Assembly: GCA_963752675.1 (NCBI GenBank)
Contig: CAVVZO010000015.1
Span: forward strand, 564,906 to 628,905
Source: an uncultured Acidobacteriaceae bacterium
Lineage (GTDB): Bacteria > Acidobacteriota > Terriglobia > Terriglobales > Acidobacteriaceae
Length of the DNA: 64,000 nucleotides
Reading direction: 5' to 3'
This document shows, piece by piece, positions 1 to 64,000 of this stretch; position 1 is the stretch's first letter, and the number at the start of each line of letters is the position of its first letter. A model generated the notes under the pieces. It did no database searches, was not told the origin of the DNA, and saw only the letters and a program-made list of their open reading frames with translations. The translations under genes and the position numbers were made by a program.

Positions 1-5
1 GATCA

Positions 6-602
6 TCAAAGGCCTAACGGTGTTGCTATCGTGGCATAAGAAATGGCCACGCCTTTGCCGTGCGCCTTGTATTGCCTGGGGGTCATCCCCAGGTTTGCGT
101 CCAGTTGTTCGTAGACGCGGCTGGCCGAGCCGAAACCGGCCTGGTACACAGCTTCTGTCACCGCGGTCCCGCTTCTCAGATCTTCTTTGAATGTTTGCAT
201 GCGAAGCTCCTGAACATATTTTTTCGGCGTGACCCCCAGCGCGGCTTTGAATGTGCGCTGCAGATGAAACGGGCTGAGTTCGAATTGAAGGCTTAGTGCG
301 CTGAGTGTCAGGCGTTCCGGGTCATCCAGGTTTTTGCGTATGTACGCACGGATCTCCGTCGTCCGGTCGCGGGTCACAGCGTTCTTCGCTGCCGCCGGCT
401 TGCAGCGCAAACAGGCGCGTAAGCCATCTGCTTCCGCTTCTGCGACATTAGGGTAGAAGCGCACGTTCGCACGCAGGGGAACGCGCGACGCGCATCCAGG
501 GCGGCAGTAAACCCCGGTAGTCAGTACACCGTAGAAGAACTGGCCATCCTGCGTGATGTCTCTTGCGAGCACTGCCTGCCAGCATGCCTCGGTATCGATC
601 AT
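6..602 (-). CDS. ada: Ada-type methylphosphotriester-DNA methyltransferase / AraC-family regulator, N-terminal part (gene runs off the window start)
   Basis: A Cys4 zinc motif (YCRPGCASR...ACLRCKP) is followed by an AraC-type HTH (SPFHLQRTFK...AVYQAGFGSASRVYEQ). There is no stop before base 1. The ORF ends ...ATPLGL, where an O6-alkylguanine transferase domain usually begins. Confidence 0.8.
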   Translation of the reverse strand: MIDTEACWQAVLARDITQDGQFFYGVLTTGVYCRPGCASRVPLRANVRFYPNVAEAEADGLRACLRCKPAAAKNAVTRDRTTEIRAYIRKNLDDPERLTLSALSLQFELSPFHLQRTFKAALGVTPKKYVQELRMQTFKEDLRSGTAVTEAVYQAGFGSASRVYEQLDANLGMTPRQYKAHGKGVAISYATIATPLGL

Positions 603-652
603 CGAGTAGCTCCTTTAATAGATTAGGCGATATAGATCAGGCGATGCGCACG

Positions 653-1306
653 TTACCGCATCATCTGCGCAACTGGACGGTAGGAAGACTCAGGGATCTC
701 AGCCAGCGTCGAGGTAAACACCTCTTCCCCGAGTCCGTAGAACCGGCAAAAGCTCATGATCAAGGGCCGCCACTTATCAGGATCGACCCTGTTCGCGTGT
801 CCCTCCATCAGCAGCGCCGGATCGATATGCGCCGCGACCACTCTGACCTCAAAGGCAAGAGCCGTGGGGTCTTTGTCAGGGCGAGTCCCAAAGGGCCGGA
901 CTGTTTCCAGGACTGCTTCCAACTGGACGGGGCATTCGACAACGCGGCCCGGCTTTACCGATCTCGAGGGCTCGCTCGTAAGGTCGGCAACGCCCAACTT
1001 GTCTTTCTCATGCCGGTACCCCATGGCTACTTTGTGCGGAGGAATCGGGTCAGAACCAGTCGTTCGCGCCAGCCGGTTGACCGCGGCCACCTGGTAGACG
1101 GATGGCAGGTTAAGCACACATTCTCTCTCACGCAAAAGGTTCTGCGCGGTGTGCCCTTTCGCTCCGAGTCCAAGCATGCAGTTCCAGCCCAGCCACCATG
1201 CCGATGACATAGGCGCAACGTTCAGTGTCGCGTCTTCGTTGAGCGTGCTGATCAGAACGACCGGCGTACCAAAATAGAGGATGGATGGTTCGATGGAGAT
1301 GTGCAT
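653..1306 (-). CDS. Flavin reductase-like (FMN-binding split-barrel) protein
   Basis: 217-aa ORF. The N-terminus YFGTPVVLISTLNEDATLNVAPMSSAW...VLNLPS matches the flavin-reductase family pattern. Confidence 0.65.
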   Translation of the reverse strand: MHISIEPSILYFGTPVVLISTLNEDATLNVAPMSSAWWLGWNCMLGLGAKGHTAQNLLRERECVLNLPSVYQVAAVNRLARTTGSDPIPPHKVAMGYRHEKDKLGVADLTSEPSRSVKPGRVVECPVQLEAVLETVRPFGTRPDKDPTALAFEVRVVAAHIDPALLMEGHANRVDPDKWRPLIMSFCRFYGLGEEVFTSTLAEIPESSYRPVAQMMR

Positions 1307-1393
1307 GAACTCAGTCTGAACGCGGGCTGCGCAGGCTGATATCCGATTCTTGCTGTCTTATTCTTAATGCCTCCGGGCCTGTGTGATAAAGCC

Positions 1394-2098
1394 CTAGTGG
1401 CCGTTGGTAGCGGCCAGAAGCTGGTCCACAAGTTGTCCCAGATCCTGCGCCACCATAGCCGGGGGAGCCGAAATGGGGAGCCATGCTGTGCCGGGTCGCT
1501 GCAGGAACGCTACTGCGCATCCTGCAGCTTTTGCGCCCATCAGGTCCCACGGGTGCGCAGCGATCATCGTCAATTCTGACGTAGCGACCCCGAGCTGCCC
1601 GGCAGCGTACCGGTACACGTCTCCAGCCGGTTTGTACTTCTTTACCGCGTCGACTGAAAACACTCTCTCAAACATCCCGGTCAGGCCGGCGGCTTCAAGC
1701 TGCTCCCTGGCGGCAGCTTCTGCTGAGTTCGTAAGAGCAACGGTGCGGTAGCCGTGTTCGCGTAGCTTCTGCAGGGCCTGGCGCACGTCCGCGTGGGCGG
1801 GGAGAGTTCGCATCGCATGCGCTACCCGCTCCATGTCTTCCTGTTGCAGATGAGCGCCGTGGATCTCTCCCATCATCTGCAGCGCAGCCGCTGCAAGGCG
1901 GCCGAAATCCACATAGTCCCCGGTTTGCGTAACCGTCTGGGAGTACAGCAACATGTGGGCAAACCATTGCTTGAGCACCGCCCCATCGTTGAACAAACGC
2001 TCGAAGTGAGGTTTAAGGGCGTCGATGTCCAGCAAGGTCTGGTTGACATCGAATACGAGAAGGCGGCCTCCCTGGTTTGCAGGGCCTTTCTTCAACAT
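1394..2098 (-). CDS. HAD-superfamily hydrolase, haloacid dehalogenase type II-like
   Basis: The start was trimmed to ATG 2098, which is preceded by AAGGAGG. Motif I is LLVFDVNQTLLD, followed by ALTNS and a C-terminal HPWDLMGAKAAG, which is the HAD II pattern. Confidence 0.75.
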   Translation of the reverse strand: MLKKGPANQGGRLLVFDVNQTLLDIDALKPHFERLFNDGAVLKQWFAHMLLYSQTVTQTGDYVDFGRLAAAALQMMGEIHGAHLQQEDMERVAHAMRTLPAHADVRQALQKLREHGYRTVALTNSAEAAAREQLEAAGLTGMFERVFSVDAVKKYKPAGDVYRYAAGQLGVATSELTMIAAHPWDLMGAKAAGCAVAFLQRPGTAWLPISAPPAMVAQDLGQLVDQLLAATNGH

Positions 2099-2236
2099 TT
2101 CTGCCTCCTTGTCGAGCAGGCGCGCAGTTGCGATTGAGCGAGGTACAGCACTCTCCCATAGATGCGCAGCAGCGGGCGAGCAAAGCTTCAAGTTACCGCT
2201 TGATTGTTTCTTTTGCGTCAGACACAGCACTCGGCA

Positions 2237-3649
2237 TCAGATACGCTGCTGCGCCCAACGGCCGCGGCGGAAGAGTACCAGGCTAATGAGCACAATGACG
2301 GATTGTGCGACAACGACCGAGGCGAAGACCCCGTTAATGCGCATACCGGTGTGCATAGCCAGCCACCAGGCCAAAGGGAGTTCTACTACCCAGAAGCCAA
2401 AGAGATTCACGTAGGTTGGGGTGAGGGTGTCTCCAGCACCGTTAAAGGCCTGCAGTAAGACCATGCCGTAGGCGTACGCGATGTTGCCGCAGCTGAAGAT
2501 GCGCAGACACCGAATAGCAGGGTCCAGGACTGCGGGATCACGGGTGAACAAGCCAATGATGCCCGGGGCGAAGGCGATGAAGATAAGGCCGACGGTGCCA
2601 AGGAACAGCATGTTCCAAAGCCCGGTCCGCCAAACGGCGTCGCGCGCTCGTTGGGGGTGGCCGGCGCCGAGGTTCTGACCAACCAGTGTTGCGGCGGCAT
2701 TGCTGAGCCCCCACGACGGCAGGATGGCGAAGATGACGATGCGGATACCGATGGTGTAAGCGGCCAGCGCTGGCGCGCCGAACAGGCTCACAATGCGCAC
2801 GAGGCCCAGCCAGCTTGCCTGCCCGATGAGGAATTGCAGTATCGCCGCCATGGATACCCGGACGAGCCGCCATAGGACTGTAGTGTGCAGGCGAAGGTGC
2901 CGCCGCAAAATCCGGATGCGTTCCGTGCCTTTGCCCAGACGGTAGAACTGGTAGAGCACCGCGATGCCCCGGCCAGAAAAGGTAGCCAGCGCAGCGCCGG
3001 TGACTCCCAGGCGAGGGAACGGGCCCAGGCCGAAGATGAGGCAGGGGTCCAGAACCAGGTTGAGAATGTTGGAAACCCACAACAGGCGCATGGCAATGGC
3101 CGCATCGCCGGCGCCGCGAAGGATGGCGTTGTTGAGAAACAGCAGCACCACCACCCCCGAGCCGCCGAGCGCGATGCGCGTATAGTTGGCCCCGCCGGCT
3201 ACGATGGCCGGCGTAGCCCCCATGAGAGTGAGCAGGTGGGGCGCCAGGAAAAAGAACGGCAATCCCATCAGGCAGGAAGCACTGAGGCCGAGAAATATGG
3301 CCTGCACGGCAGAGATGGCCGCGCCTTCAGGATCCTTTTCACCGATGCGTCGAGCCACCATAGCAGTAGTGGACATGCCCAGTCCCATGCCGACCGCGAA
3401 GACCAGGGTGAGCACGGACTCGGTGAGACCCACGGTGGCAATCGCGTCGGCCCCAAGACGGCTGACCCAAAAGACATCGACTACGGCAAAGAGGGACTCG
3501 AGCACCATCTCCAACACCATGGGGATGGCAAGCAGAAGGATGGAGCGATTGAGACTGCCCTCGGTGTAGTCCTGATGACTGCCGCGCAGGGCTTCTCGCA
3601 CAGAGTGCCAGAGCGTCGGGTTGGCGGTCGAGGAGATTTTAGGTGGCAT
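2237..3649 (-). CDS. MATE family efflux transporter
   Basis: 470 aa with about 12 hydrophobic segments. The N-terminus SILLLAIPMVLEMVLESLFAVVDVFWVSRLG is typical of NorM/DinF-type MATE proteins. Confidence 0.85.
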   Translation of the reverse strand: MPPKISSTANPTLWHSVREALRGSHQDYTEGSLNRSILLLAIPMVLEMVLESLFAVVDVFWVSRLGADAIATVGLTESVLTLVFAVGMGLGMSTTAMVARRIGEKDPEGAAISAVQAIFLGLSASCLMGLPFFFLAPHLLTLMGATPAIVAGGANYTRIALGGSGVVVLLFLNNAILRGAGDAAIAMRLLWVSNILNLVLDPCLIFGLGPFPRLGVTGAALATFSGRGIAVLYQFYRLGKGTERIRILRRHLRLHTTVLWRLVRVSMAAILQFLIGQASWLGLVRIVSLFGAPALAAYTIGIRIVIFAILPSWGLSNAAATLVGQNLGAGHPQRARDAVWRTGLWNMLFLGTVGLIFIAFAPGIIGLFTRDPAVLDPAIRCLRIFSCGNIAYAYGMVLLQAFNGAGDTLTPTYVNLFGFWVVELPLAWWLAMHTGMRINGVFASVVVAQSVIVLISLVLFRRGRWAQQRI

Positions 3650-3670
3650 GAATTTAAGGGTTGGAGGGGA

Positions 3671-4889
3671 TTAACCGCCGGCAAGAGCGCGGCCGGCTGC
3701 GGCGCCTGAGGCCCAGGCCCACTGGAAGTTGAAGCCACCGAGGTGCCCGGTGACATCCACGACTTCACCGATGAAGTATAGGCCCGGCACTTTGCGGCTC
3801 TCCATGGTGCGTGCGTTCAGCTCATTGGTATCGACGCCTCCGGCGGTGACCTCGGCTTTCTCGTAGCCTTCACTGCCGGCGGGGTAAATCGTCCAGTCGT
3901 GGACTGCCTTTTCTGCCGTCTCGAGCGCCTGGTTGGTGAAGGCAGTGGGAGGGTGCAGCGCCAGCCAGCGATCCCCTAAACGATGCGGCATGACGGAATG
4001 GATGGCATTGCGGACCGCAGCCAGATCACGTTGATTGATTTGGGCGCGCACCGGACTGGTCCAGACCTGGTCTGGCGCCAGGTCGATGGCAACCGGTTCC
4101 CCGGGCTGCCAGTACGACGAAATCTGCAGCACTGCCGGCCCGCTGACGCCCCGATGGGTAAAGAGAAGTTTTTCGCGGAAGCGCGCGCCGCCGGTACGTG
4201 GCAACCACTTCGGTGGAGATGCCCGCGAGCGGCGCGTAGTTCTTGAGATCCTGCGGAGCAAAGGTGAGCGGGACCAGGGCCGGCCGGCACGGCTGCAGCT
4301 TCAAACCAAATTGCTCTGCTACCTGGTAGCCGAATGGCGTTGCGCCCATCTTCGGAATCGAGAGACCACCCGTGGCGACCACCAGCGCGGGAGCGGAGAA
4401 AACACCGCGATCGGTTTCGACGCGGAAGAGATCCTGCTGGTCTGGCCCGCGATCGATGGAGCGTACCGACGTATTCACCAGTGTCTCGACCTGGGCGGCA
4501 GCGCATTCCTTTTCCAGCATAAGAACGATATCCTGCGCGGAACGATCGCAGAACAATTGGCCGAGAGTTTTCTCGTGCCAGGGGATTTGGTGCTGCTCGA
4601 CCAGTGCGAGGAAGTCGGCCGGCGTGTAGCGGGCTAACGCAGACTTGGCAAAGTGAGGATTGGCGGAAAGAAAATTCGCGGCCGTGGTGTGCAGGTTGGT
4701 GAAGTTGCAGCGGCCACCGCCCGAAATGAGGATCTTTTTGCCGACGCGGGGTGCATGGTCGAGCAGCAGGACCCGTTGGCCGCCGCGCCCAGCGTACATG
4801 GCACAGAACAGGCCAGCGGCGCCGGCACCCAGAATGAGCACATCGTAAGAAGATTGGCCGGCAGAGTTGGCCAGCCGGGATACATGCAT
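3671..4889 (-). pseudogene. NAD(P)/FAD-dependent oxidoreductase, HI0933/YhiN (BaiN-like) family, interrupted by one frameshift near 4195-4205
   Basis: The N-terminal half (ORF 4026-5042, real start ATG 4889) has YDVLILGAGAAGLFCA...ISGGGRCNFTN. The C-terminal half is in the +1 frame (ORF 3671-4261) and has LLFTHRGVSGPAVLQISSYW...GEVVDVTGHLGGFNFQWAWASG. The two halves are contiguous parts of one family. Confidence 0.75.
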
Positions 4890-4896
4890 GCCGATA

Positions 4897-5799
4897 CTAA
4901 CCTTTGGCGCGATTGGCCGGTTTGCGGCCGGGGACGCGCTTAGCGGGACGCTTACCAGGTTTGCGCGGCAGGGTGGCCGGTCCAGACCTGGGCCGCCTGG
5001 CGGCCTTTTCTGAAGGCTGCGGCGTCCGCTTGCGGGCAGCACGATGGAGTTGCAAAACCTCGTCTTCTTCCAGCTCCCGCATCTTTCCCGGGGTCACATC
5101 GAGCACCAGCGGGCCGAAACCAACCCGCCGCACTTTCTCCACAAAATGGCCCACTTCTTCAAACATCTTGCGGATCTCGCGGTTCTTGCCTTCGGTCAGA
5201 ATGACCTCGTACCAGGGATTGTCAGTGTCGCGGATGAGCGTGATCCGGGCTGGCTGCGTCATGACGCGCCCTTCCCTTTCTCCGCGGCGGCCGCGCTCAA
5301 TCATTACGCCCCGGCGAAGTTGCTCCAGCGCTGCCTCGGTCGGCTTGCCGCTCACTTTCACCAGGTACGTTTTCTCTACGTTAGAGGCAGCGCTGGTGAG
5401 AATGTTGGCCAGTTCGCCATCGTTGGTCATCAGCAATAAGCCTTCGCTCTGGTAGTCCAGCCGGCCAACGGGAAACACGCGTGCACCGACGCGCTCGAAA
5501 AACTTCATGACGGTCGGGCGGCCTTCCGGGTCAGACACTGTGGTCACCACGCCTTTGGGCTTGTTGAGCATAAAGTAGCGGAACTTTTCGGGCCGCTTGA
5601 GCAGCTTGCCGTCGACGCGAATGTGATCGCGTTCCGGGTCGGCCTTGGAGCCGAGTTCTGTGACGGTTTGGCCGTTGACTTGTACCCTGCCGGAAGTGAT
5701 CAGCTCTTCCGCTTTGCGGCGCGAGGCTAGACCTGCCGCCGCAACAATTTTCTGCAGCCGCTGCTGCTTACCCGGGCCGGTTTGTTCGCTCACACTCAT
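4897..5799 (-). CDS. rluB: 23S rRNA pseudouridine synthase, RluB/RsuA family, with an S4 domain and a basic C-terminal tail
   Basis: S4 motif LQKIVAAAGLASRRKAEELITSGRVQVNG. Catalytic motif PVGRLDYQSEGLLLMTNDG. There is a 4-nt overlap with scpB upstream. Confidence 0.85.
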   Translation of the reverse strand: MSVSEQTGPGKQQRLQKIVAAAGLASRRKAEELITSGRVQVNGQTVTELGSKADPERDHIRVDGKLLKRPEKFRYFMLNKPKGVVTTVSDPEGRPTVMKFFERVGARVFPVGRLDYQSEGLLLMTNDGELANILTSAASNVEKTYLVKVSGKPTEAALEQLRRGVMIERGRRGEREGRVMTQPARITLIRDTDNPWYEVILTEGKNREIRKMFEEVGHFVEKVRRVGFGPLVLDVTPGKMRELEEDEVLQLHRAARKRTPQPSEKAARRPRSGPATLPRKPGKRPAKRVPGRKPANRAKG

Positions 5800-6908
5800 G
5801 GCTCGCTTTCGGTGCCCGGCGTGGTCACCGCTGGGTGTTCTGATGGTGTTTCCGGCTCCGCGGTTTCGTCAGAGGGGACCTGGGGTGCGGCCTCTTCTTC
5901 TGGCTCTGCTTCGGGCGCCACGGATGGGTCTTCTATCGGGGCTTCTTCGTTTGCGGCTTCCGTGACAGCTTCGGTCTCGGTGGCTGCTTCGGTTTGATCC
6001 TCGGTGGCTGCTTCGGTTTGATCCTCGACTACGGCTTCGGCTTCGGTGGCAGCTTCGCCCTCGGTCCCTTTGGTCTCGGTTCCTCCGGTGCTCTCACTCA
6101 TGTGGACCAGCGGCTCAGTGGACGGCGCCAGGGCGTCTTGTGCTTCCCCTTCCGCTTCCGAGTCCGCCAGTTCCCCGGCCATCTTTTCGAACTCTTCCAT
6201 GCTCGGCAGATCGGTGAGATCTTTCAAGCCGAAGCGGAGCAGGAACTCCTTGGTTGTCTTGTAGAGGATGGGCCGGCCTATGACCTGTTTTCTTCCAGCC
6301 GTGCTGATCAGTTTTCGGCTCACCAGGCTGCCCAGCACGCCGCCTGAATCAACGCCGCGGATCTCGCTCACTTCCGGGGCGGTGACCGGCTGTTTGTAGG
6401 CGATGACGGCCAGCGTTTCAAGCGCCTGCAAGGAGAGCTTCATCGGCGGCTTGAGGCTCTTCACAAAGCCGCGCACCGCGTCATGATATTCAGGTTTTGT
6501 CGCCATGCGGTAGCCGCCGGCGATCTCGCGAATCTCCATCCCGCGGTCACTGCCGGCGTAGTCCCGGATGAGCTCTTCGAGCACGCTCTGCACTACCTGG
6601 CGCACCTGGCGGTCGCGCTGGCGAGCTAGCTTTTTTTCGTCAGCCTCGGGATTTTCGGCGGGTATGGTTGCGGCTTCTTCCGCAATGGACTCCGGCAGTG
6701 GCTCGGCTGGGTCTGCGCTGGATGCGGGGTCAGGCGCCATGCCGGCAAGCTCTATCTGCTCCGCGGGCGGCTCGGGTGGGGGTGCTGCTGCGGCTGCTTC
6801 CTCGAGCCCCTGCATCACCTCTTCCGCAAACATGGTGGCGAGCAGGGCCAGGGTGACTGGTTCCTCGGCTGCATAGACGACTGCTTCTAACTTCGCTTTT
6901 AGGCTCAT
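5796..6908 (-). CDS. scpB: Segregation and condensation protein B (ScpB) with acidic insertions and tail
   Basis: N-terminus LEAVVYAAEEPVTLALL. Core GMEIREIAGGYRMATKPEY...LSLQALETLAVIAYKQPVTAPEVSEIRGV...GRPILYKTTKEFLLRFGL. There is an extra ~60-aa acidic insert and a ~120-aa Glu/Thr/Ala-rich tail. Confidence 0.8.
   Translation of the reverse strand: MSLKAKLEAVVYAAEEPVTLALLATMFAEEVMQGLEEAAAAAPPPEPPAEQIELAGMAPDPASSADPAEPLPESIAEEAATIPAENPEADEKKLARQRDRQVRQVVQSVLEELIRDYAGSDRGMEIREIAGGYRMATKPEYHDAVRGFVKSLKPPMKLSLQALETLAVIAYKQPVTAPEVSEIRGVDSGGVLGSLVSRKLISTAGRKQVIGRPILYKTTKEFLLRFGLKDLTDLPSMEEFEKMAGELADSEAEGEAQDALAPSTEPLVHMSESTGGTETKGTEGEAATEAEAVVEDQTEAATEDQTEAATETEAVTEAANEEAPIEDPSVAPEAEPEEEAAPQVPSDETAEPETPSEHPAVTTPGTESEP
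5976..6023. repeat. Perfect 24-bp tandem duplication inside the scpB tail
   Basis: ctcggtggctgcttcggtttgatc occurs twice back to back (5976-5999 and 6000-6023). It encodes the repeated EDQTEAAT. Confidence 0.9.
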
Positions 6909-7050
6909 GGAGGAGGAACGTGTACTGCTTCATAGTATCGAAGCACTTCTATTTTCGCTTGCCTATGCGGCCTGCTGCGCCGCCAAAACGAGCCCGGTGC
7001 CCATACCTCACAACATTTTCTCGGAAGCCGCTGATCAGGCTGCACCTCTG

Positions 7051-10000
7051 TTAGCGGTGCGCATTTCTCCCGCGGCCGGCGCTCGAGCTTTTTGGCGCGG
7101 GATCGACGACCAGGGTAAAGTTCTGCTCGGCTGTAAGTGTGCCGGTCTTTTCATCGACTGCGTGGAAAATGACCGTATATGTATCTGCCGTAGTCCCGGG
7201 GGTGACGGTAGTCGTGCCTCCGGCTCCGCCGGTCCCTGAGCCGTTGCTGCTACCGCCGCCACCCCCACAAGCGACCATTCCCGCAAAGAGGACCACGCAC
7301 AGAATGACCGGAGCGAACGATGACCAGCGGCGCCGAGCCGCAGGCAGCCCAGCAAGCAATACAAGCGCGAGCATGCTGGACGCGGATTTTCCCCACATAT
7401 CGGACCCAGTGCTCGCGTGCGCATTTGCCGTGGTAACACCTCGTTGCGCGTGACTGCCTGGGGAAGTGGTCTGGATGGTGACCGTCTGAAAAGAAGAAGT
7501 CGTCGGAGAAGAATACTGGTCGTTGGTGATCGTCACCTGTGACGGCGCGAAGCTGCAGGTGGGCAAATGGATATCACCTGCGTTGCCGGGTTTGACAATA
7601 CAGCTCAAATCCACTGTTCCGCTAAAGCCGCCGAAGCTGGCAACCCGGATCTGGTCTGTGGTCTGGCCACCCGCGTCAACGACCGTTCGGAAGCTTCCAT
7701 ACACGCCTAGAGAGAGACTGCCCGGTTCCGTTGCCGCAGCCTGCTGTGCACGTAACCGTCACGGGTGCGGACGCTTCGGAGGGGAGGAAGTTGCTGTCAC
7801 CCGCAAACGTCGCGATGATCAGGTTTTGCCCAAGAGTCAACTGTGAGACGTCCACATTGACCAACAGGGTGTCACAAATCAGGTTGCCCGTGGCACACGT
7901 GCCGGGTGAGGGGACGCCACTGCCAAGGAGGGTCTGCGTCGTGGCGTCGGTGACGTTAATCACCCCGCTGGGGAAAATCATCAGTGTGGGTGGATTGAGG
8001 GCAACGGTGGCCGTCACGTCTACCTTTCCGACATTGATGGTGGACACGCTCGAGGAAAGGCCAACGCTGGTTGGCGCTTTGAGCACGGTGAAGGCGATTG
8101 GACCCGCGGAACTGGGGTTGTAACTTGCATCTCCGGCATAAGAGGCCGAGATGGCGTGAGTGCCGGCGCCACACAGCAGGTGAAATTCGGCGTTACCGGA
8201 GGCATCGAGGGAAGCCGCATTATTGATGCAGAAGGGGCTTGCGTCGTCCTGGAAAGTGACTGTGCCGGTTGCGTTGGCAATCGGGCTGGCAGCCGTCAAT
8301 TGCGAGACACCGATGGGCACAGCCCGGGGAATGATAAGGGTGCCCAGCGGCACCGTAGCTCCAGCGACGCTGACCAGCTGCCGGCTTGCATTCACGGTGA
8401 GAACGCTCAGCTGCAAAGTGCTGTCTTCAGGCGAAACCGTGAGAGCAACGCCGGGCGAGGTACTGCCCTGGTACTTACCGTCGCCGGCATAGTTGCCAAA
8501 GAGAGAGTAAGTGCCTCCGGGCAATTGCGTGTAACTACCGCTGCCCGAGCCGTTCACGAGAGTGATCGGCAGCGTGCTCCCCATGCCGGCTGCACCGCTG
8601 ATGAGCGCGATGCTCCCTGTGGCCGCCGCAGGATTCACGGCCGCAGCGACATTCACCAGGCTTCCGTGTTGGAAGGTGCTCTTGTCGACGGTGAGACTTG
8701 TGCTGGTCGCAGCACGCACATCGCTTTGCCAACTGTTCGCCAACAGCGAGACGTCCACGCTGCCCAGGCCTGCGGCCAGGCTATAGCCCTGGTTTGTGTC
8801 GTAGCCGGTCAGAAAGCTGTTGGCGCCGCAGTTCGGACTGCCTGCCGCGCAGTACACAGCGTTATTGCTGGTGGTGGGCTTGTGAAAGACCGCCGGCGTG
8901 GTTTGCGCGAGGTTGTACAAGACCCAATTGGCCTGTCCTAAACGGGTCGAAGCGCCGATCTTCTGATTCACGATGGCGAGCATGGCGGCAAACGCCGGGG
9001 CAGAAGCCGAGGTGCCGCCGAATGCATGTATGGTTTCGTTGCCGCTCTGGCACTCTCCGGGTAAACACACGGCCCAGGCCGCATGGTTTTCACCGCTGCC
9101 GGCAAATAGAGACACATCGGGCAGATCGCGCACACCATCGGTGTTACTGGGCGGATAGCTTTGCTGCCAGAGTGGCTTCGCGTACCCCGCAGGAGTGCCA
9201 CTGCTCCAATCGCCGGAGCTGCTGACGCCGCCGCCGCCCGCGACGATGTTGGCTGCCCCGGATTTGTCTTTAAATACTGTGTTGCCGCTCAGGGGACCAG
9301 TTGTGGCTGTGGAGATGTTCCAGACATTTTCCGGGATGTATTTGACGGCGGTGGTGGGACCGCCGGTGTCAGAAGGATTCACATACGTGGCGAAACTTGT
9401 ATTCAACACGTTGAAGTCTGTGCCACCGACCGCGATACTGAACGGGGTAGAAGCCAGGCCGTTGACAGCGAACCCCTGCGTGGCTGGGTTAGGTAAATTG
9501 AAATCGTCACAACCCGCGGGACCAGCGTCGCCGCTGGAAACGGTCACGGTGATTCCTTGCGCGGCGGCCTGCTCCCAGGTGTTGAAGACCTCCTGATTGC
9601 CAGCCGCGCCCTGGTCTGCTTCACAGCCCTGATAGCTGACGCTCAGGAAGCTGACCGTATTATCGTCAACGGCTCGTAGGGCAGCGAGCAGGATGCCGGG
9701 TTGAAACGTAGTATCGGCAGCGCTGTAAACCGTGATGCGCGCTCCCGGCGCCACAGCCCTTGTGACTTCGGCATCCAGAAGAAACTCCGAGTTATTGGCG
9801 CGGGAATCCAAATTTTCCTGGTTGCCGTCATACACTCCGCCCTCGTTGTACATCGGGAGAGCGAACAGGTTTTCGTAATTGTCCAGCGACGTGAAATCGA
9901 TAACGACGTTTTCTACCAGCCCAATATTAATGCCGGTTCCGTCGAGAGGCGCTTGCCCGGGTGGCCAGTTCTTATTGAAAGAATTAGGCGAGTTATAGAT

Positions 10001-10738
10001 CGTGGCTGCATCGCCCGGGCCGACGAATAAGTAGGAAACCCCATTCGAGCTGATCGTCAAGGAAGGGTTGACCCGCTGGTTGGATGCTTTCCAGGTAGTG
10101 GAGGGCCCGGCACGTAACTGTGGGTGCGGCTTGAAGTCATTGAGACCAGTGATACCGGCAACGACAGGCGCGAGTGCAGACGGGATCATAGGATCGGCAG
10201 CGTTGGCCCAATGCAGCGACCCGTTCCGGTCGTAACGACGGATTTGTGTGTGAAAGGCCCGCTGTACCTGGCCCACGGTCCCGGAAAACTCAATCACTGC
10301 GCGGCCCTTGGCGACCTTGGCTACGGCGAAGCCATAACTTTGCAGCCACTGTTGCAGACGGGCCAGATCTGCATCGGACGCTCCGTAGAGCAGGCCAAAC
10401 TGTTCCGGCGTAACGTACTTGCGAAAGTTGGCGGAACCCGGGGTCTGCACTTCCTTGAGGTAGGTTTGCAGGGCAGCTTCTTGTTCCGGGCTTCGTTTGA
10501 CCACGAGCAGCAGCCGCTCGGCTGCCATCCCCTCTGGAGCTGCTCCGCGATCCTGGGCGGGAAGAGCCGCAGGATGAGTGTTTCCGCGTAAGCTGATCAG
10601 CGAGTGCTCATCGATGGCCTGCGTGATGAGAGGACGGGGAGAGGCCAGTAACTGGCAGACAGCGACTGGCGTTGCGAACAGGAGCGAGAGCGCGAACAAC
10701 CGGGGAACATGGCCGGACCGCAGAGCGGGAGAAAGCAT
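7051..10738 (-). pseudogene. Sedolisin (peptidase S53, pro-kumamolisin-type) with multiple Ig-like repeats, with one frameshift in an (AG)n run near 7709-7717
   Basis: The start was trimmed to ATG 10738, which gives signal peptide MLSPALRSGHVPRLFALSLLFATPVAVC. The pro-domain is SLRGNTHP...YVTPEQFGLLYGASDADL...QQWLQSYGF. The catalytic region is GGTSASAPAFAAMLA. The Ig-like repeat sequence continues seamlessly in the +1 frame (ORF 7051-7704: VYGSFRTVVDAGGQTTDQIRVASFGGFSGTVDLSC). Confidence 0.75.
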
Positions 10739-11070
10739 GCTTCCTACACCCGTCAAACGAATTCTGGCGAGTTTGGGCCCAGGGCCACCGCAAACCACGC
10801 GGGGGCACCCACGGAACAAGGCAGAACCTAAACATCCAAATGAACCAGTGCCGGGAGTCTACCCTGCCATTCTGTCCTTTTCAACGCATTTCGCATACAG
10901 GGAGGGTTTCCGCTTCAACTTTTGTAACATTGACGTTTCGCAAGACCGGCTGGACCGTCATGGAGCGAACTCCGGTTTCTGAAGAGTCGTTAACCTTCTA
11001 TCTAAATGCAGTTGTTCTATCCACACGGTTGCCTAACCCATAAGAGTTGCCTGTTCTTACGCGCTGCTTT

Positions 11071-11249
11071 CCAAGCCACAAGCAGCCGCAAACCGAAGCC
11101 TCCACTCTCCCCTTTGTCCTAAGTCCCGTAGGGACGGGATCGCTGGCAACGCGACCGTTCGTTCCGCCCTTTACTTGCCAGGCAAGTCGCGCTCTTGGGA
11201 TGACAAAGGAGAGAGTGGTGGCTTTGGTTTTGCGGCTGCTTGTGCTTGG
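11071..11249. repeat. MITE-like palindromic element: ~50-bp inverted repeats around a ~77-bp centre
   Basis: The left arm is ccaagccacaagcagccgcaaaccgaagcctccactctcccctttgtcc (11071-11119). It matches the reverse complement of the right arm gggatgacaaaggagagagtggtggctttggttttgcggctgcttgtgcttgg (11197-11249). The centre holds two small hairpins, gtcccgtagggac and cttgccaggcaag. Confidence 0.75.
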
Positions 11250-11300
11250 AAGAGCAGCTCGCAATGTGGAGGCCTTTGCCTACCTGTAAACCCTGTGGGA

Positions 11301-13356
11301 TCAGGGTTGCAGGTAGGCGAGGTTATCGAACCGAAGTCTATCTCCATGGGTGAAGTCAAACAGTACCGCAGAACTTGGGTCACGCCAGCCGGTTCTCAGG
11401 CGGCGGAGCTCGCCGGGCTTGATCGTGAAAGCCATTTCACGCACCTCGGGTGAACGAACCGTCACCGTTGCATCCTGGTCTCCGTCGTTGTAAACATCGA
11501 TACCGGCGAAGATGCGCGGCGAAGCAAAGTCGAAGGCGGCCCGGTTCGTTTGCGCGTCCTGCCAGGGCAAGCGTGAAGGTGCCGAACTTTCCGTAGGGAG
11601 TGCCGATCTGCCAGTCGCCTGGTCTCCAATCGATGACACCCGAGGGATAGCCGCCTGCGAGGAGAGTCCCAGCGGCAAGGTGCGGATCATCAAAGGTGAT
11701 GTAAGAGGGGGCGGCCGCTCCGCTTTTACCCTGGATATCCACATCGCGGCCGGTGGTGTGCAGCAGCGTGAGGGTATGGGTCGCATCGTCGAAGGTGTAC
11801 CCCTCGACATCCAGATCTTTGCGGCGGGTGATCGCCTTTCCGCCCACAGATACCGTGGCCGGTACAAAATCCAGGCGGAGCACATCGGTCGATGCGGCAT
11901 CGAAGGTGCTGTATGTCACCGAGCCGGCGCCGTATGCGATTTTTGTGACCACGCTCTGCGAACCCAGCAGATGCGACTCGTCGGCAGGCGCCCAGGAGGG
12001 CACGGCCCAAAAGGCGTCCATCATCCGCCGAGGACCATCCGTGAACTCATCGGTAAACCACCACTGCGTGCTGAAAGGCGCGTGTGCGGCAGCAGACAGG
12101 CCCTGGAAGTAGGTCACCCAGTTGTAGGTGCGGTACGCTGCTTCCTTATACGCCACGTCCCCGGTCTTGGCGTAGTACAGCGCTTCCACCGCGGCCAGCC
12201 TGGAACTGTGACTGTCACAACATTCGTTAGGAGGATTGCAGCAGTATTCTGTGCCACCACTCCCCTGCTCGGTGGTCACGGTTGCGCCATGCACGATGTA
12301 CTTGGGCCACTTAGGCGTGGTCTTGACCCAATCGATCAGCTTGCGCGTGTGCTCCCGCCATTCCGGATCTTTCTCCGGGTGCAAAAGAACGTAACGGGCA
12401 AATTCGAGCGGAATCACCTGGTTCATGTTGTCCATCGAGCCAGGAACATCTTCAAAATAGCCGACCCAGACGTTGTTTTGCATGGGGTATTTCATGAGCC
12501 AGGCCCAGGCGCCTTCGCGCACACGCTGGTAGGCGGCGGTGTCGCCCTGGCCAAGACGCATCAGTTCGTCGAACAGCATGATCGGCTCGACTACGTTGGC
12601 GGAGTAGGGGAACATGCCCTTGCCGCCGGTCAGACTCCCGTCGCGCGCGAAGCAGCGGTAGGGCCAGGGTGAGATGTGTTCATCCCCTGGTTTGTAGTTT
12701 TTGACCAGGGCCTCGGCACAGCGGATGGCTGCTTGCAGGTATTTGGTGTCGCCGGTCATCTCGTAGAGGCGCAGGTAGGCGTAGCCGTCTTCTCCCACAA
12801 CGTGCGGCTCGATAAAATCTTCGCCGTGCTCGCTCCAACCGGTGTAGCGACGAGAGCCGGGGTTGGCCGAGGGGTACGGCACCTCCGACCAGGCATAACC
12901 CGCCGGAGTGAGCCCGTTGGCCAATTCGTAGTCCACCAGGTCCTGAAGGAATGCGACCGTACGCGGATCGCCTGTATACGGGTAAAGCCGCTCAACAAAA
13001 CCCTGCATCATGGCACGCAGATAGCCGGTGGAATTGGCCCAATGCCAATCAGGGAACATTTCGAAGGTGGTGCGGTCATAATCGAAACAGCAGAAGTACC
13101 AGGGAAGGCGCTGCCGATTGCGCTGATCCAGGAGGATGGTCCATTGCGAAAGGAAATAGCCGGCATACGAGTAGCCGGTGTCGTCTGCAATAGGAAACGG
13201 CAGCAGTTTGCCCTGCTTATCCAGAGCCACGGGCCGCCCGGCGATAGAAGGAGCATCGACCGTGGAAACGACTGGGAAGGGCTGCTGGCCGAAGCTGACG
13301 GCCGCGGAGCAAAGTATAACCACCGCAACAGTGGCCGATTTAATAGCTCGTGTCAT
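11301..13356 (-). pseudogene. Secreted helical (alpha/alpha-barrel-like) putative glycoside hydrolase or lyase of unassigned family, with one frameshift at 11565-11567
   Basis: Start ATG 13356 gives signal peptide MTRAIKSATVAVVILCSAAVSFGQQ. The body is a long Trp/Tyr-rich helical domain (YAYLRLYEMTGDTKYLQAAIRCAEALV...AVEALYYAKTGDVAYKEAAYRTYNWV). The last ~85 aa continue in the +1 frame (ORF 11301-11900: QDAQTNRAAFDFASPRIFAGIDVYNDG...). The function is inferred from composition and context only. Confidence 0.55.
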
Positions 13357-14284
13357 AGCGCACCACCAGGATGGTTGAGATAAGAACAATGGCTGCCCCG
13401 CCCAAAGCCGCAGGGTTCAAGCGCTCTCCTAACAAGACTGCTGCCAGCAATACGCCACCCACAGGCACGAGGTAGAGAGAGGTGGACGCGGTCGTCACGT
13501 CGAGATGCTGAAGGGCCTTGAAGAAAAGCAGCATGGAAGCGCCATACATGAAGAACGCAAGGAAAAGAAATGCGGCCCAGCTTTTGCCGTCGAAGTTGAG
13601 GAAGCTGCGCCAGTGGAAGGGTTCCGCCCAGATCAAGAGAGGGATACTGGCTACCGAGGCGGTTACATAGCTGTAGATCAGGATCTCGACCTCCTGATAT
13701 TTCTTCATCAGGCCCTTGCAGAAAACGTTGTAAAAGGCGGACCCAAAGCAGCCGGTGAAGATGAGCAGGTTTCCGGAGAGATACTTCATGGAGCTGAAGG
13801 AAGCCTGGCGTAGATCGCCCACCGAGAGGAACGCTACGCCGACCAGCCCAATCGCGAGAGAGGCAATTCTTAGTGGTGTTAGCCGCTCCCGCAGCATGAA
13901 GGATGCGAGTACGGCGCTGATGACGGGGATGAGCAGGTTGAGGATGGCCCCATTCGACGCCAGCGACTTGCTTATGCCCCATGTCATGCCGAGTTGAGCA
14001 AGCATCTGACCGGCGATACCGGCGATGGCGAAGCGAACCCAATCGCGCGAGGAGGGAGTCACCGAATCCGGGTTCTGCCGCCGCAAACGTAGCAGCAGCG
14101 GCACGAACAGCAGTGTGGTCACATAGAAGGGCAGGAAAGTGATGGCGATGGGGCCAAGATGGGGGTCAAGAACCTTGACCGCGATTCCCTGCCCTGACCA
14201 GATAAGGGACGCCAGCGCCATCAAGAGGAAGTAGAAGAGCGTGACCCGTACGCCTGATTTCGCTGTAGGGGCGTTCACGCTCAT
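13340..14284 (-). CDS. DMT-superfamily (EamA) transporter
   Basis: 314 aa with about 10 TM segments in two EamA-like halves. It overlaps the kinase gene upstream by 4 nt and the hydrolase-like gene downstream by 17 nt. Confidence 0.85.
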   Translation of the reverse strand: MSVNAPTAKSGVRVTLFYFLLMALASLIWSGQGIAVKVLDPHLGPIAITFLPFYVTTLLFVPLLLRLRRQNPDSVTPSSRDWVRFAIAGIAGQMLAQLGMTWGISKSLASNGAILNLLIPVISAVLASFMLRERLTPLRIASLAIGLVGVAFLSVGDLRQASFSSMKYLSGNLLIFTGCFGSAFYNVFCKGLMKKYQEVEILIYSYVTASVASIPLLIWAEPFHWRSFLNFDGKSWAAFLFLAFFMYGASMLLFFKALQHLDVTTASTSLYLVPVGGVLLAAVLLGERLNPAALGGAAIVLISTILVVRYDTSY

Positions 14285-15687
14285 ACCGTAGCCTGCATCG
14301 TGCGAATACCAAACCGATCAGCGCCGATGGAACTTCCCTCGAACACGTAGGGATCAAAATCGCGGAGCTCTCCGTAAGCGGCCACTACCTTCTGGAACGC
14401 CTCTTTGCCCTGGGCTGAACCCAGCACTGCTACGGTGCCGCCGGCACCGCCGCCAGTGATCTTTGCGCCGAATAACTGGCCATCACCCGCGTGCTGCCGA
14501 ACGAGATCGACGATCTGATCGGTAGCCTCTGCGCCCAGCCCACATTGGGTGTAGGACCAATGAGACTGGTACATCAATTCGCCCATCTGGTGGAACGCGG
14601 CGGTGGATGGCGAATGCGAGGCACCGCGAGCCAGCTCGATGAAAAGCTCGATCCGCTGGTTCTCTTCCACGGCATAGCGGGTGCAATCGCGCACCCGATA
14701 CTTCACATCCGCGCGAACGGTTGTGAACGGATCAGGATGAACCGCTCCATGCGCCAGGATGTCGGCACCTGACATCCACTCCGGCAAACGCCGTTCGTAT
14801 TTCGATCGAAACAGCGACGGTACCAGGTTCGAGAGAAAACCATTCCAGCGCGGGTCGCTGTAGCGGGGGATGGCTCCGCTTACATCTTTCCGAATGGGCA
14901 GATTCTCCCACTCGCAGATCAAGCGGTAGCCGATGAATGCAGCAGCCCTGGCCGCTTCATACTCGATGCCTGTGACCGCATGGCGCACGCCGGAGTCGAT
15001 AGCCCAGCACTGCAGACCTTCCGGCAACTTCACCAGCGGGCGCAGTTCACACGGCTGACACAGCAGCGGCAATACGTAACCTTCATCGCCGAGAACCGAG
15101 GCCGCCTGATCCATGATGCCGCAGGCCGATTCCGCAATCACGTTCTCCACCCACTGGCATGCTTCCGCCAACTCGACACCCTCCATGGATATGCCGTAGC
15201 AGGCTGCAGCCGCCTTCATCACGGCCACTTCCACAGCAGCCGATGAGCTCACCCCTTTATTGCAGGGCACTTCGGATTGGATGTAGATGGATGCACCGGA
15301 TTGCACCTGGCCGGGGTATCGCTGGCGGAGAAGGAGAAATGCCCCCAACACGTAGGCCGTCCAGCGTATCTCAGCGCGCACGTTGACCAGTTGTCTTACC
15401 GCGTGTTCGTCGGTGAGCTGGGGAAATTCAAAGGTGACCTGTGGCGACCAGCCTTCCTCGCTCATCTGCGGATTGAGGAAGCTGATTTTCTGATCGGCTC
15501 GCTTCTGTGCCGCCGCCCAGGTGGCTTCACGAATAGTGCTCTCGAACACCAGGCCACCGGTGTAGTCGACATTGCCGCCCATCAGATCAAGCCGGCCGGG
15601 CGCACGGCTGATGAACACGGGAGCTTTCGGTGAGAAGTACTTCTCCTCTCCCCGGATAGCAGCGATCGCTGACTCAAATGCGCTCAC
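14281..15687 (-). CDS. GHMP-family sugar kinase (galactokinase / L-arabinokinase-like)
   Basis: SRAPGRLDLMGGNVDYTGGLVFE is a galactokinase-type signature. PCNKGVSSSAAVEVAV is GHMP motif II. KITGGGAGGTVAVLG is motif III. Confidence 0.8.
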   Translation of the reverse strand: MSAFESAIAAIRGEEKYFSPKAPVFISRAPGRLDLMGGNVDYTGGLVFESTIREATWAAAQKRADQKISFLNPQMSEEGWSPQVTFEFPQLTDEHAVRQLVNVRAEIRWTAYVLGAFLLLRQRYPGQVQSGASIYIQSEVPCNKGVSSSAAVEVAVMKAAAACYGISMEGVELAEACQWVENVIAESACGIMDQAASVLGDEGYVLPLLCQPCELRPLVKLPEGLQCWAIDSGVRHAVTGIEYEAARAAAFIGYRLICEWENLPIRKDVSGAIPRYSDPRWNGFLSNLVPSLFRSKYERRLPEWMSGADILAHGAVHPDPFTTVRADVKYRVRDCTRYAVEENQRIELFIELARGASHSPSTAAFHQMGELMYQSHWSYTQCGLGAEATDQIVDLVRQHAGDGQLFGAKITGGGAGGTVAVLGSAQGKEAFQKVVAAYGELRDFDPYVFEGSSIGADRFGIRTMQATV

Positions 15688-16934
15688 GCAGTTTCTCTGG
15701 CTGCCAGCTCGCCAGCCGCAGCGCCCGAGCCCGCCACCGCCTGAGACGCAACCTCATGAATGCTGTCGATCACGTATTGCACCACATCATTAGACAAGCG
15801 TGGATGGATCGGAAGGCTCACATACTTATGGAACAGCGCTTCCGCTACCGGGCACTCTCCCGGTTGGTGGCCCAGCTTGCGATACACGCTGGTCAGGTGA
15901 ATCGGCATGTAGTGCGACCAGGTCTTGATCTGTTTACCCGTGTAGAGCTCCCACATGAAATCCTCCTTGTTGAGCGAGAAGGACGATTCCAGTAGCAAGC
16001 AGTAGATGTGAAACACATGCTTATTGTGCGGGGCCACGAACGGGAGCGTTAACCCGGGAATGCCGCTTAGACCCTGGGTGTACATCCCGGCAATCTCAAT
16101 GCGGCGCGCATTGAGCTGGTCGAGCTTTTTCAGTTGCACCAGCCCGACGGCAGCCTGCACATCAGTCATGCGGTAGTTGAAACCGATCTCTTCGAAATCA
16201 AGGTACCAATAGCGTTTGCCCATGGGATGGATGGATTCATCCAGTGGCAGATACTTGCCTTTGGGATCGTAGGTCAGGCAGCAGAGTGAACGATGCGACA
16301 GCATGCTTTCGTATAGCGACTTGTCGCTGGTGGTAATGAGGCCACCTTCCCCAAGAGTGACCATGTTCTTCTGTTGATGGAAGCTGAACACCGCCATATC
16401 GCCCAGCGAGCCGGCTTTGCGCCCCTTGTACTCTGCTCCGGCTGCGTGGGCAGCATCTTCGATCACCTTGATGTTGCGAGGCCTCGCCAGATCGTTGAGA
16501 GCATCCATGTCACTGCATTGTCCGTAGAGATGGACAGGCATGATGGCTTTCGTACGCGGCGTGATCTTCTTCTCGACAGAGGCTGGGTCGAGGTTGAGCG
16601 TGCGTGCATCTACATCCGCAAACACGACGGTTGCGCCCAGAACAGCGGCCGCATTCGCTGTGGAGATCCAGCTGATGGGTGTGGTGATGACCTCATCACC
16701 AGGGCCGACCCCGGCGGCGATCATGGCCAATTGCAGGCCGGTTGTTCCCGAGGAGACAGCGAGGCCGTAGGTTGCTCCGCAATACTTCGCGAACGCTTCT
16801 TCAAACGCCTTCACTGCTGGGCCGCAGGAGGGGGCGCCGGCACGCATCACTTCCAGCACGGCTTCCTGTTCTTCTTTGCCGTACGTGGAGCCATGGCCGA
16901 ACTCCAGCTCATGGATAGCCTTGGGTAAGTTCAT
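15684..16934 (-). CDS. DegT/DnrJ/EryC1/StrS-family PLP-dependent aminotransferase
   Basis: GLAVSSGTTGLQLA...GDEVITTPISWISTANA...VIEDAAHAAGA...AVFSFHQQKNM, which includes the PLP lysine context. Start ATG 16934 overlaps the SDR gene stop as ATGA. Confidence 0.85.
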   Translation of the reverse strand: MNLPKAIHELEFGHGSTYGKEEQEAVLEVMRAGAPSCGPAVKAFEEAFAKYCGATYGLAVSSGTTGLQLAMIAAGVGPGDEVITTPISWISTANAAAVLGATVVFADVDARTLNLDPASVEKKITPRTKAIMPVHLYGQCSDMDALNDLARPRNIKVIEDAAHAAGAEYKGRKAGSLGDMAVFSFHQQKNMVTLGEGGLITTSDKSLYESMLSHRSLCCLTYDPKGKYLPLDESIHPMGKRYWYLDFEEIGFNYRMTDVQAAVGLVQLKKLDQLNARRIEIAGMYTQGLSGIPGLTLPFVAPHNKHVFHIYCLLLESSFSLNKEDFMWELYTGKQIKTWSHYMPIHLTSVYRKLGHQPGECPVAEALFHKYVSLPIHPRLSNDVVQYVIDSIHEVASQAVAGSGAAAGELAARETA

Positions 16935-17809
16935 GCAAAGCACCTTTCGATCACCTGATCACAGGATTCGAATTCGAGATCGTAGAGTTTTTGGATCTTG
17001 TCAGTCAGCAGAAAGTGGTCTTCACCGCGTGGAGCGCGGCCGGGTATGGGATCGTCTTTGGGTTGGACCAGGTCGGTCGACACATTCACCCGTCGTGCCA
17101 GGCGACAGCCCAGTTCGTAGCGAGAGACGCTGTCAGAAGCACCCGCGTGATACAGCCCGACAGCTTGTGGATCAGCCAACAGGCGCAGCATCAAGCTGCT
17201 CAGGCAGGCGGCATGGAGCGGATTCCGCTTTTCTGTGGTCGAAAGGTAGAGCGTCTCTCCTGCTTTTAATTTCGCGACCATGCTCTCCACCATGCCCGGA
17301 GCGGAAGAGATCCTCGATCGGCCAAGAACGAGGGCGAAACGGATGATGCAGGCGGAAGGCACCAGCGCCTTGACTGCCAGCTCGGCCCACACTTTTGTTC
17401 TGCCATACACGCTAACCGGGCTCACCGGGTCTTCTTCCCCATAGCCGTGCTGTTTGCCATCGAACACGGCTGCGGTGGAGGTAAACAGCAGGCGAGCGTT
17501 TGCGCGGGCACATGCGTTGGCGACATGTTCCGCTCCGCGTGCATTGATGGCGAACGCCTCAGCCGGCGCCCGCTCGCACCGATCGATATCGGCTATGGCC
17601 GAAAGCAGCAGCACCAGGTCCGGCCGCTGCTCGCTGAACACGCGATCGACGCTTGACGCGTCTGCGATGTCAATCGCTACACTGCCCGTGGCATTGGTGT
17701 TGCGGCTTCCGCAAACCAGATCATACATATCCGCAGTGGTTGCACTCTCGGCTGCGTACCTGCCGAGAAAGCCACCCGCTCCAAGAATGAAAATCCTTTG
17801 CTTCTGCAC
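16931..17809 (-). CDS. NAD(P)-dependent SDR, RmlD-like sugar reductase or epimerase
   Basis: GTG start preceded by GGAG. Rossmann motif RIFILGAGGFLGRY. The overall length and pattern fit dTDP-4-dehydrorhamnose-reductase-like proteins. Confidence 0.7.
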   Translation of the reverse strand: MQKQRIFILGAGGFLGRYAAESATTADMYDLVCGSRNTNATGSVAIDIADASSVDRVFSEQRPDLVLLLSAIADIDRCERAPAEAFAINARGAEHVANACARANARLLFTSTAAVFDGKQHGYGEEDPVSPVSVYGRTKVWAELAVKALVPSACIIRFALVLGRSRISSAPGMVESMVAKLKAGETLYLSTTEKRNPLHAACLSSLMLRLLADPQAVGLYHAGASDSVSRYELGCRLARRVNVSTDLVQPKDDPIPGRAPRGEDHFLLTDKIQKLYDLEFESCDQVIERCFA

Positions 17810-17858
17810 CCGTAACTCCGTACCGATGACCGTTGTAAATCTCAGTGAATGGCTTGTG

Positions 17859-17904
17859 AAAAAAAACAGAGACGGCCCGGTCCCGAGCGGTCGCGCCGTC
17901 TCTG
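17859..17904 (-). terminator. Rho-independent terminator immediately after the TonB-dependent receptor gene
   Basis: On the minus strand the sequence is cagagacggc-(18 nt loop)-gccgtctctg followed by TTTTTTTT. The hairpin starts 5 nt after the TAA stop at 17910-17912. Confidence 0.8.
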
Positions 17905-17909
17905 CCGGC

Positions 17910-20900
17910 TTAGAAGGAATATCTAAGCGCGACCTGGAGCCGCCGGTTGTCGATGGCAGTCGAAGAGACTTGCCCTTCTGCTGAGTCTCCCACCACGTTA
18001 TCCGGAGCGGCGAAGTTGGGATGATTGAAGGTGTTGAACACGTCCGTACGGAACAACACCTGCTGGCGTTCAGTCAGATGAAAGGTCTTGGAGAGCGACG
18101 AATCCAGCTGCTGCTCCCCATCGGCGTGCAACGGATTCACGCCGGATGTGCCGTAAGTCATGGGCGTGGTGTGAATGACAAACGCGTTGGTGTCAAACCA
18201 TTTGGAAACTGTTGGGTTGTTGATCTTGCCATTGCCCACCCGATCCGGGCGATTGGTCTGGCCGTTGTTGAGCGAGGTCGAGTCATTGGCGATGACGTCG
18301 AAGCGCGTGCCGCTACGGACGTGGATCAGGGAAGAATATTGCCAGCCCCCGAGCAAGGCATCGACCACGCGGTTTGCATTGCCCAGGAAGCGCTGCCCGC
18401 GGCCAAACGGAAGATCCTGCCGCAGCTGCGCATTGAAGATGTGAGCAATGTCCTGCTGGGTGGGGCCGTAGTACTGGTTGATATTGGCTGGATCCAGGTT
18501 GTAGCCGTTGGCGAAATTACGCCCGTGAGCGTAACCGGCGTTGATGAATGTGGACTTGCGAATGTTGCCCGCAAAGCGGACGGTCAGCGCGTCATACCAG
18601 GTGCCGGCGATGGATCGGGAGATGGGAATATCGCCGAGTTGAGGGTATTCGTTGATCAGAGGACGCTCGGCGTTGTAGTCGGTCCCCGGCGCGGTGGGTG
18701 GGGCCTGGTTGATGTTGATCGAATGTAGATTGTGCAGTCCGCGGACGTTGAGATAGCCGACATCGACAATCATGCCCGGGCGAATCTCGCGCTCAATGTT
18801 GAGCGTGGCCTGATCAACCCGTTGATTGCGCCAGCCGTACTCCACGCCGCGTATCAGCGCGTTGGCGGGGATCACCAGCTTTCCTGAGTTGTCGTACTCC
18901 GCATTCGCCAGGGGTAAGCCATCGCGGGAGAGCTGGAGAGTGGGGGACAAACTGTTCGGGGTCAACAAAGCCTGCTTTGCGTAGTTGGGGTAGGTCAGGC
19001 CTTCAATGGTCAGAGGGCCGGCCCAGTAGGCCATCCAGTAAGAAATACCGTAGCCGCTACGAATGCTCGTCTTGCCGTGGTCCGGACTCCAGGCGAAGCC
19101 AACGCGGGGTCCCCAGTCGCTGGTATCAAGACCCAGAGCCGGGCTGCGATTGCTGGAGCTGGCGACCACCAACTGGTTGGTGCGCGTATCCCAATTGGAC
19201 TGGCGGTTGTGGCGTTCGATAGGCCGGCTGGTGAGGTCGTATCGCAGGCCGAGGTTCAGGGTAAGCGAGGGCAGGATCTTGAAGTCATCCTGGGCGTACC
19301 AGGCGTTCTGCCAATAGGTCTGGTAGGGCGCACCGGCAGTGAAATGGGCGCGGGCACTGGAGGTCATCGTACCCAGCAGGAAGCTGGGATACGCAATGGG
19401 CTGCACGGCCAGGGCACTGGAGGGATCGCCGCCGCCGTTGTAGCCAACACCGTCGTATGAGGTCATCGCCTCGCTGAAGGTGAGGCTGCCGCGCGGATCG
19501 TCGCCGCCAATTACATCGGCGGAAACATCCACCACGTAGTTGATGTTAGTGCCAGCCTTGATCAGGTGTTTGCCTCTTGTCCAACTGAAGTTATCAGCCA
19601 CCGAAACTGTATTGCTGACAATGTAGCCGACCCAGTCGGGTTCGTTGATAGCCGGCACGCCAGGCATGTAGAACTCAGCCAATCCCTTTGTGGAGGGATC
19701 GTTCGCCAGGTTGCCATTGGGGATGCCGAAGGTGTTGTTCCAGGCTTCAGACAGGCCTTTGGTACTGGTGCGCACGTTGGAGCGATTGAAGGCCAGGCGA
19801 AACTCGTTCATCTTAGTGACGCCGAAATTGTGAAAGTCAGAAAACAGCATGTTCTGGTTCAGAGTTTTCGAGTCGGCATTGCCGCTTTGAAAAAACAGGT
19901 TTACGTTCGTGGTGTTGTCGTTGACTGCATCGAGTACCGTGTAGCGAAAGAAAATACGATCGACACTGGTGGGGTTGTAGTCCAGCCGCGCATCGGCCTG
20001 GTGCGCTGATTGATGGTTGTTGTACAGGTATTGAAGGTTCTGGCTGATCCCGGGCAGGTTGGCAACGCCGAAGATCTTGGCCGAGTTCATCAAGGTCGAC
20101 GAACTGTCCCAACGGCTTTGCGGAATGATGTTGCCGGCGAATGGGGTGGCGCCGATTACATTGCCGTTGCTATCGACCGCGCGAGTGTTGGGATCGTAAA
20201 CCTGCCCATAGGTATTGCCGGCGTCATCGACTTGCCCTGGCACGTATAGCTCAGAGAAATCCCCGGTGAGCATCCTGGAAGTGGGTGCGGTGGTGAATGC
20301 GGGAGAACTGCTGTACAGCAGCGACCCCTGGTAATCCGCAAAAAAGAACAGCTTGTCTTTCAGGATGGGACCACCAATCGCGCCCCCGAATTGGTTCTTG
20401 CGAAACGGAGTTTTCGGCACGCCCACGGCGAAGTAATTGAGCGCATCAGTCGCTTCGTTACGCAGAAACTCAAAAGCCGCACCATGAAATTGATTGCTGC
20501 CGGAACGGGTGGTGATGTTCACCACGGCGCTGCCGGAAAACCCGAACTCGGCGTTGTATTTGCCGGTGTAGACTTCGACTTCCTGCACGCCTTCAATGGG
20601 CGGCGTTACGCTGATGTATGCGTTCTGCGGCTCACGATTGGGCACCCCATCGACGTACACGGAATTGGCATTCGAATCCACCCCACCGATCGAAGCCAGT
20701 TGCGGACGCGTTTGACCGACCGCAGAGCCATTCTCCCCGCCGTTGGTCCCGTAGTTGCCGCTGCCTACTTCGTTGTTTGCGCCCGGTATCAGGTTCATCT
20801 GATAAAGCGGATTTCTGTCCAGGTTGGGCAGCGCATCCAGTTCCTGGTGAGAAAACGTCTGCGATAGCTCTGAGCTTTCGGTCGCCACGTTGATGGTATT

Positions 20901-21266
20901 GGCTTGTACTTCGACCGTCTGTCCGGTGTCGCCGACGAGCAGTGTGAAATCCACGCGGTTGGTGCCGCCGGCATCGACGACGACATTGGTCCGCACGGCC
21001 TTTTGAAACCCTTGCTTTTCTACATCGACGTGGTACGTGCCGGGTACCAGGAAGTTAATCAGGTATTCCCCATTGTCGAGGGTTGTGGTCTGGGTCACTA
21101 CGCCGGTGCCATCATTTGTCGCAGTAACGGGCACGTTGGTGATGACAGCGCCGCTTGAGTCGGTGACGAATCCCGACATCTTGCCGGTGTTGATCTGTGC
21201 TAAACAGAGAGGGGAGCCCACTAGAAGTACTATTGCGCACAACAGGCCGTGACGTTGCATAGACAC
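17910..21266 (-). CDS. TonB-dependent receptor with an N-terminal carboxypeptidase-regulatory-like domain
   Basis: Signal peptide MSMQRHGLLCAIVLLVGSPLCLAQ. CarboxypepD_reg-like segment SGFVTDSSGAVITNVPVTATN...GEYLINFLVPGTYHV. The 1118-aa beta-rich body ends in the OMP-type terminus LQVALRYSF. Confidence 0.85.
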   Translation of the reverse strand: MSMQRHGLLCAIVLLVGSPLCLAQINTGKMSGFVTDSSGAVITNVPVTATNDGTGVVTQTTTLDNGEYLINFLVPGTYHVDVEKQGFQKAVRTNVVVDAGGTNRVDFTLLVGDTGQTVEVQANTINVATESSELSQTFSHQELDALPNLDRNPLYQMNLIPGANNEVGSGNYGTNGGENGSAVGQTRPQLASIGGVDSNANSVYVDGVPNREPQNAYISVTPPIEGVQEVEVYTGKYNAEFGFSGSAVVNITTRSGSNQFHGAAFEFLRNEATDALNYFAVGVPKTPFRKNQFGGAIGGPILKDKLFFFADYQGSLLYSSSPAFTTAPTSRMLTGDFSELYVPGQVDDAGNTYGQVYDPNTRAVDSNGNVIGATPFAGNIIPQSRWDSSSTLMNSAKIFGVANLPGISQNLQYLYNNHQSAHQADARLDYNPTSVDRIFFRYTVLDAVNDNTTNVNLFFQSGNADSKTLNQNMLFSDFHNFGVTKMNEFRLAFNRSNVRTSTKGLSEAWNNTFGIPNGNLANDPSTKGLAEFYMPGVPAINEPDWVGYIVSNTVSVADNFSWTRGKHLIKAGTNINYVVDVSADVIGGDDPRGSLTFSEAMTSYDGVGYNGGGDPSSALAVQPIAYPSFLLGTMTSSARAHFTAGAPYQTYWQNAWYAQDDFKILPSLTLNLGLRYDLTSRPIERHNRQSNWDTRTNQLVVASSSNRSPALGLDTSDWGPRVGFAWSPDHGKTSIRSGYGISYWMAYWAGPLTIEGLTYPNYAKQALLTPNSLSPTLQLSRDGLPLANAEYDNSGKLVIPANALIRGVEYGWRNQRVDQATLNIEREIRPGMIVDVGYLNVRGLHNLHSININQAPPTAPGTDYNAERPLINEYPQLGDIPISRSIAGTWYDALTVRFAGNIRKSTFINAGYAHGRNFANGYNLDPANINQYYGPTQQDIAHIFNAQLRQDLPFGRGQRFLGNANRVVDALLGGWQYSSLIHVRSGTRFDVIANDSTSLNNGQTNRPDRVGNGKINNPTVSKWFDTNAFVIHTTPMTYGTSGVNPLHADGEQQLDSSLSKTFHLTERQQVLFRTDVFNTFNHPNFAAPDNVVGDSAEGQVSSTAIDNRRLQVALRYSF

Positions 21267-21306
21267 AGTCCTCCTGAATTTTCTGCGGACACCTTCTCGG
21301 GGTGGG

Positions 21307-22089
21307 CTATTCCGCGATCAGTACTTTTGTTAACTTGCGGAGCTTCTTGATCTCCGCTTCTTTAACCCCTTGGTCGGTGATTACCAGGTCGCACTGCTCG
21401 ATGGGGCAGAAGCGATAGACCGCTTCGATCCCAACTTTGCTGCTGTCGATCACCAGGACTCTTTGCTTGCCTGCCTGCAAAATCGCCTTCGGCATCTCCT
21501 GGTCATAGTTCATGGCGCCGCGAGCAAACGATAATGCCGCCGCGCCGAAGAAGACCCGGTCTGCATATACGCTGCCCAGGGCTTCGTCGACACTGCTGCC
21601 ACAAAGGTCATGGCTCACGCGCCGATACACACCGCCGGTCAGGCGCACCTGCACTCCCGTGCTGCCTGCCAGTTCCTCCAGCACCGCGAGTGACGCCGTG
21701 ATCACCACGACATCCCGCCTGGGCGCGAGATGCCTGGCGATGTACTGCGTCGTGGTCCCGGAGTCGAGAACAACGGTCTCCCCATCCTGGACCAGCCCGG
21801 CTGCCGTGCGACCCAGCACATCTTTCGCGGCCGACATCTTTTCTGAGCGCTCGTGGAAAGTTCTTTCCATCGAGCCGGAAGGCGCGACCATCGCACCGCC
21901 AGGCGTGCGAATGATGAGGCCTGCGTCGCTCAATTTGTAGAGCACGCGGCGCACAGTCATTTCGGAAACCGAGAAGCGCTCGGCGATTTCACCAATTCCT
22001 GCGGAGCCCTTCTCCTTGATGTGCAGAAGAATTTCTCCCTGCCGTTCTTCCGAGGAGCGTGGCGCCTGGCGTATGTTCAAAATTCCCAT
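21307..22089 (-). CDS. DeoR/GlpR-family transcriptional regulator
   Basis: The start was trimmed to ATG 22089. HTH motif ERQGEILLHIKEKGSAGIGEIAERFSVSEMTVRRVLYKL. C-terminal sugar-phosphate-binding fold VVLDSGTTTQYIARHL...VITASL...VIDSSK. Confidence 0.85.
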   Translation of the reverse strand: MGILNIRQAPRSSEERQGEILLHIKEKGSAGIGEIAERFSVSEMTVRRVLYKLSDAGLIIRTPGGAMVAPSGSMERTFHERSEKMSAAKDVLGRTAAGLVQDGETVVLDSGTTTQYIARHLAPRRDVVVITASLAVLEELAGSTGVQVRLTGGVYRRVSHDLCGSSVDEALGSVYADRVFFGAAALSFARGAMNYDQEMPKAILQAGKQRVLVIDSSKVGIEAVYRFCPIEQCDLVITDQGVKEAEIKKLRKLTKVLIAE

Positions 22090-22330
22090 AGCTGGTGTTA
22101 ATGAATAACAGACCACAAGCCGGGAGGGTCGTCAAGGAATTTCGCAAAGAGCAGAGGAGCTTGGCGGCGACTGGATGAGAACAAGTTCCTCGCGGCGAGG
22201 GTGGAGATGTCATCCACACTACGAGTTGCAGGTGACTTCGAGAGCAGCTATATCGGTGGCAAGCTAGCGTTTCTGCAGGACTTCAGAGCTGGTTTATTGG
22301 GAGAGGGCGTGACTACTCTGGCAAGAGTGG

Positions 22331-22366
22331 CAAAAAGCAAAGGTGCCTCCGAAGAGGCACCTTTGC
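22331..22366 (-). terminator. Rho-independent terminator downstream of the phosphate transporter gene
   Basis: A 13-bp perfect stem, gcaaaggtgcctc/gaggcacctttgc, carries a UUCG tetraloop on the minus strand. It is followed by TTTTT and lies ~20 nt after the stop at 22385. Confidence 0.85.
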
Positions 22367-22384
22367 CGTGCTTGCGAACGCTGT

Positions 22385-23947
22385 CTATTTAGAAACGAAT
22401 TGAGTGAAGACCCAGAACAGGCCCGCCGACATGAGCCCTGCGACCGGCAGGGTGAAAACCCAGGCGGCAGCGATGTTGCGGATGGTGGACCACTGCAGTC
22501 CGCTCTTGTTAGCCAACATGGTGCCGGCAACACCCGAGGAGAGCACGTGGGTGGTGCTCACCGGCAGACCAAAGTTATCTGCCGCAAGAATGGTACACAT
22601 CGCCACCAGTTCTGCCGATGCGCCCTGGGCGTAAGTGAGATGGGTTTTACCGATCTTCTCACCCACAGTAATTACGATCCGCTTCCAACCAACCATAGTG
22701 CCCAACCCCAAGGCGAGTGCTACCGCCACCTTGACCCAGGGCGGAATGAACTTGGTGGAAAGGTCCAGCTTCTTTTTGTAGTTGGCCATGACCGCGGCTT
22801 CTTCCGGAGAAAAGCTAGGGTTCTTGGCTTTCCCCATCAATCGCAGCGCTTCACTCGAAATGTACATGTCATTGCGCACGTTCGATTGCTGATTGGACGG
22901 TACTCCTTTGAGCGTCTTGTACTGCGCGACTTCGTGCTCGATCTCCAGCACCATCTGGCGTTCCGCCAGGACAGTAGTCGGGGTGAGCTTTTTGGTCTGC
23001 AAATACTCCGTAAGATCCGCACGCGGGTCGCCCATGACCGCAGTGGACTCCACATGGGCCGTCAGTACTTTGGCAGCCTGTTCTGATACTGCAACGAAGT
23101 CCTGTACCTGGCTGTACCCGACAGCGTGGTTCAAGGCATATGCGGTGGGCACGGTGCCGATCAGGATGAGCATGATGAGCCCCATGCCCTTCTGGCCATC
23201 GTTCGAGCCATGGGCAAAACTCACACCAGTGCAGGTCATGACCAGCAGGCAGCGAATCCAGAAGGGCGGCGGAGCATCGCTGGAGGGTGCTTCGTACAGG
23301 CGCTTGTCTTTGACCAGAAGCTTGAACAACAGCAGCACCAGGCCAGAGAAGACAAAGCCGACGATGGGCGAGATCAGAAGAGCCTGAAAGACCTTACCTA
23401 CCTGCGACCAATCCACACCGGTGGTGCCTTTCGTCGCTGACATGAACTGGTTGGCAAGCCCTACACCGATGATGGAGCCGATAAGGGTATGCGAGCTGGA
23501 CGCGGGCAGACCAAACCACCAGGTGCTCAGATTCCAGATGATGGCCGATACCAGCAGGGCGAATACCATGGCAAATCCGGCGCCAGAACCGACGCGGAGG
23601 ATTAACTCAACCGGCAGCAACGAAACTACTGCGAAGGCCACAGCCCCGGACGAGAGCATGACGCCGATGAGGTTCCACAAGCCAGACCACATTACGGCTA
23701 CGTGCGGTTCGAGCGAATGAGTGTAGATCACGGTAGCTACTGCATTGGCAGTGTCATGGAACCCATTGACAAACTCAAAACCGAGCGCGATGAAGAGCGC
23801 AACGCCCAGCAGAACATAGGCCATGGTGGACGCGGTGCGGCCTGCCGACAAAACATCGCCAAGGAACTGCGATGCGGCCCAGCCGAGACCGCCAACAAGT
23901 ACAAGAGCGAAGATGATCATCGGCATCTTGCCTTGTTTTCTGTTCAT
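22385..23947 (-). CDS. pitA: Inorganic phosphate transporter, PiT (PHO4) family
   Basis: NGFHDTANAVATVIY and AHGSNDGQKGMGLIML are the two PiT signature repeats. The large central loop is typical of the family. The start was trimmed to ATG 23947, and the upstream extension is non-hydrophobic. Confidence 0.85.
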   Translation of the reverse strand: MNRKQGKMPMIIFALVLVGGLGWAASQFLGDVLSAGRTASTMAYVLLGVALFIALGFEFVNGFHDTANAVATVIYTHSLEPHVAVMWSGLWNLIGVMLSSGAVAFAVVSLLPVELILRVGSGAGFAMVFALLVSAIIWNLSTWWFGLPASSSHTLIGSIIGVGLANQFMSATKGTTGVDWSQVGKVFQALLISPIVGFVFSGLVLLLFKLLVKDKRLYEAPSSDAPPPFWIRCLLVMTCTGVSFAHGSNDGQKGMGLIMLILIGTVPTAYALNHAVGYSQVQDFVAVSEQAAKVLTAHVESTAVMGDPRADLTEYLQTKKLTPTTVLAERQMVLEIEHEVAQYKTLKGVPSNQQSNVRNDMYISSEALRLMGKAKNPSFSPEEAAVMANYKKKLDLSTKFIPPWVKVAVALALGLGTMVGWKRIVITVGEKIGKTHLTYAQGASAELVAMCTILAADNFGLPVSTTHVLSSGVAGTMLANKSGLQWSTIRNIAAAWVFTLPVAGLMSAGLFWVFTQFVSK

Positions 23948-24304
23948 CTTTTCCTGGAGAAGAGAAGTTTTCCCCGGGGGTGTTAACACTGCTGAAGAAA
24001 CATCGGTCACGCGCGCACACTCCACTGTTAGGTATTCGCACGCTACCAAAGCCGATGGTGGGTATTGTTAATTGCCAGCCCAAGAGTGTTAAAGTTCTGC
24101 GAATTAAGGTAAGAGTTCAAAATGCATACACCCCCTCGGACCCGTGGCTGTCCATGGTGCGCCATATCTCACGACGGCTTCTTGGTCGGGAGCTGTGGGA
24201 ATCAATGACTTAGCCAGTAACTGCTTACTAGTAAATACCGGTCAGTGGGTCGAGACGGTAGAAACCCGCCGGGGACAGTGGGAGAGAGATTTTGCGGGGT
24301 GCGG

Positions 24305-25144
24305 CTAGCGCCAGTCGTCCCTGGCTTGGAAAGCGCCTTCGCCAAAGACGGATTCAAACGAAGGGTGCTTTTTAATGTAGACCTCGTTGAAGTTGCCTTC
24401 CTGGCGGAGCAGCACTCCCTGCAGACGAACCATCTCCAGCAGCGCGAGAAACATGCAAATGATGGCGCGCTCAGAGCGTGTGTTTCTGAGCAGGCTGCTC
24501 AACGAGACCGGGCGGTCTTCCATGATCAGCCGGCGCCGAACGTAGTCCAGCATCTGGGTGACGGTGACGGCGTCCTCGTTCAGATCGAGCACCGGCCTTT
24601 GCCGGGCCCGGTCCAGAATTTCGCGGAACACTCGCACAAGGTCGACCGTATCCGCGGCAATTTCCTGCTCGGTTCCCTCTTCGCCGCGGAACTCGTGCAA
24701 TGCCGGGTTGGTCCAGGTAGCTGCTTCAATCTGCTGTTTTTGTAACAGCATCTGAGCGGCATTCTTGAAACGTTCGTGCTCCAGCAACCGCTCCACGAGT
24801 TCCCGGCGCGGATCTTCTTGCTCGCCGTCTGTACCCTCCGCTGGTGCGCGCGGCAACAGCATGCGGCTCTTGATATGGATCAGCAGCGAGGCGACGTAGA
24901 TGAAGTCAGCCGCTGCATCGACCTCGGTTTGCTTCAACCCTTCGACATAGGCGAGGAACTGGGCCGTGATTCTGCCGATGGGGATGTCATAAATGTCGAT
25001 ATCCTGCTTACGAATGAGGTCGAGCAGCAAATCGAGAGGACCGTCGTACACCTGGCCTACGCTGATGCTGTAGGGCGAGAGGCTTTCTTCCGCGTCTCGC
25101 TTTTTGGCCTGCTTCTCGGGTTGGCTCCGGACCTCTTCGCTCAT
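24305..25144 (-). CDS. scpA: Segregation and condensation protein A (kleisin ScpA)
   Basis: YDGPLDLLLDLIRKQDIDIYDIPIGRITAQFLAYV... There is a 4-nt overlap with trpS upstream. Confidence 0.85.
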   Translation of the reverse strand: MSEEVRSQPEKQAKKRDAEESLSPYSISVGQVYDGPLDLLLDLIRKQDIDIYDIPIGRITAQFLAYVEGLKQTEVDAAADFIYVASLLIHIKSRMLLPRAPAEGTDGEQEDPRRELVERLLEHERFKNAAQMLLQKQQIEAATWTNPALHEFRGEEGTEQEIAADTVDLVRVFREILDRARQRPVLDLNEDAVTVTQMLDYVRRRLIMEDRPVSLSSLLRNTRSERAIICMFLALLEMVRLQGVLLRQEGNFNEVYIKKHPSFESVFGEGAFQARDDWR

Positions 25145-26199
25145 TGCGCGGGCGCTCCCTGCTCAAGCGGCAGCAGGTGCATGGCATCCCTCACCTGCTC
25201 CATGGTTTCTTCAGCGCGGGCGCGGGCAAGTTCTGATCCGCGATGGAGAATGTCGTGCACCAGGCGGGGCTGATCCTCGTACTGCCGACGGCGCTCCTGC
25301 ATGGGCGTGAGTTCTGCCACGATGGCATCCGCAGCCCACCCCTTGCACTCGATACAACCGATGCCTGCGGAGCGGCAGCCGGCGTACACCTTCTCGAGCG
25401 TGGGTTGCGACGAAAATACCTTGTGCAGATCACCCACCGGGCACTTGTCCGGATCGCCTGGATCGCTTCGCCGCACGCGCGCCGGATCGGTGACCATGGT
25501 CTTCAGCTTTTGCCGCACGATGGGTTCGGGATCCGTGAGCAGGATGGTGTTGCCATAGCTCTTCGACATTTTGCGGCCATCGGTGCCCGGTAACTTGGGC
25601 GAGGGCGTCAGCAGTACCTGGGGTTCGGGCAAAATAGCCGCGCCGCCACTGCCAGGGTAGAAATGATTGAATCGCCGCGCCACTTCCCGGGTTACTTCCA
25701 CATGCGCCACCTGGTCCTGGCCTACCGGCACGAAATCCGCCTGATAGATGAGGATATCGGTTGCCATCAACAGCGGATACCCCAAAAAGCCGTAGGTGGT
25801 GAGATCTTTCCCGCCAGCCTCAACATTGCCAATCTGTAACTGTTGCTCTTTATAAGTAGGTACGCGCTCCAGCCAGCCAAGCGGCATGATCATCGACAGC
25901 AGCAGGTGCAGCTCGGCGTGCTGGGGCACCTGGGACTGCACAAACAGGACGCAGCGCTCGGGGTCGAGCCCCGCAGCCAGCCAATCGAGCGCTACATCCG
26001 CGGTGTTCTGGCGCACGTTTGAGGTATCGGCGTAATCCGTCGTGAGCGCATGCCAGTCGGCTACGAAAAAGTAGCAGTTATAGTCGTGCTGCAGGCGCAC
26101 CCAGTTGTAGAGCGCTCCCATGTAGTTGCCTAGGTGCAATTTTCCGGTGGGGCGCATGCCGCTCAGCACGCGTTTCAGGTTTTTAGAATGTTGGTTCAC
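25141..26199 (-). CDS. trpS: Tryptophan--tRNA ligase
   Basis: SGMRPTGKLHLGNYMGAL is the HIGH-type motif. KMSKSYGN is the KMSKS motif. Length is 352 aa. Confidence 0.92.
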   Translation of the reverse strand: MNQHSKNLKRVLSGMRPTGKLHLGNYMGALYNWVRLQHDYNCYFFVADWHALTTDYADTSNVRQNTADVALDWLAAGLDPERCVLFVQSQVPQHAELHLLLSMIMPLGWLERVPTYKEQQLQIGNVEAGGKDLTTYGFLGYPLLMATDILIYQADFVPVGQDQVAHVEVTREVARRFNHFYPGSGGAAILPEPQVLLTPSPKLPGTDGRKMSKSYGNTILLTDPEPIVRQKLKTMVTDPARVRRSDPGDPDKCPVGDLHKVFSSQPTLEKVYAGCRSAGIGCIECKGWAADAIVAELTPMQERRRQYEDQPRLVHDILHRGSELARARAEETMEQVRDAMHLLPLEQGAPAQ

Positions 26200-26220
26200 T
26201 GGCTCGATTGTACGGAACCT

Positions 26221-26991
26221 CTAGAGGGATAGCAGCAAAACGCGGAAGAAGCCGAGCACCGGGTTGATCATCGCCATGGTGACGCCGCCGCCGAAGAACA
26301 GCATGATAAACAGGCTCAACATGCCCAGCCGGTCATACACCGGGAGCCAGCGGTAAGGCAGCATGTGGCGAAAGATGTGGCTGCCGTCGAGCGGAGGCAG
26401 GGGCAAAAGGTTAAACGCCGCCAGGAACAGGTTGAGCAACATGCCGAAGTAGAAAATCAGCGTCAGCGGGTAAGCGACAGGGCTGAGTGCCATCAGCTGC
26501 GGGTCAGGCCCGCTCATGCCTCGCATGGCCACTGACCGCACCGATGCCAGACCAATCGGGGATGCCTTGGCGATGACCATCAACACGATCAACGAAAACA
26601 CGGAGCCAATGATGTTGCTCACGGGTCCCGCCAGGGTGGTGAGAATGTCGTCGCGCACAAAATTCTTGAAGTTGCGGGTGTTCACCGGTGTCGGCTTGGC
26701 CCACCCGATCAATGGAATATGCGTAAACAGGGCTACCAGCGGCAGGGCGATCGTGCCGATCGGATCGATGTGCTTTAGCGGATTAAGAGTGATGCGGCCC
26801 AGCATGCGTGCGGTCTGGTCGCCCAGACGCGACGCCATCCATCCATGTGCCGACTCATGCAGACTGAGCGCGAACAGCAATACAACAAATTCAAAGATCC
26901 CAAGAACGATTTCAGGCGTGCCCATCCAGCCTGATGGTAGCACGGTAAACCCGGCTTTTTCGGGGTTCCGGAGGCCGGGCCTGCTGGCCAC
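26221..26991 (-). CDS. Site-2 protease family (peptidase M50) membrane metalloprotease
   Basis: HESAHGWMA (HExxH) and NLLPLPPLDGSH (NxxPxxxLDG). The start is uncertain: GTG 26991 or ATG 26925. Confidence 0.8.
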   Translation of the reverse strand: MASRPGLRNPEKAGFTVLPSGWMGTPEIVLGIFEFVVLLFALSLHESAHGWMASRLGDQTARMLGRITLNPLKHIDPIGTIALPLVALFTHIPLIGWAKPTPVNTRNFKNFVRDDILTTLAGPVSNIIGSVFSLIVLMVIAKASPIGLASVRSVAMRGMSGPDPQLMALSPVAYPLTLIFYFGMLLNLFLAAFNLLPLPPLDGSHIFRHMLPYRWLPVYDRLGMLSLFIMLFFGGGVTMAMINPVLGFFRVLLLSL

Positions 26992-26997
26992 TCGGCC

Positions 26998-27789
26998 CTA
27001 GGTGGATGGCTTGCGTTTGATCTCTTTCGCGGGCACGCCGCCCCAGATAGCGTGGGCAGGAACGTCTTTGGTAGCGACCCCCATGGCGCCCAGCATGGCG
27101 TCTTCGCCGATGGTGACCCCAGCCATCACCGCTGAGTGATAGGTCAGCCGGGTGCCCGGCCCAATCTCAGTGGTGCGGTTCTCCACGTCGAAGTAGTCAG
27201 TGGCCTGATGCCAGTGTGAATACACCGCCGCGTAGTCGGAAATGGAGGTGCCCTTGCGGATGATCAGTTCGCCCCGGTCATCGAGCATGACGAACTTGTG
27301 GATGGTGCAGTCGTCCTCAATGGTCAGGTTGTATCCATAACTGAACTCGACCCCGTGGAAGATTTTCACGTTCTTGCCCACGTGTTTGAAAATGTGTTTG
27401 GCGAGCATCTTGCGAAAGCGAAAGCCCAGCCAATGGTTCAGACCGAGCGCCGAGCGGTCGAACATCTGCCAGAACCAGATCAGGGGTTTGCGTTCGGCAT
27501 ATTTGGCCACGTCCACGTCGCCATAGTACTCGGGTTCCAGGGTCACGTTGGCGGGATCGAGCGTCAACTGCAGAACGTTGCCAGGTAACTCGGATAAAAG
27601 GGTGGTGTTCAGTTTGCCGCCGTGGGGGCGCCCCAGGTAGATCTGGTGCAGCGCATCGCGCACCATTTCGTTGCGCAGACGCGGCTCTTTATGACGGGTG
27701 AACTCCTCATCGAGGTGGGCAATCCAGCGCCGGAATACATCTTCGCCCTCGGCGGTTGGGCGTAGCTCGCGGTATTGATATCTCGGCAT
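26998..27789 (-). CDS. Hexapeptide-repeat (left-handed beta-helix) acyltransferase
   Basis: The C-terminal half shows hexapeptide periodicity (GTSISDYAAVY...IGPGTRLTYHSAVMAGVTIGEDAMLGAMGVATKDVPAHAIWGGVPAK). The substrate is unknown. Confidence 0.65.
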   Translation of the reverse strand: MPRYQYRELRPTAEGEDVFRRWIAHLDEEFTRHKEPRLRNEMVRDALHQIYLGRPHGGKLNTTLLSELPGNVLQLTLDPANVTLEPEYYGDVDVAKYAERKPLIWFWQMFDRSALGLNHWLGFRFRKMLAKHIFKHVGKNVKIFHGVEFSYGYNLTIEDDCTIHKFVMLDDRGELIIRKGTSISDYAAVYSHWHQATDYFDVENRTTEIGPGTRLTYHSAVMAGVTIGEDAMLGAMGVATKDVPAHAIWGGVPAKEIKRKPST

Positions 27790-27829
27790 CGATCAGCGTC
27801 CCTTTCTTCTCAGCATACGACGCAATGGG

Positions 27830-28567
27830 CTACTGGATACTGAACACGGCGTAGACGGTGGCGGAAGCGCTCACCTTTTGCGCGCTGATGCTGAGCGGGG
27901 CGACTTGTTGTGCCGCGCAGCGGCGCACCCGATTCTTTCCTCATCATGACAATCGGCGACGGCTGCCGCGAAGGCGCTTCGTTGCTGGCGTACACCAGGG
28001 GACCGAGGGTGGCATTCAAGCCGCCGGCCATCTGTTGGGCGATCTGCCGGGCACGTTCGAGGGCCAGCTTAGCGGCTTTGGCCTGCAGCCCATCCTGGTC
28101 TTCGACACTCCATGTCATTTGGCCGCTTTGGTTGGCCCCTGCCTTGACGGCGGTATCCAATACCTGTGCGCCATTGGCAGCGCCAGTTTTCACCGTCCAG
28201 CCCTGCTCTACCTGGAACTTGCGGCTGGCTTTCTCGGCGGGTGTCCACTCCTGATTGCCATATTGCTGCACGGGCGTGATGCTTTGCGATTGGCTTTGAA
28301 TGGCTTCTTTCGGGATTTTGGCGGCGGCCAAAGCCGCAGCAATGCGTTCGATGTTTTGGAGCCGAGGGCGTAGGCCGAGTCCTGATCTGCGCCGTATACC
28401 AGGTAGCCGATCTGCACCGTGACGGTGTCGGCATCCGCACTTGCGTCTGCGCTGGTGGTGACCGCAATGGTGCGATTGTCTTTGCTAACCACAATCTGCT
28501 GGGCGTGGCTGGTGGCGGCCAGGGCACACACGATGAGGGCGGCGGAGAGGCGTTGTTTGGGCGTCAT
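27830..28567 (-). pseudogene. SIMPL-domain (DUF541) periplasmic protein, with two frameshifts (28354-28357 and ~27905-27935)
   Basis: Signal peptide MTPKQRLSAALIVCALAATSHAQ is followed by SIMPL-like sequence spread over three frames. Restoring one A in the AAAA run gives GSKNIERIAAALAAAKIPKEAIQ. The C-terminus PLSISAQKVSASATVYAVFSIQ lies in a third frame. Confidence 0.65.
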
Positions 28568-28575
28568 ACGGCTCC

Positions 28576-29613
28576 TTACGACCGGGCAAGGCCAGGCTGC
28601 TCCCGCAGGAGCGACAGCAGCCGCAAGCCGGCACCTGAGTCTATCGCGTCCGCGCCGCGGCGCACACCGCTGGGGAAATCAGTAGCCAGGCCGGCGATCA
28701 TCAGCGCAGCGGCGGCATTCAGCAGAACCACATCCCGCCGCGCTCCTTGCTCGCCGCCCAGGATCGCCTCCACCAGACGCGCGTTCTCACTAGCGTTGCC
28801 TCCTGCCAATGCTGCCACGGGAGCGGGGTTCAGGCCCGCGTGTTGCGGGGTGAGGGTGAAGTTGCGGATTGTGGATTCCTGTACTTCCGCAACGTCGCTC
28901 GGACCGCTTAGGGACAGCTCGTCGAGGCCGTCCTGCCCGTGTACGACCAAAGCATGCCGCACACCGAGTTGGGCCAGGGTCTCGGCCATCAAACGCACAG
29001 CCGTGGATTGGTAAACGCCGACCACTTGGGCGCGGGCGCCCGCGGGATTGGTGAGGGGGCCGGCGAGATTAAAGATCGTCCGGAAACCGAGTGCCCGGCG
29101 CACCGGTTGCACCCGCTTCATCGCCGGGTGCAGGGCGGGTGCGTAGAGGAACATGAAGCCAGTTTGGCGGAGGCACTCCACTGCCTGGGCGGGAGTTAGC
29201 TCGACCGGTATGCCGAGTGCTTCCAGCACGTCCGCTGAGCCGCATTTCGAGGTCACCCCGCGGTTGCCGTGCTTGGCGACTTTGGCTCCGGCCGCCGCGG
29301 CTACCAGCGCGGAAGCAGTGGAGATGTTGAAGGTGCCGAGACTATCTCCGCCAGTGCCGCAGGTGTCGACCAGCTGGCCCCGTTCTTCGTCGCTAAGCGC
29401 AAGCGGCAAGCTAACTGCGCGCATGCCGCGGACAAAACCCGTCAGCTCTTGTACCGTCGGGCCACGGTTTGCGAGCGCAGTAAGGAAGGAGGCGACTTCC
29501 GCGTCGGTCGCATCGCCGGTCAGCATTTCCTGCAGAGCGGCTTGCGCCTGGGTCTCGCTAAGGGTGCCTTGAGCTCCGCTGACGATCTCGAGCAAGGCGG
29601 CCAATTGGGACAT
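28576..29613 (-). CDS. trpD: Anthranilate phosphoribosyltransferase
   Basis: DTCGTGGDSLGTFNIST, KHGNRGVTSKCGSADVLEALG, FNLAGPLTNPA. Confidence 0.92.
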   Translation of the reverse strand: MSQLAALLEIVSGAQGTLSETQAQAALQEMLTGDATDAEVASFLTALANRGPTVQELTGFVRGMRAVSLPLALSDEERGQLVDTCGTGGDSLGTFNISTASALVAAAAGAKVAKHGNRGVTSKCGSADVLEALGIPVELTPAQAVECLRQTGFMFLYAPALHPAMKRVQPVRRALGFRTIFNLAGPLTNPAGARAQVVGVYQSTAVRLMAETLAQLGVRHALVVHGQDGLDELSLSGPSDVAEVQESTIRNFTLTPQHAGLNPAPVAALAGGNASENARLVEAILGGEQGARRDVVLLNAAAALMIAGLATDFPSGVRRGADAIDSGAGLRLLSLLREQPGLARS

Positions 29614-29693
29614 AGCTCATCGTACCCGCTGCGCCGCTGATCCCTTCTAACCATGTGCACCACTAACGACCGCATCATCACAATGCGGGGTGC

Positions 29694-29726
29694 CCCACAT
29701 CTCGCTGGTGTTTCGCGAGATGTGGG
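29694..29726. repeat. Isolated REP-like perfect hairpin (12-bp stem), a different family from the others
   Basis: cccacatctcgc-(9 nt)-gcgagatgtggg, in the trpD/sucC divergent intergenic region. Confidence 0.6.
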
Positions 29727-29948
29727 AGGGCCTTTACCTCTCCTTTCCTCGACCGCACCAACCGGGGAAGAGTCGCTGCCGATTCCCGTGCCCCCACACC
29801 TCCCGGCAAAAAGCGGTCGCGAGATATGGGTCGAGAAGTTGTTGCGCTGCCGGGGTCACGAGAGTTTGCTGCCTGCGAGACCAGCCGTTGGTTTTGCGGT
29901 ATGGGTGCGATGCCTTACTATGGAGGTTCTGTTCAACCGACTAAACGA

Positions 29949-31136
29949 ATGAAAATTCACGAGTATCAGGCAAAAGACATCCTCGAACGGTACGGCGTCG
30001 CCGTGCCGAAGGGGGAAGTGGCGAACACGCTGGAAGAGTCGCTGGATGTAGCGAAACGGCTGTTCACCGGAGGCGCCAAAGGCGTCGTAGTCAAGGCACA
30101 GATTCATGCCGGCGGCCGCGGCAAGGGAGGCGGCGTCAAGGTCGCTAAAACCCTGGCAGATGCGGAAGAAGCCGCCAAAAAGATTCTTGGCATGCAGCTG
30201 GTCACCCATCAGACTGGCCCCGACGGCCAGAAGGTGCAACGGCTGCTGGTAGAAGAGATGTCGCCGATCGCACGCGAACTCTACCTCGGTATCGTGCTGG
30301 ATCGCGCAACCGCCAAGCTGGTGTTTATGGCTTCGCAGGCCGGCGGCATGGAGATCGAAGAAGTCGCAGCCAAAGATCCGGATGCGATTTACAAGGCCTA
30401 CATTGATCCCGCAGTCGGATTTCAGCCCTACCAGGCACGCAAACTCGCGTTTGCCCTGGGACTGAAGCCATCCATGATCAATGATGCGGTGAAGTTCATG
30501 ACCGGTCTCTACAAGGTGTTCCTGGAGACGGACGCTTCCCTGCTGGAGATCAATCCCTTCATCACGACCACGGACGATCGCCTGCTGGCGCTCGATTGCA
30601 AGATCAACTTCGATGACAACGCCATCTTCCGGCACAAGGAACTGAAGGAACTGCGCGACACCGCGGAAGAAGATCCGTTGGAAGTGGAAGCCTCGAAGTA
30701 CGCGCTGAACTACATCAAGCTGGATGGCAACATCGCGTGCATGGTGAATGGCGCTGGCCTGGCGATGGCGACCATGGACATCATTCAGTACGCAGGCGGC
30801 TCGCCGGCAAACTTCCTGGATGTGGGCGGCGGCGCGAACCAGCAGCAGATTGAGCATGCGTTCGAGATCCTGCTTTCCGATCCCAACGTGCAGGGTGTGT
30901 TCATCAACATCTTCGGCGGCATCCTGCGGGTGGACACCCTGGCACAGGGCGTCGTGGAAGCGGCGAAGAAAACCAATGTCAAGGTGCCGGTAATCCTGCG
31001 GCTGGAAGGCACGAACGTGGAAGAAGGCCGGGCCATTCTGAAGAACTCCGGGCTGAACTTCATCGTTGGCGAAACCATGCAGGATGCCGCAGCCAAAGCG
31101 GTCAACGCGGCCAAAGAATACGCCGCCAAGAAATAA
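29949..31136 (+). CDS. sucC: Succinate--CoA ligase (ADP-forming) beta subunit
   Basis: The start was trimmed to ATG 29949, giving [17 protein letters not shown]. The product is ~395 aa with the ATP-grasp and ligase-CoA pattern ([17 protein letters not shown]). Confidence 0.93.
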
Positions 31137-31158
31137 AACAGGAACTCTGGAGCGATCT

Positions 31159-32031
31159 ATGTCTGTGTTAGTGGACGAACATACCCGGCTCATCGTGCAG
31201 GGCATTACCGGCAGGGAAGGTACTTTCCATGCCAAAGGCTGCGCCGAGTATGGGACCAAGGTAGTGGGCGGCGTGACCCCAGGCAAAGGCGGCACGACGC
31301 ACGAAGGCTGGCCGGTATTCGATACTGTGGCGCAGGCAGTGGAAAAGACTGGCGCCAACGCGACCGTGATCTTTGTGCCACCACCCTTCGCTGCCGACGC
31401 CATTCTGGAGGCAGAAGACGCAGGCCTGCCGCTGATCATTTGCATCACGGAAGGTATTCCCACCAATGACATGGTCAAGGTGTGGAGCGTGGTCAAGGAA
31501 TCAAAGTCGACGCTGATCGGGCCGAATTGCCCCGGGGTCATTTCTCCTGGTAAGGCGAAGATCGGCATCATGCCGGGCAGGATTCACAAGCAGGGGACCG
31601 TCGGCATTATCTCCCGCTCGGGCACGCTCACCTACGAGGCGGTTTATCAGTTGACGCAACGCGGCATCGGGCAGTCCACCGCGATCGGCATTGGCGGCGA
31701 CCCGATCATCGGCACGACGCACGTGGATGCGCTCAAGCTGTTGAATGAGGATCCGGAGACGGAGTCGATCATTCTGATCGGTGAAATTGGCGGTACGGCG
31801 GAAGAAGCAGCCGCTGCTTACGTGAAAGCGCACGTTAAGAAGCCGGTGGTTGGCTTCATCGCAGGACAAACAGCGCCTCCGGGACGCCGGATGGGGCACG
31901 CCGGGGCAATCATCTCGGGTGGCCAGGGTACGGCGGCCGATAAAATGCGGGCCATGACTGAGGCCGGCATTCACGTGGTGCAGTCCCCCGCCGCGATTGG
32001 CGAAACACTAGCGAAAGTTATTGGCCGTTAG
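31159..32031 (+). CDS. sucD: Succinate--CoA ligase alpha subunit
   Basis: The start was trimmed to ATG 31159. Motifs are [22 protein letters not shown] and [11 protein letters not shown] (phosphohistidine loop). Confidence 0.93.
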
Positions 32032-32048
32032 GTCATCAGGAGCAGTTC

Positions 32049-32462
32049 ATGCAACGCACGTTCAGCATCATCAAGCCCGACGCGATTCGCAAAGGTTTCG
32101 CCGCGGCCATTTTGGCGGAAATCGATAAGGCCGGGTTCAAGATTGTCGCTATCAAGAAAATGTTTCTCTCCAAGTCGCAGGCGCAGGGCTTCTATGCCGT
32201 GCACGCACATCGGCCATTTTTCGATTCGTTGACTACCTTCATGTCGTCCGGTTCCATCATCGCCCTGGTGCTCGAGAAAGAGAATGCGATTGCCGACTTA
32301 CGAAAGCTGATGGGCGCAACCAACCCCGCGGACGCAGCTGCCGGGACGATCCGCAAACAATTCGCCGGATCAATCGAAGAGAATGCCATGCATGGCAGTG
32401 ACGCGGAAGACACAGCTGCCTTTGAAATAGGTTACTTTTTCGCTGGTTACGAACTGATCTAG
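32049..32462 (+). CDS. ndk: Nucleoside-diphosphate kinase
   Basis: [10 protein letters not shown]...NAMHGSD (catalytic His). Length is 137 aa. Confidence 0.93.
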
Positions 32463-32567
32463 TGATCGCTTGAGGGTTTTCACTGACGGCATTCGACGCG
32501 TGGCTTGAAGCCGTCATCGCCGTGGCGTACGTAAGGTCTGTACTGAGTGCTAAGTTCTGAATGAACC

Positions 32568-32596
32568 TTGACATAAGGCTTCCGGCCAAGCAAACT
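32568..32596 (+). promoter_or_regulatory. Possible sigma-70-type promoter for the partner-switching pair
   Basis: TTGACA (32568-32573), a 17-nt spacer, then CAAACT (32591-32596), ~55 nt upstream of the TTG start at 32653. This is pattern match only. Confidence 0.3.
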
Positions 32597-32652
32597 TGCG
32601 CAGGTGGAGCTCTCGTAGGTAAAGTCCAGCGCACTAACATGAGGTCAGGCAA

Positions 32653-33090
32653 TTGGGCGGATCATCGGCGAGTATCACCTATACACTGGACTCCTCGCTG
32701 GACAGCGTAAACCGCGTAGAACAAACTGCGGAAGAGATGGCCAGGAAAGCCGGCCTGGAAGAAGAAGATATTTATCGAGTCGCCATGGCTGTGCGCGAGG
32801 CGGCTGTGAATGCGGTGCTTCACGGCAATGCGTATGATCCGGAGAAAAGCATTACCGCATCGTTTGAGTCTTCGCCGGAAGCATTGACGATACGCATAGC
32901 TGACCAGGGTAAAGGGCTAAATCCGGAGTCGCTTCCCGATCCATTGGCCCCAGAGAACTTGCTCCGCGGTTCAGGGCGGGGTATCTTTCTCATTCGCTCT
33001 TTTATGGATGAGGTACACTTTCGAGAATTGCAACCAGGCACTGAGTTAACCCTCATCAAACATTTAGGAACCGCCCGTTCCGCAATTTAA
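32653..33090 (+). CDS. Anti-sigma factor / serine protein kinase of the RsbW/SpoIIAB type (HATPase_c)
   Basis: N-box EAAVNAVLHGN, G1 box IADQGKG, G2 box GSGRGIFLI. Length is 145 aa with a TTG start. Confidence 0.75.
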   Translation: MGGSSASITYTLDSSLDSVNRVEQTAEEMARKAGLEEEDIYRVAMAVREAAVNAVLHGNAYDPEKSITASFESSPEALTIRIADQGKGLNPESLPDPLAPENLLRGSGRGIFLIRSFMDEVHFRELQPGTELTLIKHLGTARSAI

Positions 33091-33102
33091 GGAGGAATTT
33101 TC

Positions 33103-33453
33103 GTGAGCATGAAAATCAAGACCCGTCAGGTAGACGGGATCACCATCATGGATTGCAGCGGTCGCATCACCCTGGGAGAAGGCAGCGTCACCCTGCGCGA
33201 TTCCGTTCGGGATCTTCTGGCAAAGGGCTCGAAGCAGATCCTGCTCAATCTCGGTGATGTGTCTTACATCGATAGCTCCGGGATTGGCGAGCTGGTAAGT
33301 GCTTTTACCACCGTCCGCAATCAGGGTGGAGACCTCAAGCTGCTGAACCTGACCAAGAAGGTTCACGACCTGCTGCAGATTACCAAGCTTTACACCGTGT
33401 TCGACGTCAAGGATGACGAAGCGAGCGCAGTGGCTTCTTTCGCTCGCGCATAA
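33103..33453 (+). CDS. STAS-domain anti-sigma-factor antagonist (RsbV/SpoIIAA-like)
   Basis: [13 protein letters not shown] is the phosphorylatable Ser context. AAGGAGG lies 8 nt upstream of the GTG start. Confidence 0.8.
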
Positions 33454-33495
33454 GCACGCCCTTTTCTCCCCCCGAAATTTGCAAGGATTACGGTG

Positions 33496-33526
33496 CTCAC
33501 CCTTCGCTTTGGCGGCGAAGGGTGAG
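33496..33526. terminator. Hairpin between convergent genes, possibly a bidirectional terminator
   Basis: ctcacccttcgc-(7 nt)-gcgaagggtgag is a 12-bp perfect stem. It is followed on the plus strand by ttgtgctttg, which is only moderately T-rich. Confidence 0.45.
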
Positions 33527-33537
33527 TTGTGCTTTGC

Positions 33538-34119
33538 CTAGAAGCTCACCTTGGGCACGTTCTGCGCGCCGGGGCTCGCCTGGAAATAATCGTTGTTGCG
33601 CTGGAACCCACCCATCCCCGCCCAAATGCTGTTGGGGAATTGGCCGATGAAGGTGTTGTAGTCCTGAATGTTCTGGTTGTAACGCATTCTGGCTACGCTG
33701 ATCCGGTTTTCTGTCCCAGCCAGCTCATCTGACAATCGTTGAAAGTTCTGATTGGATTTCAGGTCAGGATAATTTTCCGAAAGCGCCAATAACCGGCCGA
33801 GCGCGCCGTCCAATTGTCCGTTCGCCTGGATCGCCGCCTTAGGATCGCCGTGCGCGTTGAGCAGACCGGCCCGGGCGTTGGCGATGTCGCCGAATACGGT
33901 GGTCTCTTGTTTGGCATACCCCTTTACCGTCTCTACCAGGTTAGGGATGAGATCAGCGCGGCGCTGCATTTGATTGTTCACTTCGCTCCAGGAGGAAGTG
34001 ACCGTCTCTCGCTTAGTCACCATCTGGTTCCTGGCACTGACATAGCTGCCAAATACCAGCAACAACGCCAGAAATATCACCACCACTGCCGCAATTCCTA
34101 CCCAAAGACCACGTCTCAT
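33538..34119 (-). CDS. lemA: LemA family protein
   Basis: An N-terminal TM segment, then SWSEVNNQMQRRADLIPNLVETVKGYAKQET...NARAGL...LSENYPDLKSNQNFQ. Confidence 0.88.
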   Translation of the reverse strand: MRRGLWVGIAAVVVIFLALLLVFGSYVSARNQMVTKRETVTSSWSEVNNQMQRRADLIPNLVETVKGYAKQETTVFGDIANARAGLLNAHGDPKAAIQANGQLDGALGRLLALSENYPDLKSNQNFQRLSDELAGTENRISVARMRYNQNIQDYNTFIGQFPNSIWAGMGGFQRNNDYFQASPGAQNVPKVSF

Positions 34120-34155
34120 CTGCGCACGTTCTCCTCTAAAGTCAGTTAGACAAAC

Positions 34156-34947
34156 TTACCAGCTACCCGAAGCGCCACCGCCGCCGGAGCTTCCTCCGCC
34201 AAAGCCGCCGAAGCCGCCGCCACCATCATCGCCACCACCAAACCCGCCACCGCCGCCTCCCCAGCCACCGCCTCGGCCCCCGCCACCACCGCCCATGAAC
34301 ATCCCGATAAGGAAGCCAAGCAGGCCGGAGCCGCCGAAGCGGGCGAGGAAGAAGATTACCAGTAGCAGAACAACGCCAAGGCCTAATAACTGACCAAGGG
34401 TGAGCGGCTTGGCCTGCGGGGCGGTTGCGTAAGTACGCGTCCTGGTGGTGAGGGTAACCCCGGCGTCCGCAGCGATAATGTTGGCGACCTGTTGCACCGC
34501 CATCGTCACGGCGCCGTCGTAGTCATTCTGCCGCAGGTAAGGCACCATTTGCCGCCCGATGTCGCCTACCCTGCCATCGGGAAGAATACCCTCAAGACCG
34601 TAGCCCACTTCGAAACGGTACTTGCGATCGGTCGGCGCGAATATCAGCAGGAGGCCACGATCGGTTCCCTTCTTGCCGACTTTCCACTTATCTTCGAGGG
34701 CGGTGGAGAAGTTCTCGATGGGTTCGCCATCGAGCGACTTGATCGTCACGACGGCGATCTGCGCGTGCGCCTGGCGATCTACCTGCGCGCATAGAGCATT
34801 GAGAGAGGTCTGGGTCTCAGGAGAAAGAACGCCGGCAAAATCGCTGACGTAATTTGTTGGCTGCGGCATGTCCTGCACTCGCTCTGCCGGCGCGATGCCC
34901 CCGCAGGCAAGAACAAACAGCAAGAACGCTAGGAGCCTTGGACGCAT
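34156..34947 (-). CDS. TPM-domain protein (YgcG-like) with a TM segment and a poly-Gly tail
   Basis: YVSDFAGVLSPETQTSLNALC...QIAVVTIKSL...RGLLLIFAPTDRKYRFEVGYGLEG. ATG 34947 gives a clean signal peptide. GTG 34968 is an alternative start. Confidence 0.8.
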   Translation of the reverse strand: MRPRLLAFLLFVLACGGIAPAERVQDMPQPTNYVSDFAGVLSPETQTSLNALCAQVDRQAHAQIAVVTIKSLDGEPIENFSTALEDKWKVGKKGTDRGLLLIFAPTDRKYRFEVGYGLEGILPDGRVGDIGRQMVPYLRQNDYDGAVTMAVQQVANIIAADAGVTLTTRTRTYATAPQAKPLTLGQLLGLGVVLLLVIFFLARFGGSGLLGFLIGMFMGGGGGGRGGGWGGGGGGFGGGDDGGGGFGGFGGGSSGGGGASGSW

Positions 34948-35059
34948 TAAGCCATTGTACCCAGACACACCTGTGCCCGCTGCCAGGCGGCTTTTAGCAG
35001 TCGCTGGACGGCGGGCACGTAACGAGAGACGGCATTCGGCAGAAATGCGCGCTCCAGCC

Positions 35060-35752
35060 TTACTGTCCTGACATGGTCACGTTCTGATCCTTGGCAAGTT
35101 GCTGGATCATCTGCAAGTGCTGCGAGATCACTTGGCTGCCCTGGCTGGCTACATCTTTCACGCTCGGGTTCTGGCCATTCGAAGCCTCAGACTGGAACTC
35201 ACTCAAGTCGGCTTTGTGATCCTTGATCATGTTTTGAATGTAGGCCTGATCGTAGGCGGTTCCGGAAAGCCCCTGAAGCTTCTTCATGGCCTTGGTATCT
35301 TTCTTCGCCAACTTAGTCGGCGCGGAGACGCCAAGCTGCTCGGCGACCGGCTTCATCTGCTCGCTCATGCGAGTGTGATCGTCGATCATCTTCTGGGCGA
35401 ACTGCTTAATCTGTTCGTTGTTGCTCTTCTGCAAGGTGAGCTGGCCCAGTTGCACTTCTGCCATCCCGCCCTGCAAAGCTTTACTAACGAACGCCTTATC
35501 GGTAGAAGCCTTGCCCTGGGCTCCTGGGTTCATGGTGCCCATCGGGGCGGTATCCATGCCCGTGGTCTGCCCCGTGGTCTGGCCGTTCACCGGCCCTTGA
35601 CCAGTGGTCGATGGTTGGCCGGGAACCTGGGTAGTAGGAGCACTGGCGCCGGGCGTGGTCTGCGTGGACTGAGCTACGCCCATACTCCCGCAAAGCAACA
35701 TCGCACAGGTCAGGGAAAGAATCTTGGTGGCGCTTATTTGTAAGTGGTTCAT
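35060..35752 (-). CDS. DUF4142-domain secreted protein with a Thr/Gly/Gln-rich linker
   Basis: The start was trimmed to ATG 35752, preceded by GAGGAG. Signal peptide MNHLQISATKILSLTCAMLLCGS. The two-helical-repeat pattern is DKAFVSKALQGGMAEVQLGQL...FAQKMIDDHT...YDQAYIQNMIKDHKADL. The longer ORF start lies inside a REP copy. Confidence 0.75.
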   Translation of the reverse strand: MNHLQISATKILSLTCAMLLCGSMGVAQSTQTTPGASAPTTQVPGQPSTTGQGPVNGQTTGQTTGMDTAPMGTMNPGAQGKASTDKAFVSKALQGGMAEVQLGQLTLQKSNNEQIKQFAQKMIDDHTRMSEQMKPVAEQLGVSAPTKLAKKDTKAMKKLQGLSGTAYDQAYIQNMIKDHKADLSEFQSEASNGQNPSVKDVASQGSQVISQHLQMIQQLAKDQNVTMSGQ

Positions 35753-35839
35753 GTTTAACTCCTCAATCAATGAGATGCCAAGGCTGGGAGGCGGGTCACC
35801 TTCCGGAGGCGGAACGGAGAAGAAAAGCACCGGAAATGA

Positions 35840-35886
35840 GGCTTGAGTGGCCCATTGCAAGCCGCGTTTGGCTTGAGTGGGGGACA
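35840..35886. repeat. Single arm of the REPIN-like hairpin family
   Basis: ggcttgagtggcccattgcaagccgcgtttggcttgagtgggggacat is the same unit as the arms at 41641, 44216 and 61903. Confidence 0.7.
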
Positions 35887-35928
35887 TCTCCACCTCTCCC
35901 GAAGCTTAGGAGATATCCTTTAATTCTT

Positions 35929-37997
35929 ATGGATGAACAAACAATCGCTCCGCCGGTTGCCCGGCGCGATGAGACCGTCACTACACTGCACGGCCACCAG
36001 TTAGTGGACGAGTATGCCTGGCTCCGGGAAAAAACCAGCCCGGAGGTCATTGCATTTCTTGAGCAGGAAAACGCCTACACCCGCGCAGTCATGAAGCCGA
36101 CGGAAGAGTTGCAGGGCCGGCTCTACACGGAGATGCTCAGCCACATCAAGGAAAGCGATGTCTCGGTGCCATTTCGAGACAAGCAGCACTACTACTACTC
36201 ACGGACAGAGCAAGGGGCGCAGTACCCCATTTATTGCCGCAAGCACGGCTCCCTGGAAGCCCCGGAAGAAATCATCCTGGACATGAACCAGATGGCAGCC
36301 GGCGAAGGGTACCTGGCGCTCGGTGCGCTCACCGTCTCAGACGACGGCTATCTGCTGGCCTATTCGACCGACACGACCGGGTTTCGGCAATACACCCTGC
36401 ACATAAAGGATCTGCGCACGGGCGAGGTCCTGCCCGACCAGGCGGAACGGGTTGGCTCCGTTGTGTGGGCTGCCGATAACCGCACGTTGTTCTACAGCGT
36501 GGAGGATGAGGAGACCAAGCGGCAATACCAGCTCTTCCGGCATACGCTGGGCGCTTCCCAAAGCAGTGACGTGCTGGTCTTCGAAGAAGCAGATGAGCGC
36601 TTCAACGTAGGCGCGGGCCGCACCCGGGACGACAAATATCTCGTCTTCGAAAGCGCCAGCCACACTACCAGCGAAGCCAGGTTCCTTCCGGCAGATCAGC
36701 CGCGAAGGATCGTGGACGATGATCGAGCCGCGGCGCGAGAACATCGAGTACTACGGAGACCATCGAGAAGGCTTCTGGTATCTGCGGGTGAACGATACCG
36801 CGAGGACCTTTCGCCTGGTCGCCGCTCCGGTGGCAACACCAGGTCGCGCGCATTGGCGCGAACTGATCGCTCACCGGGACGACGTCATGCTGGAAGATGT
36901 GGAGCTGTTCCAGGCGTTCGCAGTGGCGGTTGAACGCAGCAACGGATTGCCGCAGATGCGTGTGTTGTATCTTCGATCAACAGAACGGCTTTAGCGGGCC
37001 GACTCCACAGATTGCTTTCCCTGAGCCTACGTACAGCGCACACCCGGGAACCAATCGGGAATTTGTCACTGACAAGTTTCGTTACGGCTACCAATCGCTG
37101 GTTTCGCCCACTTCGGTTTACGAATACGACGTACAGACAAAGCAGTCGACGTTGCTGAAGGAACTGGAGGTACCCGGCGGATTCGATCGCGCGCTCTATG
37201 CCTCGGAGCGAGTCTTTGCAACCGCTTCGGACGGAGTGAAGATCCCTATCTCTCTCGTGTATCGCAAGGACAAAAAGGGGCACGGCACGAATCCCTTGTA
37301 CATCTACGGCTACGGCTCGTACGGGTATGCATTACCGGTGGGGTTCAATTCCAATCGTCTCAGTTTGCTCGATCGTGGATTCGTTCTGGCCTATGCGCAC
37401 ATTCGCGGCGGCGGCGATATGGGTAAACCCTGGCACGATGCTGGGCGGCTGATGCAGAAGATGAACACCTTTACGGATTTCATCGCCGTGACTGAATACC
37501 TGACAGCACAGGGCTATGGAGACCCACAGCGGGTGGCTATGGAAGGCGGAAGCGCTGGAGGACTGTTAATGGGGGCGGTGGCCAATATGCGACCGGACCT
37601 GTACCGCGCGGTTCTGTCGCACGTCCCCTTCGTCGATGTGATGAACACCATGCTGGATGCATCGCTTCCCCTCACCGTCGCCGAGTACGAGGAATGGGGT
37701 GATCCAAACCAACCCGAAGCCTTCGCGTACATGCTGCAGTACTCGCCCTACGACAACCTGGCGAGGAAGGATTATCCGGCAATGCTGGTCAAGACCTCTC
37801 TGAACGATAGCCAGGTCATGTATTGGGAGCCCGCGAAATACGTGGCGAAGCTGCGCAGTCTCAAGTCGGACAATCGCCTGCTGCTGCTGGAAACAAACAT
37901 GAGCGCGGGCCACGGCGGTGCTTCAGGACGCTACGACTACCTGAAAGAGATCGCGCTGGATTACGCCTTTCTGCTGCAGGAACTGGGCGTCCACTAA
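35929..37997 (+). pseudogene. ptrB: Oligopeptidase B (S9A prolyl oligopeptidase family), with two frameshifts (~36699-36701 and ~36961-36970)
   Basis: N-terminus PPVARRDETVTTLHGHQLVDEYAWLRE. Middle part, in the second frame, IEPRRENIEYYGDHREGFWYLRVND. The catalytic domain, in the third frame, has GGSAGGLLMG (Ser), LNDSQVMYWEPAKY and GHGG. Start is ATG 35929. Confidence 0.8.
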
Positions 37998-38059
37998 CCT
38001 CAAAAAGAGAAGGCCCGCGTCTCACGACGCGGGCCTTTGTGTTCTGTGCCGGTAGCAGT

Positions 38060-39448
38060 TTAGCGGCGCTCTCCACCACCCTGATGAGGCTCGTTGTGGG
38101 GTTGACCGCCGCCCGGGTTCTGGTGCGGCTGCTCGAAGTGGGGCTGAGGAGCAGCTCCCTGGTGCATAGGCTCCGGGTTCCTCGGGGCAGCAGTATAACG
38201 AGCATCGTTCCCGGCCGAGGGATGGTACCCATTGTTGGCCGGCTGCTGGTACATCGGACTGGCCTGCGGACGGTTGTTGTTGGCCGGCTGCTGATACGCC
38301 GGGCTGGCCTGCGGACGGTTGTTGTTGGCCGGCTGCTGGTACATCGGGCTGGCCTGCGGGCGATTGTTGTTGGCCGGCTGCTGATACATCGGGCTGGCCT
38401 GCGGGCGATTGTTGTTGGCCGGCTGCTGATATGCCGGGTGGAAGCCATTGTTGGGCTGGGCCTGACCGTAGGCGGGCCGGTTATTGTTGACCGGTTGCTG
38501 GTACCCCGGGCGAACTCCAGCATTCGTTTGGCTCTGACCGAAGGCAGGCTGCGTGTTGTTGGCCGGCTGCTGGTACGCCGGGCGGACCCCGACATTCGGT
38601 TGGTTCTGACCGAAGGCTGGCAGCGTGTTGTTGGCCGGCTGCTGGTAGCCTGCATTCGCCTGCGGACGGGCAGCGTTGTTGATCTGGTTCTGGTTCACCG
38701 CGGGCCGGCTGTTGCTGCCAAAGGCCGGGCTCTTGCTGACATTCTGGGTAGCCATGGCCTGGCTGGTGATGGGACGAGGAACAGCCGCCATGGCCGGCCG
38801 GCCACCGTTCACCGAGGCGAAGTTCGCCCGGTTGGCCGCGGAAAACCGCTCGTGCGACATTTGCTCCGCCGTTGGTTGCACATGCTGATCGTGCACGGCC
38901 ACCTGCTCCCCAGGACGCGGCCTGGCGTTGATGCCGCCGGGACCGTTATAGCTGGTGCGGTTGATGATGGTCGTGTTGTTGATCACGGTGCGGTCGATGT
39001 AGGTGTTATGCACGACTCTATTGTCCACATGCAGCACGGCAGCGTTGTAGCGGAAGTGATCTCGTTCCCACCGGCCACCATAGAAGCCGTCGCCCCCGTA
39101 GCCGTAGCCATAGTTCACACCGCCGTAGAAGCCCACGTGGGGGCCCCAGTAACCGCTGTGCCAGAGGTACGCGCCGTCACCCCAGCCCCAGTACCCAGGA
39201 GTCCAGAGATAGCCCGGGCGGGGCGCTAACACCCAGGTCCCAGGTACCCAGAAGTAGCCTTCGTCACCGTAAGCCCAGTAGCCCGGCGTCCAAAGATAGT
39301 CATCTCCCGGGCAAACGGGCTGCGCATAGACGGGCAGCACCGGCGGTGCAATGGTGACGGAAAGAAATATGCCGGCGAAGGATGGCGCTGGAACGATTGA
39401 CACCAGCGTCGCAAGAAGTAAAGTTCGGATTGCTCGGATAGCACGCAT
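38060..39448 (-). CDS. YXWGXW-repeat secreted protein with a long Gln/Asn/Pro-rich tandem-repeat tail
   Basis: Signal peptide MRAIRAIRTLLLATLVSIVPAPSFA. The repeats are YLWTPGYWAY, YFWVPGTWV, YLWTPGYWGW and YLWHSGYWG. These are followed by three 24-aa units and four 15-aa units (YQQPANNNRPQASPM). Confidence 0.7.
   Translation of the reverse strand: MRAIRAIRTLLLATLVSIVPAPSFAGIFLSVTIAPPVLPVYAQPVCPGDDYLWTPGYWAYGDEGYFWVPGTWVLAPRPGYLWTPGYWGWGDGAYLWHSGYWGPHVGFYGGVNYGYGYGGDGFYGGRWERDHFRYNAAVLHVDNRVVHNTYIDRTVINNTTIINRTSYNGPGGINARPRPGEQVAVHDQHVQPTAEQMSHERFSAANRANFASVNGGRPAMAAVPRPITSQAMATQNVSKSPAFGSNSRPAVNQNQINNAARPQANAGYQQPANNTLPAFGQNQPNVGVRPAYQQPANNTQPAFGQSQTNAGVRPGYQQPVNNNRPAYGQAQPNNGFHPAYQQPANNNRPQASPMYQQPANNNRPQASPMYQQPANNNRPQASPAYQQPANNNRPQASPMYQQPANNGYHPSAGNDARYTAAPRNPEPMHQGAAPQPHFEQPHQNPGGGQPHNEPHQGGGERR
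38231..38455. repeat. 45-bp tandem repeat, about 4.5 copies, inside the YXWGXW gene
   Basis: Units start at 38231, 38276, 38321, 38366 and 38411 (gttgttggccggctgctg[ga]tac[ag][tc]cgg[ga]ctggcctgcgg[ag]cg[ga]tt). More degenerate 72-bp units continue to about 38700. Confidence 0.85.
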
Positions 39449-39655
39449 TACGTTCCTCCTGGCTTACCTGGAACAAACCGGCTGCCGGCCGGTACGTTTA
39501 TATGAACGCGCTGGCCGCCAATATGTTGCTGTCTGTGCAGGATGGTGGAGCGACCGTTACCCTGACCGCACAGGCTAGCTGGGGCGAGGTTACAGGCGCA
39601 GGCGGAGTCTGGGCATACCACGTTGGCAGCAAAGGACTTCTACCAAGGCTGCTGG

Positions 39656-41165
39656 CTAGCGGCGGCTGCTACCGCCCAAAATCGACCCGAGCACGCCACG
39701 GATGATCTGCCGCCCCACGGTGCTCCCGAGGGTGCGAGCCGCGCTTTTGGCCATGGTTTCGACCAGGCTATCGCCGCGACGGCTGCTACCGGTCGGGCCG
39801 GTCGCCAGAGCTGGCCAACTCACCGAGCCAGGAACTTGCCTTGGCGGGGGGCGCTTGCGTCGCAGGGGCCGCGTTCGTGGCGCCGGCATCCGCCGCCTTG
39901 GCTTTCAGGCGCTCGTAGGCCGACTCCCGATCGACCACCTTTTCATACACACCGGCGACGATGGAGTTCTGGATGATCTGCTGCCGCTGGTCGGGCCGAA
40001 TGGGGCCGATCTGGCTGTGCGGGGGGCAGATCATGGCGCGTTCCACCATCCCCGGAGTCCCCTTCTCGTCGAGGAAAGAGACCAGTCCTTCCCCTACGCC
40101 CAATTGCAACAGGACCGTCTCCACGTCGATGGCTGGGTTGGTGCGAAAGGTCTGGGCCGCGGCCTTGACTGCCTTCTGATCTTTGGGCGTGAAGGCGCGC
40201 ACCGCATGTTGCACGCGATTGCCGAGCTGGCCCAGAACGCCATCCGGCACATCGATGGGGCTCTGGGTCACGAAAAACACGCCCACGCCCTTGGAGCGCA
40301 CCAGCCGGACTACCTGGTGCACCTTGTCTTCGATGACTTTGGGCAGGTCGGAAAACAGCAGGTGCGCTTCATCGAAGAAGAACACCAATTTGGGTTTTTC
40401 CGGATCACCCACTTCAGGCAAGTGCTCGAACAGTTCGCTCAGCAGCCATAGGAGAAAGGTCGCATAGAGAGTCGGCGAGTTGATGAGCTTGTCCGCCGCC
40501 AGAATGTTCACGACCCCGTGCCCCTGGGCGTCGGTCTGGAGCAGGTCATCAAGATTCAGGGCAGGTTCGCCGAAGAAGTGATCGCCGCCCTGCTGCTCCA
40601 GGGATAGCAGCCCGCGCTGGATCGCGCCCACGCTGGCTGCCGAGATGTTGCCATACTGTGTTTGAAACTCGCGGGCATTGGCCGCTGCGTATTGCAGCAT
40701 CGCCTGCAGATCTTTCAGATCAAGCAGGAGAAGCCCCTGGTCGTCGGCAATTTTGAAGATCGCATTCAGCACACCGGCCTGGGTGTCGTTGAGGTTGAGC
40801 AAGCGGCTGAATAAGAGCGGGCCCATTTCCGACACAGTCGCGCGGACGGGGTGCCCCTGTTCGCCGAAGACGTCCCAAAAAGTTACCGGGCAGCCGGCGA
40901 AGGAGAAGTCCGCGAGTTGGAGTGTCTTCACTCGTTCCGCGATCTTGGGATTGTCCACGCCCGGCTGGCTGATGCCCGAAAGATCGCCCTTCACATCCGC
41001 GGCAAAGACCGGGACCCCGATGCGGCTGAACGCTTCCGCCATGACCTGCAGGGTAACGGTCTTGCCGGTGCCGGTCGCGCCGGCTACCAATCCATGCCGA
41101 TTCGACATCGGGGGCAAAAGGTACAAGGGCATTTGGGCCTGGGCGATGAGCAGCGGTTCCGGCAT
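39656..41165 (-). pseudogene. HerA-like P-loop ATPase of the DUF853 (YjgR) family, with one frameshift near the 3' end (~39795-39830)
   Basis: Walker [18 protein letters not shown]. Walker [13 protein letters not shown]. The family-typical C-terminus MAKSAARTLGSTVGRQIIRGVLGSILGG is present in the +1 frame (ORF 39656-39889). Confidence 0.8.
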
Positions 41166-41435
41166 GGTGGTTCGATCTCCTGGGGCGTTTTCTCGCGGAC
41201 GCGCGAAGCATCTGGCGACAAGACGCCGAAGGAGCTAATTCTATCGTGTGGCCGCGGAGGAGGGTCTGCATGAGAACTCCAGCTGAACTTTTCCCAACCA
41301 CAAGCTCGGGTGGGAGTAAGCCGCACCCAACACGCAAATGTGAACATCTAGCACTTTCAGAGCTGGTACCACTACTGTTCTCCCGCCGCGAGCAGCACTG
41401 CAGGGAAAACTCCCTCCTACCCTACCCCGCTCCCC

Positions 41436-41745
41436 TTTGTCATCCCGAGCAATCTGCTTGCAGTGCAAGTTAAGGACGGGATGAACCGGGGTGCGATACG
41501 CATCGGTCTGGCTGAGGGAGCGGAGCAGGATGTCCCCACTCAAGCCAAACGCGGCTTGAGTGGGCCACCCTCGGCTTTTCTGGATGCGGGCAGGGAGCAA
41601 ATCCTCCTGAGTGGCGACTGATCGGACCCTAAAAACTTTAGGGTGGCCCATTCAAGCCGCGTTTGGCTTGAGTGGGGGACATTTGAACCCTCGTCCAGAG
41701 CGCATTTCAGTTTGTTCATTACGAGCGCAGTCGAGGGATGACAAA
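41436..41745. repeat. Composite nested-palindrome element, copy 1 (REPIN/MITE-like): left flank X, 42-bp IR, 70-bp core, 42-bp IR, right flank Y
   Basis: IR-L is at 41529-41570 and IR-R at 41641-41682, and they are reverse complements. Each arm contains its own hairpin ccactcaagcc-N6-ggcttgagtgg. Outer termini are tttgtcatccc and gggatgacaaa. A paralogous copy lies at 61697-62000. Confidence 0.8.
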
Positions 41746-42037
41746 AAGGGTGGGGACCAGAGGTGATGGTGCGGGAAAGGACCAAGTGCTCAAGATTCTC
41801 AATCAGACTCAAAGCGGCGGGTAGATCAAAAGGCAAGCGCCTGTGAGCGGTTAGCCCACAGGCGCGCCGAAGAGCAGCCCTCCCCCAGAACTGATCCTCG
41901 AACAGCAAGATACCCGCCGAAGACGTACTTTCCTACATCACGCCCGTTATCCCCCGCCGTGACCAATGCGGAGGTTACCTGGCTCGGGCATTGTGTGATA
42001 CATCCTTGTGGTGCCTGCAGACGCTTGTTGACCTCCC

Positions 42038-44068
42038 ATGAATTTTCTCCGCTACCTCTATTGGCTGACGATCTTTCTGAGCGCCTTCCTGCTATTTGCC
42101 GCCGAACCGATCGCGGCCAAGCAGTTACTCCCCGCGCTGGGCGGTTCTTCCGCCGTCTGGACGACATGCCTGGTTTTCTTTTCGGCCGTGCTCTTGCTGG
42201 GGTATTTGTACGCCCATTGGATGTCTTCGCGGTTCACGCCCCGGCAGCAGGCGTGGATACATGTCGCGCTCCTCACCGCGGCGCTGCTCACTCTCGGAAA
42301 CCCGGTCCGGCCTAACGGTACAGCCGTTTCGTTCCACCCCGCGTGGACGGTTTTTCGGGTGCTGACCACCGTAATCGGCTTACCGTACCTGGTGCTTTCG
42401 TCCACTACGCCGTTGCTGACCAGCTGGTACGCCGAGAGCTTCGCGGGCCGATCGCCCTACCGGCTCTTTGCGCTCTCAAATTTCGCGTCGTTACTAGCCC
42501 TCGCCAGCTATCCCATCCTGATCGAACCGCACATCACGATGAGCCGCCAACGGGAGTGGTGGAGCTCCAGCTTCTTGCTCTTCGCCATTGTGGGCGGGGC
42601 GATTGCCTGGCAAGGACGGCGCCGCAGCGCGATGCCCAGGTTACCTTCCAATGATCAAGCGATGGACTCGCAGGCCGGCGTAGCGGCATTCTGGTTTCTG
42701 CTGGCAGCGGGTGGCGGCATGATGCTCACCGCGGTCACCAACCACATGAGTGAAAACATCGCGGCCATTCCGCTGTTGTGGCTACCTCCGCTCGCCTTGT
42801 ATCTCTTGTCGTTCATCCTGGCTTTCCAGGGTGCGTGGGCGCCGATTCGCCAGTCGAGTTTGCGGGTCATCCTGCTGGCAGTGGCCTCCATGGCGTACGG
42901 ACTGCGCGATATACGGCTGCAGGTGCCGATTATGGTGAGCGTGCCCATCTTCCTCACCGGCCTGTTTTTGACCTGCTTCTTTCTACATGGGGAGTTGTAT
43001 GCGCGGCGGCCGGGCCCCAGCGGCCTGACGCGGTTCTACCTGATCGTGGCGGCTGGGGGCGCGGCGGGCACACTGCTCGTGGGGGTAGGGGCGCCGCTCA
43101 TTCTGCGAGCCAATTACGACCTGGCCGGCACCCTGGTAGTTGTGGCCATCATCGCCCTTGCGGCGACCTGGCAGGACGGTTGGACAGTTCGCGTTTTGTG
43201 GGTGGTTGGGATTGTGGCGTGTGTCGTGGTGTTGAGCAACCAGGTGCGCCAGTATGATGACGATGCAGTCGCCCTGATGCGTAACTTTTACGGAACACTC
43301 CGTGTCCGCGAAACCCATGTGCCAGCCCAGGCAGATACAGACAGGCAGTTGCTGAACGGCACCATCGAGCACGGGGCCGAGTGGTTCGCTGCGCCGTTTC
43401 GTGGCCAGCCGTTAACGTACTACGGGGCTGACTCCGGCCTGGGCCTGGCTATGCGGCTCTGCTGTGGGACGGGCACCAAGCGGGTGGGTGTGATCGGCCT
43501 GGGCACAGGAACCATCGCTGCCTACGGCAACGCAGGCGACGTGATCCGGTTTTACGAAATCAACCCCTCGGTGGAGCGGCTCGCACGGCATTGGTTTACA
43601 TTTCTGCACGACAGCAGCGGTCACTCCGATGTGGTCCTGGGGGATGCTCGCCTATCGCTCGCTGCGGAGGCGCCGCAGCACTTTAATGTAATCGCCGTAG
43701 ATGCGTTCTCCGGCGATGCCATCCCCGTGCACCTCCTCACACGAGAGGCATTGACCCTCTACCGCCGGCACCTGCAGCCAGACGGCATCATCGCCTTCCA
43801 TGTGTCCAACCGGTATGTCGATCTCGAACCGGTCGTGGCAGCACTTGCCAAAGATGCGGGGCTGCAAGCCATGTCAGTGCACTCGCGCAGCGACGCGGCA
43901 AATGGCCTTTACTACGCAAATTGGATCCTGGTGACCGGAAACCGGAGTTTCATCAACTTGCCAGAGTTGGTCAACAACGCGTTCCCGGCTCCACTGCCCA
44001 CGGGGATCCGCTTGTGGACTGACAACTACAGTAGCGTATTCCCGTTGCTCAAATGGCATGGACGGTAG
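42038..44068 (+). CDS. Fused polytopic membrane domain and spermidine-synthase-like (class I methyltransferase fold) protein
   Basis: About 400 aa of TM segments are followed by VGVIGLGTGTIAAY...FYEINP...VIAVDAFSGDAIPVHLLT...GIIAFHVSN, the spermidine synthase-like pattern. Confidence 0.7.
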   Translation: MNFLRYLYWLTIFLSAFLLFAAEPIAAKQLLPALGGSSAVWTTCLVFFSAVLLLGYLYAHWMSSRFTPRQQAWIHVALLTAALLTLGNPVRPNGTAVSFHPAWTVFRVLTTVIGLPYLVLSSTTPLLTSWYAESFAGRSPYRLFALSNFASLLALASYPILIEPHITMSRQREWWSSSFLLFAIVGGAIAWQGRRRSAMPRLPSNDQAMDSQAGVAAFWFLLAAGGGMMLTAVTNHMSENIAAIPLLWLPPLALYLLSFILAFQGAWAPIRQSSLRVILLAVASMAYGLRDIRLQVPIMVSVPIFLTGLFLTCFFLHGELYARRPGPSGLTRFYLIVAAGGAAGTLLVGVGAPLILRANYDLAGTLVVVAIIALAATWQDGWTVRVLWVVGIVACVVVLSNQVRQYDDDAVALMRNFYGTLRVRETHVPAQADTDRQLLNGTIEHGAEWFAAPFRGQPLTYYGADSGLGLAMRLCCGTGTKRVGVIGLGTGTIAAYGNAGDVIRFYEINPSVERLARHWFTFLHDSSGHSDVVLGDARLSLAAEAPQHFNVIAVDAFSGDAIPVHLLTREALTLYRRHLQPDGIIAFHVSNRYVDLEPVVAALAKDAGLQAMSVHSRSDAANGLYYANWILVTGNRSFINLPELVNNAFPAPLPTGIRLWTDNYSSVFPLLKWHGR

Positions 44069-44089
44069 CCGTCGAGCCTGGGGCACACC

Positions 44090-44264
44090 GGTGTAGATGT
44101 ACCCCGCTCAAGCCAAACACGGCTTGAATGGGCCACCCGGGTTCTTCTTTGGGTGAGGGTAGCAACGAGAGTTTCCCAAAGGATTAGCTTTCTCGCGAAA
44201 ACACAAACTACCGCTGGGTGGCCCATTCAAGCCGTGTTTGGCTTGAGTGGGGTACATCTACACC
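44090..44264. repeat. REPIN-like element, copy 3: 49-bp inverted repeats around a 77-bp core
   Basis: ggtgtagatgtaccccgctcaagccaaacacggcttgaatgggccaccc (44090-44138) matches the reverse complement of 44216-44264. Confidence 0.8.
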
Positions 44265-44420
44265 GACGAATGGCAAATTGCCGACAGCCACCGCGGAATG
44301 CGCTCCGCTTGCCAAGCACGTCGAAGGGGGCCGATGAGGATGTGCGGCTCGCTCACCAGTGCGGGCTACAAGTTTGGTACAGCCCGGAAGACGTTCCGGG
44401 TTGCGGGGCTTAGTGGGCCC

Positions 44421-46687
44421 CTACTCGCCGAAGTTGATGCGTAGACCAAATCGAGCTACGCGCGGCGAGGCCAATGTAAGCGTTGGCGTTTTGCCGGCTT
44501 CGATTGTGCGGTCGAAGAGGTTGTCGCCGGCCGCAAACGCTGTCAGCCGGTGACCGAAATCGTGGGAAGCGTAAGCTCCGAAACGAAAATAACTGTGCAG
44601 GAGGAACTGATTGGCATCGTCGTCATACTGCCGCCCGCTGAGGCGGCCCTGCAGACTAAGCAAGCCCAGCCGGCGGCGAGAAAAGGTGAGCTGGGTGGTG
44701 GCCATGTTGCGAGCAACCTGCGGTATCCAATTCCCGACTATTTGGGGTTGCTGCGTATAGCTGGTGACGGTGGCATCGGCGTATTGATAGCCACCTTCGA
44801 TACCAACCCAGCTCGCCGGACGTGATGCAAAGTCGACTGAGATGCCCCGGCTCTCGATCTGGCCCAGGTTCTCCCGCTTCAGGAGCACGCTGCTGGGTGT
44901 GGAACTCAAGGTGAGCGCGGTGATCGGCCGGTTGATGCGGGTCCAGAAGTAGCTGACGCGGACGGTTGAACCAACCGATGGCAAATCGGCGTGTACCCCT
45001 GCTTCCCAGCCAGTAGCGCGCTCTGAGCGCAAATTGGGGTTGGGCTGGGTGGTTTGCGAGCCCACCTGGCCGGTACGGTAAAGCTCATTCTCAGTCGGCG
45101 CGCGATAGGCGCGGAAGGCTGAGGCATTCAGGGCCAGCGTCGAAGTGATGCGGCGGGTAATCCCAAGCCGCGGGTCGAACACGGTCTCATTGAGTGCCGG
45201 CAGCTTTAAAGGAGCCGTCGCCGTCTTGTACTGGTTGGCGTCAAAGTTCGAGAAGTGATCGACCCTGCCGGAAAGGCTGACCGTCCAGGCCGGCGGGGTA
45301 AACAGGACTTCTCCGTACGCGCCGCTCTGCCGTTGGCGAGCAGTGGTATTCAAATAGCCTTTGGCACCGGTAAACAGGGTTTCGTAATCAGCCGCACGCA
45401 CGTCGTGGATGTCTGCTCCCGCGAGCAGCAGCACGTGAGACCCGACCGTCTGATGCCAATGCCCTGCGGCTCCCAGTTCACCCGCGGGGTTCTTTCCCAG
45501 GCGTGTCTGCGTCTCACTTTTACGGGAAGCAGCAATGCTGGAAAAGGTCTGCGAGTAATGCTCGGTGTCTCCGAAAACCCGTAGGACCAGGTTGCTCCAG
45601 TCTGCTCCGGCAGCGTAGCGCCAAAGGCGCGTGCTGTTGATCTGAATGGGGGTTCCATTGTGGCGATCTTCGTTCAGAATGCTGCCGCGTAGGAAAAAAC
45701 GACCGCCGGAACCCAGAGCGTGGTCGAACTCCGTCAAGCCGTTCTGGGCGTGCACGTTATAAGGCGTGTCGATCGGGCCGCGAGCGCTCGGGGCGATGAG
45801 GACGTACCCGTCCGTAGCAATCAGCTGCGAGCTGAGCAGGCCAGACCACTTGCCGGCCTTCACTGTGCCGAGAAGCGAGCTGTCTGACGTGGCCTCAGAA
45901 CCGTAGCTGCTGGAAAGCTGAAAGCGGTTGTGCTCGGGACGGACAGGGAACGATGCTGATGACCCCGCCGATCGCGCTCGACCCGTACAGGTCAGAGGCG
46001 CCGCCACGCACCAGTTCCACGGAATGAATCACGGGGGGAGGCAGTTCTTCCCAATGGATCCAGCCGCCGAATGGGTCGGCAATCGGAATATCGTCAAAGG
46101 CCACGAGTGAGCGGCTAGCGGCGGTGGACCCTAGTCCGCGGAGCGACACGCCCTCCGTGGTGGGGTTGGCCACGAGCGAACTGGTGCGGCGGAAAAGCTC
46201 GAAGCCGGGAACCTGGCGCAGCTTGTCGTCGAGCGAAATGCCGGCTGCCTGCCGCAGGTGCTGCGCACTGAGCATGCGCGTACTGGCTGGGCTGTCTCCG
46301 GAAGCCAGCGGCGACCGATACGCGGTCACCAGAACGCTTTCCAATGGGTGCTCCATGAGCACATGTACAGGAGAAGGTCCCTGCAGCGTGACTGCGGTCG
46401 GCTCATAGTGGGTGGCGGTGATTTGCACCTCGCCGGCAGTCGCGGGCACGGTAAAGCTGCCATCGGAAGCGGAGGTGGCCAGCAGATTCCCCGAGCTGTC
46501 TCTTATTTCAGCCCCGGGAACCGGCTGATTCCGGGCATCCACAATGGTTCCCGGAAAGAGTCGCGGGTGCGGTAGGCTGCTGCGCGGGCGCGTATTGGCT
46601 GAGGGCCAACGACAGGAGCACCGGGAGGATCAGAGCGCGGAGACGGCCGGAATGACACTTCTGGTGCAAAGTCGTTGAAAACAACAT
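44421..46687 (-). pseudogene. TonB-dependent receptor (CarboxypepD_reg, plug and barrel), with two frameshifts (46550-46552 and 45946-45948)
   Basis: Signal peptide MLFSTTLHQKCHSGRLRALILPVLLSLALSQYAPAQQ starts at ATG 46687. The second frame has TIVDARNQPVPGAEIRD and the plug domain (ORF 45895-46542). The barrel is in the third frame (ORF 44421-46007) and ends FGLRINFGE. Both shifts are at CCC/GGG runs. Confidence 0.8.
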
Positions 46688-46773
46688 GTTTCCCTACCAT
46701 ACCAGCGCCGCGGGGCTAAATAAGCAGCGGCGCTGGACAAATAGTCGCGAATACTTCGCGGCAGGGGTAGGAG

Positions 46774-47190
46774 CTAGCCTTTGAGTGCGGCAGCGCCTGC
46801 CTCGGCTACAGCGTGATCGTCTTTGCCGGAGCTTCCGCTGACACCGATCGCACCGACCACTTCCCCTCCGCGCTTAATTGGGATGCCGCCGGCGAAGATC
46901 ATGATCTTGCCATTGTTGGAGACGTGAATACCGAAGAATTGGTCGCCCGATTGTGAGTTCTCGCCCAGTGACTTGGTGTCGAGATCGAAGGCGCGCGCGG
47001 TGAAGGCTTTCTTCTGCGCAATGTCGATGCTGCCGATCCATGCCCCGTCCATGCGCTCGAAGGCCACCAGGTTGGCCCCCGCGTCGACTACGGCGATGTT
47101 CATCAACACCTTGAGCTCGTTCGCCTTAGCAGTGGCAGCCGCGATGATCTGACGAGCTTCCACCAGTGAAATACCAATTGCTTTTCCCAT
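46774..47190 (-). CDS. GlcG/HbpS-like heme-binding protein (DUF336)
   Basis: NIAVVDAGANLVAFERMDGA...IAQKKAFTA...GGIPI...GAIGVSGSSGKDDHAVAEAG. Confidence 0.85.
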   Translation of the reverse strand: MGKAIGISLVEARQIIAAATAKANELKVLMNIAVVDAGANLVAFERMDGAWIGSIDIAQKKAFTARAFDLDTKSLGENSQSGDQFFGIHVSNNGKIMIFAGGIPIKRGGEVVGAIGVSGSSGKDDHAVAEAGAAALKG

Positions 47191-47213
47191 TCGATTCCCT
47201 TTCGTGTGCTTGT

Positions 47214-49103
47214 TTACTTTAGCTCTTCGAAGAGCTTTTCCCCTTCGCCCGGGGCAAGAAAGCGGTTGCTCTCGAGCCCATGCTGCCGCGTATAGAGGTC
47301 GTAGTAGCGGCCTTCGAGCGTGTAGAGCGTCTCGTGAGTGCCCCGCTCGACGATGCGGCCGCCTTCGATGACCAGGATCTGATCAGCCCGGCGAATGGTC
47401 GAGAGGCGGTGAGCGATCACAAACGTGGTGCGCCCCTGCATCAGGTAGCTGAGACCGTTCTGAATCATGGCTTCGGACTCCGAGTCGAGCGACGAGGTGG
47501 CCTCATCCAGGATCAGGATGCGGGGATCCGCCAGGATGGCGCGCGCGATCGAAAGCCGCTGCCGCTGACCGCCGGAAAGCTTGACGCCGCGCTCGCCCAC
47601 AATCGTGTCATAGCTTTCAGGAAAGCGCTCGGCGAATTCATCGACGCGGGCAATCGTGCAGGCGGATAAGAACTGCTCTTCCGTTGCGTTGGGGCGGGAG
47701 AAGACGACGTTCTCGCGGATCGTACCGTCGAAGAGGAACGATTCCTGCAGCACCACGCCGAGTTGGCTGCGAAAGCTGTTCAACCGAACAGTCGAGAGGT
47801 CTATGCCATCCACCAGCACCTTGCCCGAGTTGGGATCGTGAAAAGCGCAAATCAAGCTGATGATGGTGGATTTGCCGGAACCCGAAGAGCCCACCAGGGC
47901 CGTGACCGTGCCGGGACGGGCATGAAACGAAACGCCGTGGAGGACGGGTTTGTCGACCTCATAGGCGAAGCGAACATCGTCAAACACCACGTCGCCTTCG
48001 ATCGGACCCAACTGAACGGTGCGGCCGGGCTCGGCGTCTTCCTCAGTCTCAGCGAGGATTTCGCTGGTGCGATCGAGGCCTGCAATGGCTTCCGTGAGCT
48101 GGGTGCCTACGTTGACCACCTGGAACACCGGGGCGACCATGAAGGCGAGAAACATGGTGTACGTGAAGTAGTCGCCAAGGGTGATGTGATGGGCCATCTC
48201 CTGCTGGGAACCAAGCCACATGACGACCGCTCCGACGACGCCCAGGATGGCGGTCGCGGCTAACGACAGCAGCGATGTGGCCGTGAGCGAGCGCACGACG
48301 TTCTGGTAGAGCCGCTCAACGCCGCCGGCGAAGACGCCGGCTTCACGATCTTCTGCGTGGTAGCCCTTCACGACCCGCACGCCGCCGAGTGACTCCGTCA
48401 ACCGGCCCGTCACCTCAGCGTTGATCTTGCCGCGTTCGCGGAAAATAGGCCGGATCACCCCGAAGGCCTTGCGCAGGATGAAGACGAAGGTAAGCACAAA
48501 AGCGAAGGAGATCAAGGTGATCTTGGCGCTGATGCGCATGAGGATCACAAACGCCAGCACAGCGGTGAGCAGGCCTCCGACAAAGTCGACCAGACCGGTG
48601 CCGATCAGGTTCCGCACGCCTTCGACGTCGGACATGATGCGCGAGACCAGCACACCCGTTCGCGTGGAGTCATAAAAGCTCACCGAGAGACGGCCGATGT
48701 GCTGCTGCACCTGCATGCGCAGATCGGCGATCAGCCGCTGAGCGGCTTTTGACAACAGCTGGGTGAGGGAAAACGAGGTAACCGCCTGGATCGCGGTGGC
48801 CAGAAGAACCGCACCGACAATCCAGGGCAGTTTCTGGGCCTGGTGTTTGACCAACACGTTATCGACAAGGAACTTGGTCGAGGCGGGCAGGACCAATCCT
48901 GAAACGCGATTGATCACCATCAGCACAAAGCCCACCGCCAGCAGACCCCTGCGGGGCCGGATCAGCTTCCAGATCTCTGGCAGGACCTTGCGTAAGGCGG
49001 GTTTCTTCTTCTTTTCAGTTGCGTCATCCGCGCCGGCACGACCGCGTGTGGTCCGCTCGGCACGAAGAGACATGCCGGCGCCGGCACTGGATCGCATGCT
49101 CAC
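47214..49103 (-). CDS. ABC transporter, fused permease and ATPase (MsbA-like exporter)
   Basis: Six-TM N-domain. Walker A GSSGSGKST. Signature LSGGQRQRLSIARA. Walker B ILILDEATS. Confidence 0.88.
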   Translation of the reverse strand: MSMRSSAGAGMSLRAERTTRGRAGADDATEKKKKPALRKVLPEIWKLIRPRRGLLAVGFVLMVINRVSGLVLPASTKFLVDNVLVKHQAQKLPWIVGAVLLATAIQAVTSFSLTQLLSKAAQRLIADLRMQVQQHIGRLSVSFYDSTRTGVLVSRIMSDVEGVRNLIGTGLVDFVGGLLTAVLAFVILMRISAKITLISFAFVLTFVFILRKAFGVIRPIFRERGKINAEVTGRLTESLGGVRVVKGYHAEDREAGVFAGGVERLYQNVVRSLTATSLLSLAATAILGVVGAVVMWLGSQQEMAHHITLGDYFTYTMFLAFMVAPVFQVVNVGTQLTEAIAGLDRTSEILAETEEDAEPGRTVQLGPIEGDVVFDDVRFAYEVDKPVLHGVSFHARPGTVTALVGSSGSGKSTIISLICAFHDPNSGKVLVDGIDLSTVRLNSFRSQLGVVLQESFLFDGTIRENVVFSRPNATEEQFLSACTIARVDEFAERFPESYDTIVGERGVKLSGGQRQRLSIARAILADPRILILDEATSSLDSESEAMIQNGLSYLMQGRTTFVIAHRLSTIRRADQILVIEGGRIVERGTHETLYTLEGRYYDLYTRQHGLESNRFLAPGEGEKLFEELK

Positions 49104-49115
49104 GTTAGTAGGCCT

Positions 49116-49490
49116 CTAGACTCTGGTGCGTCTGGCGGCAATAAATGAGCGCACACAAAGTAGTACATAGATGAGCATGAGGGCAGACATTGCTGCTTTT
49201 TCTTCAATGGCAGGATGGTTTGGCAAGAGAGTGCCCTTGACCAGTTGCACGGCCTGGAAGAGGGATTTAGCCGTACTGAGGAAGCCCAGCAGCCCGAGTG
49301 TGACGGAAATGTGCATAAACAAGGCACGCCGGCGCGCATCCGGCGTTTCCGCCATGCTGCCGAAGGTAATAAAGAGGATCCCAAAAGCGGCTGGAATGAG
49401 CGAGGTGGGGAACTTATGGCCGGTGAGCACAAAGCTCGCACCGCCCAGAAGAATGAGGACAATACCAAATACGACCGTCAGTTTTGCCAT
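49116..49490 (-). CDS. Small four-TM membrane protein, function unknown
   Basis: 124 aa with four hydrophobic segments. It lies 12 nt upstream of the ABC exporter gene on the same strand. I recognise no motif. Confidence 0.5.
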   Translation of the reverse strand: MAKLTVVFGIVLILLGGASFVLTGHKFPTSLIPAAFGILFITFGSMAETPDARRRALFMHISVTLGLLGFLSTAKSLFQAVQLVKGTLLPNHPAIEEKAAMSALMLIYVLLCVRSFIAARRTRV

Positions 49491-49617
49491 TTAACGTGAT
49501 TGCCTCGGGGGCAGAGTTAGGGGTGATGAAATGCCATGCTTCGGGCTTCTCTGCAAAGAGCAGGAGAAGCGTGAGCACAGGCTTGATTTTACCCCGGGGA
49601 GGCTGACGGGCCGGTCG

Positions 49618-50130
49618 CTATACGGTGATCTTGCCCTCGACCATGAGGATCTTATCCAAAATTTCCTGCACGATTTTGGATGGAGGGCCTTCTGCGTTGA
49701 CCCGGGTGAGATCGGGAGTGATCTCCAGGGTATCAAGCTGGCTTTGCAGCAGTTCGGGGCTCATGTAGTGGTTCTTGCGGGCCTTGAGGCGCTCTTCCAA
49801 CACCTTTCGGGACACTTCAAGCAGGATGAAGCGGATATTTACCGAGGGAATCTGCGGCGTAAGCGCATCGCGGTAGGCAGTTTTGAGGGCGGAACAGCCC
49901 AGGATGCCACTGGTTCCGGCTTCGTACCATCCGAGGAGCAGGTTATGCAGGCTGACCAGCCAGGGCCCACGATCTTCGTCCGTCAAAGGAATGCCGGCGT
50001 GCATCTTGGCCTTGTTGGCCTCGGAATGGTAGTCATCCGCGTCGGCGAAGCGCCAGCCTGTTTCAGCAGCCAGCATGTTGCCGATGGTGGTCTTGCCAGA
50101 CCCGGTCACGCCCATGAGAACGAGTATCAT
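49618..50130 (-). CDS. gntK: Gluconokinase
   Basis: P-loop LMGVTGSGKTT...DADDYHS...KM..GIPLTDEDRGPWL...CSALK is the GntK/IdnK pattern. Length is 170 aa. Confidence 0.85.
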   Translation of the reverse strand: MILVLMGVTGSGKTTIGNMLAAETGWRFADADDYHSEANKAKMHAGIPLTDEDRGPWLVSLHNLLLGWYEAGTSGILGCSALKTAYRDALTPQIPSVNIRFILLEVSRKVLEERLKARKNHYMSPELLQSQLDTLEITPDLTRVNAEGPPSKIVQEILDKILMVEGKITV

Positions 50131-50180
50131 AGCTACCTTTTAATGCCTGCAGGTCACCCAGCGCAAATGCGCAGGCGCGC

Positions 50181-51071
50181 TTAGTGAGCAGCAGATTCGG
50201 ATTTGGGAGCTTTCGCTAGTGCCTGCTTCAGCTCGTCCACCACGGCCGACGGCTCCCAGTCGTTGCTCGGGTACCAGCGCAGGATGGTGCCCGTGGGGGT
50301 AATCACCGCTGTGGACAAAGAATGGGTAAGGGTTTGGTTGGCGCCGCCGCTGACACCTACGTCGAAGAACTGGTCAACCTTGTCCAGCTCGGTTTTCGGC
50401 GGGACGGCAAAGTCCCACAGCGTGAAGGCGCCGGAGCCGTGTTGGCCAGTATAAGTTTGGCCGTAGCTGCGCAGTACCCTGGGTGTGTCATACGCCGGGT
50501 CGAAGCTGATGCTCAGCAGGTGGACCTTTGCCGAAAGCTGAGGGTCGGCCGCCACTTGCTTTTGGATCTCGGCGAAGTTGCGGCTCATGCGGATGCAGTA
50601 GTCGGGCAAAGGACAGCGGGTGTAGATGAAGGTGACCAGAAGGAATTTCCCACGGAACTGGTCGACTGAGATTGTCTTTCCGTCCTGGTTGAGGAATTTG
50701 AAATCAGGGACGGCCTGGCCGATGCTGGGCACGTTGTAAAAGCGTGCCGGTTTGTAATCAGGTTGGGCCTGCGCCGTCACCACGATCTGGTCCAGCACGC
50801 TGGTGGATTTGGAAATCCGCAATCGCGCGGTGAGTTGATCCCCAGGATGGAGTTCACTGGCTATATTCGGCTGGGCCAGCTTGTACGACATAGTCATCGC
50901 GCCCATCAGGCCCGGGATCGCCTGCCCGTCGATCGAGACCTCCCCTTTTGCCGGATCAGCAGCAACCACGGTGCCTTTCAGGGGATAACCAGGTTCTTCT
51001 GGTTGCGGAGCATTCCCCTGGCACCCAGCCAACATAAGCCAACTCACAAGAACCAACGCGGACCGATGCAT
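50181..51071 (-). CDS. Lipoprotein with an N-terminal CusF-like Met-rich beta-domain fused to a SCO1/SenC thioredoxin-fold domain
   Basis: Lipobox LMLAGC. The N-terminal domain is KGTVVAADPAKGEVSIDGQAIPGLMGAMTMSYKL. The SCO motif is FIYTRCPLPDYC, followed by ISFDPAYDTP. Confidence 0.75.
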   Translation of the reverse strand: MHRSALVLVSWLMLAGCQGNAPQPEEPGYPLKGTVVAADPAKGEVSIDGQAIPGLMGAMTMSYKLAQPNIASELHPGDQLTARLRISKSTSVLDQIVVTAQAQPDYKPARFYNVPSIGQAVPDFKFLNQDGKTISVDQFRGKFLLVTFIYTRCPLPDYCIRMSRNFAEIQKQVAADPQLSAKVHLLSISFDPAYDTPRVLRSYGQTYTGQHGSGAFTLWDFAVPPKTELDKVDQFFDVGVSGGANQTLTHSLSTAVITPTGTILRWYPSNDWEPSAVVDELKQALAKAPKSESAAH

Positions 51072-51151
51072 GTTTCCCTCTGCTTTATCCTATGGCCTTC
51101 GCTGGGAGCCCGGGGCCTGCTACCCACAGGCGTTTGGGGTATAAAACAGAG

Positions 51152-53867
51152 ATGCAACTCCCCCCGTTGATCGCGGCAGCGCTTGCGGCCGGCGATACGG
51201 TGATCACCTCGAGCGCCCGCGCCACTCGCTCCCTGCGCCGGCTGCACGCAGAACAGCAGCGAAACGAGGGATGGGAAGCGTGGCCATCCGCCGACATCCT
51301 GGACTGGGATAGCTGGCTGAACCGGCTGTGGCAACAACTGCTGCGCTCCGGGCACGAGACCCGCTTGCTATTGAGCTCGCTGCAGGAAGAGCAGGTTTGG
51401 GCTCGCATCGTGCGGCCAAGCATCGAAGGCAGACACCTGATTTCCGTGCTGGGCGTTTCTGAGCTTGCTCAGGATGCGTACGGTCTCCTCTGTGCCTATG
51501 GCGCCCTCGACTTTCTGCGTGGCGAAGGTCTGGGCGGCAGTGACGTGGAGAGCTTTCGCGCCTGGGCACGCAGCTTCGAAGCGGAATGCCGTCGAGAAGG
51601 GTGGCTCAGCCGCAGTAGTTTGCCTTTCGCTTTGCAGGAAGCGGTACTCGCTGGCCACTTCGCCTCCGAGCGAACACCTGGTGCTAGTCGGCTTCGATCG
51701 CACCACGCCTGCGCAACAGCGGCTGATCGCGGCCTTGCAGGAGAAAAGTGTCAACGTCGAAGTTGCTGAAACCGTTCATGAGGATTCGCCGGCCGAACCG
51801 GGTTTGCTGGTGGAGGCTACAAACGGGAAAGACGAAGTCGCGACCTGCGCACTTTGGGTGCGCAGCCAATTAGAGACGCTGGGCAGCGCTGCTCGCCTCG
51901 CGGTGGTGGTGCCCGGTGTCGCTGCAAAGCGCCCTGAAATTGAGAGAACCTTTCGCCAGATACTTGCGCCGCAAACGACGATGATCGGCGGCCGCGATTT
52001 GCCGCTGCCCTTTGAGTTTTCTCTCGGTGTGCCACTGTCGCAGCTACCAATTGTCCGTGCGGCGCTGCTGCTGCTGCGCTGGATGGATCACGGACTGTTA
52101 CCGGACCAGGTGAGTTGGTTGTTGCTGTCTGGGCTCATCTGCCGGGATGAGGCGGAAGTACTGTCGCTGGCACGCTTCGATGCCCGCCTGCGGCAACAGC
52201 CCATGCGGCCACCGGAACAGGACCTGGAGAGCTTTCTGCAATCCCTGGATCGGGGATGGTCGGAAACAGCTTCGCTGACCGGGCTGCGGCGCCGGTTGAT
52301 TGCGGCGCAACGCGCTCTGGGCTCGAGGACAGCGTTGAGCTTTGCTGAATGGGTGCAGCGCGCGGGAGAAATCCTCGAAGAGGTACATTGGCCGGGAGCG
52401 CACGCGCGGCAAAGTGAAGATTTCCAGGTACAGGCCAGGTGGTCGCAACTTCTCGACTCCCTCGCAGGTCTCGCCTTCGATGGACGCACGGTGCGCTATA
52501 GCGTGTTCCTCGATGTGCTTGAGCGCCAGGCCAGCCGAACCATCTATGCGCCGGAGTCGCTGGCCGCGCCGGTACAGATCCTGGGACCGTTTGAAGCTGC
52601 TGGTCTGCAGTTCGATGCGTTGTGGTTTTTGGGTGCGGACGATGCGGGCTGGCCTCCAGTGGCGCGCCCACATCCTTTCCTGAGCCGGTCGTTGCAACGG
52701 AAACACGAGATGCCGCACGCACACAGCGATGTTGACTGGAAGTTGGCCGAGCAAGTTACCACGAGGTTGAAGCAAAGCGCCGGAAAGTGCGTTTTTAGCT
52801 ATGCTGCGCAGGATGCGGAGGGCGTGTGCCGGCCATCCACGCTGGTGAGTGGTTTAAAACCACCGGTGCAGGCAGAACAGGTGCGGATCGCGATCGGTGC
52901 GGAGGAAGACCTGGCAACGATGCATGACTTCCCTGCTGTGGTGACGGATGCAGAACCAGCAGTCGCCGTGCCGTGGCCGTTGGAGAAAGAGGCGGGCGGG
53001 GCCGATGTGCTACAGCACCAGGCAGCTTGCCCGTTTCGCTCGTTTGCCATTCGCCGGCTCTCCGCGCGCCCGCTCGACGAGACCGATTGGGGCCTCGATC
53101 CGCGTGCTCACGGTAAGTTGGTCCACACCCTTCTGGACAAGGTTTGGGCGGCATTAGTCGACCGCCATGGGCTGGTGCGGGCGCGCACAGAAGGCGGCTT
53201 GCCGGCGCTGCTGGCATCCGTAGTGGATGAGTCGCTGGAGACCTATCGAGTGAGCGGGGAGAAGCGGCCCTGGAATGAGGCCTACCTCGCCACAGCGCGC
53301 GCGCGCATTCTCTCGCTGATGGAAGAGTGGCTGCTCTATGAAGAAACACGGGCTGATTTTTCTGTCGAGGCTCGGGAGGAGAAGCGTAGTGCGCCGGTTG
53401 GCGATTTGAAGCTACAGGTGCGCGTAGATCGAGTGGACCGGGTTCAGGGCGGCCGCGTGATCATCGACTACAAGACCGGTGTGGTGAAGACAGACGCTTG
53501 GGATGGTCCGCGGCCAGATGAACCGCAGCTGCCCATCTACGCCGGCTTTGGACAAGTGGAGAACCTGCAAGGGGTGTTGCTGGGCCGGGTTGCGGATGAG
53601 CGGTTGGGTTTCAGCGGCCGGGTAGCGGACAGCAATGCAGTTCTGCCCGGCAGTTTGCATTTATCGCGACCGCCCTACACCGCAGCCACGCTCGAGGAGT
53701 GGCGGAACTATCTGCTGGACCTGGCAGCACAGTTTGTCCGTGGTGAAGCGCAGGTGGATCCGAAGCGGTATCCGAAGACATGCCAGTACTGCGCTCTGCC
53801 GGGACTTTGCCGCATCGCCGAGACAGAACGCGCACGCGGCGTGGAGGATGCGGAGGAGCCTGCTTGA
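51152..53867 (+). pseudogene. addB: AddB-like PD-(D/E)XK nuclease subunit with an Fe-S cysteine cluster, with one frameshift near 51660-51670
   Basis: The N-terminal ~170 aa are in one frame (start ATG 51152) and the rest is in the +1 frame (LVLVGFDRTTPAQQRLIAAL). The C-terminal nuclease has QAACPFRSF...GRVIIDYKTG...CQYCALPGLC. Confidence 0.7.
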
Positions 53868-53878
53868 TGAAGGGTGGA

Positions 53879-53921
53879 GATGTCCCCCACTCAAGCCAAA
53901 AGCGGCTTGAATGGGCCACCC
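53879..53921. repeat. Single arm of the REPIN-like family, followed by a degenerate partner
   Basis: gatgtcccccactcaagccaaaagcggcttgaatgggccaccc. A weak second arm (ggtggcctgccttgaagccgctcacgg) lies near 54001-54027. Confidence 0.7.
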
Positions 53922-53971
53922 AGAGTTGTTTGGGGTGAGTAGAGAGGCGGTAGTTGTGGGGGGTTTTTTTT
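53884..53971 (+). terminator. Possible structured terminator between addB and addA
   Basis: cccccac (53884-53890) can pair with gtggggg (53956-53962), enclosing the REP hairpin. TTTTTTTT follows directly at 53964-53971. This is a structure guess only. Confidence 0.35.
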
Positions 53972-54044
53972 GAGACCGCAGACAAAAATCGGCCAACGAG
54001 CGGTGGCCTGCCTTGAAGCCGCTCACGGATGGAGAAGACATTAG

Positions 54045-57000
54045 TTGGACAAGTCTGGAGAAAGATCGTCTGTTGACCAGACGGAGCGAGCACGGACACT
54101 CGATACACAGCAGTCATTCCTGGTGCAGGCGCCCGCGGGTTCGGGCAAAACCGAACTGTTGACCCGCCGATTGCTCAAACTGCTGGCAGAAGTCGATGAG
54201 CCGGAGGAAATTCTTGCCATCACCTTCACGCTGAAGGCGACTGCCGAAATGCGCGAACGGGTGCTGAGTGCTTTGCAGAAAGCTGAGGAGACCGCACCCT
54301 CTCAAGAAGACGGCGCCATGACTGTTCTGGCACGGGCTGCCCTGGCCAACGATGCACGGCGAGGCTGGCATCTGCTGCAACAACCGCAGCGACTCAGCAT
54401 CCTGACGATCGATGCGGTGTGCCTGACCATTGCGCACGAGACGCCGCTGCTCTCGCAGTTGGGCGGCTCGCTGAGCCCGACCGACAAGCCACAACCGCTG
54501 TATGACCTGGCAGCCCGGCGAACGCTGGCGCGCCTGGGCGATGGGGGCCCCATCTCAGAAGCGTTACGCGCCCTTCTGGAGTTACGGGCGACCAGCCTGC
54601 CCGGCTGCCAGAACCTGATCGCCGGCATGCTGGACAAGCGAGACCAGTGGGGACGAGTGCTGCCGTTGCACTCCACGGTCGATTGGCTGCAGGTGCGCGA
54701 TCGCCTGGAAGCGCCGCTGCGGCAACTGCAACAGGATGCGTTGCTGAAAGCACAGTCACTGTTCACTAACGAAACTGCGCTGGCTGAAGAGCTGGTCAGC
54801 TTGTTGCAACATGCCTGCGGAAACGTGGAAGAGGGTTCACCCATTCTCGCAGCACGTGCGGTGACCCACCTGGATCAACTGACCAGCCACGAACACTGGA
54901 TGGGGGTCTGCGAACTGCTGCTTACCAAAGGCGGTACTTATCGCAAGCAGCTCACGAAGGAAATCGGCTTTCCCGGTGGAAAAGCGGGCCAGCAAGCAAA
55001 AGCTCGCCTGACGCAATTGCTGCTGGATCTCGGCACTCGCCCCGAAATCCTGCAAACGCTTTGCGGGTTGCGCGGCTTACCGCCGACGACATTCACTGAC
55101 GAAGAATTCGCGCTGCTACAGCATCTGCTGGTGATCCTTCGCTACGCGGTCGCCGAGCTACGCGTGGTGTTCGCAGAACGGAGCATGGTCGATTTTGTCG
55201 AGCTGGGCCTGGCTGCACACGAAGTGCTCACAGATGAGGAAGGCAAAGCGAGCGAGCTGGCCGCAGAAGTCGCCGGCCGCTGGCGCCATATGCTGGTCGA
55301 CGAATTTCAGGACACGTCGCGCAGCCAATACGAACTGCTGATCCTGCTGGCCAGCGCCTGGGAGGCTTCGGAACGAGGCACCTGCTTCCTGGTCGGCGAC
55401 CCCATGCAATCCATCTATAGCTTTCGCCAGGCGGAAGTCGAGCTTTTTGAACGAACCCGGCTGCGCGGACTTGGTGAAGGCAGCGATGCCCTCGTACTGG
55501 CACCGATTCAGCTACAAACAAATTTCCGTTCTCATGCTGGGCTGGTAAATCGGCTGAACGAAATCTTCACCCTAGTCTTCGCCCAGGAGGAAGGACAGGC
55601 CACGGATGAGTACCACGTCGCGTTCGCTCCCTCAACCGCCCAGGAGCCAGCAAAGGATCAGGAAAAGCGCACCACGCAGGCGGTGCGCCTCTGGCCCAGG
55701 CTGATCACTTCGAAAGCGACGCCGGAGGAAACTCGTGCGTCCGCCGATGCGGAAGCCAAACAGGTGGTCAGCATCATCCAGGAGCATTGGCCGAAAGTAG
55801 AAGAAGCAGAGCGTTTGCACAAGGAGTTCAAGATCGCTGTTCTGGTCCGCGCTCGCTCCCATCTGGGGCTGATCACCGAACGGCTGCGCAAGGCGGATAT
55901 CCCCTTTCGTGCCGTCGAGATTGAGCAGTTAGGAGACCGGCCGGAGGTGCGGGATCTGACTGCGCTCACGCGCACGCTCCTGCACCCGATGGATCGCATC
56001 GCGTGGTTGACAGTGCTACGCGCACCGTGGTGCGGGCTCACGCTCAAAGACCTGCATACGCTCTGTGGCAGTGACGAAAAGGTGTTCGCGAATCAACCAG
56101 TGCTTACCTTGCTCCGCGAGCGAGCCTCGCTGTTGAGCACGGATGGGCGGCAACGGGCTGAACGCGTGCTCGCCATCCTCGAAGATGCTTTGCGCAGCAA
56201 ACATCGGCAGGCCTCGTTCGCACGCTGGGTGGAACGTACATGGGCGACTTTGGGCGGCCATGCATGCGTGGATCGCACGGCTTACGAGAACGTGCGCACA
56301 TTTTTCAGCATGCTCGAGGAACTGGGCCCGGACGCAAGCGATCTCAAGCAACGGCTTGAGGAGCTGTGTGCGCAGCCGGATCCCCGAGCCGACGAGCGCC
56401 ATGGCGTGCAACTGATGACGATCCACAAGGCCAAGGGCCTGGGCTTTGACATAGTGATTGTTCCTGGACTGGAGCGAAGCACGCAGGGTGACGATCAACC
56501 CCTGTTGCGCTGGGTAGAGCAAACCCGGCTAGTAGGGCAGACGGAGCAGGAAGAGCGCGCCTTCGTGGTGGCGCCGATTGGGGCCAACGGACAGTCCAGC
56601 GGTATCTATGAATGGATTGGGAAGCAGCAATCGCGACGGCAGGATGATGAAGCGAAGCGCCTGCTTTACGTCGCCGCAACCCGTGCCCGTGAGGAGCTGC
56701 ATCTTCTCGGCACAGCCACCATCAAAGAGCCGAAGAACGGCACCCAGGAGCTGAGCCCCGGGGACAAGCACAGTTTGCTCAGTATGGCGTGGCCGGCAAT
56801 TCGTGAGGATTTCGATCGCGAGTTTGCCCAACAACAGCGCGTGCAGGCAAGCACACCGGAGCAAACAGAACTGGTATTTCCACCGCTCGAGCTTACGATT
56901 CCCCTGCGCCGCTTGCCGGCTGTTTGGCAGGGACCGGAGCAGACGATCCTTGCTGATGCCGAGACGGGGGTCGTCGACCTGCCGCGCGGCTCCCTGGCTA

Positions 57001-57524
57001 CGCGCGCTTTTGGCACCGTGGTGCATGCGCTCATGGAAGATCTCAGCCGGATACCGGACACGCATGAAGTGGAAAGCTGGCGAGTACGGGCACTTGCCCT
57101 GCTGCGGGCTACAGGATTACCGCGGGCACAAGCTGAATCGACGTCGAGAGACGTTGTGCGCGCGTTACAAGCGGTGCTCCGCGATCCTGTGGGGCGGTGG
57201 ATTGTTGGCGCACGGGCGGGTGCGCGCAATGAGGTTGCGTGGTCTACCTGGGAAGAATCCGCAGTCCGCACGCTGCGCGGTGACCGCATCTTTCGAGCAG
57301 GCGCGGAGCCCGAGTCCCTCGATGAGACGCATCTTTGGATCGTGGACTACAAGACAGCCCAGCACGGCGCTTCTGGGTTGGAGGCGTTCTTAGCCAGCGA
57401 GAAGGAGAAGTATGCGCCGCAGTTGGAGTCGTACGCGAACGTGCTGCGGAAGCTGCCCGGCAACGATCTGCCACTACGGCTGGCACTTTACTTTCCATTA
57501 TTGAGCCGGCTCGTCTGGTGGTAG
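54045..57524 (+). CDS. addA: AddA-like UvrD/Rep-family helicase with a C-terminal PD-(D/E)XK nuclease
   Basis: Walker A VQAPAGSGKTELL. LVDEFQDTS. The C-terminal nuclease motif is LWIVDYKTAQ. The start is assigned to TTG 54045, which is uncertain. Confidence 0.85.
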   Translation: MDKSGERSSVDQTERARTLDTQQSFLVQAPAGSGKTELLTRRLLKLLAEVDEPEEILAITFTLKATAEMRERVLSALQKAEETAPSQEDGAMTVLARAALANDARRGWHLLQQPQRLSILTIDAVCLTIAHETPLLSQLGGSLSPTDKPQPLYDLAARRTLARLGDGGPISEALRALLELRATSLPGCQNLIAGMLDKRDQWGRVLPLHSTVDWLQVRDRLEAPLRQLQQDALLKAQSLFTNETALAEELVSLLQHACGNVEEGSPILAARAVTHLDQLTSHEHWMGVCELLLTKGGTYRKQLTKEIGFPGGKAGQQAKARLTQLLLDLGTRPEILQTLCGLRGLPPTTFTDEEFALLQHLLVILRYAVAELRVVFAERSMVDFVELGLAAHEVLTDEEGKASELAAEVAGRWRHMLVDEFQDTSRSQYELLILLASAWEASERGTCFLVGDPMQSIYSFRQAEVELFERTRLRGLGEGSDALVLAPIQLQTNFRSHAGLVNRLNEIFTLVFAQEEGQATDEYHVAFAPSTAQEPAKDQEKRTTQAVRLWPRLITSKATPEETRASADAEAKQVVSIIQEHWPKVEEAERLHKEFKIAVLVRARSHLGLITERLRKADIPFRAVEIEQLGDRPEVRDLTALTRTLLHPMDRIAWLTVLRAPWCGLTLKDLHTLCGSDEKVFANQPVLTLLRERASLLSTDGRQRAERVLAILEDALRSKHRQASFARWVERTWATLGGHACVDRTAYENVRTFFSMLEELGPDASDLKQRLEELCAQPDPRADERHGVQLMTIHKAKGLGFDIVIVPGLERSTQGDDQPLLRWVEQTRLVGQTEQEERAFVVAPIGANGQSSGIYEWIGKQQSRRQDDEAKRLLYVAATRAREELHLLGTATIKEPKNGTQELSPGDKHSLLSMAWPAIREDFDREFAQQQRVQASTPEQTELVFPPLELTIPLRRLPAVWQGPEQTILADAETGVVDLPRGSLATRAFGTVVHALMEDLSRIPDTHEVESWRVRALALLRATGLPRAQAESTSRDVVRALQAVLRDPVGRWIVGARAGARNEVAWSTWEESAVRTLRGDRIFRAGAEPESLDETHLWIVDYKTAQHGASGLEAFLASEKEKYAPQLESYANVLRKLPGNDLPLRLALYFPLLSRLVWW

Positions 57525-57611
57525 CCATATCCACGACGGCATTTCGCCGGAGATGTTTCCCGTCCCACAAATTCGGATGCCCCATAACTCCCGACCGCTT
57601 CATCGTGCCGG

Positions 57612-58124
57612 TTAGTAGTAGAGGTACTTTCTCCACTTGTGATCGGAATGGCCAATCATGCGCATGATGTGACGGCTGGTGTGCAGCGAAAACGGTCGAG
57701 GCTCGCGCATGAGCTTAATGTCGCTTAGCTCGTGCAGCAAATGATTGCCTTTGCGCCGATTGCAGGAGTGACAGCAGGCCACCAGGTTTTCCCAGGTAGA
57801 CAGACCACCACGCGAACGCGGCAACACGTGGTCGAGCGTCAGTTCACCCGCCGGCAACACCACTCCGCAGTATTGGCAGCTGTTGCGATCGCGCAGGAGG
57901 ATGTTCTTGCGCGATAAGGCGCGGGTCTGGTGCGGGATGCGACGATATTCCAACAGGCGAATGACGGAAGGCATGGGAACGCGCAATAACGCGGCATGCA
58001 GAATCGCGCCCTGCTCTTCTTCGGTTTTCGCGACCCCTTTTAAAACGAGAATCAGCGCCCGGCGCGCACCGCAGATGTTGATGGGTTCATAGGAGGCGTT
58101 CAGTACCAGCACCGGCTTCTGCAT
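57612..58124 (-). CDS. HNH endonuclease (small, stand-alone)
   Basis: The start was trimmed to ATG 58124 (170 aa). Motif: CQYCG...LTLDHVLPRSRGG...WENLVACCHSCNRRKGN. The upstream part of the long ORF overlaps comF in another frame. Confidence 0.8.
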   Translation of the reverse strand: MQKPVLVLNASYEPINICGARRALILVLKGVAKTEEEQGAILHAALLRVPMPSVIRLLEYRRIPHQTRALSRKNILLRDRNSCQYCGVVLPAGELTLDHVLPRSRGGLSTWENLVACCHSCNRRKGNHLLHELSDIKLMREPRPFSLHTSRHIMRMIGHSDHKWRKYLYY

Positions 58125-58285
58125 GGTGTATGCCGACGAAACTCGTTGGCCTGGCCAACCCTCATGCGTGTCGGCAGTGTCATGCGGCAGCGCACGATTT
58201 TGTGCAATTGCTTTCGGCTTGCGTGAGTGGACCATGGCTTTTCCCAAAGACATCTCGATCCTCCGTGAGCTTTCTTGCAAACTAC

Positions 58286-59155
58286 CTAGTGCAGGGCTTG
58301 CTCCGTTTTCGGAGATGGCCCCAATTGACTGGGCAGAAATCCAGGATCCCAGGCGGCGACTCCTTCGCGTTGCGCCCGGGCGACCGTGACGACCCACACC
58401 GAGGCAGCGCCCGCGCTGCGCAGCACGCGGCTGCAGGCGCGTGCTGTTGCGCCGGTCGTGTAGACATCGTCCACCAGCAGCACATGCCGTCCTTTGACTC
58501 CGCTGGGCTGGGACACAAAAAAAGCGCCACGCAAATTCTCGCGGCGCTGGCGGGTGGTCAACCCTGCCTGACTCACGGTGACCCGCATTCGTTGCAGCAC
58601 ATTGGACGCAAGAGACAAGGTCCATGGGCAATGGCGGTGCCTTAGGCTTTTGATAGCCGCGCGCGCAAGAAGCTCGGCATGATTGAAGCCGCGCTGGCGC
58701 TGCTTGGCTGCGTGCATCGGTACCGGCATGACCAGGAGCTCGAGAGGCATATCCGGAGCAGCAACCAGCGTACCGAGGCTTTCCGCAAGGAACTCACCGA
58801 GCGCAGCAGCGACCGGCTGCATTCCCTCGTACTTAAGCAGATGGATTAGCGATCGCAGCTGCCCCTGGTAGTTCCCATAGGCAACGGCTCTCGCAAATGC
58901 GGGAGGCGCCAGGCGGCAGGGCTGACAGAGCACTGGCGGGGCGCTCTCCGTAGGCAATGGGGAGAACTGGGCGATACCCATATCTTCGCCACAACAGGCG
59001 CAAAGGGTACCAGCTTCTGGGGGAACATGCGTGCAGCAGTGGTCGCAAAGAGGGGCGCGGGTCAAGCGCAGGAGAGAGCCGCCACAGAGGGCGCAGGAGG
59101 CAGGAAATAACACGCAGGCAAGGCTATCCGCGGGACTTCGTAGCACGCGGACCAC
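58286..59155 (-). CDS. comF: ComF-family phosphoribosyltransferase-domain protein
   Basis: N-terminal Cys pairs are CALCGG...CDHC...CACCG...CQPC. The PRTase motif is VLLVDDVYTTGAT. The start is uncertain. GTG 59155 was chosen because the full ORF would overlap the divergent OPT gene. Confidence 0.7.
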   Translation of the reverse strand: MVRVLRSPADSLACVLFPASCALCGGSLLRLTRAPLCDHCCTHVPPEAGTLCACCGEDMGIAQFSPLPTESAPPVLCQPCRLAPPAFARAVAYGNYQGQLRSLIHLLKYEGMQPVAAALGEFLAESLGTLVAAPDMPLELLVMPVPMHAAKQRQRGFNHAELLARAAIKSLRHRHCPWTLSLASNVLQRMRVTVSQAGLTTRQRRENLRGAFFVSQPSGVKGRHVLLVDDVYTTGATARACSRVLRSAGAASVWVVTVARAQREGVAAWDPGFLPSQLGPSPKTEQALH

Positions 59156-59439
59156 AGCCCGCCAAACCGAAGTCTGCGGTAGCGGAACGTCGAGAGTCAG
59201 GGTAACGCTCTGACCAGGGAAGACGCACCTCACACCTGGCAAGGGGTTTCGTAACCGCCTGCCATGAATCTGAGCAAAGTATAGGGGAACCCGCCGGTTC
59301 GCGCCAGTGCTGCTTGAAGCGACCGTTCGCCTGGCGAACAGATCGAAAAGCCTTGATTCACGGCGGATTCCGGCCGGTCCGTATACAGTGGTTTCACCCG
59401 GCGCACGAACAAGCTCCGGGCACCACGGAGGCTCACCGA

Positions 59440-61629
59440 TTGCAGACCACGCCGCCAACCTTTCAACCCTATGTCGCCGCCACCGAAACGCGCCCGGAAC
59501 TGACGCCGCGCGCGCTCATCCTGGGCTGCGTTTTTGGATTGCTGTTTGGCGCGGTCACGGTGTATGTGGGGTTACGCGCGGGGCTGACGGTGGGCGCGTC
59601 CATCCCTATCTCTGTGCTCTCGATCAGCGTTCTGCGCGCGTTTGGTCGATCCTCCATTCTGGAAAACAACATCGTGCAAACCACCGGGAACTCGGGCCAG
59701 TCGATTGCCTCCGGCGTCATCTTCACCTTGCCCGCTTTGATTTTTCTCGGCTTCAACCTGGAGTACTCACGCATCTTTGTGTTGGCACTGCTGGGCGGGC
59801 TGCTTGGCGTGCTGTTCATGATCCCGTTGCGGAGGCAACTGATCGTCGAGGAGCACGGCCGGCTTACTTATCCTGAAGGGACGGCATGCGCCGATGTGCT
59901 GCTGGCGGGGGAACGCGGCGGCTCGTTTGCCGGGCGTGTGTTCCTCGGCCTCGGCCTGGGCGGGGTGTACACACTGTTTCAGAATGAAAATCTTTTCGGC
60001 GCCTGGCCGGGCACGCCGAACTATCAGCCAGGTTGGCTCCCAGGTTCCGCGATCCGCGCGGATGTTACTCCCGAATACCTGGGCGTTGGGTACATCATCG
60101 GTCCGCGCATCGCCGGGCTGTTGTTTGCCGGCGGTGTTGTCTCCTGGCTGGTGATCATGCCCACGATCTATTTCTTCGGCTCTCATTTTCCCGAAGCCAT
60201 TTACCCCGGCACCAAGCCGATCGCGCAGATGTCTCCCAGCGATCTCTGGGCCTCATACATCCGCCCCATGGGCGCGGGTGCCGTAGCCGCCTCTGGGCTC
60301 ATCACGTTGCTGAAAACCATGCCGACCATCGTGGGCGCGCTGCGAGCCGCGATGGGCAACCTGCGCGCGAGTGGCGGCGCTGCGAAGCGTCCGATCCGTA
60401 CGGAAGATGATTTGCCCTTCGGCGTGGTGATCGGCGGATCGGTGCTGTTGGTACTGATGATGTGGTTCTTTCTTACCTTCAAGCCAGTGCCGGGCGCACA
60501 GGTAAGCTGGTTTGCCAACCTGGCCGCGTCGTTGCTGGTGGCCGTGTTCGGGTTCCTGTTTGTCACGGTGTCCTCGCGGATTGTTGGGTTAATCGGCAGC
60601 TCGTCCAATCCAGTCTCCGGCATGACGATTGCCACGCTCATGGCGACATCGGCGATCTTTCTGGTGCAGGGATGGACAGCGCCCGCGTTTGGCGCGCTGG
60701 CCATCACGATTGGCGGAGTGGTGTGCATTGCGGCTGCGAATGCCGGGGACACGTCGCAGGATCTGAAAACCGGCTACCTGATCGGCGCGACCCCGCGCAA
60801 GCAGCAGATTGCCCTGGTAGTGGGCGCTTGTGTGTCTACGCTGGCGATAGGCGCCACGCTGCAGTTGATGAACCAGGGACTCGCAGAGTTCCGGCCGATG
60901 GCGCGGCCCTGGGATGTGTCCTTGCCGCACAGCGGGGTACAAGTGGAGGAAGCGAAGTTCCACCAGGCGCAGATCCGGGTGACCAGGTCAGATAAGTCTG
61001 TGGATACCCGGAGCGGTGGTGGATATGTTTTGCTGAATGCCCTGAACTCTCGCGAGTTGGCGGATGGCAAGTACCTATACAACCCGCAAACGCGGCAGAT
61101 CGAGGTGCAGTGGATCCAGGGGATTGGCAGCGAGAAAGCCGCGGCCCCGCAAGCGCGCTTGATGGCGACGGTGGTGAATGGGATCCTTGGCCGCAGGTTG
61201 CCGTGGGGCCTGGTGTTGCTGGGCGTGTTCCTGGTGATTGCTGTGGAACTGCTCGGCATTCGGTCGCTCTCGTTTGCCGTCGGCGCTTATTTGTCGATCG
61301 GCACGACTTTGGCCATTTTCGCCGGTGGCGTTGTGCGCTGGCTGATTGATAGTGCAGCGGCCAGGGTGCGCGCCGATGCGGCGGAGACGGAGAGTGAGAT
61401 CAGCCCCGGCTCGCTGTACGCCAGTGGATTAATCGCGGCCGGTGGCATCGTGGGGTTGATGGGGGTTGCGTTGAAGCTATACGAGACCGCGGCCGGCAAG
61501 CAGGATGTGTTGCTGTTCCCGGCGAGTAATTTTCTGCATTACGACTGGGTGTCAGTGTTGATGTTCGTCCTGCTTGCGGGATCGCTTTACTACTTTGCCA
61601 GGAAGCCGCTTGAGAGTGGGAAGTCATGA
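59440..61629 (+). CDS. OPT-family oligopeptide transporter
   Basis: FQPYVAATETRPELTPRALILGCVFGLLFGAVTVYVGLRAGLTV is a typical OPT N-terminus, followed by many TM segments. Start TTG 59440 has GGAGG 8 nt upstream. Confidence 0.85.
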   Translation: MQTTPPTFQPYVAATETRPELTPRALILGCVFGLLFGAVTVYVGLRAGLTVGASIPISVLSISVLRAFGRSSILENNIVQTTGNSGQSIASGVIFTLPALIFLGFNLEYSRIFVLALLGGLLGVLFMIPLRRQLIVEEHGRLTYPEGTACADVLLAGERGGSFAGRVFLGLGLGGVYTLFQNENLFGAWPGTPNYQPGWLPGSAIRADVTPEYLGVGYIIGPRIAGLLFAGGVVSWLVIMPTIYFFGSHFPEAIYPGTKPIAQMSPSDLWASYIRPMGAGAVAASGLITLLKTMPTIVGALRAAMGNLRASGGAAKRPIRTEDDLPFGVVIGGSVLLVLMMWFFLTFKPVPGAQVSWFANLAASLLVAVFGFLFVTVSSRIVGLIGSSSNPVSGMTIATLMATSAIFLVQGWTAPAFGALAITIGGVVCIAAANAGDTSQDLKTGYLIGATPRKQQIALVVGACVSTLAIGATLQLMNQGLAEFRPMARPWDVSLPHSGVQVEEAKFHQAQIRVTRSDKSVDTRSGGGYVLLNALNSRELADGKYLYNPQTRQIEVQWIQGIGSEKAAAPQARLMATVVNGILGRRLPWGLVLLGVFLVIAVELLGIRSLSFAVGAYLSIGTTLAIFAGGVVRWLIDSAAARVRADAAETESEISPGSLYASGLIAAGGIVGLMGVALKLYETAAGKQDVLLFPASNFLHYDWVSVLMFVLLAGSLYYFARKPLESGKS

Positions 61630-61696
61630 TCCCGAATCGCCAGGTTAACCGTTTATCAGCCACAAGCAACTACTAAGGAAATAAACTACCCTTCGC

Positions 61697-62000
61697 TTTG
61701 TCATCCCCAGGAATTTGCTTGCAGTGCAAGTTAAGGACGAAGCAATGAACGGGGTGCGATACGCATCGGTTTGGCTGACGAGGGTTAAGATGTCCCCCAC
61801 TCAAGCCAAACGCGGCTTGAGTGGGCCACCCTACAGTTCTTGAGGTCCGATCAGTTGCCACCCAGGAGGATCTGCTTTCTGCCCGCATCCCGAGAAAGCC
61901 GAGGGTGGCCCATTCAAGCCGCGTTTGGCTTGAGTGGGGGACATTTCAACCCTCGTCCAGAGCGCTTTCCAGTTTGTTCATAGGAGCGCAGCCGAGGGAT
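61697..62000. repeat. Composite nested-palindrome element, copy 2, with the core inverted relative to copy 1
   Basis: IR-L is at 61789-61831 and IR-R at 61903-61944. The flanks are colinear with copy 1. The core at 61832-61902 aligns with copy 1 only as its reverse complement. Confidence 0.8.
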
Positions 62001-62103
62001 TGCGGTGCGCCTTGACCGCTAGCGAATGCCCAAAACATGAAGCCACAAGCGACTGCAAAGGAAAAAGGTGATGACACCAGGTGCCCCCCTTCGCCTACAT
62101 CGC

Positions 62104-62754
62104 TTATTCGCTGCTCAACCGCTTCATGGCGTCGCGGCCGCCGGGGCTGTTGCCGTCGACTCGCACTGCAGCCTCGTAAGCTTGTTTGGCACCGTGATTG
62201 TCGCTGCGATCATTCAGAACCTGGCCGTAGTAGTCCAACGCCGCGGCAGCCAGCGGCGCGGGCAGGGTGCCCTTGGCGGCGGCACTTTCGGCGTGCGGTG
62301 CGATCAGGCTGAAGTCGGTCGCGGCCTGCTGCTTGCGCTTGTAGAAAAAAGGCAGATGCCAGGTGGAGGCTGCACGAATAAAACGTGCCTCTAAATCGTT
62401 CGGTGCACGATCAACCGCTCCATCCATTCTGGTCAAGCCGTCATTAGCCAGCTTGCGCTTATCCCAGACGGCCCACGTGCGGGCAGCTTCGAGCAACTCC
62501 ACGCTTCCGCGATAAGCATCCACCACCGGATCATCAGGGTAATCTTTAGCCAACGACTCAAAGCTGGCGCGCGCTTTGGATGCAGCCGCACGGTCTCCCT
62601 GCAAATCAGCGAAGTACTGCCGACGAGCCTCGGCCAGCCGGTGGACATAGTCTGGGGACTTGCTCTGGATGACTTTCTGCGCCAACGCCGAGCCAGCAAA
62701 GGGCAGGGCAGCTGCAATCAGAACGATTTTTCGAACGACTTCGATGGTGCGCAA
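62104..62754 (-). CDS. Secreted all-helical protein, function unknown
   Basis: 216 aa with signal peptide MRTIEVVRKIVLIAAALPFAGSALA. The composition is helical and Ala/Arg/Asp-rich, possibly TPR-like. Confidence 0.5.
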   Translation of the reverse strand: MRTIEVVRKIVLIAAALPFAGSALAQKVIQSKSPDYVHRLAEARRQYFADLQGDRAAASKARASFESLAKDYPDDPVVDAYRGSVELLEAARTWAVWDKRKLANDGLTRMDGAVDRAPNDLEARFIRAASTWHLPFFYKRKQQAATDFSLIAPHAESAAAKGTLPAPLAAAALDYYGQVLNDRSDNHGAKQAYEAAVRVDGNSPGGRDAMKRLSSE

Positions 62755-62819
62755 ACGGCTCCTTCCCAGAGCGAATTAGATCGATTCACGAACAGAACGG
62801 TTGCTCCCGGGCACACACG

Positions 62820-63977
62820 TCACCCCATGTGGTAAGCGCGCTCTTTCCAGCGGACGGGTTGGCCACTCAGTTTGCGCAGCAAGGCATACCACTGCAATAT
62901 GAGCAGGACACCGACACCCAGTGGATGCAGCAAGGCGCTGAACAGCGGCTGACGATATTTCCACACGGAGTACAGACGGGGAAGAAAGGACGCTGCCAGC
63001 GATACCAGAATGCAGGTGCGCGCCACGGGACTGTAGGCCGATGGCGAAACCACCAGCGACAACGCGAGCAGAGTGGGCAGGATCTGTCCGCAGAACAACA
63101 GCATGGTAAACGGAACGATGCGGGCCGGCGCTGCCATTCCCTCGGTCGCGTTCTTAGCCAGGCCGCGCCAAACCTCAGAAGCATTGTGATACATGCGGCA
63201 GGTCGCCAGGTGCGTCAGGTCAGCCAGGTCAGTATGGAAGCCATGGCGGCGAAACAGCGTTGGCAAAAGCAGGCCGTCGTGCATGGTGGTGCGAATCTGG
63301 GCGTGCCCGCCAGTCTTCTCGTAAGCCTCGCGTTGCGCCATCAGGAACTGACCGCATCCTGCCGCGAGGCCAGGAAGGGGCGAGGTACGCATCACAGACA
63401 GCGGCAGGTACGAAAGCAGCACAAAATGGATCAATGGCAACAGTAACCATTCCAGAAAGGTCTCTGTCTCCTGTCGTGGAAAGCCGCTCACCAGGTGCGA
63501 TCCTGAACGGACCATAAATGCAGACATGGTCGCGACCGCTTCCGGCGCGAGGCGCACATCCGCGTCGATGAAACAGAGGACCGGGAAACGGGCCAGCTGC
63601 GAAAGTGTGTGGCAGGCGTGCTGCTTGCCATTCCACCCACTGGGCAGCGGCGGCGAAAACTCCAAACGGACACGCGGATCGCGAGCGGCGAACTCGCGAA
63701 CGATGGCGGCGGTGCGATCGGTCGAGCCATCATCCAGAACCACCACCTCAATCGCAACCCCGCGCGAGGCGAGCACGCTATTGAGCGCGGCCGCGATGAC
63801 CGCCTCTTCATTGCGTGCTGGTATCAGCACGGAAACCTTGTCAGGCAGCGTGCAATTCCCTACTTCTGTACAGCTGTCGAGGTGCGGCTCACGATACAGG
63901 GCCATGTTCCATAAACAAAGGAAGGCGGGACCCGTGGCGCAAACGAAGGCGAGACCAATGAGCACCACGCTGATCAT
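62820..63977 (-). CDS. Family-2 glycosyltransferase with a C-terminal membrane domain
   Basis: The GT-A core is VSVLIPARNEE...VVVLDDGSTDRT...FIDADV (DxD), followed by several TM segments. The acceptor is unknown. Confidence 0.78.
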   Translation of the reverse strand: MISVVLIGLAFVCATGPAFLCLWNMALYREPHLDSCTEVGNCTLPDKVSVLIPARNEEAVIAAALNSVLASRGVAIEVVVLDDGSTDRTAAIVREFAARDPRVRLEFSPPLPSGWNGKQHACHTLSQLARFPVLCFIDADVRLAPEAVATMSAFMVRSGSHLVSGFPRQETETFLEWLLLPLIHFVLLSYLPLSVMRTSPLPGLAAGCGQFLMAQREAYEKTGGHAQIRTTMHDGLLLPTLFRRHGFHTDLADLTHLATCRMYHNASEVWRGLAKNATEGMAAPARIVPFTMLLFCGQILPTLLALSLVVSPSAYSPVARTCILVSLAASFLPRLYSVWKYRQPLFSALLHPLGVGVLLILQWYALLRKLSGQPVRWKERAYHMG

Positions 63978-64000
63978 CGGATGCTTCCGTGGCTGTCGTG

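Follow-up and report, generated by a model that had tools for sequence, protein, structure and literature searches.

The closest described counterparts of the locus reported here come from several branches of carbohydrate metabolism. Its kinase falls into one clade with the plant L-arabinokinase ARA1 and with the bacterial AbGHMP, whose structure is solved (PDB entries 9ulx/9uly). These enzymes have the GHMP anomeric-kinase fold, carry RAPGRLD..MGG at the sugar-binding signature and, as in our kinase, lack the Glu-His pair of galactokinases. Other motifs differ, however: GGIADYSGS, APCGVMDQ and G(A/S)DYGSVR in the plant enzymes and AbGHMP are replaced by GGN(V/D)DYTGG, SACGIMDQ and GIEYEAARAA. 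In contrast to the ARA1 system, the cassette kinase is devoid of an N-terminal GT-like domain and is accompanied by a DegT aminotransferase, a short-chain dehydrogenase/reductase (SDR) and a DMT carrier instead of a UDP-sugar pyrophosphorylase. The DegT and SDR families also occur in nucleotide-sugar pathways, represented by the aminotransferases ArnB, PseC and perosamine synthase and by 4-ketoreductases (RmlD). The chemistry predicted for the cassette is the same, namely the interconversion of 4-keto with 4-amino and with 4-hydroxy groups. The cassette differs from these systems in missing all of their equivalog cut-offs, in the lack of a recurrently linked nucleotidyltransferase, dehydratase or transferase, and in its linkage to import and to an anomeric kinase.

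DegT-family members that act on non-nucleotide substrates are known as well. NtdA, whose substrate in the kanosamine pathway is 3-oxo-glucose-6-phosphate, the scyllo-inosose aminotransferases and KdnA demonstrate that substrates of the DegT fold can include sugar phosphates as well as free cyclitols and sugars. These enzymes are more distant from the cassette protein than the NDP-sugar 4-aminotransferases are, and their pathways are biosynthetic and employ GFO/MocA-type dehydrogenases, whereas the cassette contains an RmlD-like SDR. Leloir clusters, and the Leloir-like clusters around sister kinases, resemble our locus in that import is followed by anomeric phosphorylation. Here, however, GalT and GalE give way to the DegT protein and the RmlD-like SDR, and a DMT carrier takes the place of an ABC system. 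Similarities also exist to polysaccharide utilisation loci and to the TonB-receptor loci of acidobacteria, where a receptor gene and a hairpin precede genes for periplasmic glycosidase-fold proteins, an inner-membrane carrier and cytoplasmic enzymes under a sugar-phosphate-type repressor. They differ from the cassette, in which a SusD-like gene was not seen, the glycosidase-fold family has no Pfam model and nucleotide-sugar-type enzymes make up the cytoplasmic part.

We analysed a window of 64,000 nucleotides from an uncultured soil bacterium of the Acidobacteriaceae. On its minus strand a DeoR regulator, a TonB-dependent receptor, an RmlD-like SDR, a DegT aminotransferase, a GHMP kinase, an EamA carrier and a secreted (α/α)6 protein, here termed X, follow one another. 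Profile searches with Pfam and NCBIfam recovered all seven genes and families named in the first-pass annotation, the GHMP, DegT, RmlD and EamA assignments being confirmed by Pfam. The overlaps of 4, 4, 4 and 17 nt given there for the last five genes are correct if the DegT gene starts at the ATG at 16934. The same annotation had not recognised the combination as a described pathway, and homology, structure and literature searches indeed placed the cluster in none.

The regulator (21307..22089) shows an HTH_DeoR domain (50.2 bits) and a DeoRC sensor domain (133.6 bits) and thus belongs to the DeoR family of sugar-phosphate repressors. Its longest open reading frame begins at 22116, but the likely start at 22089 yields a protein of 260 residues, matching the orthologue in locus L001. 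The best NCBIfam match, AgaR, reached 169.9 bits against a cut-off of 260, so that no named equivalog could be assigned. Control of the locus by this protein, as put forward in the first-pass annotation, is putative. Just 5' of the gene a CTTGAC-N17-TGTGGTCTGTTA block is conserved in 15 loci. The receptor (17910..21266) is an acidobacterial-type protein whose N-terminus bears a CarboxypepD_reg domain (73 bits) and which matches OMP_b-brl_4 at 632 bits. We assigned it to the TonB-dependent receptors, a group defined by a plug and a 22-stranded barrel; its Plug score of 23.4 bits lies slightly below the cut-off of 23.9. Orthologues with at least 45% identity were found for the regulator and for the receptor in 24 of the 37 fully flanked loci each.

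Between the receptor and SDR genes, a hairpin followed by U8 can be read in the sequence (17859..17904, minus strand), which would act as an intrinsic terminator or attenuator. Its folding energy is −27.8 kcal/mol (z = −2.99), and it is maintained in orthologous loci despite changes on both arms. Because of this strong hairpin the seven genes need not share one transcript, and the separation of the receptor from the enzyme genes counts against reading the locus as an uptake-and-conversion cassette. The SDR, DegT, kinase, EamA and X genes, on the other side of the hairpin, are tied together by their overlaps.

The SDR (16931..17809) is an extended, RmlD-like enzyme (RmlD_sub_bind, 175 bits) and a predicted sugar 4-ketoreductase or 4-dehydrogenase. 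The motifs GAGGFLG (GxxGxxG) and YGRTK (YxxxK) were read from the DNA, and the top-scoring PDB entries, RmlD and MAT2B, reach about 80–88 bits. As dTDP-4-dehydrorhamnose reductase it fell short (TIGR01214 rmlD, 159.9 bits versus a cut-off of 224.05). The neighboring PLP-dependent aminotransferase (15684..16934) is a clear member of the DegT/DnrJ/EryC1/StrS family (PF01041, 404 bits, cut-off 19.8) with the PLP-lysine motif SFHQQK. Its subfamily has a long, motif-rich stretch in common ahead of a GFNYRMTD motif, and identities across phyla amount to 66–88%. Scores for the named NDP-sugar aminotransferases PseC, ArnB, WecE and LegC all stayed below the equivalog cut-offs (PseC 334.8 versus 423.5 bits; ArnB 272.7 versus 631; PRK11706 234.8 versus 375; LegC 220.2 versus 420). 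Among PDB entries it comes closest to perosamine synthetase (263 bits) and ArnB (224–230 bits); the matches also include the scyllo-inosose aminotransferase 7b0d (223 bits), NtdA (138 bits) and KdnA. The nearest characterised relatives of both proteins, PseC, ArnB and perosamine synthase on the one hand and RmlD on the other, all act at C4.

Since RmlD-like SDRs and DegT proteins, which score 175 and 404 bits here in Pfam, are classical enzymes of NDP-sugar metabolism, one might regard the genes as an ordinary modification cluster for O-antigen, S-layer or exopolysaccharide sugars that happens to lie beside a receptor gene. The NDP-4-keto sugars would then be produced by genes outside the cluster, and kinase and carrier would be unrelated neighbors. 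We consider this very improbable. Besides the missed cut-offs for RmlD, PseC, ArnB and the other equivalogs, the gene overlaps join all five genes, DegT and kinase form one fusion protein in a different lineage (see below), and the core of SDR, DegT, kinase and EamA remains together across at least five phyla, in which neither a 4,6-dehydratase nor a flippase is linked to it and neither a nucleotidyltransferase nor a glycosyltransferase recurs. Given the association of the cassette with import and with an anomeric kinase, the substrate of the SDR and the DegT protein is, on these indirect genomic grounds, probably not an NDP-sugar.

The kinase (14281..15687, 468 residues) is GalK-like and belongs to the anomeric sugar-kinase branch of the GHMP superfamily, with GHMP_kinases_N and GHMP_kinases_C domains and a GalKase_gal_bdg signature (66, 22.7 and 38.2 bits, each of which exceeds its cut-off). 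It did not qualify as a galactokinase, every equivalog model remaining below its cut-off (PRK05101 155 versus 499 bits; TIGR00131 124.5 versus 226.65). In an alignment with human GALK1 (1wuu/6q8z) the equivalents of Arg37, Asp46, Asp186 and Tyr236 are retained, the catalytic Arg/Asp pair included, whereas the Glu43-His44 signature (GALK1 numbering) is replaced, GEH reading GGN (Gly-Asn). A separate, canonical GalK-like gene is present on another contig (C12) of the same genome. AbGHMP (9ulx) scored 372 bits among PDB entries compared with 91 bits for GALK1, and plant L-arabinokinases are 33–38% identical over 95% of the protein. Judged by its sequence, the kinase is a member of the plant L-arabinokinase clade with a sugar-binding motif of its own. 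It did not qualify as an ARA1-type L-arabinokinase in the strict sense, as the protein has GGNVDYTGG and SACGIMDQ instead of GGIADYSGS and APCGVMDQ. Sister kinases (40–43% identical) adjoin a mutarotase, GalT and a GalE-like epimerase (loci L088 and L089) and an ABC importer. Modules of kinase, EamA and DeoR with the same GGNVDYTGG motif also occur in genomes without a cassette-type DegT gene, so that the substrate of the kinase may be a neutral sugar and not an amino sugar.

The inner-membrane EamA/DMT carrier (13340..14284) comprises two EamA repeats (147 bits) and also matches TPT (33 bits). Its nearest NCBIfam model is TIGR00950, a carboxylate/amino acid/amine transporter (71 bits, below the cut-off). 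The nearest models being exporters of amino acids and metabolites, this similarity would argue against import.

Protein X (11301..13356, minus strand) had been described as a secreted, helical, hydrolase-like protein. A signal peptide and an (α/α)6 fold are predicted, but the gene is not intact: its 2056 nt are not a multiple of three, the reading frame that opens at 13356 ends at 11437, and the conserved C-terminus of 80 residues is encoded in another frame that reaches down to 11301. A comparison with the contig of a close relative (L005; kinase 98% identical at the protein level, DNA about 90% identical where aligned) and with contigs from two metagenome studies reveals one extra base at about 11555–11559, i.e. 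a +1 frameshift, which may be a real mutation or an assembly error. Like the hairpin, this break counts against reading the locus as an uptake-and-conversion cassette. If intact, X would comprise about 683 residues, with C-terminal β-sandwich domains following the (α/α)6-barrel. The structure search proposed in the first-pass annotation was carried out with AF2 and Foldseek on an intact orthologue (P0121, pLDDT 89.7) and yielded a six-hairpin fold. VIA-align gave Z-scores of 22–27 over 300–350 residues to cellobiose 2-epimerase, GH76, GH88 and GH105. In this model, X has the (α/α)6 six-hairpin fold of the glycosidase clans with GH8, GH15, GH76, GH88, GH105 and GH127, any glycosidase activity being putative. 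The only Pfam hit is GH88 at 15.8 bits (cut-off 26.6), and a match to GH127, the family which with GH146 holds β-L-arabinofuranosidases, was not obtained from Pfam. The nearest named atlas cluster contains PF07944 in 52% of its members (TM-score 0.87, normalised by the length of the atlas model). X carries a CCxxPxxCC motif, the arrangement of which we take to be unlike the catalytic Cys/Glu-Zn site of GH127. By sequence, it is the founding member of a family without a Pfam model, which has more than 1300 cluster representatives. Family members occur in 34 of the 37 fully flanked loci, with up to four paralogues per locus.

A survey of synteny showed strong conservation across phyla, with 80 species-level loci from Acidobacteriota, Planctomycetota, Armatimonadota and others. 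The SDR and DegT genes lie immediately 5' of the kinase gene in 60 of 69 testable loci, and EamA lies immediately 3' of it in 63 of 73. In all five genomes tested that have a kinase without adjacent SDR and DegT genes, a related pair is encoded elsewhere; these DegT copies are 49–53% identical, and an SDR gene adjoins them in three of the five. An MFS carrier lies beside the separate DegT locus in three of the five. This counts against the pathway favored below, since it hints at a free compound, taken up from outside, as the possible substrate of these enzymes. At least ten protein clusters represent DegT–kinase fusions, and such fused orthologues occur on eukaryote-like contigs. In P0279, the one fusion that was compared, each half is an orthologue of the corresponding cassette protein (N-terminal DegT half 51% identical, kinase half 48%). 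The DegT protein and the kinase are functionally linked. Together with the place of the kinase in the L-arabinokinase clade, the fusions lend new support to the interpretation given in the first-pass annotation.

GDPD phosphodiesterases are a recurrent accessory (12 of 85 loci), and an IMPase-like protein adjoins 12 cassette loci and is fused to related kinases. These genes raise the question of a cyclitol substrate: inositol or an inosamine could be released from inositol phosphodiesters or glycosides, pass through inosose by the joint action of the SDR and an aminotransferase of the scyllo-inosose type, and be phosphorylated. The DegT match to 7b0d fits such a scheme, and streptidine biosynthesis, whose early steps it would resemble in either direction, employs a comparable set of a dehydrogenase, a DegT-family aminotransferase, a kinase and an IMPase-type phosphatase. 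Nevertheless, we regard a cyclitol as distinctly improbable. The kinase retains the anomeric-kinase residues of galactokinases within the L-arabinokinase clade, its sisters lie beside the aldose-handling mutarotase, GalT and GalE, the DegT protein is closest to 4-aminotransferases of NDP-hexoses and NDP-pentoses, and neither a GDPD nor an IMPase-like gene was found in the bacterium's own genome.

In agreement with the first-pass annotation, nucleotidyltransferase and glycosyltransferase genes are absent from the window. Across the 80 loci only one weak NTP_transferase match (79 without) and one non-recurring GT4 gene were found, and GalT, absent from all of them, was confined to the sister loci L087–L089. 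The bacterium's own genome encodes GalT, GalE and nine NTP_transferase-domain proteins elsewhere. These could serve a biosynthetic salvage in which an ordinary sugar (for example L-arabinose or one of galacto configuration) is imported and phosphorylated, after which the SDR oxidises C4 and the DegT protein introduces the amino group. A nucleotidyltransferase or GalT from another site in the genome would then activate the amino sugar (1-phosphate) for incorporation into the cell's own LPS, exopolysaccharide or S-layer glycan. The gene order is colinear with oxidation, amination and phosphorylation, the fusions also suit adjacent steps in that order, and the Leloir-like clusters of the sister kinases imply that 1-phosphates from this kinase clade can be uridylylated. 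More generally, the order SDR–DegT–kinase–carrier would equally fit the synthesis and export, or the activation, of an amino sugar. We nonetheless judge biosynthetic salvage to be unlikely, considering that RmlD-type SDRs are known as reductases and that no activating or transferring enzyme is recurrently linked. Furthermore, the receptor, the secreted glycosidase-fold proteins, GDPD and the DeoR repressor form a catabolic context typical of nutrient use. The distribution is patchy, with kinase relatives in 6 of 401 genomes of the phylum, which fits an accessory catabolic trait.

Based on these observations we tentatively favor, at somewhat less than even confidence, an accessory cassette that takes up and converts a rare sugar, through catabolism or salvage that does not depend on nucleotide activation. 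This sugar would most likely be a 4-amino-4-deoxy compound with L-arabino or D-galacto configuration. We infer the substrate, the order of steps, C4 as the position, the catabolic direction and the use of a free sugar or a 1-phosphate by the DegT protein and the SDR from comparison of sequences. In the proposed pathway a glycan or glycoconjugate fragment would be taken up by the TonB-dependent receptor. Periplasmic enzymes, here the putative glycosidase X and elsewhere also GDPD phosphodiesterases, would release the monosaccharide, which would be imported via the EamA carrier and trapped as a 1-phosphate by the arabinokinase-like kinase. Transamination by the DegT protein would then remove the amino group to give a 4-keto sugar, and NAD(P)H-dependent reduction by the RmlD-like SDR would turn this into an ordinary sugar, free or as the 1-phosphate. 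The bacterium would thereby gain both carbon and nitrogen. A phosphorylated intermediate would be sensed by the DeoR regulator. An onward route from a pentose or 6-deoxyhexose 1-phosphate was not evident, which counts against the proposal.

A more specific version, which we regard as unlikely, is a pathway free of nucleotides that has the anomeric phosphate as its handle: the kinase produces the 1-phosphate of an imported 4-amino-4-deoxy sugar, which the DegT protein and the SDR, as descendants of NDP-sugar enzymes, deaminate and reduce at the level of the sugar 1-phosphate. A candidate would be L-Ara4N from the LPS of neighboring bacteria. In LPS this sugar is bound through glycosidic as well as phosphodiester linkages, as would suit X and the GDPD accessories. 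The same chemistry would be carried out in some microbial eukaryotes by a single DegT–kinase fusion enzyme.

The cassette lies on the minus strand between positions 11301 and 22116, and Pfam and NCBIfam searches matched all seven gene families that the first-pass annotation had claimed there. It comprises a DeoR regulator (21307–22089 or 22116; HTH_DeoR and DeoRC), a TonB-dependent receptor (17910–21266; OMP_b-brl_4 with 632 bits, CarboxypepD_reg), an RmlD-like extended SDR (16931–17809; RmlD_sub_bind, 175 bits), a DegT aminotransferase (15684–16934; 404 bits), a galactokinase-like GHMP kinase of 468 aa (14281–15687; GalKase_gal_bdg and GHMP_kinases_N/C), an EamA carrier with two EamA repeats (13340–14284) and, from 13356, a signal-peptide protein referred to here as X. 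The claimed overlaps of 4, 4, 4 and 17 nt are correct with the ATG at 16934 as the DegT start. The catalytic motifs of the enzyme families are intact and each gene occurs as a single copy in this genome. Every part belongs to a known superfamily, and none reaches an NCBIfam cut-off for a named enzyme. On its two sides the cassette adjoins the genes of a sedolisin-type (Pro-kumamolisin) peptidase, which has 1047 aa and Ig-like repeats (7676–10819), and of a PHO4-family phosphate transporter (22385–24049); neither is kept beside the cassette in other genomes.

The gene list stood with one amendment: the stretch of X (11301–13356) is no single open frame. Read from 13356, the frame ends in a stop at 11437; a further 80 conserved residues, the last of the protein, are encoded in another frame down to 11301. 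At approximately 11555–11559, the contig of the related locus L005 and contigs of two metagenome studies have one base fewer than the window, whose X copy therefore carries a +1 frameshift; as translated, its last β-sandwich domain would be truncated. L005 is close to the window (kinase 98% identical at the protein level, ~90% DNA identity over the aligned stretch), and the metagenome contigs are relatives only, with 74 and 60 base differences over 1.3 and 0.7 kb. By these comparisons, the extra base is found in the window's assembly alone. It may be a genuine inactivation of X, and with it a sign of decay of the locus, or an assembly error at this base. L005 (CAZZVD010000019.1) contains the whole locus and comes from a bin labelled Acetobacteraceae, whereas the other close relatives are all Acidobacteriaceae, so that it was probably mis-binned or mislabelled.

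A hairpin of -27.8 kcal/mol followed by U8 (17859–17904) is located 5 nt past the stop codon of the receptor gene and was confirmed by RNA folding. A terminator scan had missed this long-loop hairpin. Both of its arms vary among orthologous loci and the hairpin itself is kept. Transcription of the five enzyme and carrier genes may depend on attenuated readthrough or on a promoter of their own; a simple sigma-70 scan of 11000–22500 found no promoter. Directly 5' of the DeoR start (approximately 22090–22150, minus strand) there is a block CTTGAC-N17-TGTGGTCTGTTA, which is conserved in 15 orthologous loci. This block could be a promoter whose leader is very short, the DeoR operator, or both. The start of the longest open reading frame at 22116 falls inside it, which makes 22089 the likelier start of DeoR.

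Relatives of the kinase number in the thousands, and the best 120 clusters are 69–99% identical and nearly all 468 aa long. A scan with one genome per species resulted in 353 matching stretches, from which the best 80 loci were kept. These belong to Acidobacteriota (several families), Planctomycetota, Verrucomicrobiota, Hydrogenedentota, Armatimonadota and a few doubtfully labelled bins. The SDR and DegT genes are found immediately 5' of the kinase gene on the same strand in 60 of the 69 loci with sufficient upstream flank, and the EamA gene immediately 3' of it in 63 of 73 testable loci. Where 8 kb were available on both sides (37 loci), an X-family protein is present in 34 cases, and a receptor and a DeoR regulator with at least 45% identity in 24 cases each. 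The four-gene core is adjacent or co-occurs across phyla, with an unusually conserved DegT (66–88% identity between phyla). All other families are limited to about 12 of the kept loci or fewer. The cassette is patchy in its distribution: of 401 genomes sampled from the phylum, 6 encode a kinase relative at E ≤ 1e-100, and those in genomes other than the window's own are sister forms with 41–48% identity.

Near the cassette loci, neither a nucleotidyltransferase nor a GalT, dehydratase or glycosyltransferase was found to recur. A Gal-1-P uridylyltransferase is encoded in none of the 80 cassette loci; matches were confined to the sister loci L087–L089, which are Leloir-like clusters with related kinases. 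The eight NTP_transferase domains of the window's own genome, employed as queries against the 80 loci, gave one weak match in one locus. A search with PF01704 (UDP-sugar pyrophosphorylase) gave no match, control genomes being without a match too.

The best solved relative of the kinase is PDB-entry 9ulx/9uly, named AbGHMP (372 bits), followed by human GALK1 (91 bits). No paper on AbGHMP was found in the literature searched, which took in few subscription journals. Plant L-arabinokinases are 33–38% identical to the kinase over 95% of the protein, and all GalK equivalog models of NCBIfam score below their cut-offs. Of the GALK1 residues, Arg37, Asp46, Asp186 and Tyr236 have retained equivalents, but Gly-Asn stands in place of Glu43-His44 in the galactose signature; from these residues, the enzyme looks like an anomeric aldose kinase and not a galactokinase. 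Kinases of a first group share the motifs GGIADYSGS and APCGVMDQ and include plant ARA1, AbGHMP and bacterial kinases 40–43% identical to that of the window. The bacterial members are encoded in Leloir-like clusters with a mutarotase, GalT and an ABC importer (together with a GalE-like epimerase in L088 and L089). A second group, with GGN(V/D)DYTGG, SACGIMDQ and GIEYEAARAA, contains the window's kinase, DegT-kinase fusions and the kinases of DeoR-kinase-EamA modules that have no SDR or DegT genes, found in two genomes of the same family. These two genomes have just generic DegT paralogues (39–42% identity). In five of five genomes of Verrucomicrobiota and Hydrogenedentota with kinase-EamA apart from SDR-DegT, a DegT with 49–53% identity is encoded elsewhere, adjoined by an SDR gene in three and by an MFS carrier in three of the five.

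Among longer proteins, at least 10 clusters of DegT-kinase fusions (891–969 aa) were found, composed of a complete N-terminal DegT and a C-terminal kinase. The two halves of one such fusion, P0279, are 51% (DegT) and 48% (kinase) identical to the proteins of the window and have the subfamily motifs in common with them. In the kinase tree, which has long branches and was used only to group fusion proteins, they form one group. Their contigs carry eukaryotic-looking neighbours (LSM, tRNA intron endonuclease, EF-hand, split DEAD-box helicase, CAP59-type transferase). The fusions, approximately 890–970 aa in length, are the proteins P0275–P0284 and P0370, and one lies in locus L090 (8001–10868). 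The apparent fusion P0274 was discarded as a frameshift artefact, with split GDPD and SDR genes on its contig, and the long kinase open reading frames of loci L034 and L063 were likewise rejected as fusions.

The sequence of X matched no solved structure, and P0121, an intact orthologue of 683 aa, gave no match in Pfam, NCBIfam or the PDB sequences. P0121 has more than 1300 relatives among representatives of 50%-identity clusters. Many X relatives form part of large extracellular proteins that also have Ig, Fn3 or lectin domains; a Pfam scan of these large proteins found only such accessory domains and no clue to the substrate. The AF2 model of P0121 (pLDDT 89.7) consists of an (α/α)6 barrel followed by β-sandwiches. 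It aligns to cellobiose 2-epimerase, GH76, GH88 and GH105 with VIA-align Z of 22–27, and Foldseek returned GH127 and GH146 too. The nearest named atlas cluster is GH127-like, with a TM of 0.87 normalised by the length of the atlas model. A CCxxPxxCC motif is conserved in the long, cassette-linked form, and up to four paralogues occur per locus. X is read as a putative periplasmic glycoside hydrolase, or perhaps a lyase, whose family is undescribed, and such a fold is by itself no proof of activity. The family is probably a new one among glycosidases.

GDPD phosphodiesterases are encoded in 12 of 85 loci and are absent from the window's own genome. Their genes are located 5' of the SDR gene in Planctomycetia; in some Acidobacteriota they lie between the receptor and X genes, and in DegT-less sister modules they follow the receptor gene. 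Examples are L085:15226–16044, L086:3953–5017 and L072:6206–7894, with 9 further loci. A 355-aa IMPase-like protein with a DPIDGT motif, also absent from this genome, adjoins 12 cassette loci and each of the three Leloir-like ones; the N-terminal part of IMPase-kinase fusion proteins shares 53% identity with it. This family of ~350 aa stays below the Pfam cut-off and adjoins or is fused with arabinokinase-like kinases (L087, L088, L089, L091; L001:2376–3443). HpcH aldolase, MFS carriers, penicillin amidase, class-III aminotransferase, IlvD/EDD dehydratase and DUF4450 proteins were dismissed as parts of the system, since each occurs in only 2–5 loci. A DUF4450 and MGH1-like glycoside-hydrolase protein of ~1150 aa follows X in the acidobacterial L001 (14664–18104); in the verrucomicrobial L096 (10445–13924), such a protein follows a separate SDR-DegT-MFS unit.

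We class the locus as one of sugar utilisation or salvage built round nucleotide-sugar-type enzymes. By textbook knowledge, both DegT aminotransferases and RmlD-type reductases belong to nucleotide-sugar metabolism: RmlD is the reductase of a 4-keto group, and amination at C4 is catalysed by PseC, ArnB and perosamine synthase. DeoR repressors are sensors of sugar phosphates. Based on these roles we propose that SDR and DegT would convert one sugar between its 4-hydroxy, 4-keto and 4-amino forms, and that the kinase would phosphorylate this sugar at C1. We favour the catabolic direction, because transamination followed by NAD(P)H reduction would run downhill, because RmlD-type enzymes are reductases, and because the genomic context is one of nutrient uptake; the cassette is linked to uptake genes and glycosidase-fold genes. 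The kinase could act first, and DegT and SDR would then work on the 1-phosphate as a truncated mimic of an NDP-sugar. This order fits the DegT-kinase fusion and the tight pairing of kinase and carrier. Alternatively, DegT and SDR could act first on the free sugar, so that the amino analogue would be funnelled into a kinase normally taking the neutral sugar. The latter order fits the second-group motif in DegT-less genomes and the MFS carriers at separate DegT loci. Glycosidase-fold and phosphodiesterase accessories are both recurrent, which suggests a sugar source with glycosidic and phosphodiester bonds. An example is L-Ara4N of LPS, which would also match the arabinokinase clade and the ArnB-like DegT, although this assignment is speculation.

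To our knowledge, no pathway has this combination of genes. The literature searched held no description of the combination, of a bacterial arabinokinase, of amino-sugar transamination pathways or of L-Ara4N catabolism; as it took in few subscription journals, this absence supports novelty only weakly. Neither the Leloir route nor plant salvage routes have an aminotransferase, whereas the cassette has DegT. The Arn, Pse, Per and Rml routes, unlike the cassette, involve nucleotide-bound substrates and transferases, and the kanosamine and aminocyclitol routes are biosynthetic and use another type of dehydrogenase. DegT and RmlD-type enzymes coupled to import and an anomeric kinase without a nucleotidyltransferase would define a new logic of amino-sugar metabolism, and such enzymes could serve the synthesis of amino sugars and sugar 1-phosphates without nucleotide activation. 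The system would also assign functions to many 'galactokinase family' and 'DegT' genes of soil Acidobacteriota, Planctomycetota and Verrucomicrobiota, and X would indicate a new glycosidase-fold family of more than 1300 sequence clusters. Amino sugars are a large pool of soil organic nitrogen, and the pathway would bear on their recycling by soil bacteria.

Follow-up and report, generated by a model that had tools for sequence, protein, structure and literature searches.

A dispersed, REPIN-centred acidobacterial repeat with an inverted spacer in one of two copies

Introduction

The window analysed here is a stretch of 64,000 nucleotides from an uncultured Acidobacteriaceae bacterium (GCA_963752675.1, CAVVZO010000015.1:564906-628905). 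It carries two related elements of about 310 bp in which a pair of inverted repeats encloses a short core. Outside the core, the two copies run in the same direction; the core itself runs in opposite directions in the two. What kind of element is this, and how did the core of one copy come to be reversed? From the sequence alone, the initial annotation had proposed an inversion mediated by the inverted repeats, either as an inverton-like switch or by recombination within a REPIN-type hairpin.

The surroundings are those of an ordinary acidobacterial chromosome, with a GC content of about 60% and genes for HerA, AddAB-like, OPT, TonB-receptor, ScpA/B and TrpRS/TyrRS-type proteins. Pfam scans of about 48 open reading frames (ORFs) in the window returned housekeeping genes and a single HNH-domain protein only. 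The latter (57612-58631, minus strand) is encoded immediately after the AddAB-like genes, on their downstream side; no other accessory gene in the window is nuclease-like, and nothing ties it to the repeats. Two of the genes are split into overlapping ORFs, namely a prolyl oligopeptidase (35770-36933 and 36897-37997) and a TonB-dependent receptor with plug and barrel (44421-46007 and 45895-46542), which may reflect frameshifts, pseudogenes or sequencing errors. Degenerate internal repeats with an offset of about 45 nt and 80-92% identity, at 38232-38650, lie in an ORF with WXXGXW repeats and are a coding repeat.

A reversed core between colinear arms and flanks

Copy 1 opens with a left flank (41436..41528, plus strand) that begins with TTTGTCATCCCGAG; it is 94.6-96.7% identical to the left flanks of three copies from other sources (L117, L118 and L119, described below) and 83% identical to that of copy 2. 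Next comes the left arm (41529..41570, plus), which has a GATGT foot, a perfect 12-bp stem, the GAGTGGG variant and a CCACCC tail. The core follows (41571..41640, plus) in the common orientation, termed configuration A, and is 97% identical in direct alignment to the cores of L117, L118 and L119. The right arm (41641..41682, minus) has an AATGT foot, the GAATGGG variant and a C.A / G.T mismatch, and the right flank (41683..41745, plus) reads AACCCTCGTCCAGAGCGC...GTTTGTTCAT...GGGATGACAAA.

Copy 2 is built from the same parts in the same order. Its left flank (61697..61787, plus) is 83-86% identical to the configuration A left flanks. The left arm (61788..61831, plus, with its start at 61788 or 61789) shows the same arm-specific variants as the left arm of copy 1 and is 100% identical to the left arms of L117, L118 and L119, and the right arm (61903..61944, minus) is 100% identical to all the other right arms. 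The right flank (61945..62000, plus) is 92-97% identical over its first 36 nt, which is the part compared. Between the arms, the core (61832..61902, minus) is reversed with respect to every other copy, an arrangement termed configuration B.

These boundaries agree to within 1 nt with those first proposed, and alignment confirmed that the flanks are colinear. The description of the arms as near reverse complements was likewise borne out: the 42-43-nt arms are near-identical, with two positions separating left from right. The description of the whole as ~310-bp palindromes held for the inner 154-181 bp (arms plus spacer), but the complete 310-bp unit is not palindromic. Similarly, both members of the proposed pair of paralogues are real, but the window holds further relatives at 44089-44265, 53871-53936 and 35844-35900.

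The relationship of the two cores was examined by computed global alignment. When 41571-41640 is compared with the reverse complement of 61832-61902, 60/71 positions match with a score of 48, which reproduces the earlier hand count of about 60 of 71. It had been recognised that a good direct alignment of the cores would mean that the hand alignment was misleading. The same pair in direct orientation gave 39/76 matches and a score of -5, which is chance level (1,000 shuffles gave a mean score of -12.1, a standard deviation of 4.2 and a maximum of 2), and so the observation stands. The self-complementarity of the two cores is low (36/71 and 40/76), as had been claimed. Further, a self-BLAST of the window recovered both the colinear flanks and the reversed relationship of the cores.

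The arms are REP sequences

Each arm is a hairpin in its own right, consisting of CCCACTCAAGCC, a 6-nt loop and GGCTTGA(A/G)TGGG, with the foot GATGT and the tail CCACCC. An 18-mer from the arm, GGCTTGARTGGGCCACCC, was scanned against one genome per GTDB species, with the matches reported as 8-kb stretches. At least 109 such stretches were matched, almost all from Terriglobia or Acidobacteriaceae genomes or metagenome-assembled genomes. Among the matched stretches listed, the hairpin is kept almost letter for letter in otherwise unrelated surrounding sequence. The 103 canonical units found among these listed matches share the same stem mismatch (C.A / G.T, depending on the strand) in 80% of cases and have a 7-nt loop in 92%. 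A short imperfect palindrome with a 12-bp stem and a 6-7-nt loop, present in many copies, is what is expected of a repetitive extragenic palindromic (REP) sequence.

The connection with a REP-associated tyrosine transposase (RAYT) comes from related genomes. In Acidobacteriaceae bacterium ZG23-2 (CP085323.1, L071), two inverted arms bracket an ORF of 183 amino acids with HVH and YIHRNP motifs. This ORF (6061-6612, minus strand) scores 116 bits against the NCBIfam model NF047646, REP-associated tyrosine transposase, for which the cut-off is 80, and it matches Pfam Y1_Tnp at 7.7e-11. The layout is the same at this locus and at three others (L019, L110 and L084): the RAYT gene is preceded, at a distance of 25-75 nt, by an inverted REP, while its 3' end runs into a forward REP, which supplies the C-terminal ...PHSSQKRA of the protein. 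RAYT fragments stand beside REPs in about 15 further loci. REPs thus flank RAYT genes in at least four related genomes, and the window itself is without a RAYT, as the initial annotation had said (the lowest E-value in a tblastn search with a RAYT from Acidobacteria was 3.8). Since the same hairpin brackets RAYT genes in related genomes, the arms are the REP sequences of a REP/RAYT system, and that system is widespread in Terriglobia (Acidobacteriota).

These REPs show no clear GTAG or CGTC tag at their 5' foot. The foot in the window is GATGT; in other genomes the foot 5' of the stem is ACTGC, ACTAC or ACATC, and GTAG is seen only on the complementary strand, 3' of the stem. The tag, however, is the defining feature of the GTAG-tagged REP families with their group 2/3 RAYTs, and not of all REPs (PMC3733652; PMC8266576).

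Several variants were observed in passing. In four loci (L016, L019, L026 and L101) the REP loop is enlarged by about 30 nt (AACCCGTTCG...CTCAGGG), apparently with a second small hairpin inside the loop. A RAYT gene is broken by a REP insertion in L019 (3387-4001), and in L084 two RAYT copies, one of them degenerate, lie inside a REP cluster (1816-2371 and 3039-3392). The variant closest to that of the window, among the matches listed, is found in L094 and L114 (CAZZVD01, 'uncultured Acetobacteraceae bacterium Brown_J.bin.3'); these carry an acidobacterial REP with the GATGT foot of the window and an AAACGC/AAAAAC loop, and their label probably denotes a mislabelled or contaminated bin. A scan of viral contigs (IMG/VR) gave four matches to the arm and none to the outer flank. 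Two of these contigs, L003 and L005, share an identical REP-bearing stretch and may be prophage or misclassified acidobacterial DNA.

REP units and REPINs in the window

A 30-nt arm motif has 7 matches in the window at up to 3 mismatches, against 0 expected. In total, the window holds 8 REP units, three sets of which are hairpin-forming doublets. All 8 are intergenic and lie between Pfam-supported genes. Besides the two copies described above, there is a third doublet (44089..44265, no strand assigned), which lacks outer flanks and whose 77-nt spacer has diverged. Of the solo units, one lies between the AddB-like and AddA-like genes (53871..53936, plus), and another (35844..35900, minus) has its tail degraded to CCACTC.

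When modelled as single-stranded DNA, the three doublets are predicted to form hairpins of -60.7, -75.0 and -72.3 kcal/mol (z -9.3, -13.7 and -13.4), the unit at 44089-44265 being the one with -72.3 kcal/mol and z -13.4. Since they are predicted to fold into single long hairpins, the doublets fit the REPIN definition of Bertels & Rainey 2011 (PMC3116915). The REPIN-type hairpin that the initial annotation had offered as one of its two possibilities was thereby upheld, on account of arms that flank RAYT genes and doublets that fold.

A composite repeat dispersed as a unit

Repeats of this kind yield spurious ORFs, and translations of the element were therefore searched against called proteins. 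The copies found at the protein level comprise right flank, REP and core (P0001 and P0002) or left flank, REP and core (P0003-P0007); all of these spurious ORF products are in the orientation of copy 1. Four of them (P0001, P0002, P0004 and P0007) are known from protein only, and P0007 is most likely a third composite copy in the genome of the window itself. At the DNA level, three more copies (L117, L118 and L119) come from soil metagenomes. They lie in differing genomic flanks, share the orientation of copy 1 and match it at 96-97% identity across about 290-310 bp. The census is thus of 5 DNA copies and about 5 protein-level copies, found through gene calls and to that extent biased in detection.

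Near-identical copies in unrelated flanks imply that the composite of about 290-310 bp is a dispersed repeat that moves as a unit. The two elements of the window are copies of this dispersed acidobacterial repeat, which is built around a REPIN. An orthologous site without the element supports its mobility. In a relative that is 90.5% identical (L120, at 1-137 and 2413-2734, and L121), homology around the 676-aa gene of the window stops at 41796 and 44070. The site has no composite copy 1, which the two contigs either lack or end short of, and no counterpart of the REPIN at 44089-44265. The absence of both fits insertion and presence/absence dynamics. A different repeat module stands in place of composite copy 1.

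Neither outer flanks nor core were found in the at least 109 arm-bearing GTDB stretches, among the matches listed, and a metagenome scan with the outer-flank 18-mer GCAGTGCAAGTTAAGGAC gave two chance matches, both in unrelated AT-rich contigs.

The ends of the composite, TTTGTCATCCCGAG | ... | GAGCGCAGTCGAGGGATC, belong to a repeat of which an intact unit lies downstream in L118. The composite appears to be inserted in this common acidobacterial 'TTTGTCATCCCGAG/CGCAGTCGAGGGATC' repeat. Copy 2 is bracketed by the direct repeats AGCCACAAGC[A/G]ACT[A/G]C[T/A]AAGGAAA at 61658-61681 and 62041-62064. A related 'GCCACAAGCCAAAACACAGCAAC...' module is present beside the composite in L117 (about 268-414); it also opens L120 and is seen in translated form in P0002. 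The modules around the composite indicate a mosaic, BIME-like assembly from several modules. Elsewhere in the window, at 11057-11264, there is a palindromic MITE-like element of about 205 bp, whose arms of 56-64 nt are 87-90% complementary; it has 'CCTTTGTCC...GGGATGACAAAGG' and 'AAGCCACAAGCAGCCGCAAA' modules, which are building blocks common to the composite ends.

Extent and age of the inversion

Among the 5 DNA and about 5 protein-level copies, copy 2 is the sole flipped one, and a protein search with a query specific to configuration B gave 0 candidates. Its core is 84.5-87.3% identical to the configuration A cores, in reverse complement only. Flanks and core of copy 2 have diverged from configuration A (83-86% in the left flank), while both arms are 100% identical. 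The arms are under much stronger constraint than the rest of the composite, as expected for elements that a RAYT recognises. With 83-87% identity in left flank and core, copy 2 is therefore an old, diverged member of the family rather than a standard copy flipped in recent times.

The two arms can be told apart. The left arm has GATGT..GAGTGGG and a perfect stem in 5/5 DNA copies, and the right arm, read in the same sense, has AATGT..GAATGGG and a mismatched stem, also in 5/5. As these arm-specific variants are colinear with the flanks in every copy, the arms were not flipped, and the breakpoints lie inside the inner 12 nt of the arms. The inverted segment would comprise the spacer together with no more than the 12 innermost nucleotides (TGGGCCACCC[T]) of either arm. 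That the flip involved the spacer and not the arms rests on the two nucleotide positions that separate left from right arm, which are consistent in 5/5 copies. The inversion is confined to the spacer, and the flipped copy is a rare, diverged form. A crossover within the inner 12 nt of a 42-nt arm has a prior of about 0.3 under uniform exchange, which counts against this arrangement.

The left arm of copy 2 is extended on its 5' side by GACGAGGGTTAA, a mirror of the extension on the right arm, which gives arms of 56 nt with 95% complementarity. The left extension differs in configuration A, which is a further sign that copy 2 and configuration A have had separate histories.

How the spacer came to be reversed

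The explanation that we favour, and regard as probable, is one old inversion between the inverted REP arms, a historical event and not a switching one. Two inverted REPs and a spacer of about 70 nt constitute a REPIN, a non-autonomous element predicted to fold as a long hairpin, and this REPIN sits inside the larger mosaic repeat of about 290-310 bp that is dispersed as a unit, with copy 1 as the standard arrangement. In copy 2, the spacer (with at most the inner 12 nt of the arms) would have been inverted once, in an old diverged member of the family. The route was probably intramolecular recombination, or a template switch during replication, between the near-perfect inverted REP arms of 42-56 nt; a dedicated recombinase would not be needed. 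We infer that the flip is now fixed in the lineage of copy 2 rather than switching. The proposal of the initial annotation that a segment between inverted arms had been inverted in one lineage of the family is supported by the reverse-complement core between colinear arms and flanks.

Another way to obtain the same arrangement is a swap without inversion in situ, in which the REPIN or interior of copy 2 was replaced or re-inserted in reverse by transposition or ectopic gene conversion. REP arms read alike on both strands, and either register would allow them to pair, be it with a second REPIN copy or with a single-stranded intermediate after excision. In favour of a swap are the mobility of REPINs, the 96-97% identity between copies from different loci, and the lack of both composite copy 1 and the REPIN at 44089-44265 at the orthologous site of the 90.5%-identical relative. 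Moreover, the whole inner element of copy 2 is 92% identical, over 168 nt, to the reverse complement of configuration A, and its left 5' extension mirrors the right one, unlike in configuration A. The two arm-specific variants of copy 2, however, are colinear with the flanks, and a reversal of the whole REPIN is disfavoured because four extra substitutions (at the two sites) would be required. The copy 2 core is 13-15% diverged, about as much as the left flank, and bears no sign of a recent donor; nor did the configuration-B-specific query find a configuration B donor. Such a swap is considered unlikely.

Could the RAYT itself have flipped the spacer? As an HUH nuclease, it would nick both arm-spacer junctions, on opposite strands, at CT (CCACC|CT), and strand transfer or repair would reinstate the spacer in reverse. 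The breakpoints lie within 12 nt of the junction, and the CT dinucleotide is present at 4/4 arm-spacer junctions. The TnpAREP proteins of E. coli and S. maltophilia cleave single-stranded REP at CT, 5' or 3', and carry out strand transfer, and that of Marinomonas cleaves at CT and CA (PMC8266576). Nevertheless, CT is a common dinucleotide, the tail reads CCACCCG in most other genomes, and there is only one event, so that a flip catalysed by a RAYT seems very unlikely. We know of no biochemical precedent for inversion by RAYTs. An analogue would be the parvoviral hairpins, which exist in flip and flop forms. If the spacer had been turned in this manner, REPINs would have 'flip' and 'flop' forms, and the heterodimeric arms would keep a polarity independent of the spacer.

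A live switch, in which a recombinase acting in trans flips the spacer and so alters a read-through transcript (for example, by turning its AGGAGG stretch), was the other possibility that had been raised. The geometry is suitable, as inverted repeats bound a non-palindromic segment, and both orientations exist in one genome, though at different loci. Against this, no serine or tyrosine recombinase of the invertase kind and no transposase was detected by the Pfam scans of about 48 ORFs in the 64 kb, which agrees with what had been said of recombinases at the outset. The core has no promoter-like site, a scan for sigma-70-type sites having found none in or near either core. Of the other copies, 7-9 share one orientation and none has the flipped one; the flipped copy differs by 13-16% in sequence and so is not a recent flip of the standard copy. 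Further, the arms are REPs common to hundreds of solo units that cannot invert. The switch is thus hardly credible, and the reading of the locus as a live system probably gives way to that of an ancient rearrangement, in line with the grounds that had been named for abandoning it: apparently fixed subfamilies, with one orientation in the other copies recovered, an old flipped copy and no recombinase in the window.

Other functions considered for the element fared no better. Between the AGGAGG stretch and the nearest possible start codon there are about 165 nt or more, beyond the range of a ribosome-binding site, and the idea that it drives a small ORF was rejected on that account. A terminator was rejected since there is no T-run, the 'terminator-like' matches being sub-hairpins of the REP. 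A known structured RNA, another earlier suggestion, was rejected on the Rfam result: the whole window gave 0 matches at the gathering threshold, and both elements at E <= 1 gave only a spurious mir-642 (42 bits against 90).

Least probable of all is an assembly artefact, in which the assembler set the spacer between the 43-56-nt inverted repeats in the wrong orientation: inverted repeats longer than the k-mer size do leave the orientation of the enclosed segment ambiguous, and the repeats do interrupt short-read contigs of the organism (as in L001, which terminates in the REP at 44136), but the source contig of about 1.1 Mb suggests long reads or a large k, reads of more than about 100 nt would span one arm and fix the orientation, and the copy 2 core, with substitutions of its own and a 1-nt indel, is a real, separate sequence.

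Relation to known systems

REPINs and their RAYT were defined in Pseudomonas fluorescens SBW25 (Bertels & Rainey 2011, PMC3116915). The elements of the window resemble those REPINs in having two inverted REPs with a less conserved spacer, a long single-stranded hairpin, extragenic location and many copies. In both systems the REPs flank a single-copy RAYT, and conservation is far higher in the arms than between them. The differences lie in the dimensions and the setting. At about 42 nt, made up of a 12-bp stem with its foot and tail, the REP of the window exceeds theirs in length, as does its spacer of 70-77 nt (with a start-to-start spacing of 112-113 nt). The arms form a 'heterodimer', the left stem being perfect and the right one mismatched, and the REPIN lies inside a larger mosaic repeat, which is mobile as a whole. 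Other Terriglobia units, among the matches listed, are mostly singlets, or doublets with their tails outward. A word search of the SBW25 text found neither 'flip' nor 'inversion' and no passage on the orientation of the spacer (PMC3116915).

For other phyla, Di Nocera et al. 2013 (PMC3733652) describe REP dimers with conserved spacers of 20-100 bp, heterodimers, and dimers 'inserted within long palindromic sequences', as well as tyrosine-transposase genes that lie between REPs, with overlap at the 3' end of the gene. The composite has the same architecture as the nested REP dimers and the E. coli BIMEs treated there. It differs in that the GTAG/CGTC tag is not clearly present, the foot being GATGT, and in that it belongs to another phylum; in other genomes the stem is often preceded on its 5' side by CTAC, CTGC or CATC, mirroring the canonical 5'-GTAG position.

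For the inversion itself, the closest parallel is outside bacteria. The hairpin-loop inversions of plastid genomes (Kelchner & Wendel 1996, as summarised in a review, PMC12371153) are described there as pervasive and as the outcome of hairpin-mediated recombination without a dedicated recombinase. In these, too, a short unique segment is reversed between inverted repeats while stems and flanks stay colinear. According to that review, they are mostly of 4-50 bp, organellar and often recurrent, whereas the present case is a single event of 70 bp in a bacterial mobile repeat. Invertons, such as fimS/FimBE, hin and those of Bacteroides, likewise have inverted repeats that bound a non-palindromic segment. 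Unlike them, the elements of the window have no nearby invertase and no promoter cargo, and their repeats are REP hairpins of 42-56 nt that are common to non-invertible units.

Significance

As it stands, the flip is a fossil rearrangement for which no regulatory role is indicated. The palindromic acidobacterial repeat is placed firmly in a known class, that of REP/REPIN elements with a RAYT. Its REP hairpin, which varies by hardly a letter among many genomes of Terriglobia, is useful for annotation. REP units generate many spurious ORFs ('...PTQAKRGLEWAT...', 'PHSSQKR') and break short-read assemblies. The flipped spacer offers a clean natural case of a REPIN whose interior has been inverted while its two slightly different arms kept their polarity; should such flips prove recurrent, they would bear on how REPINs are processed.
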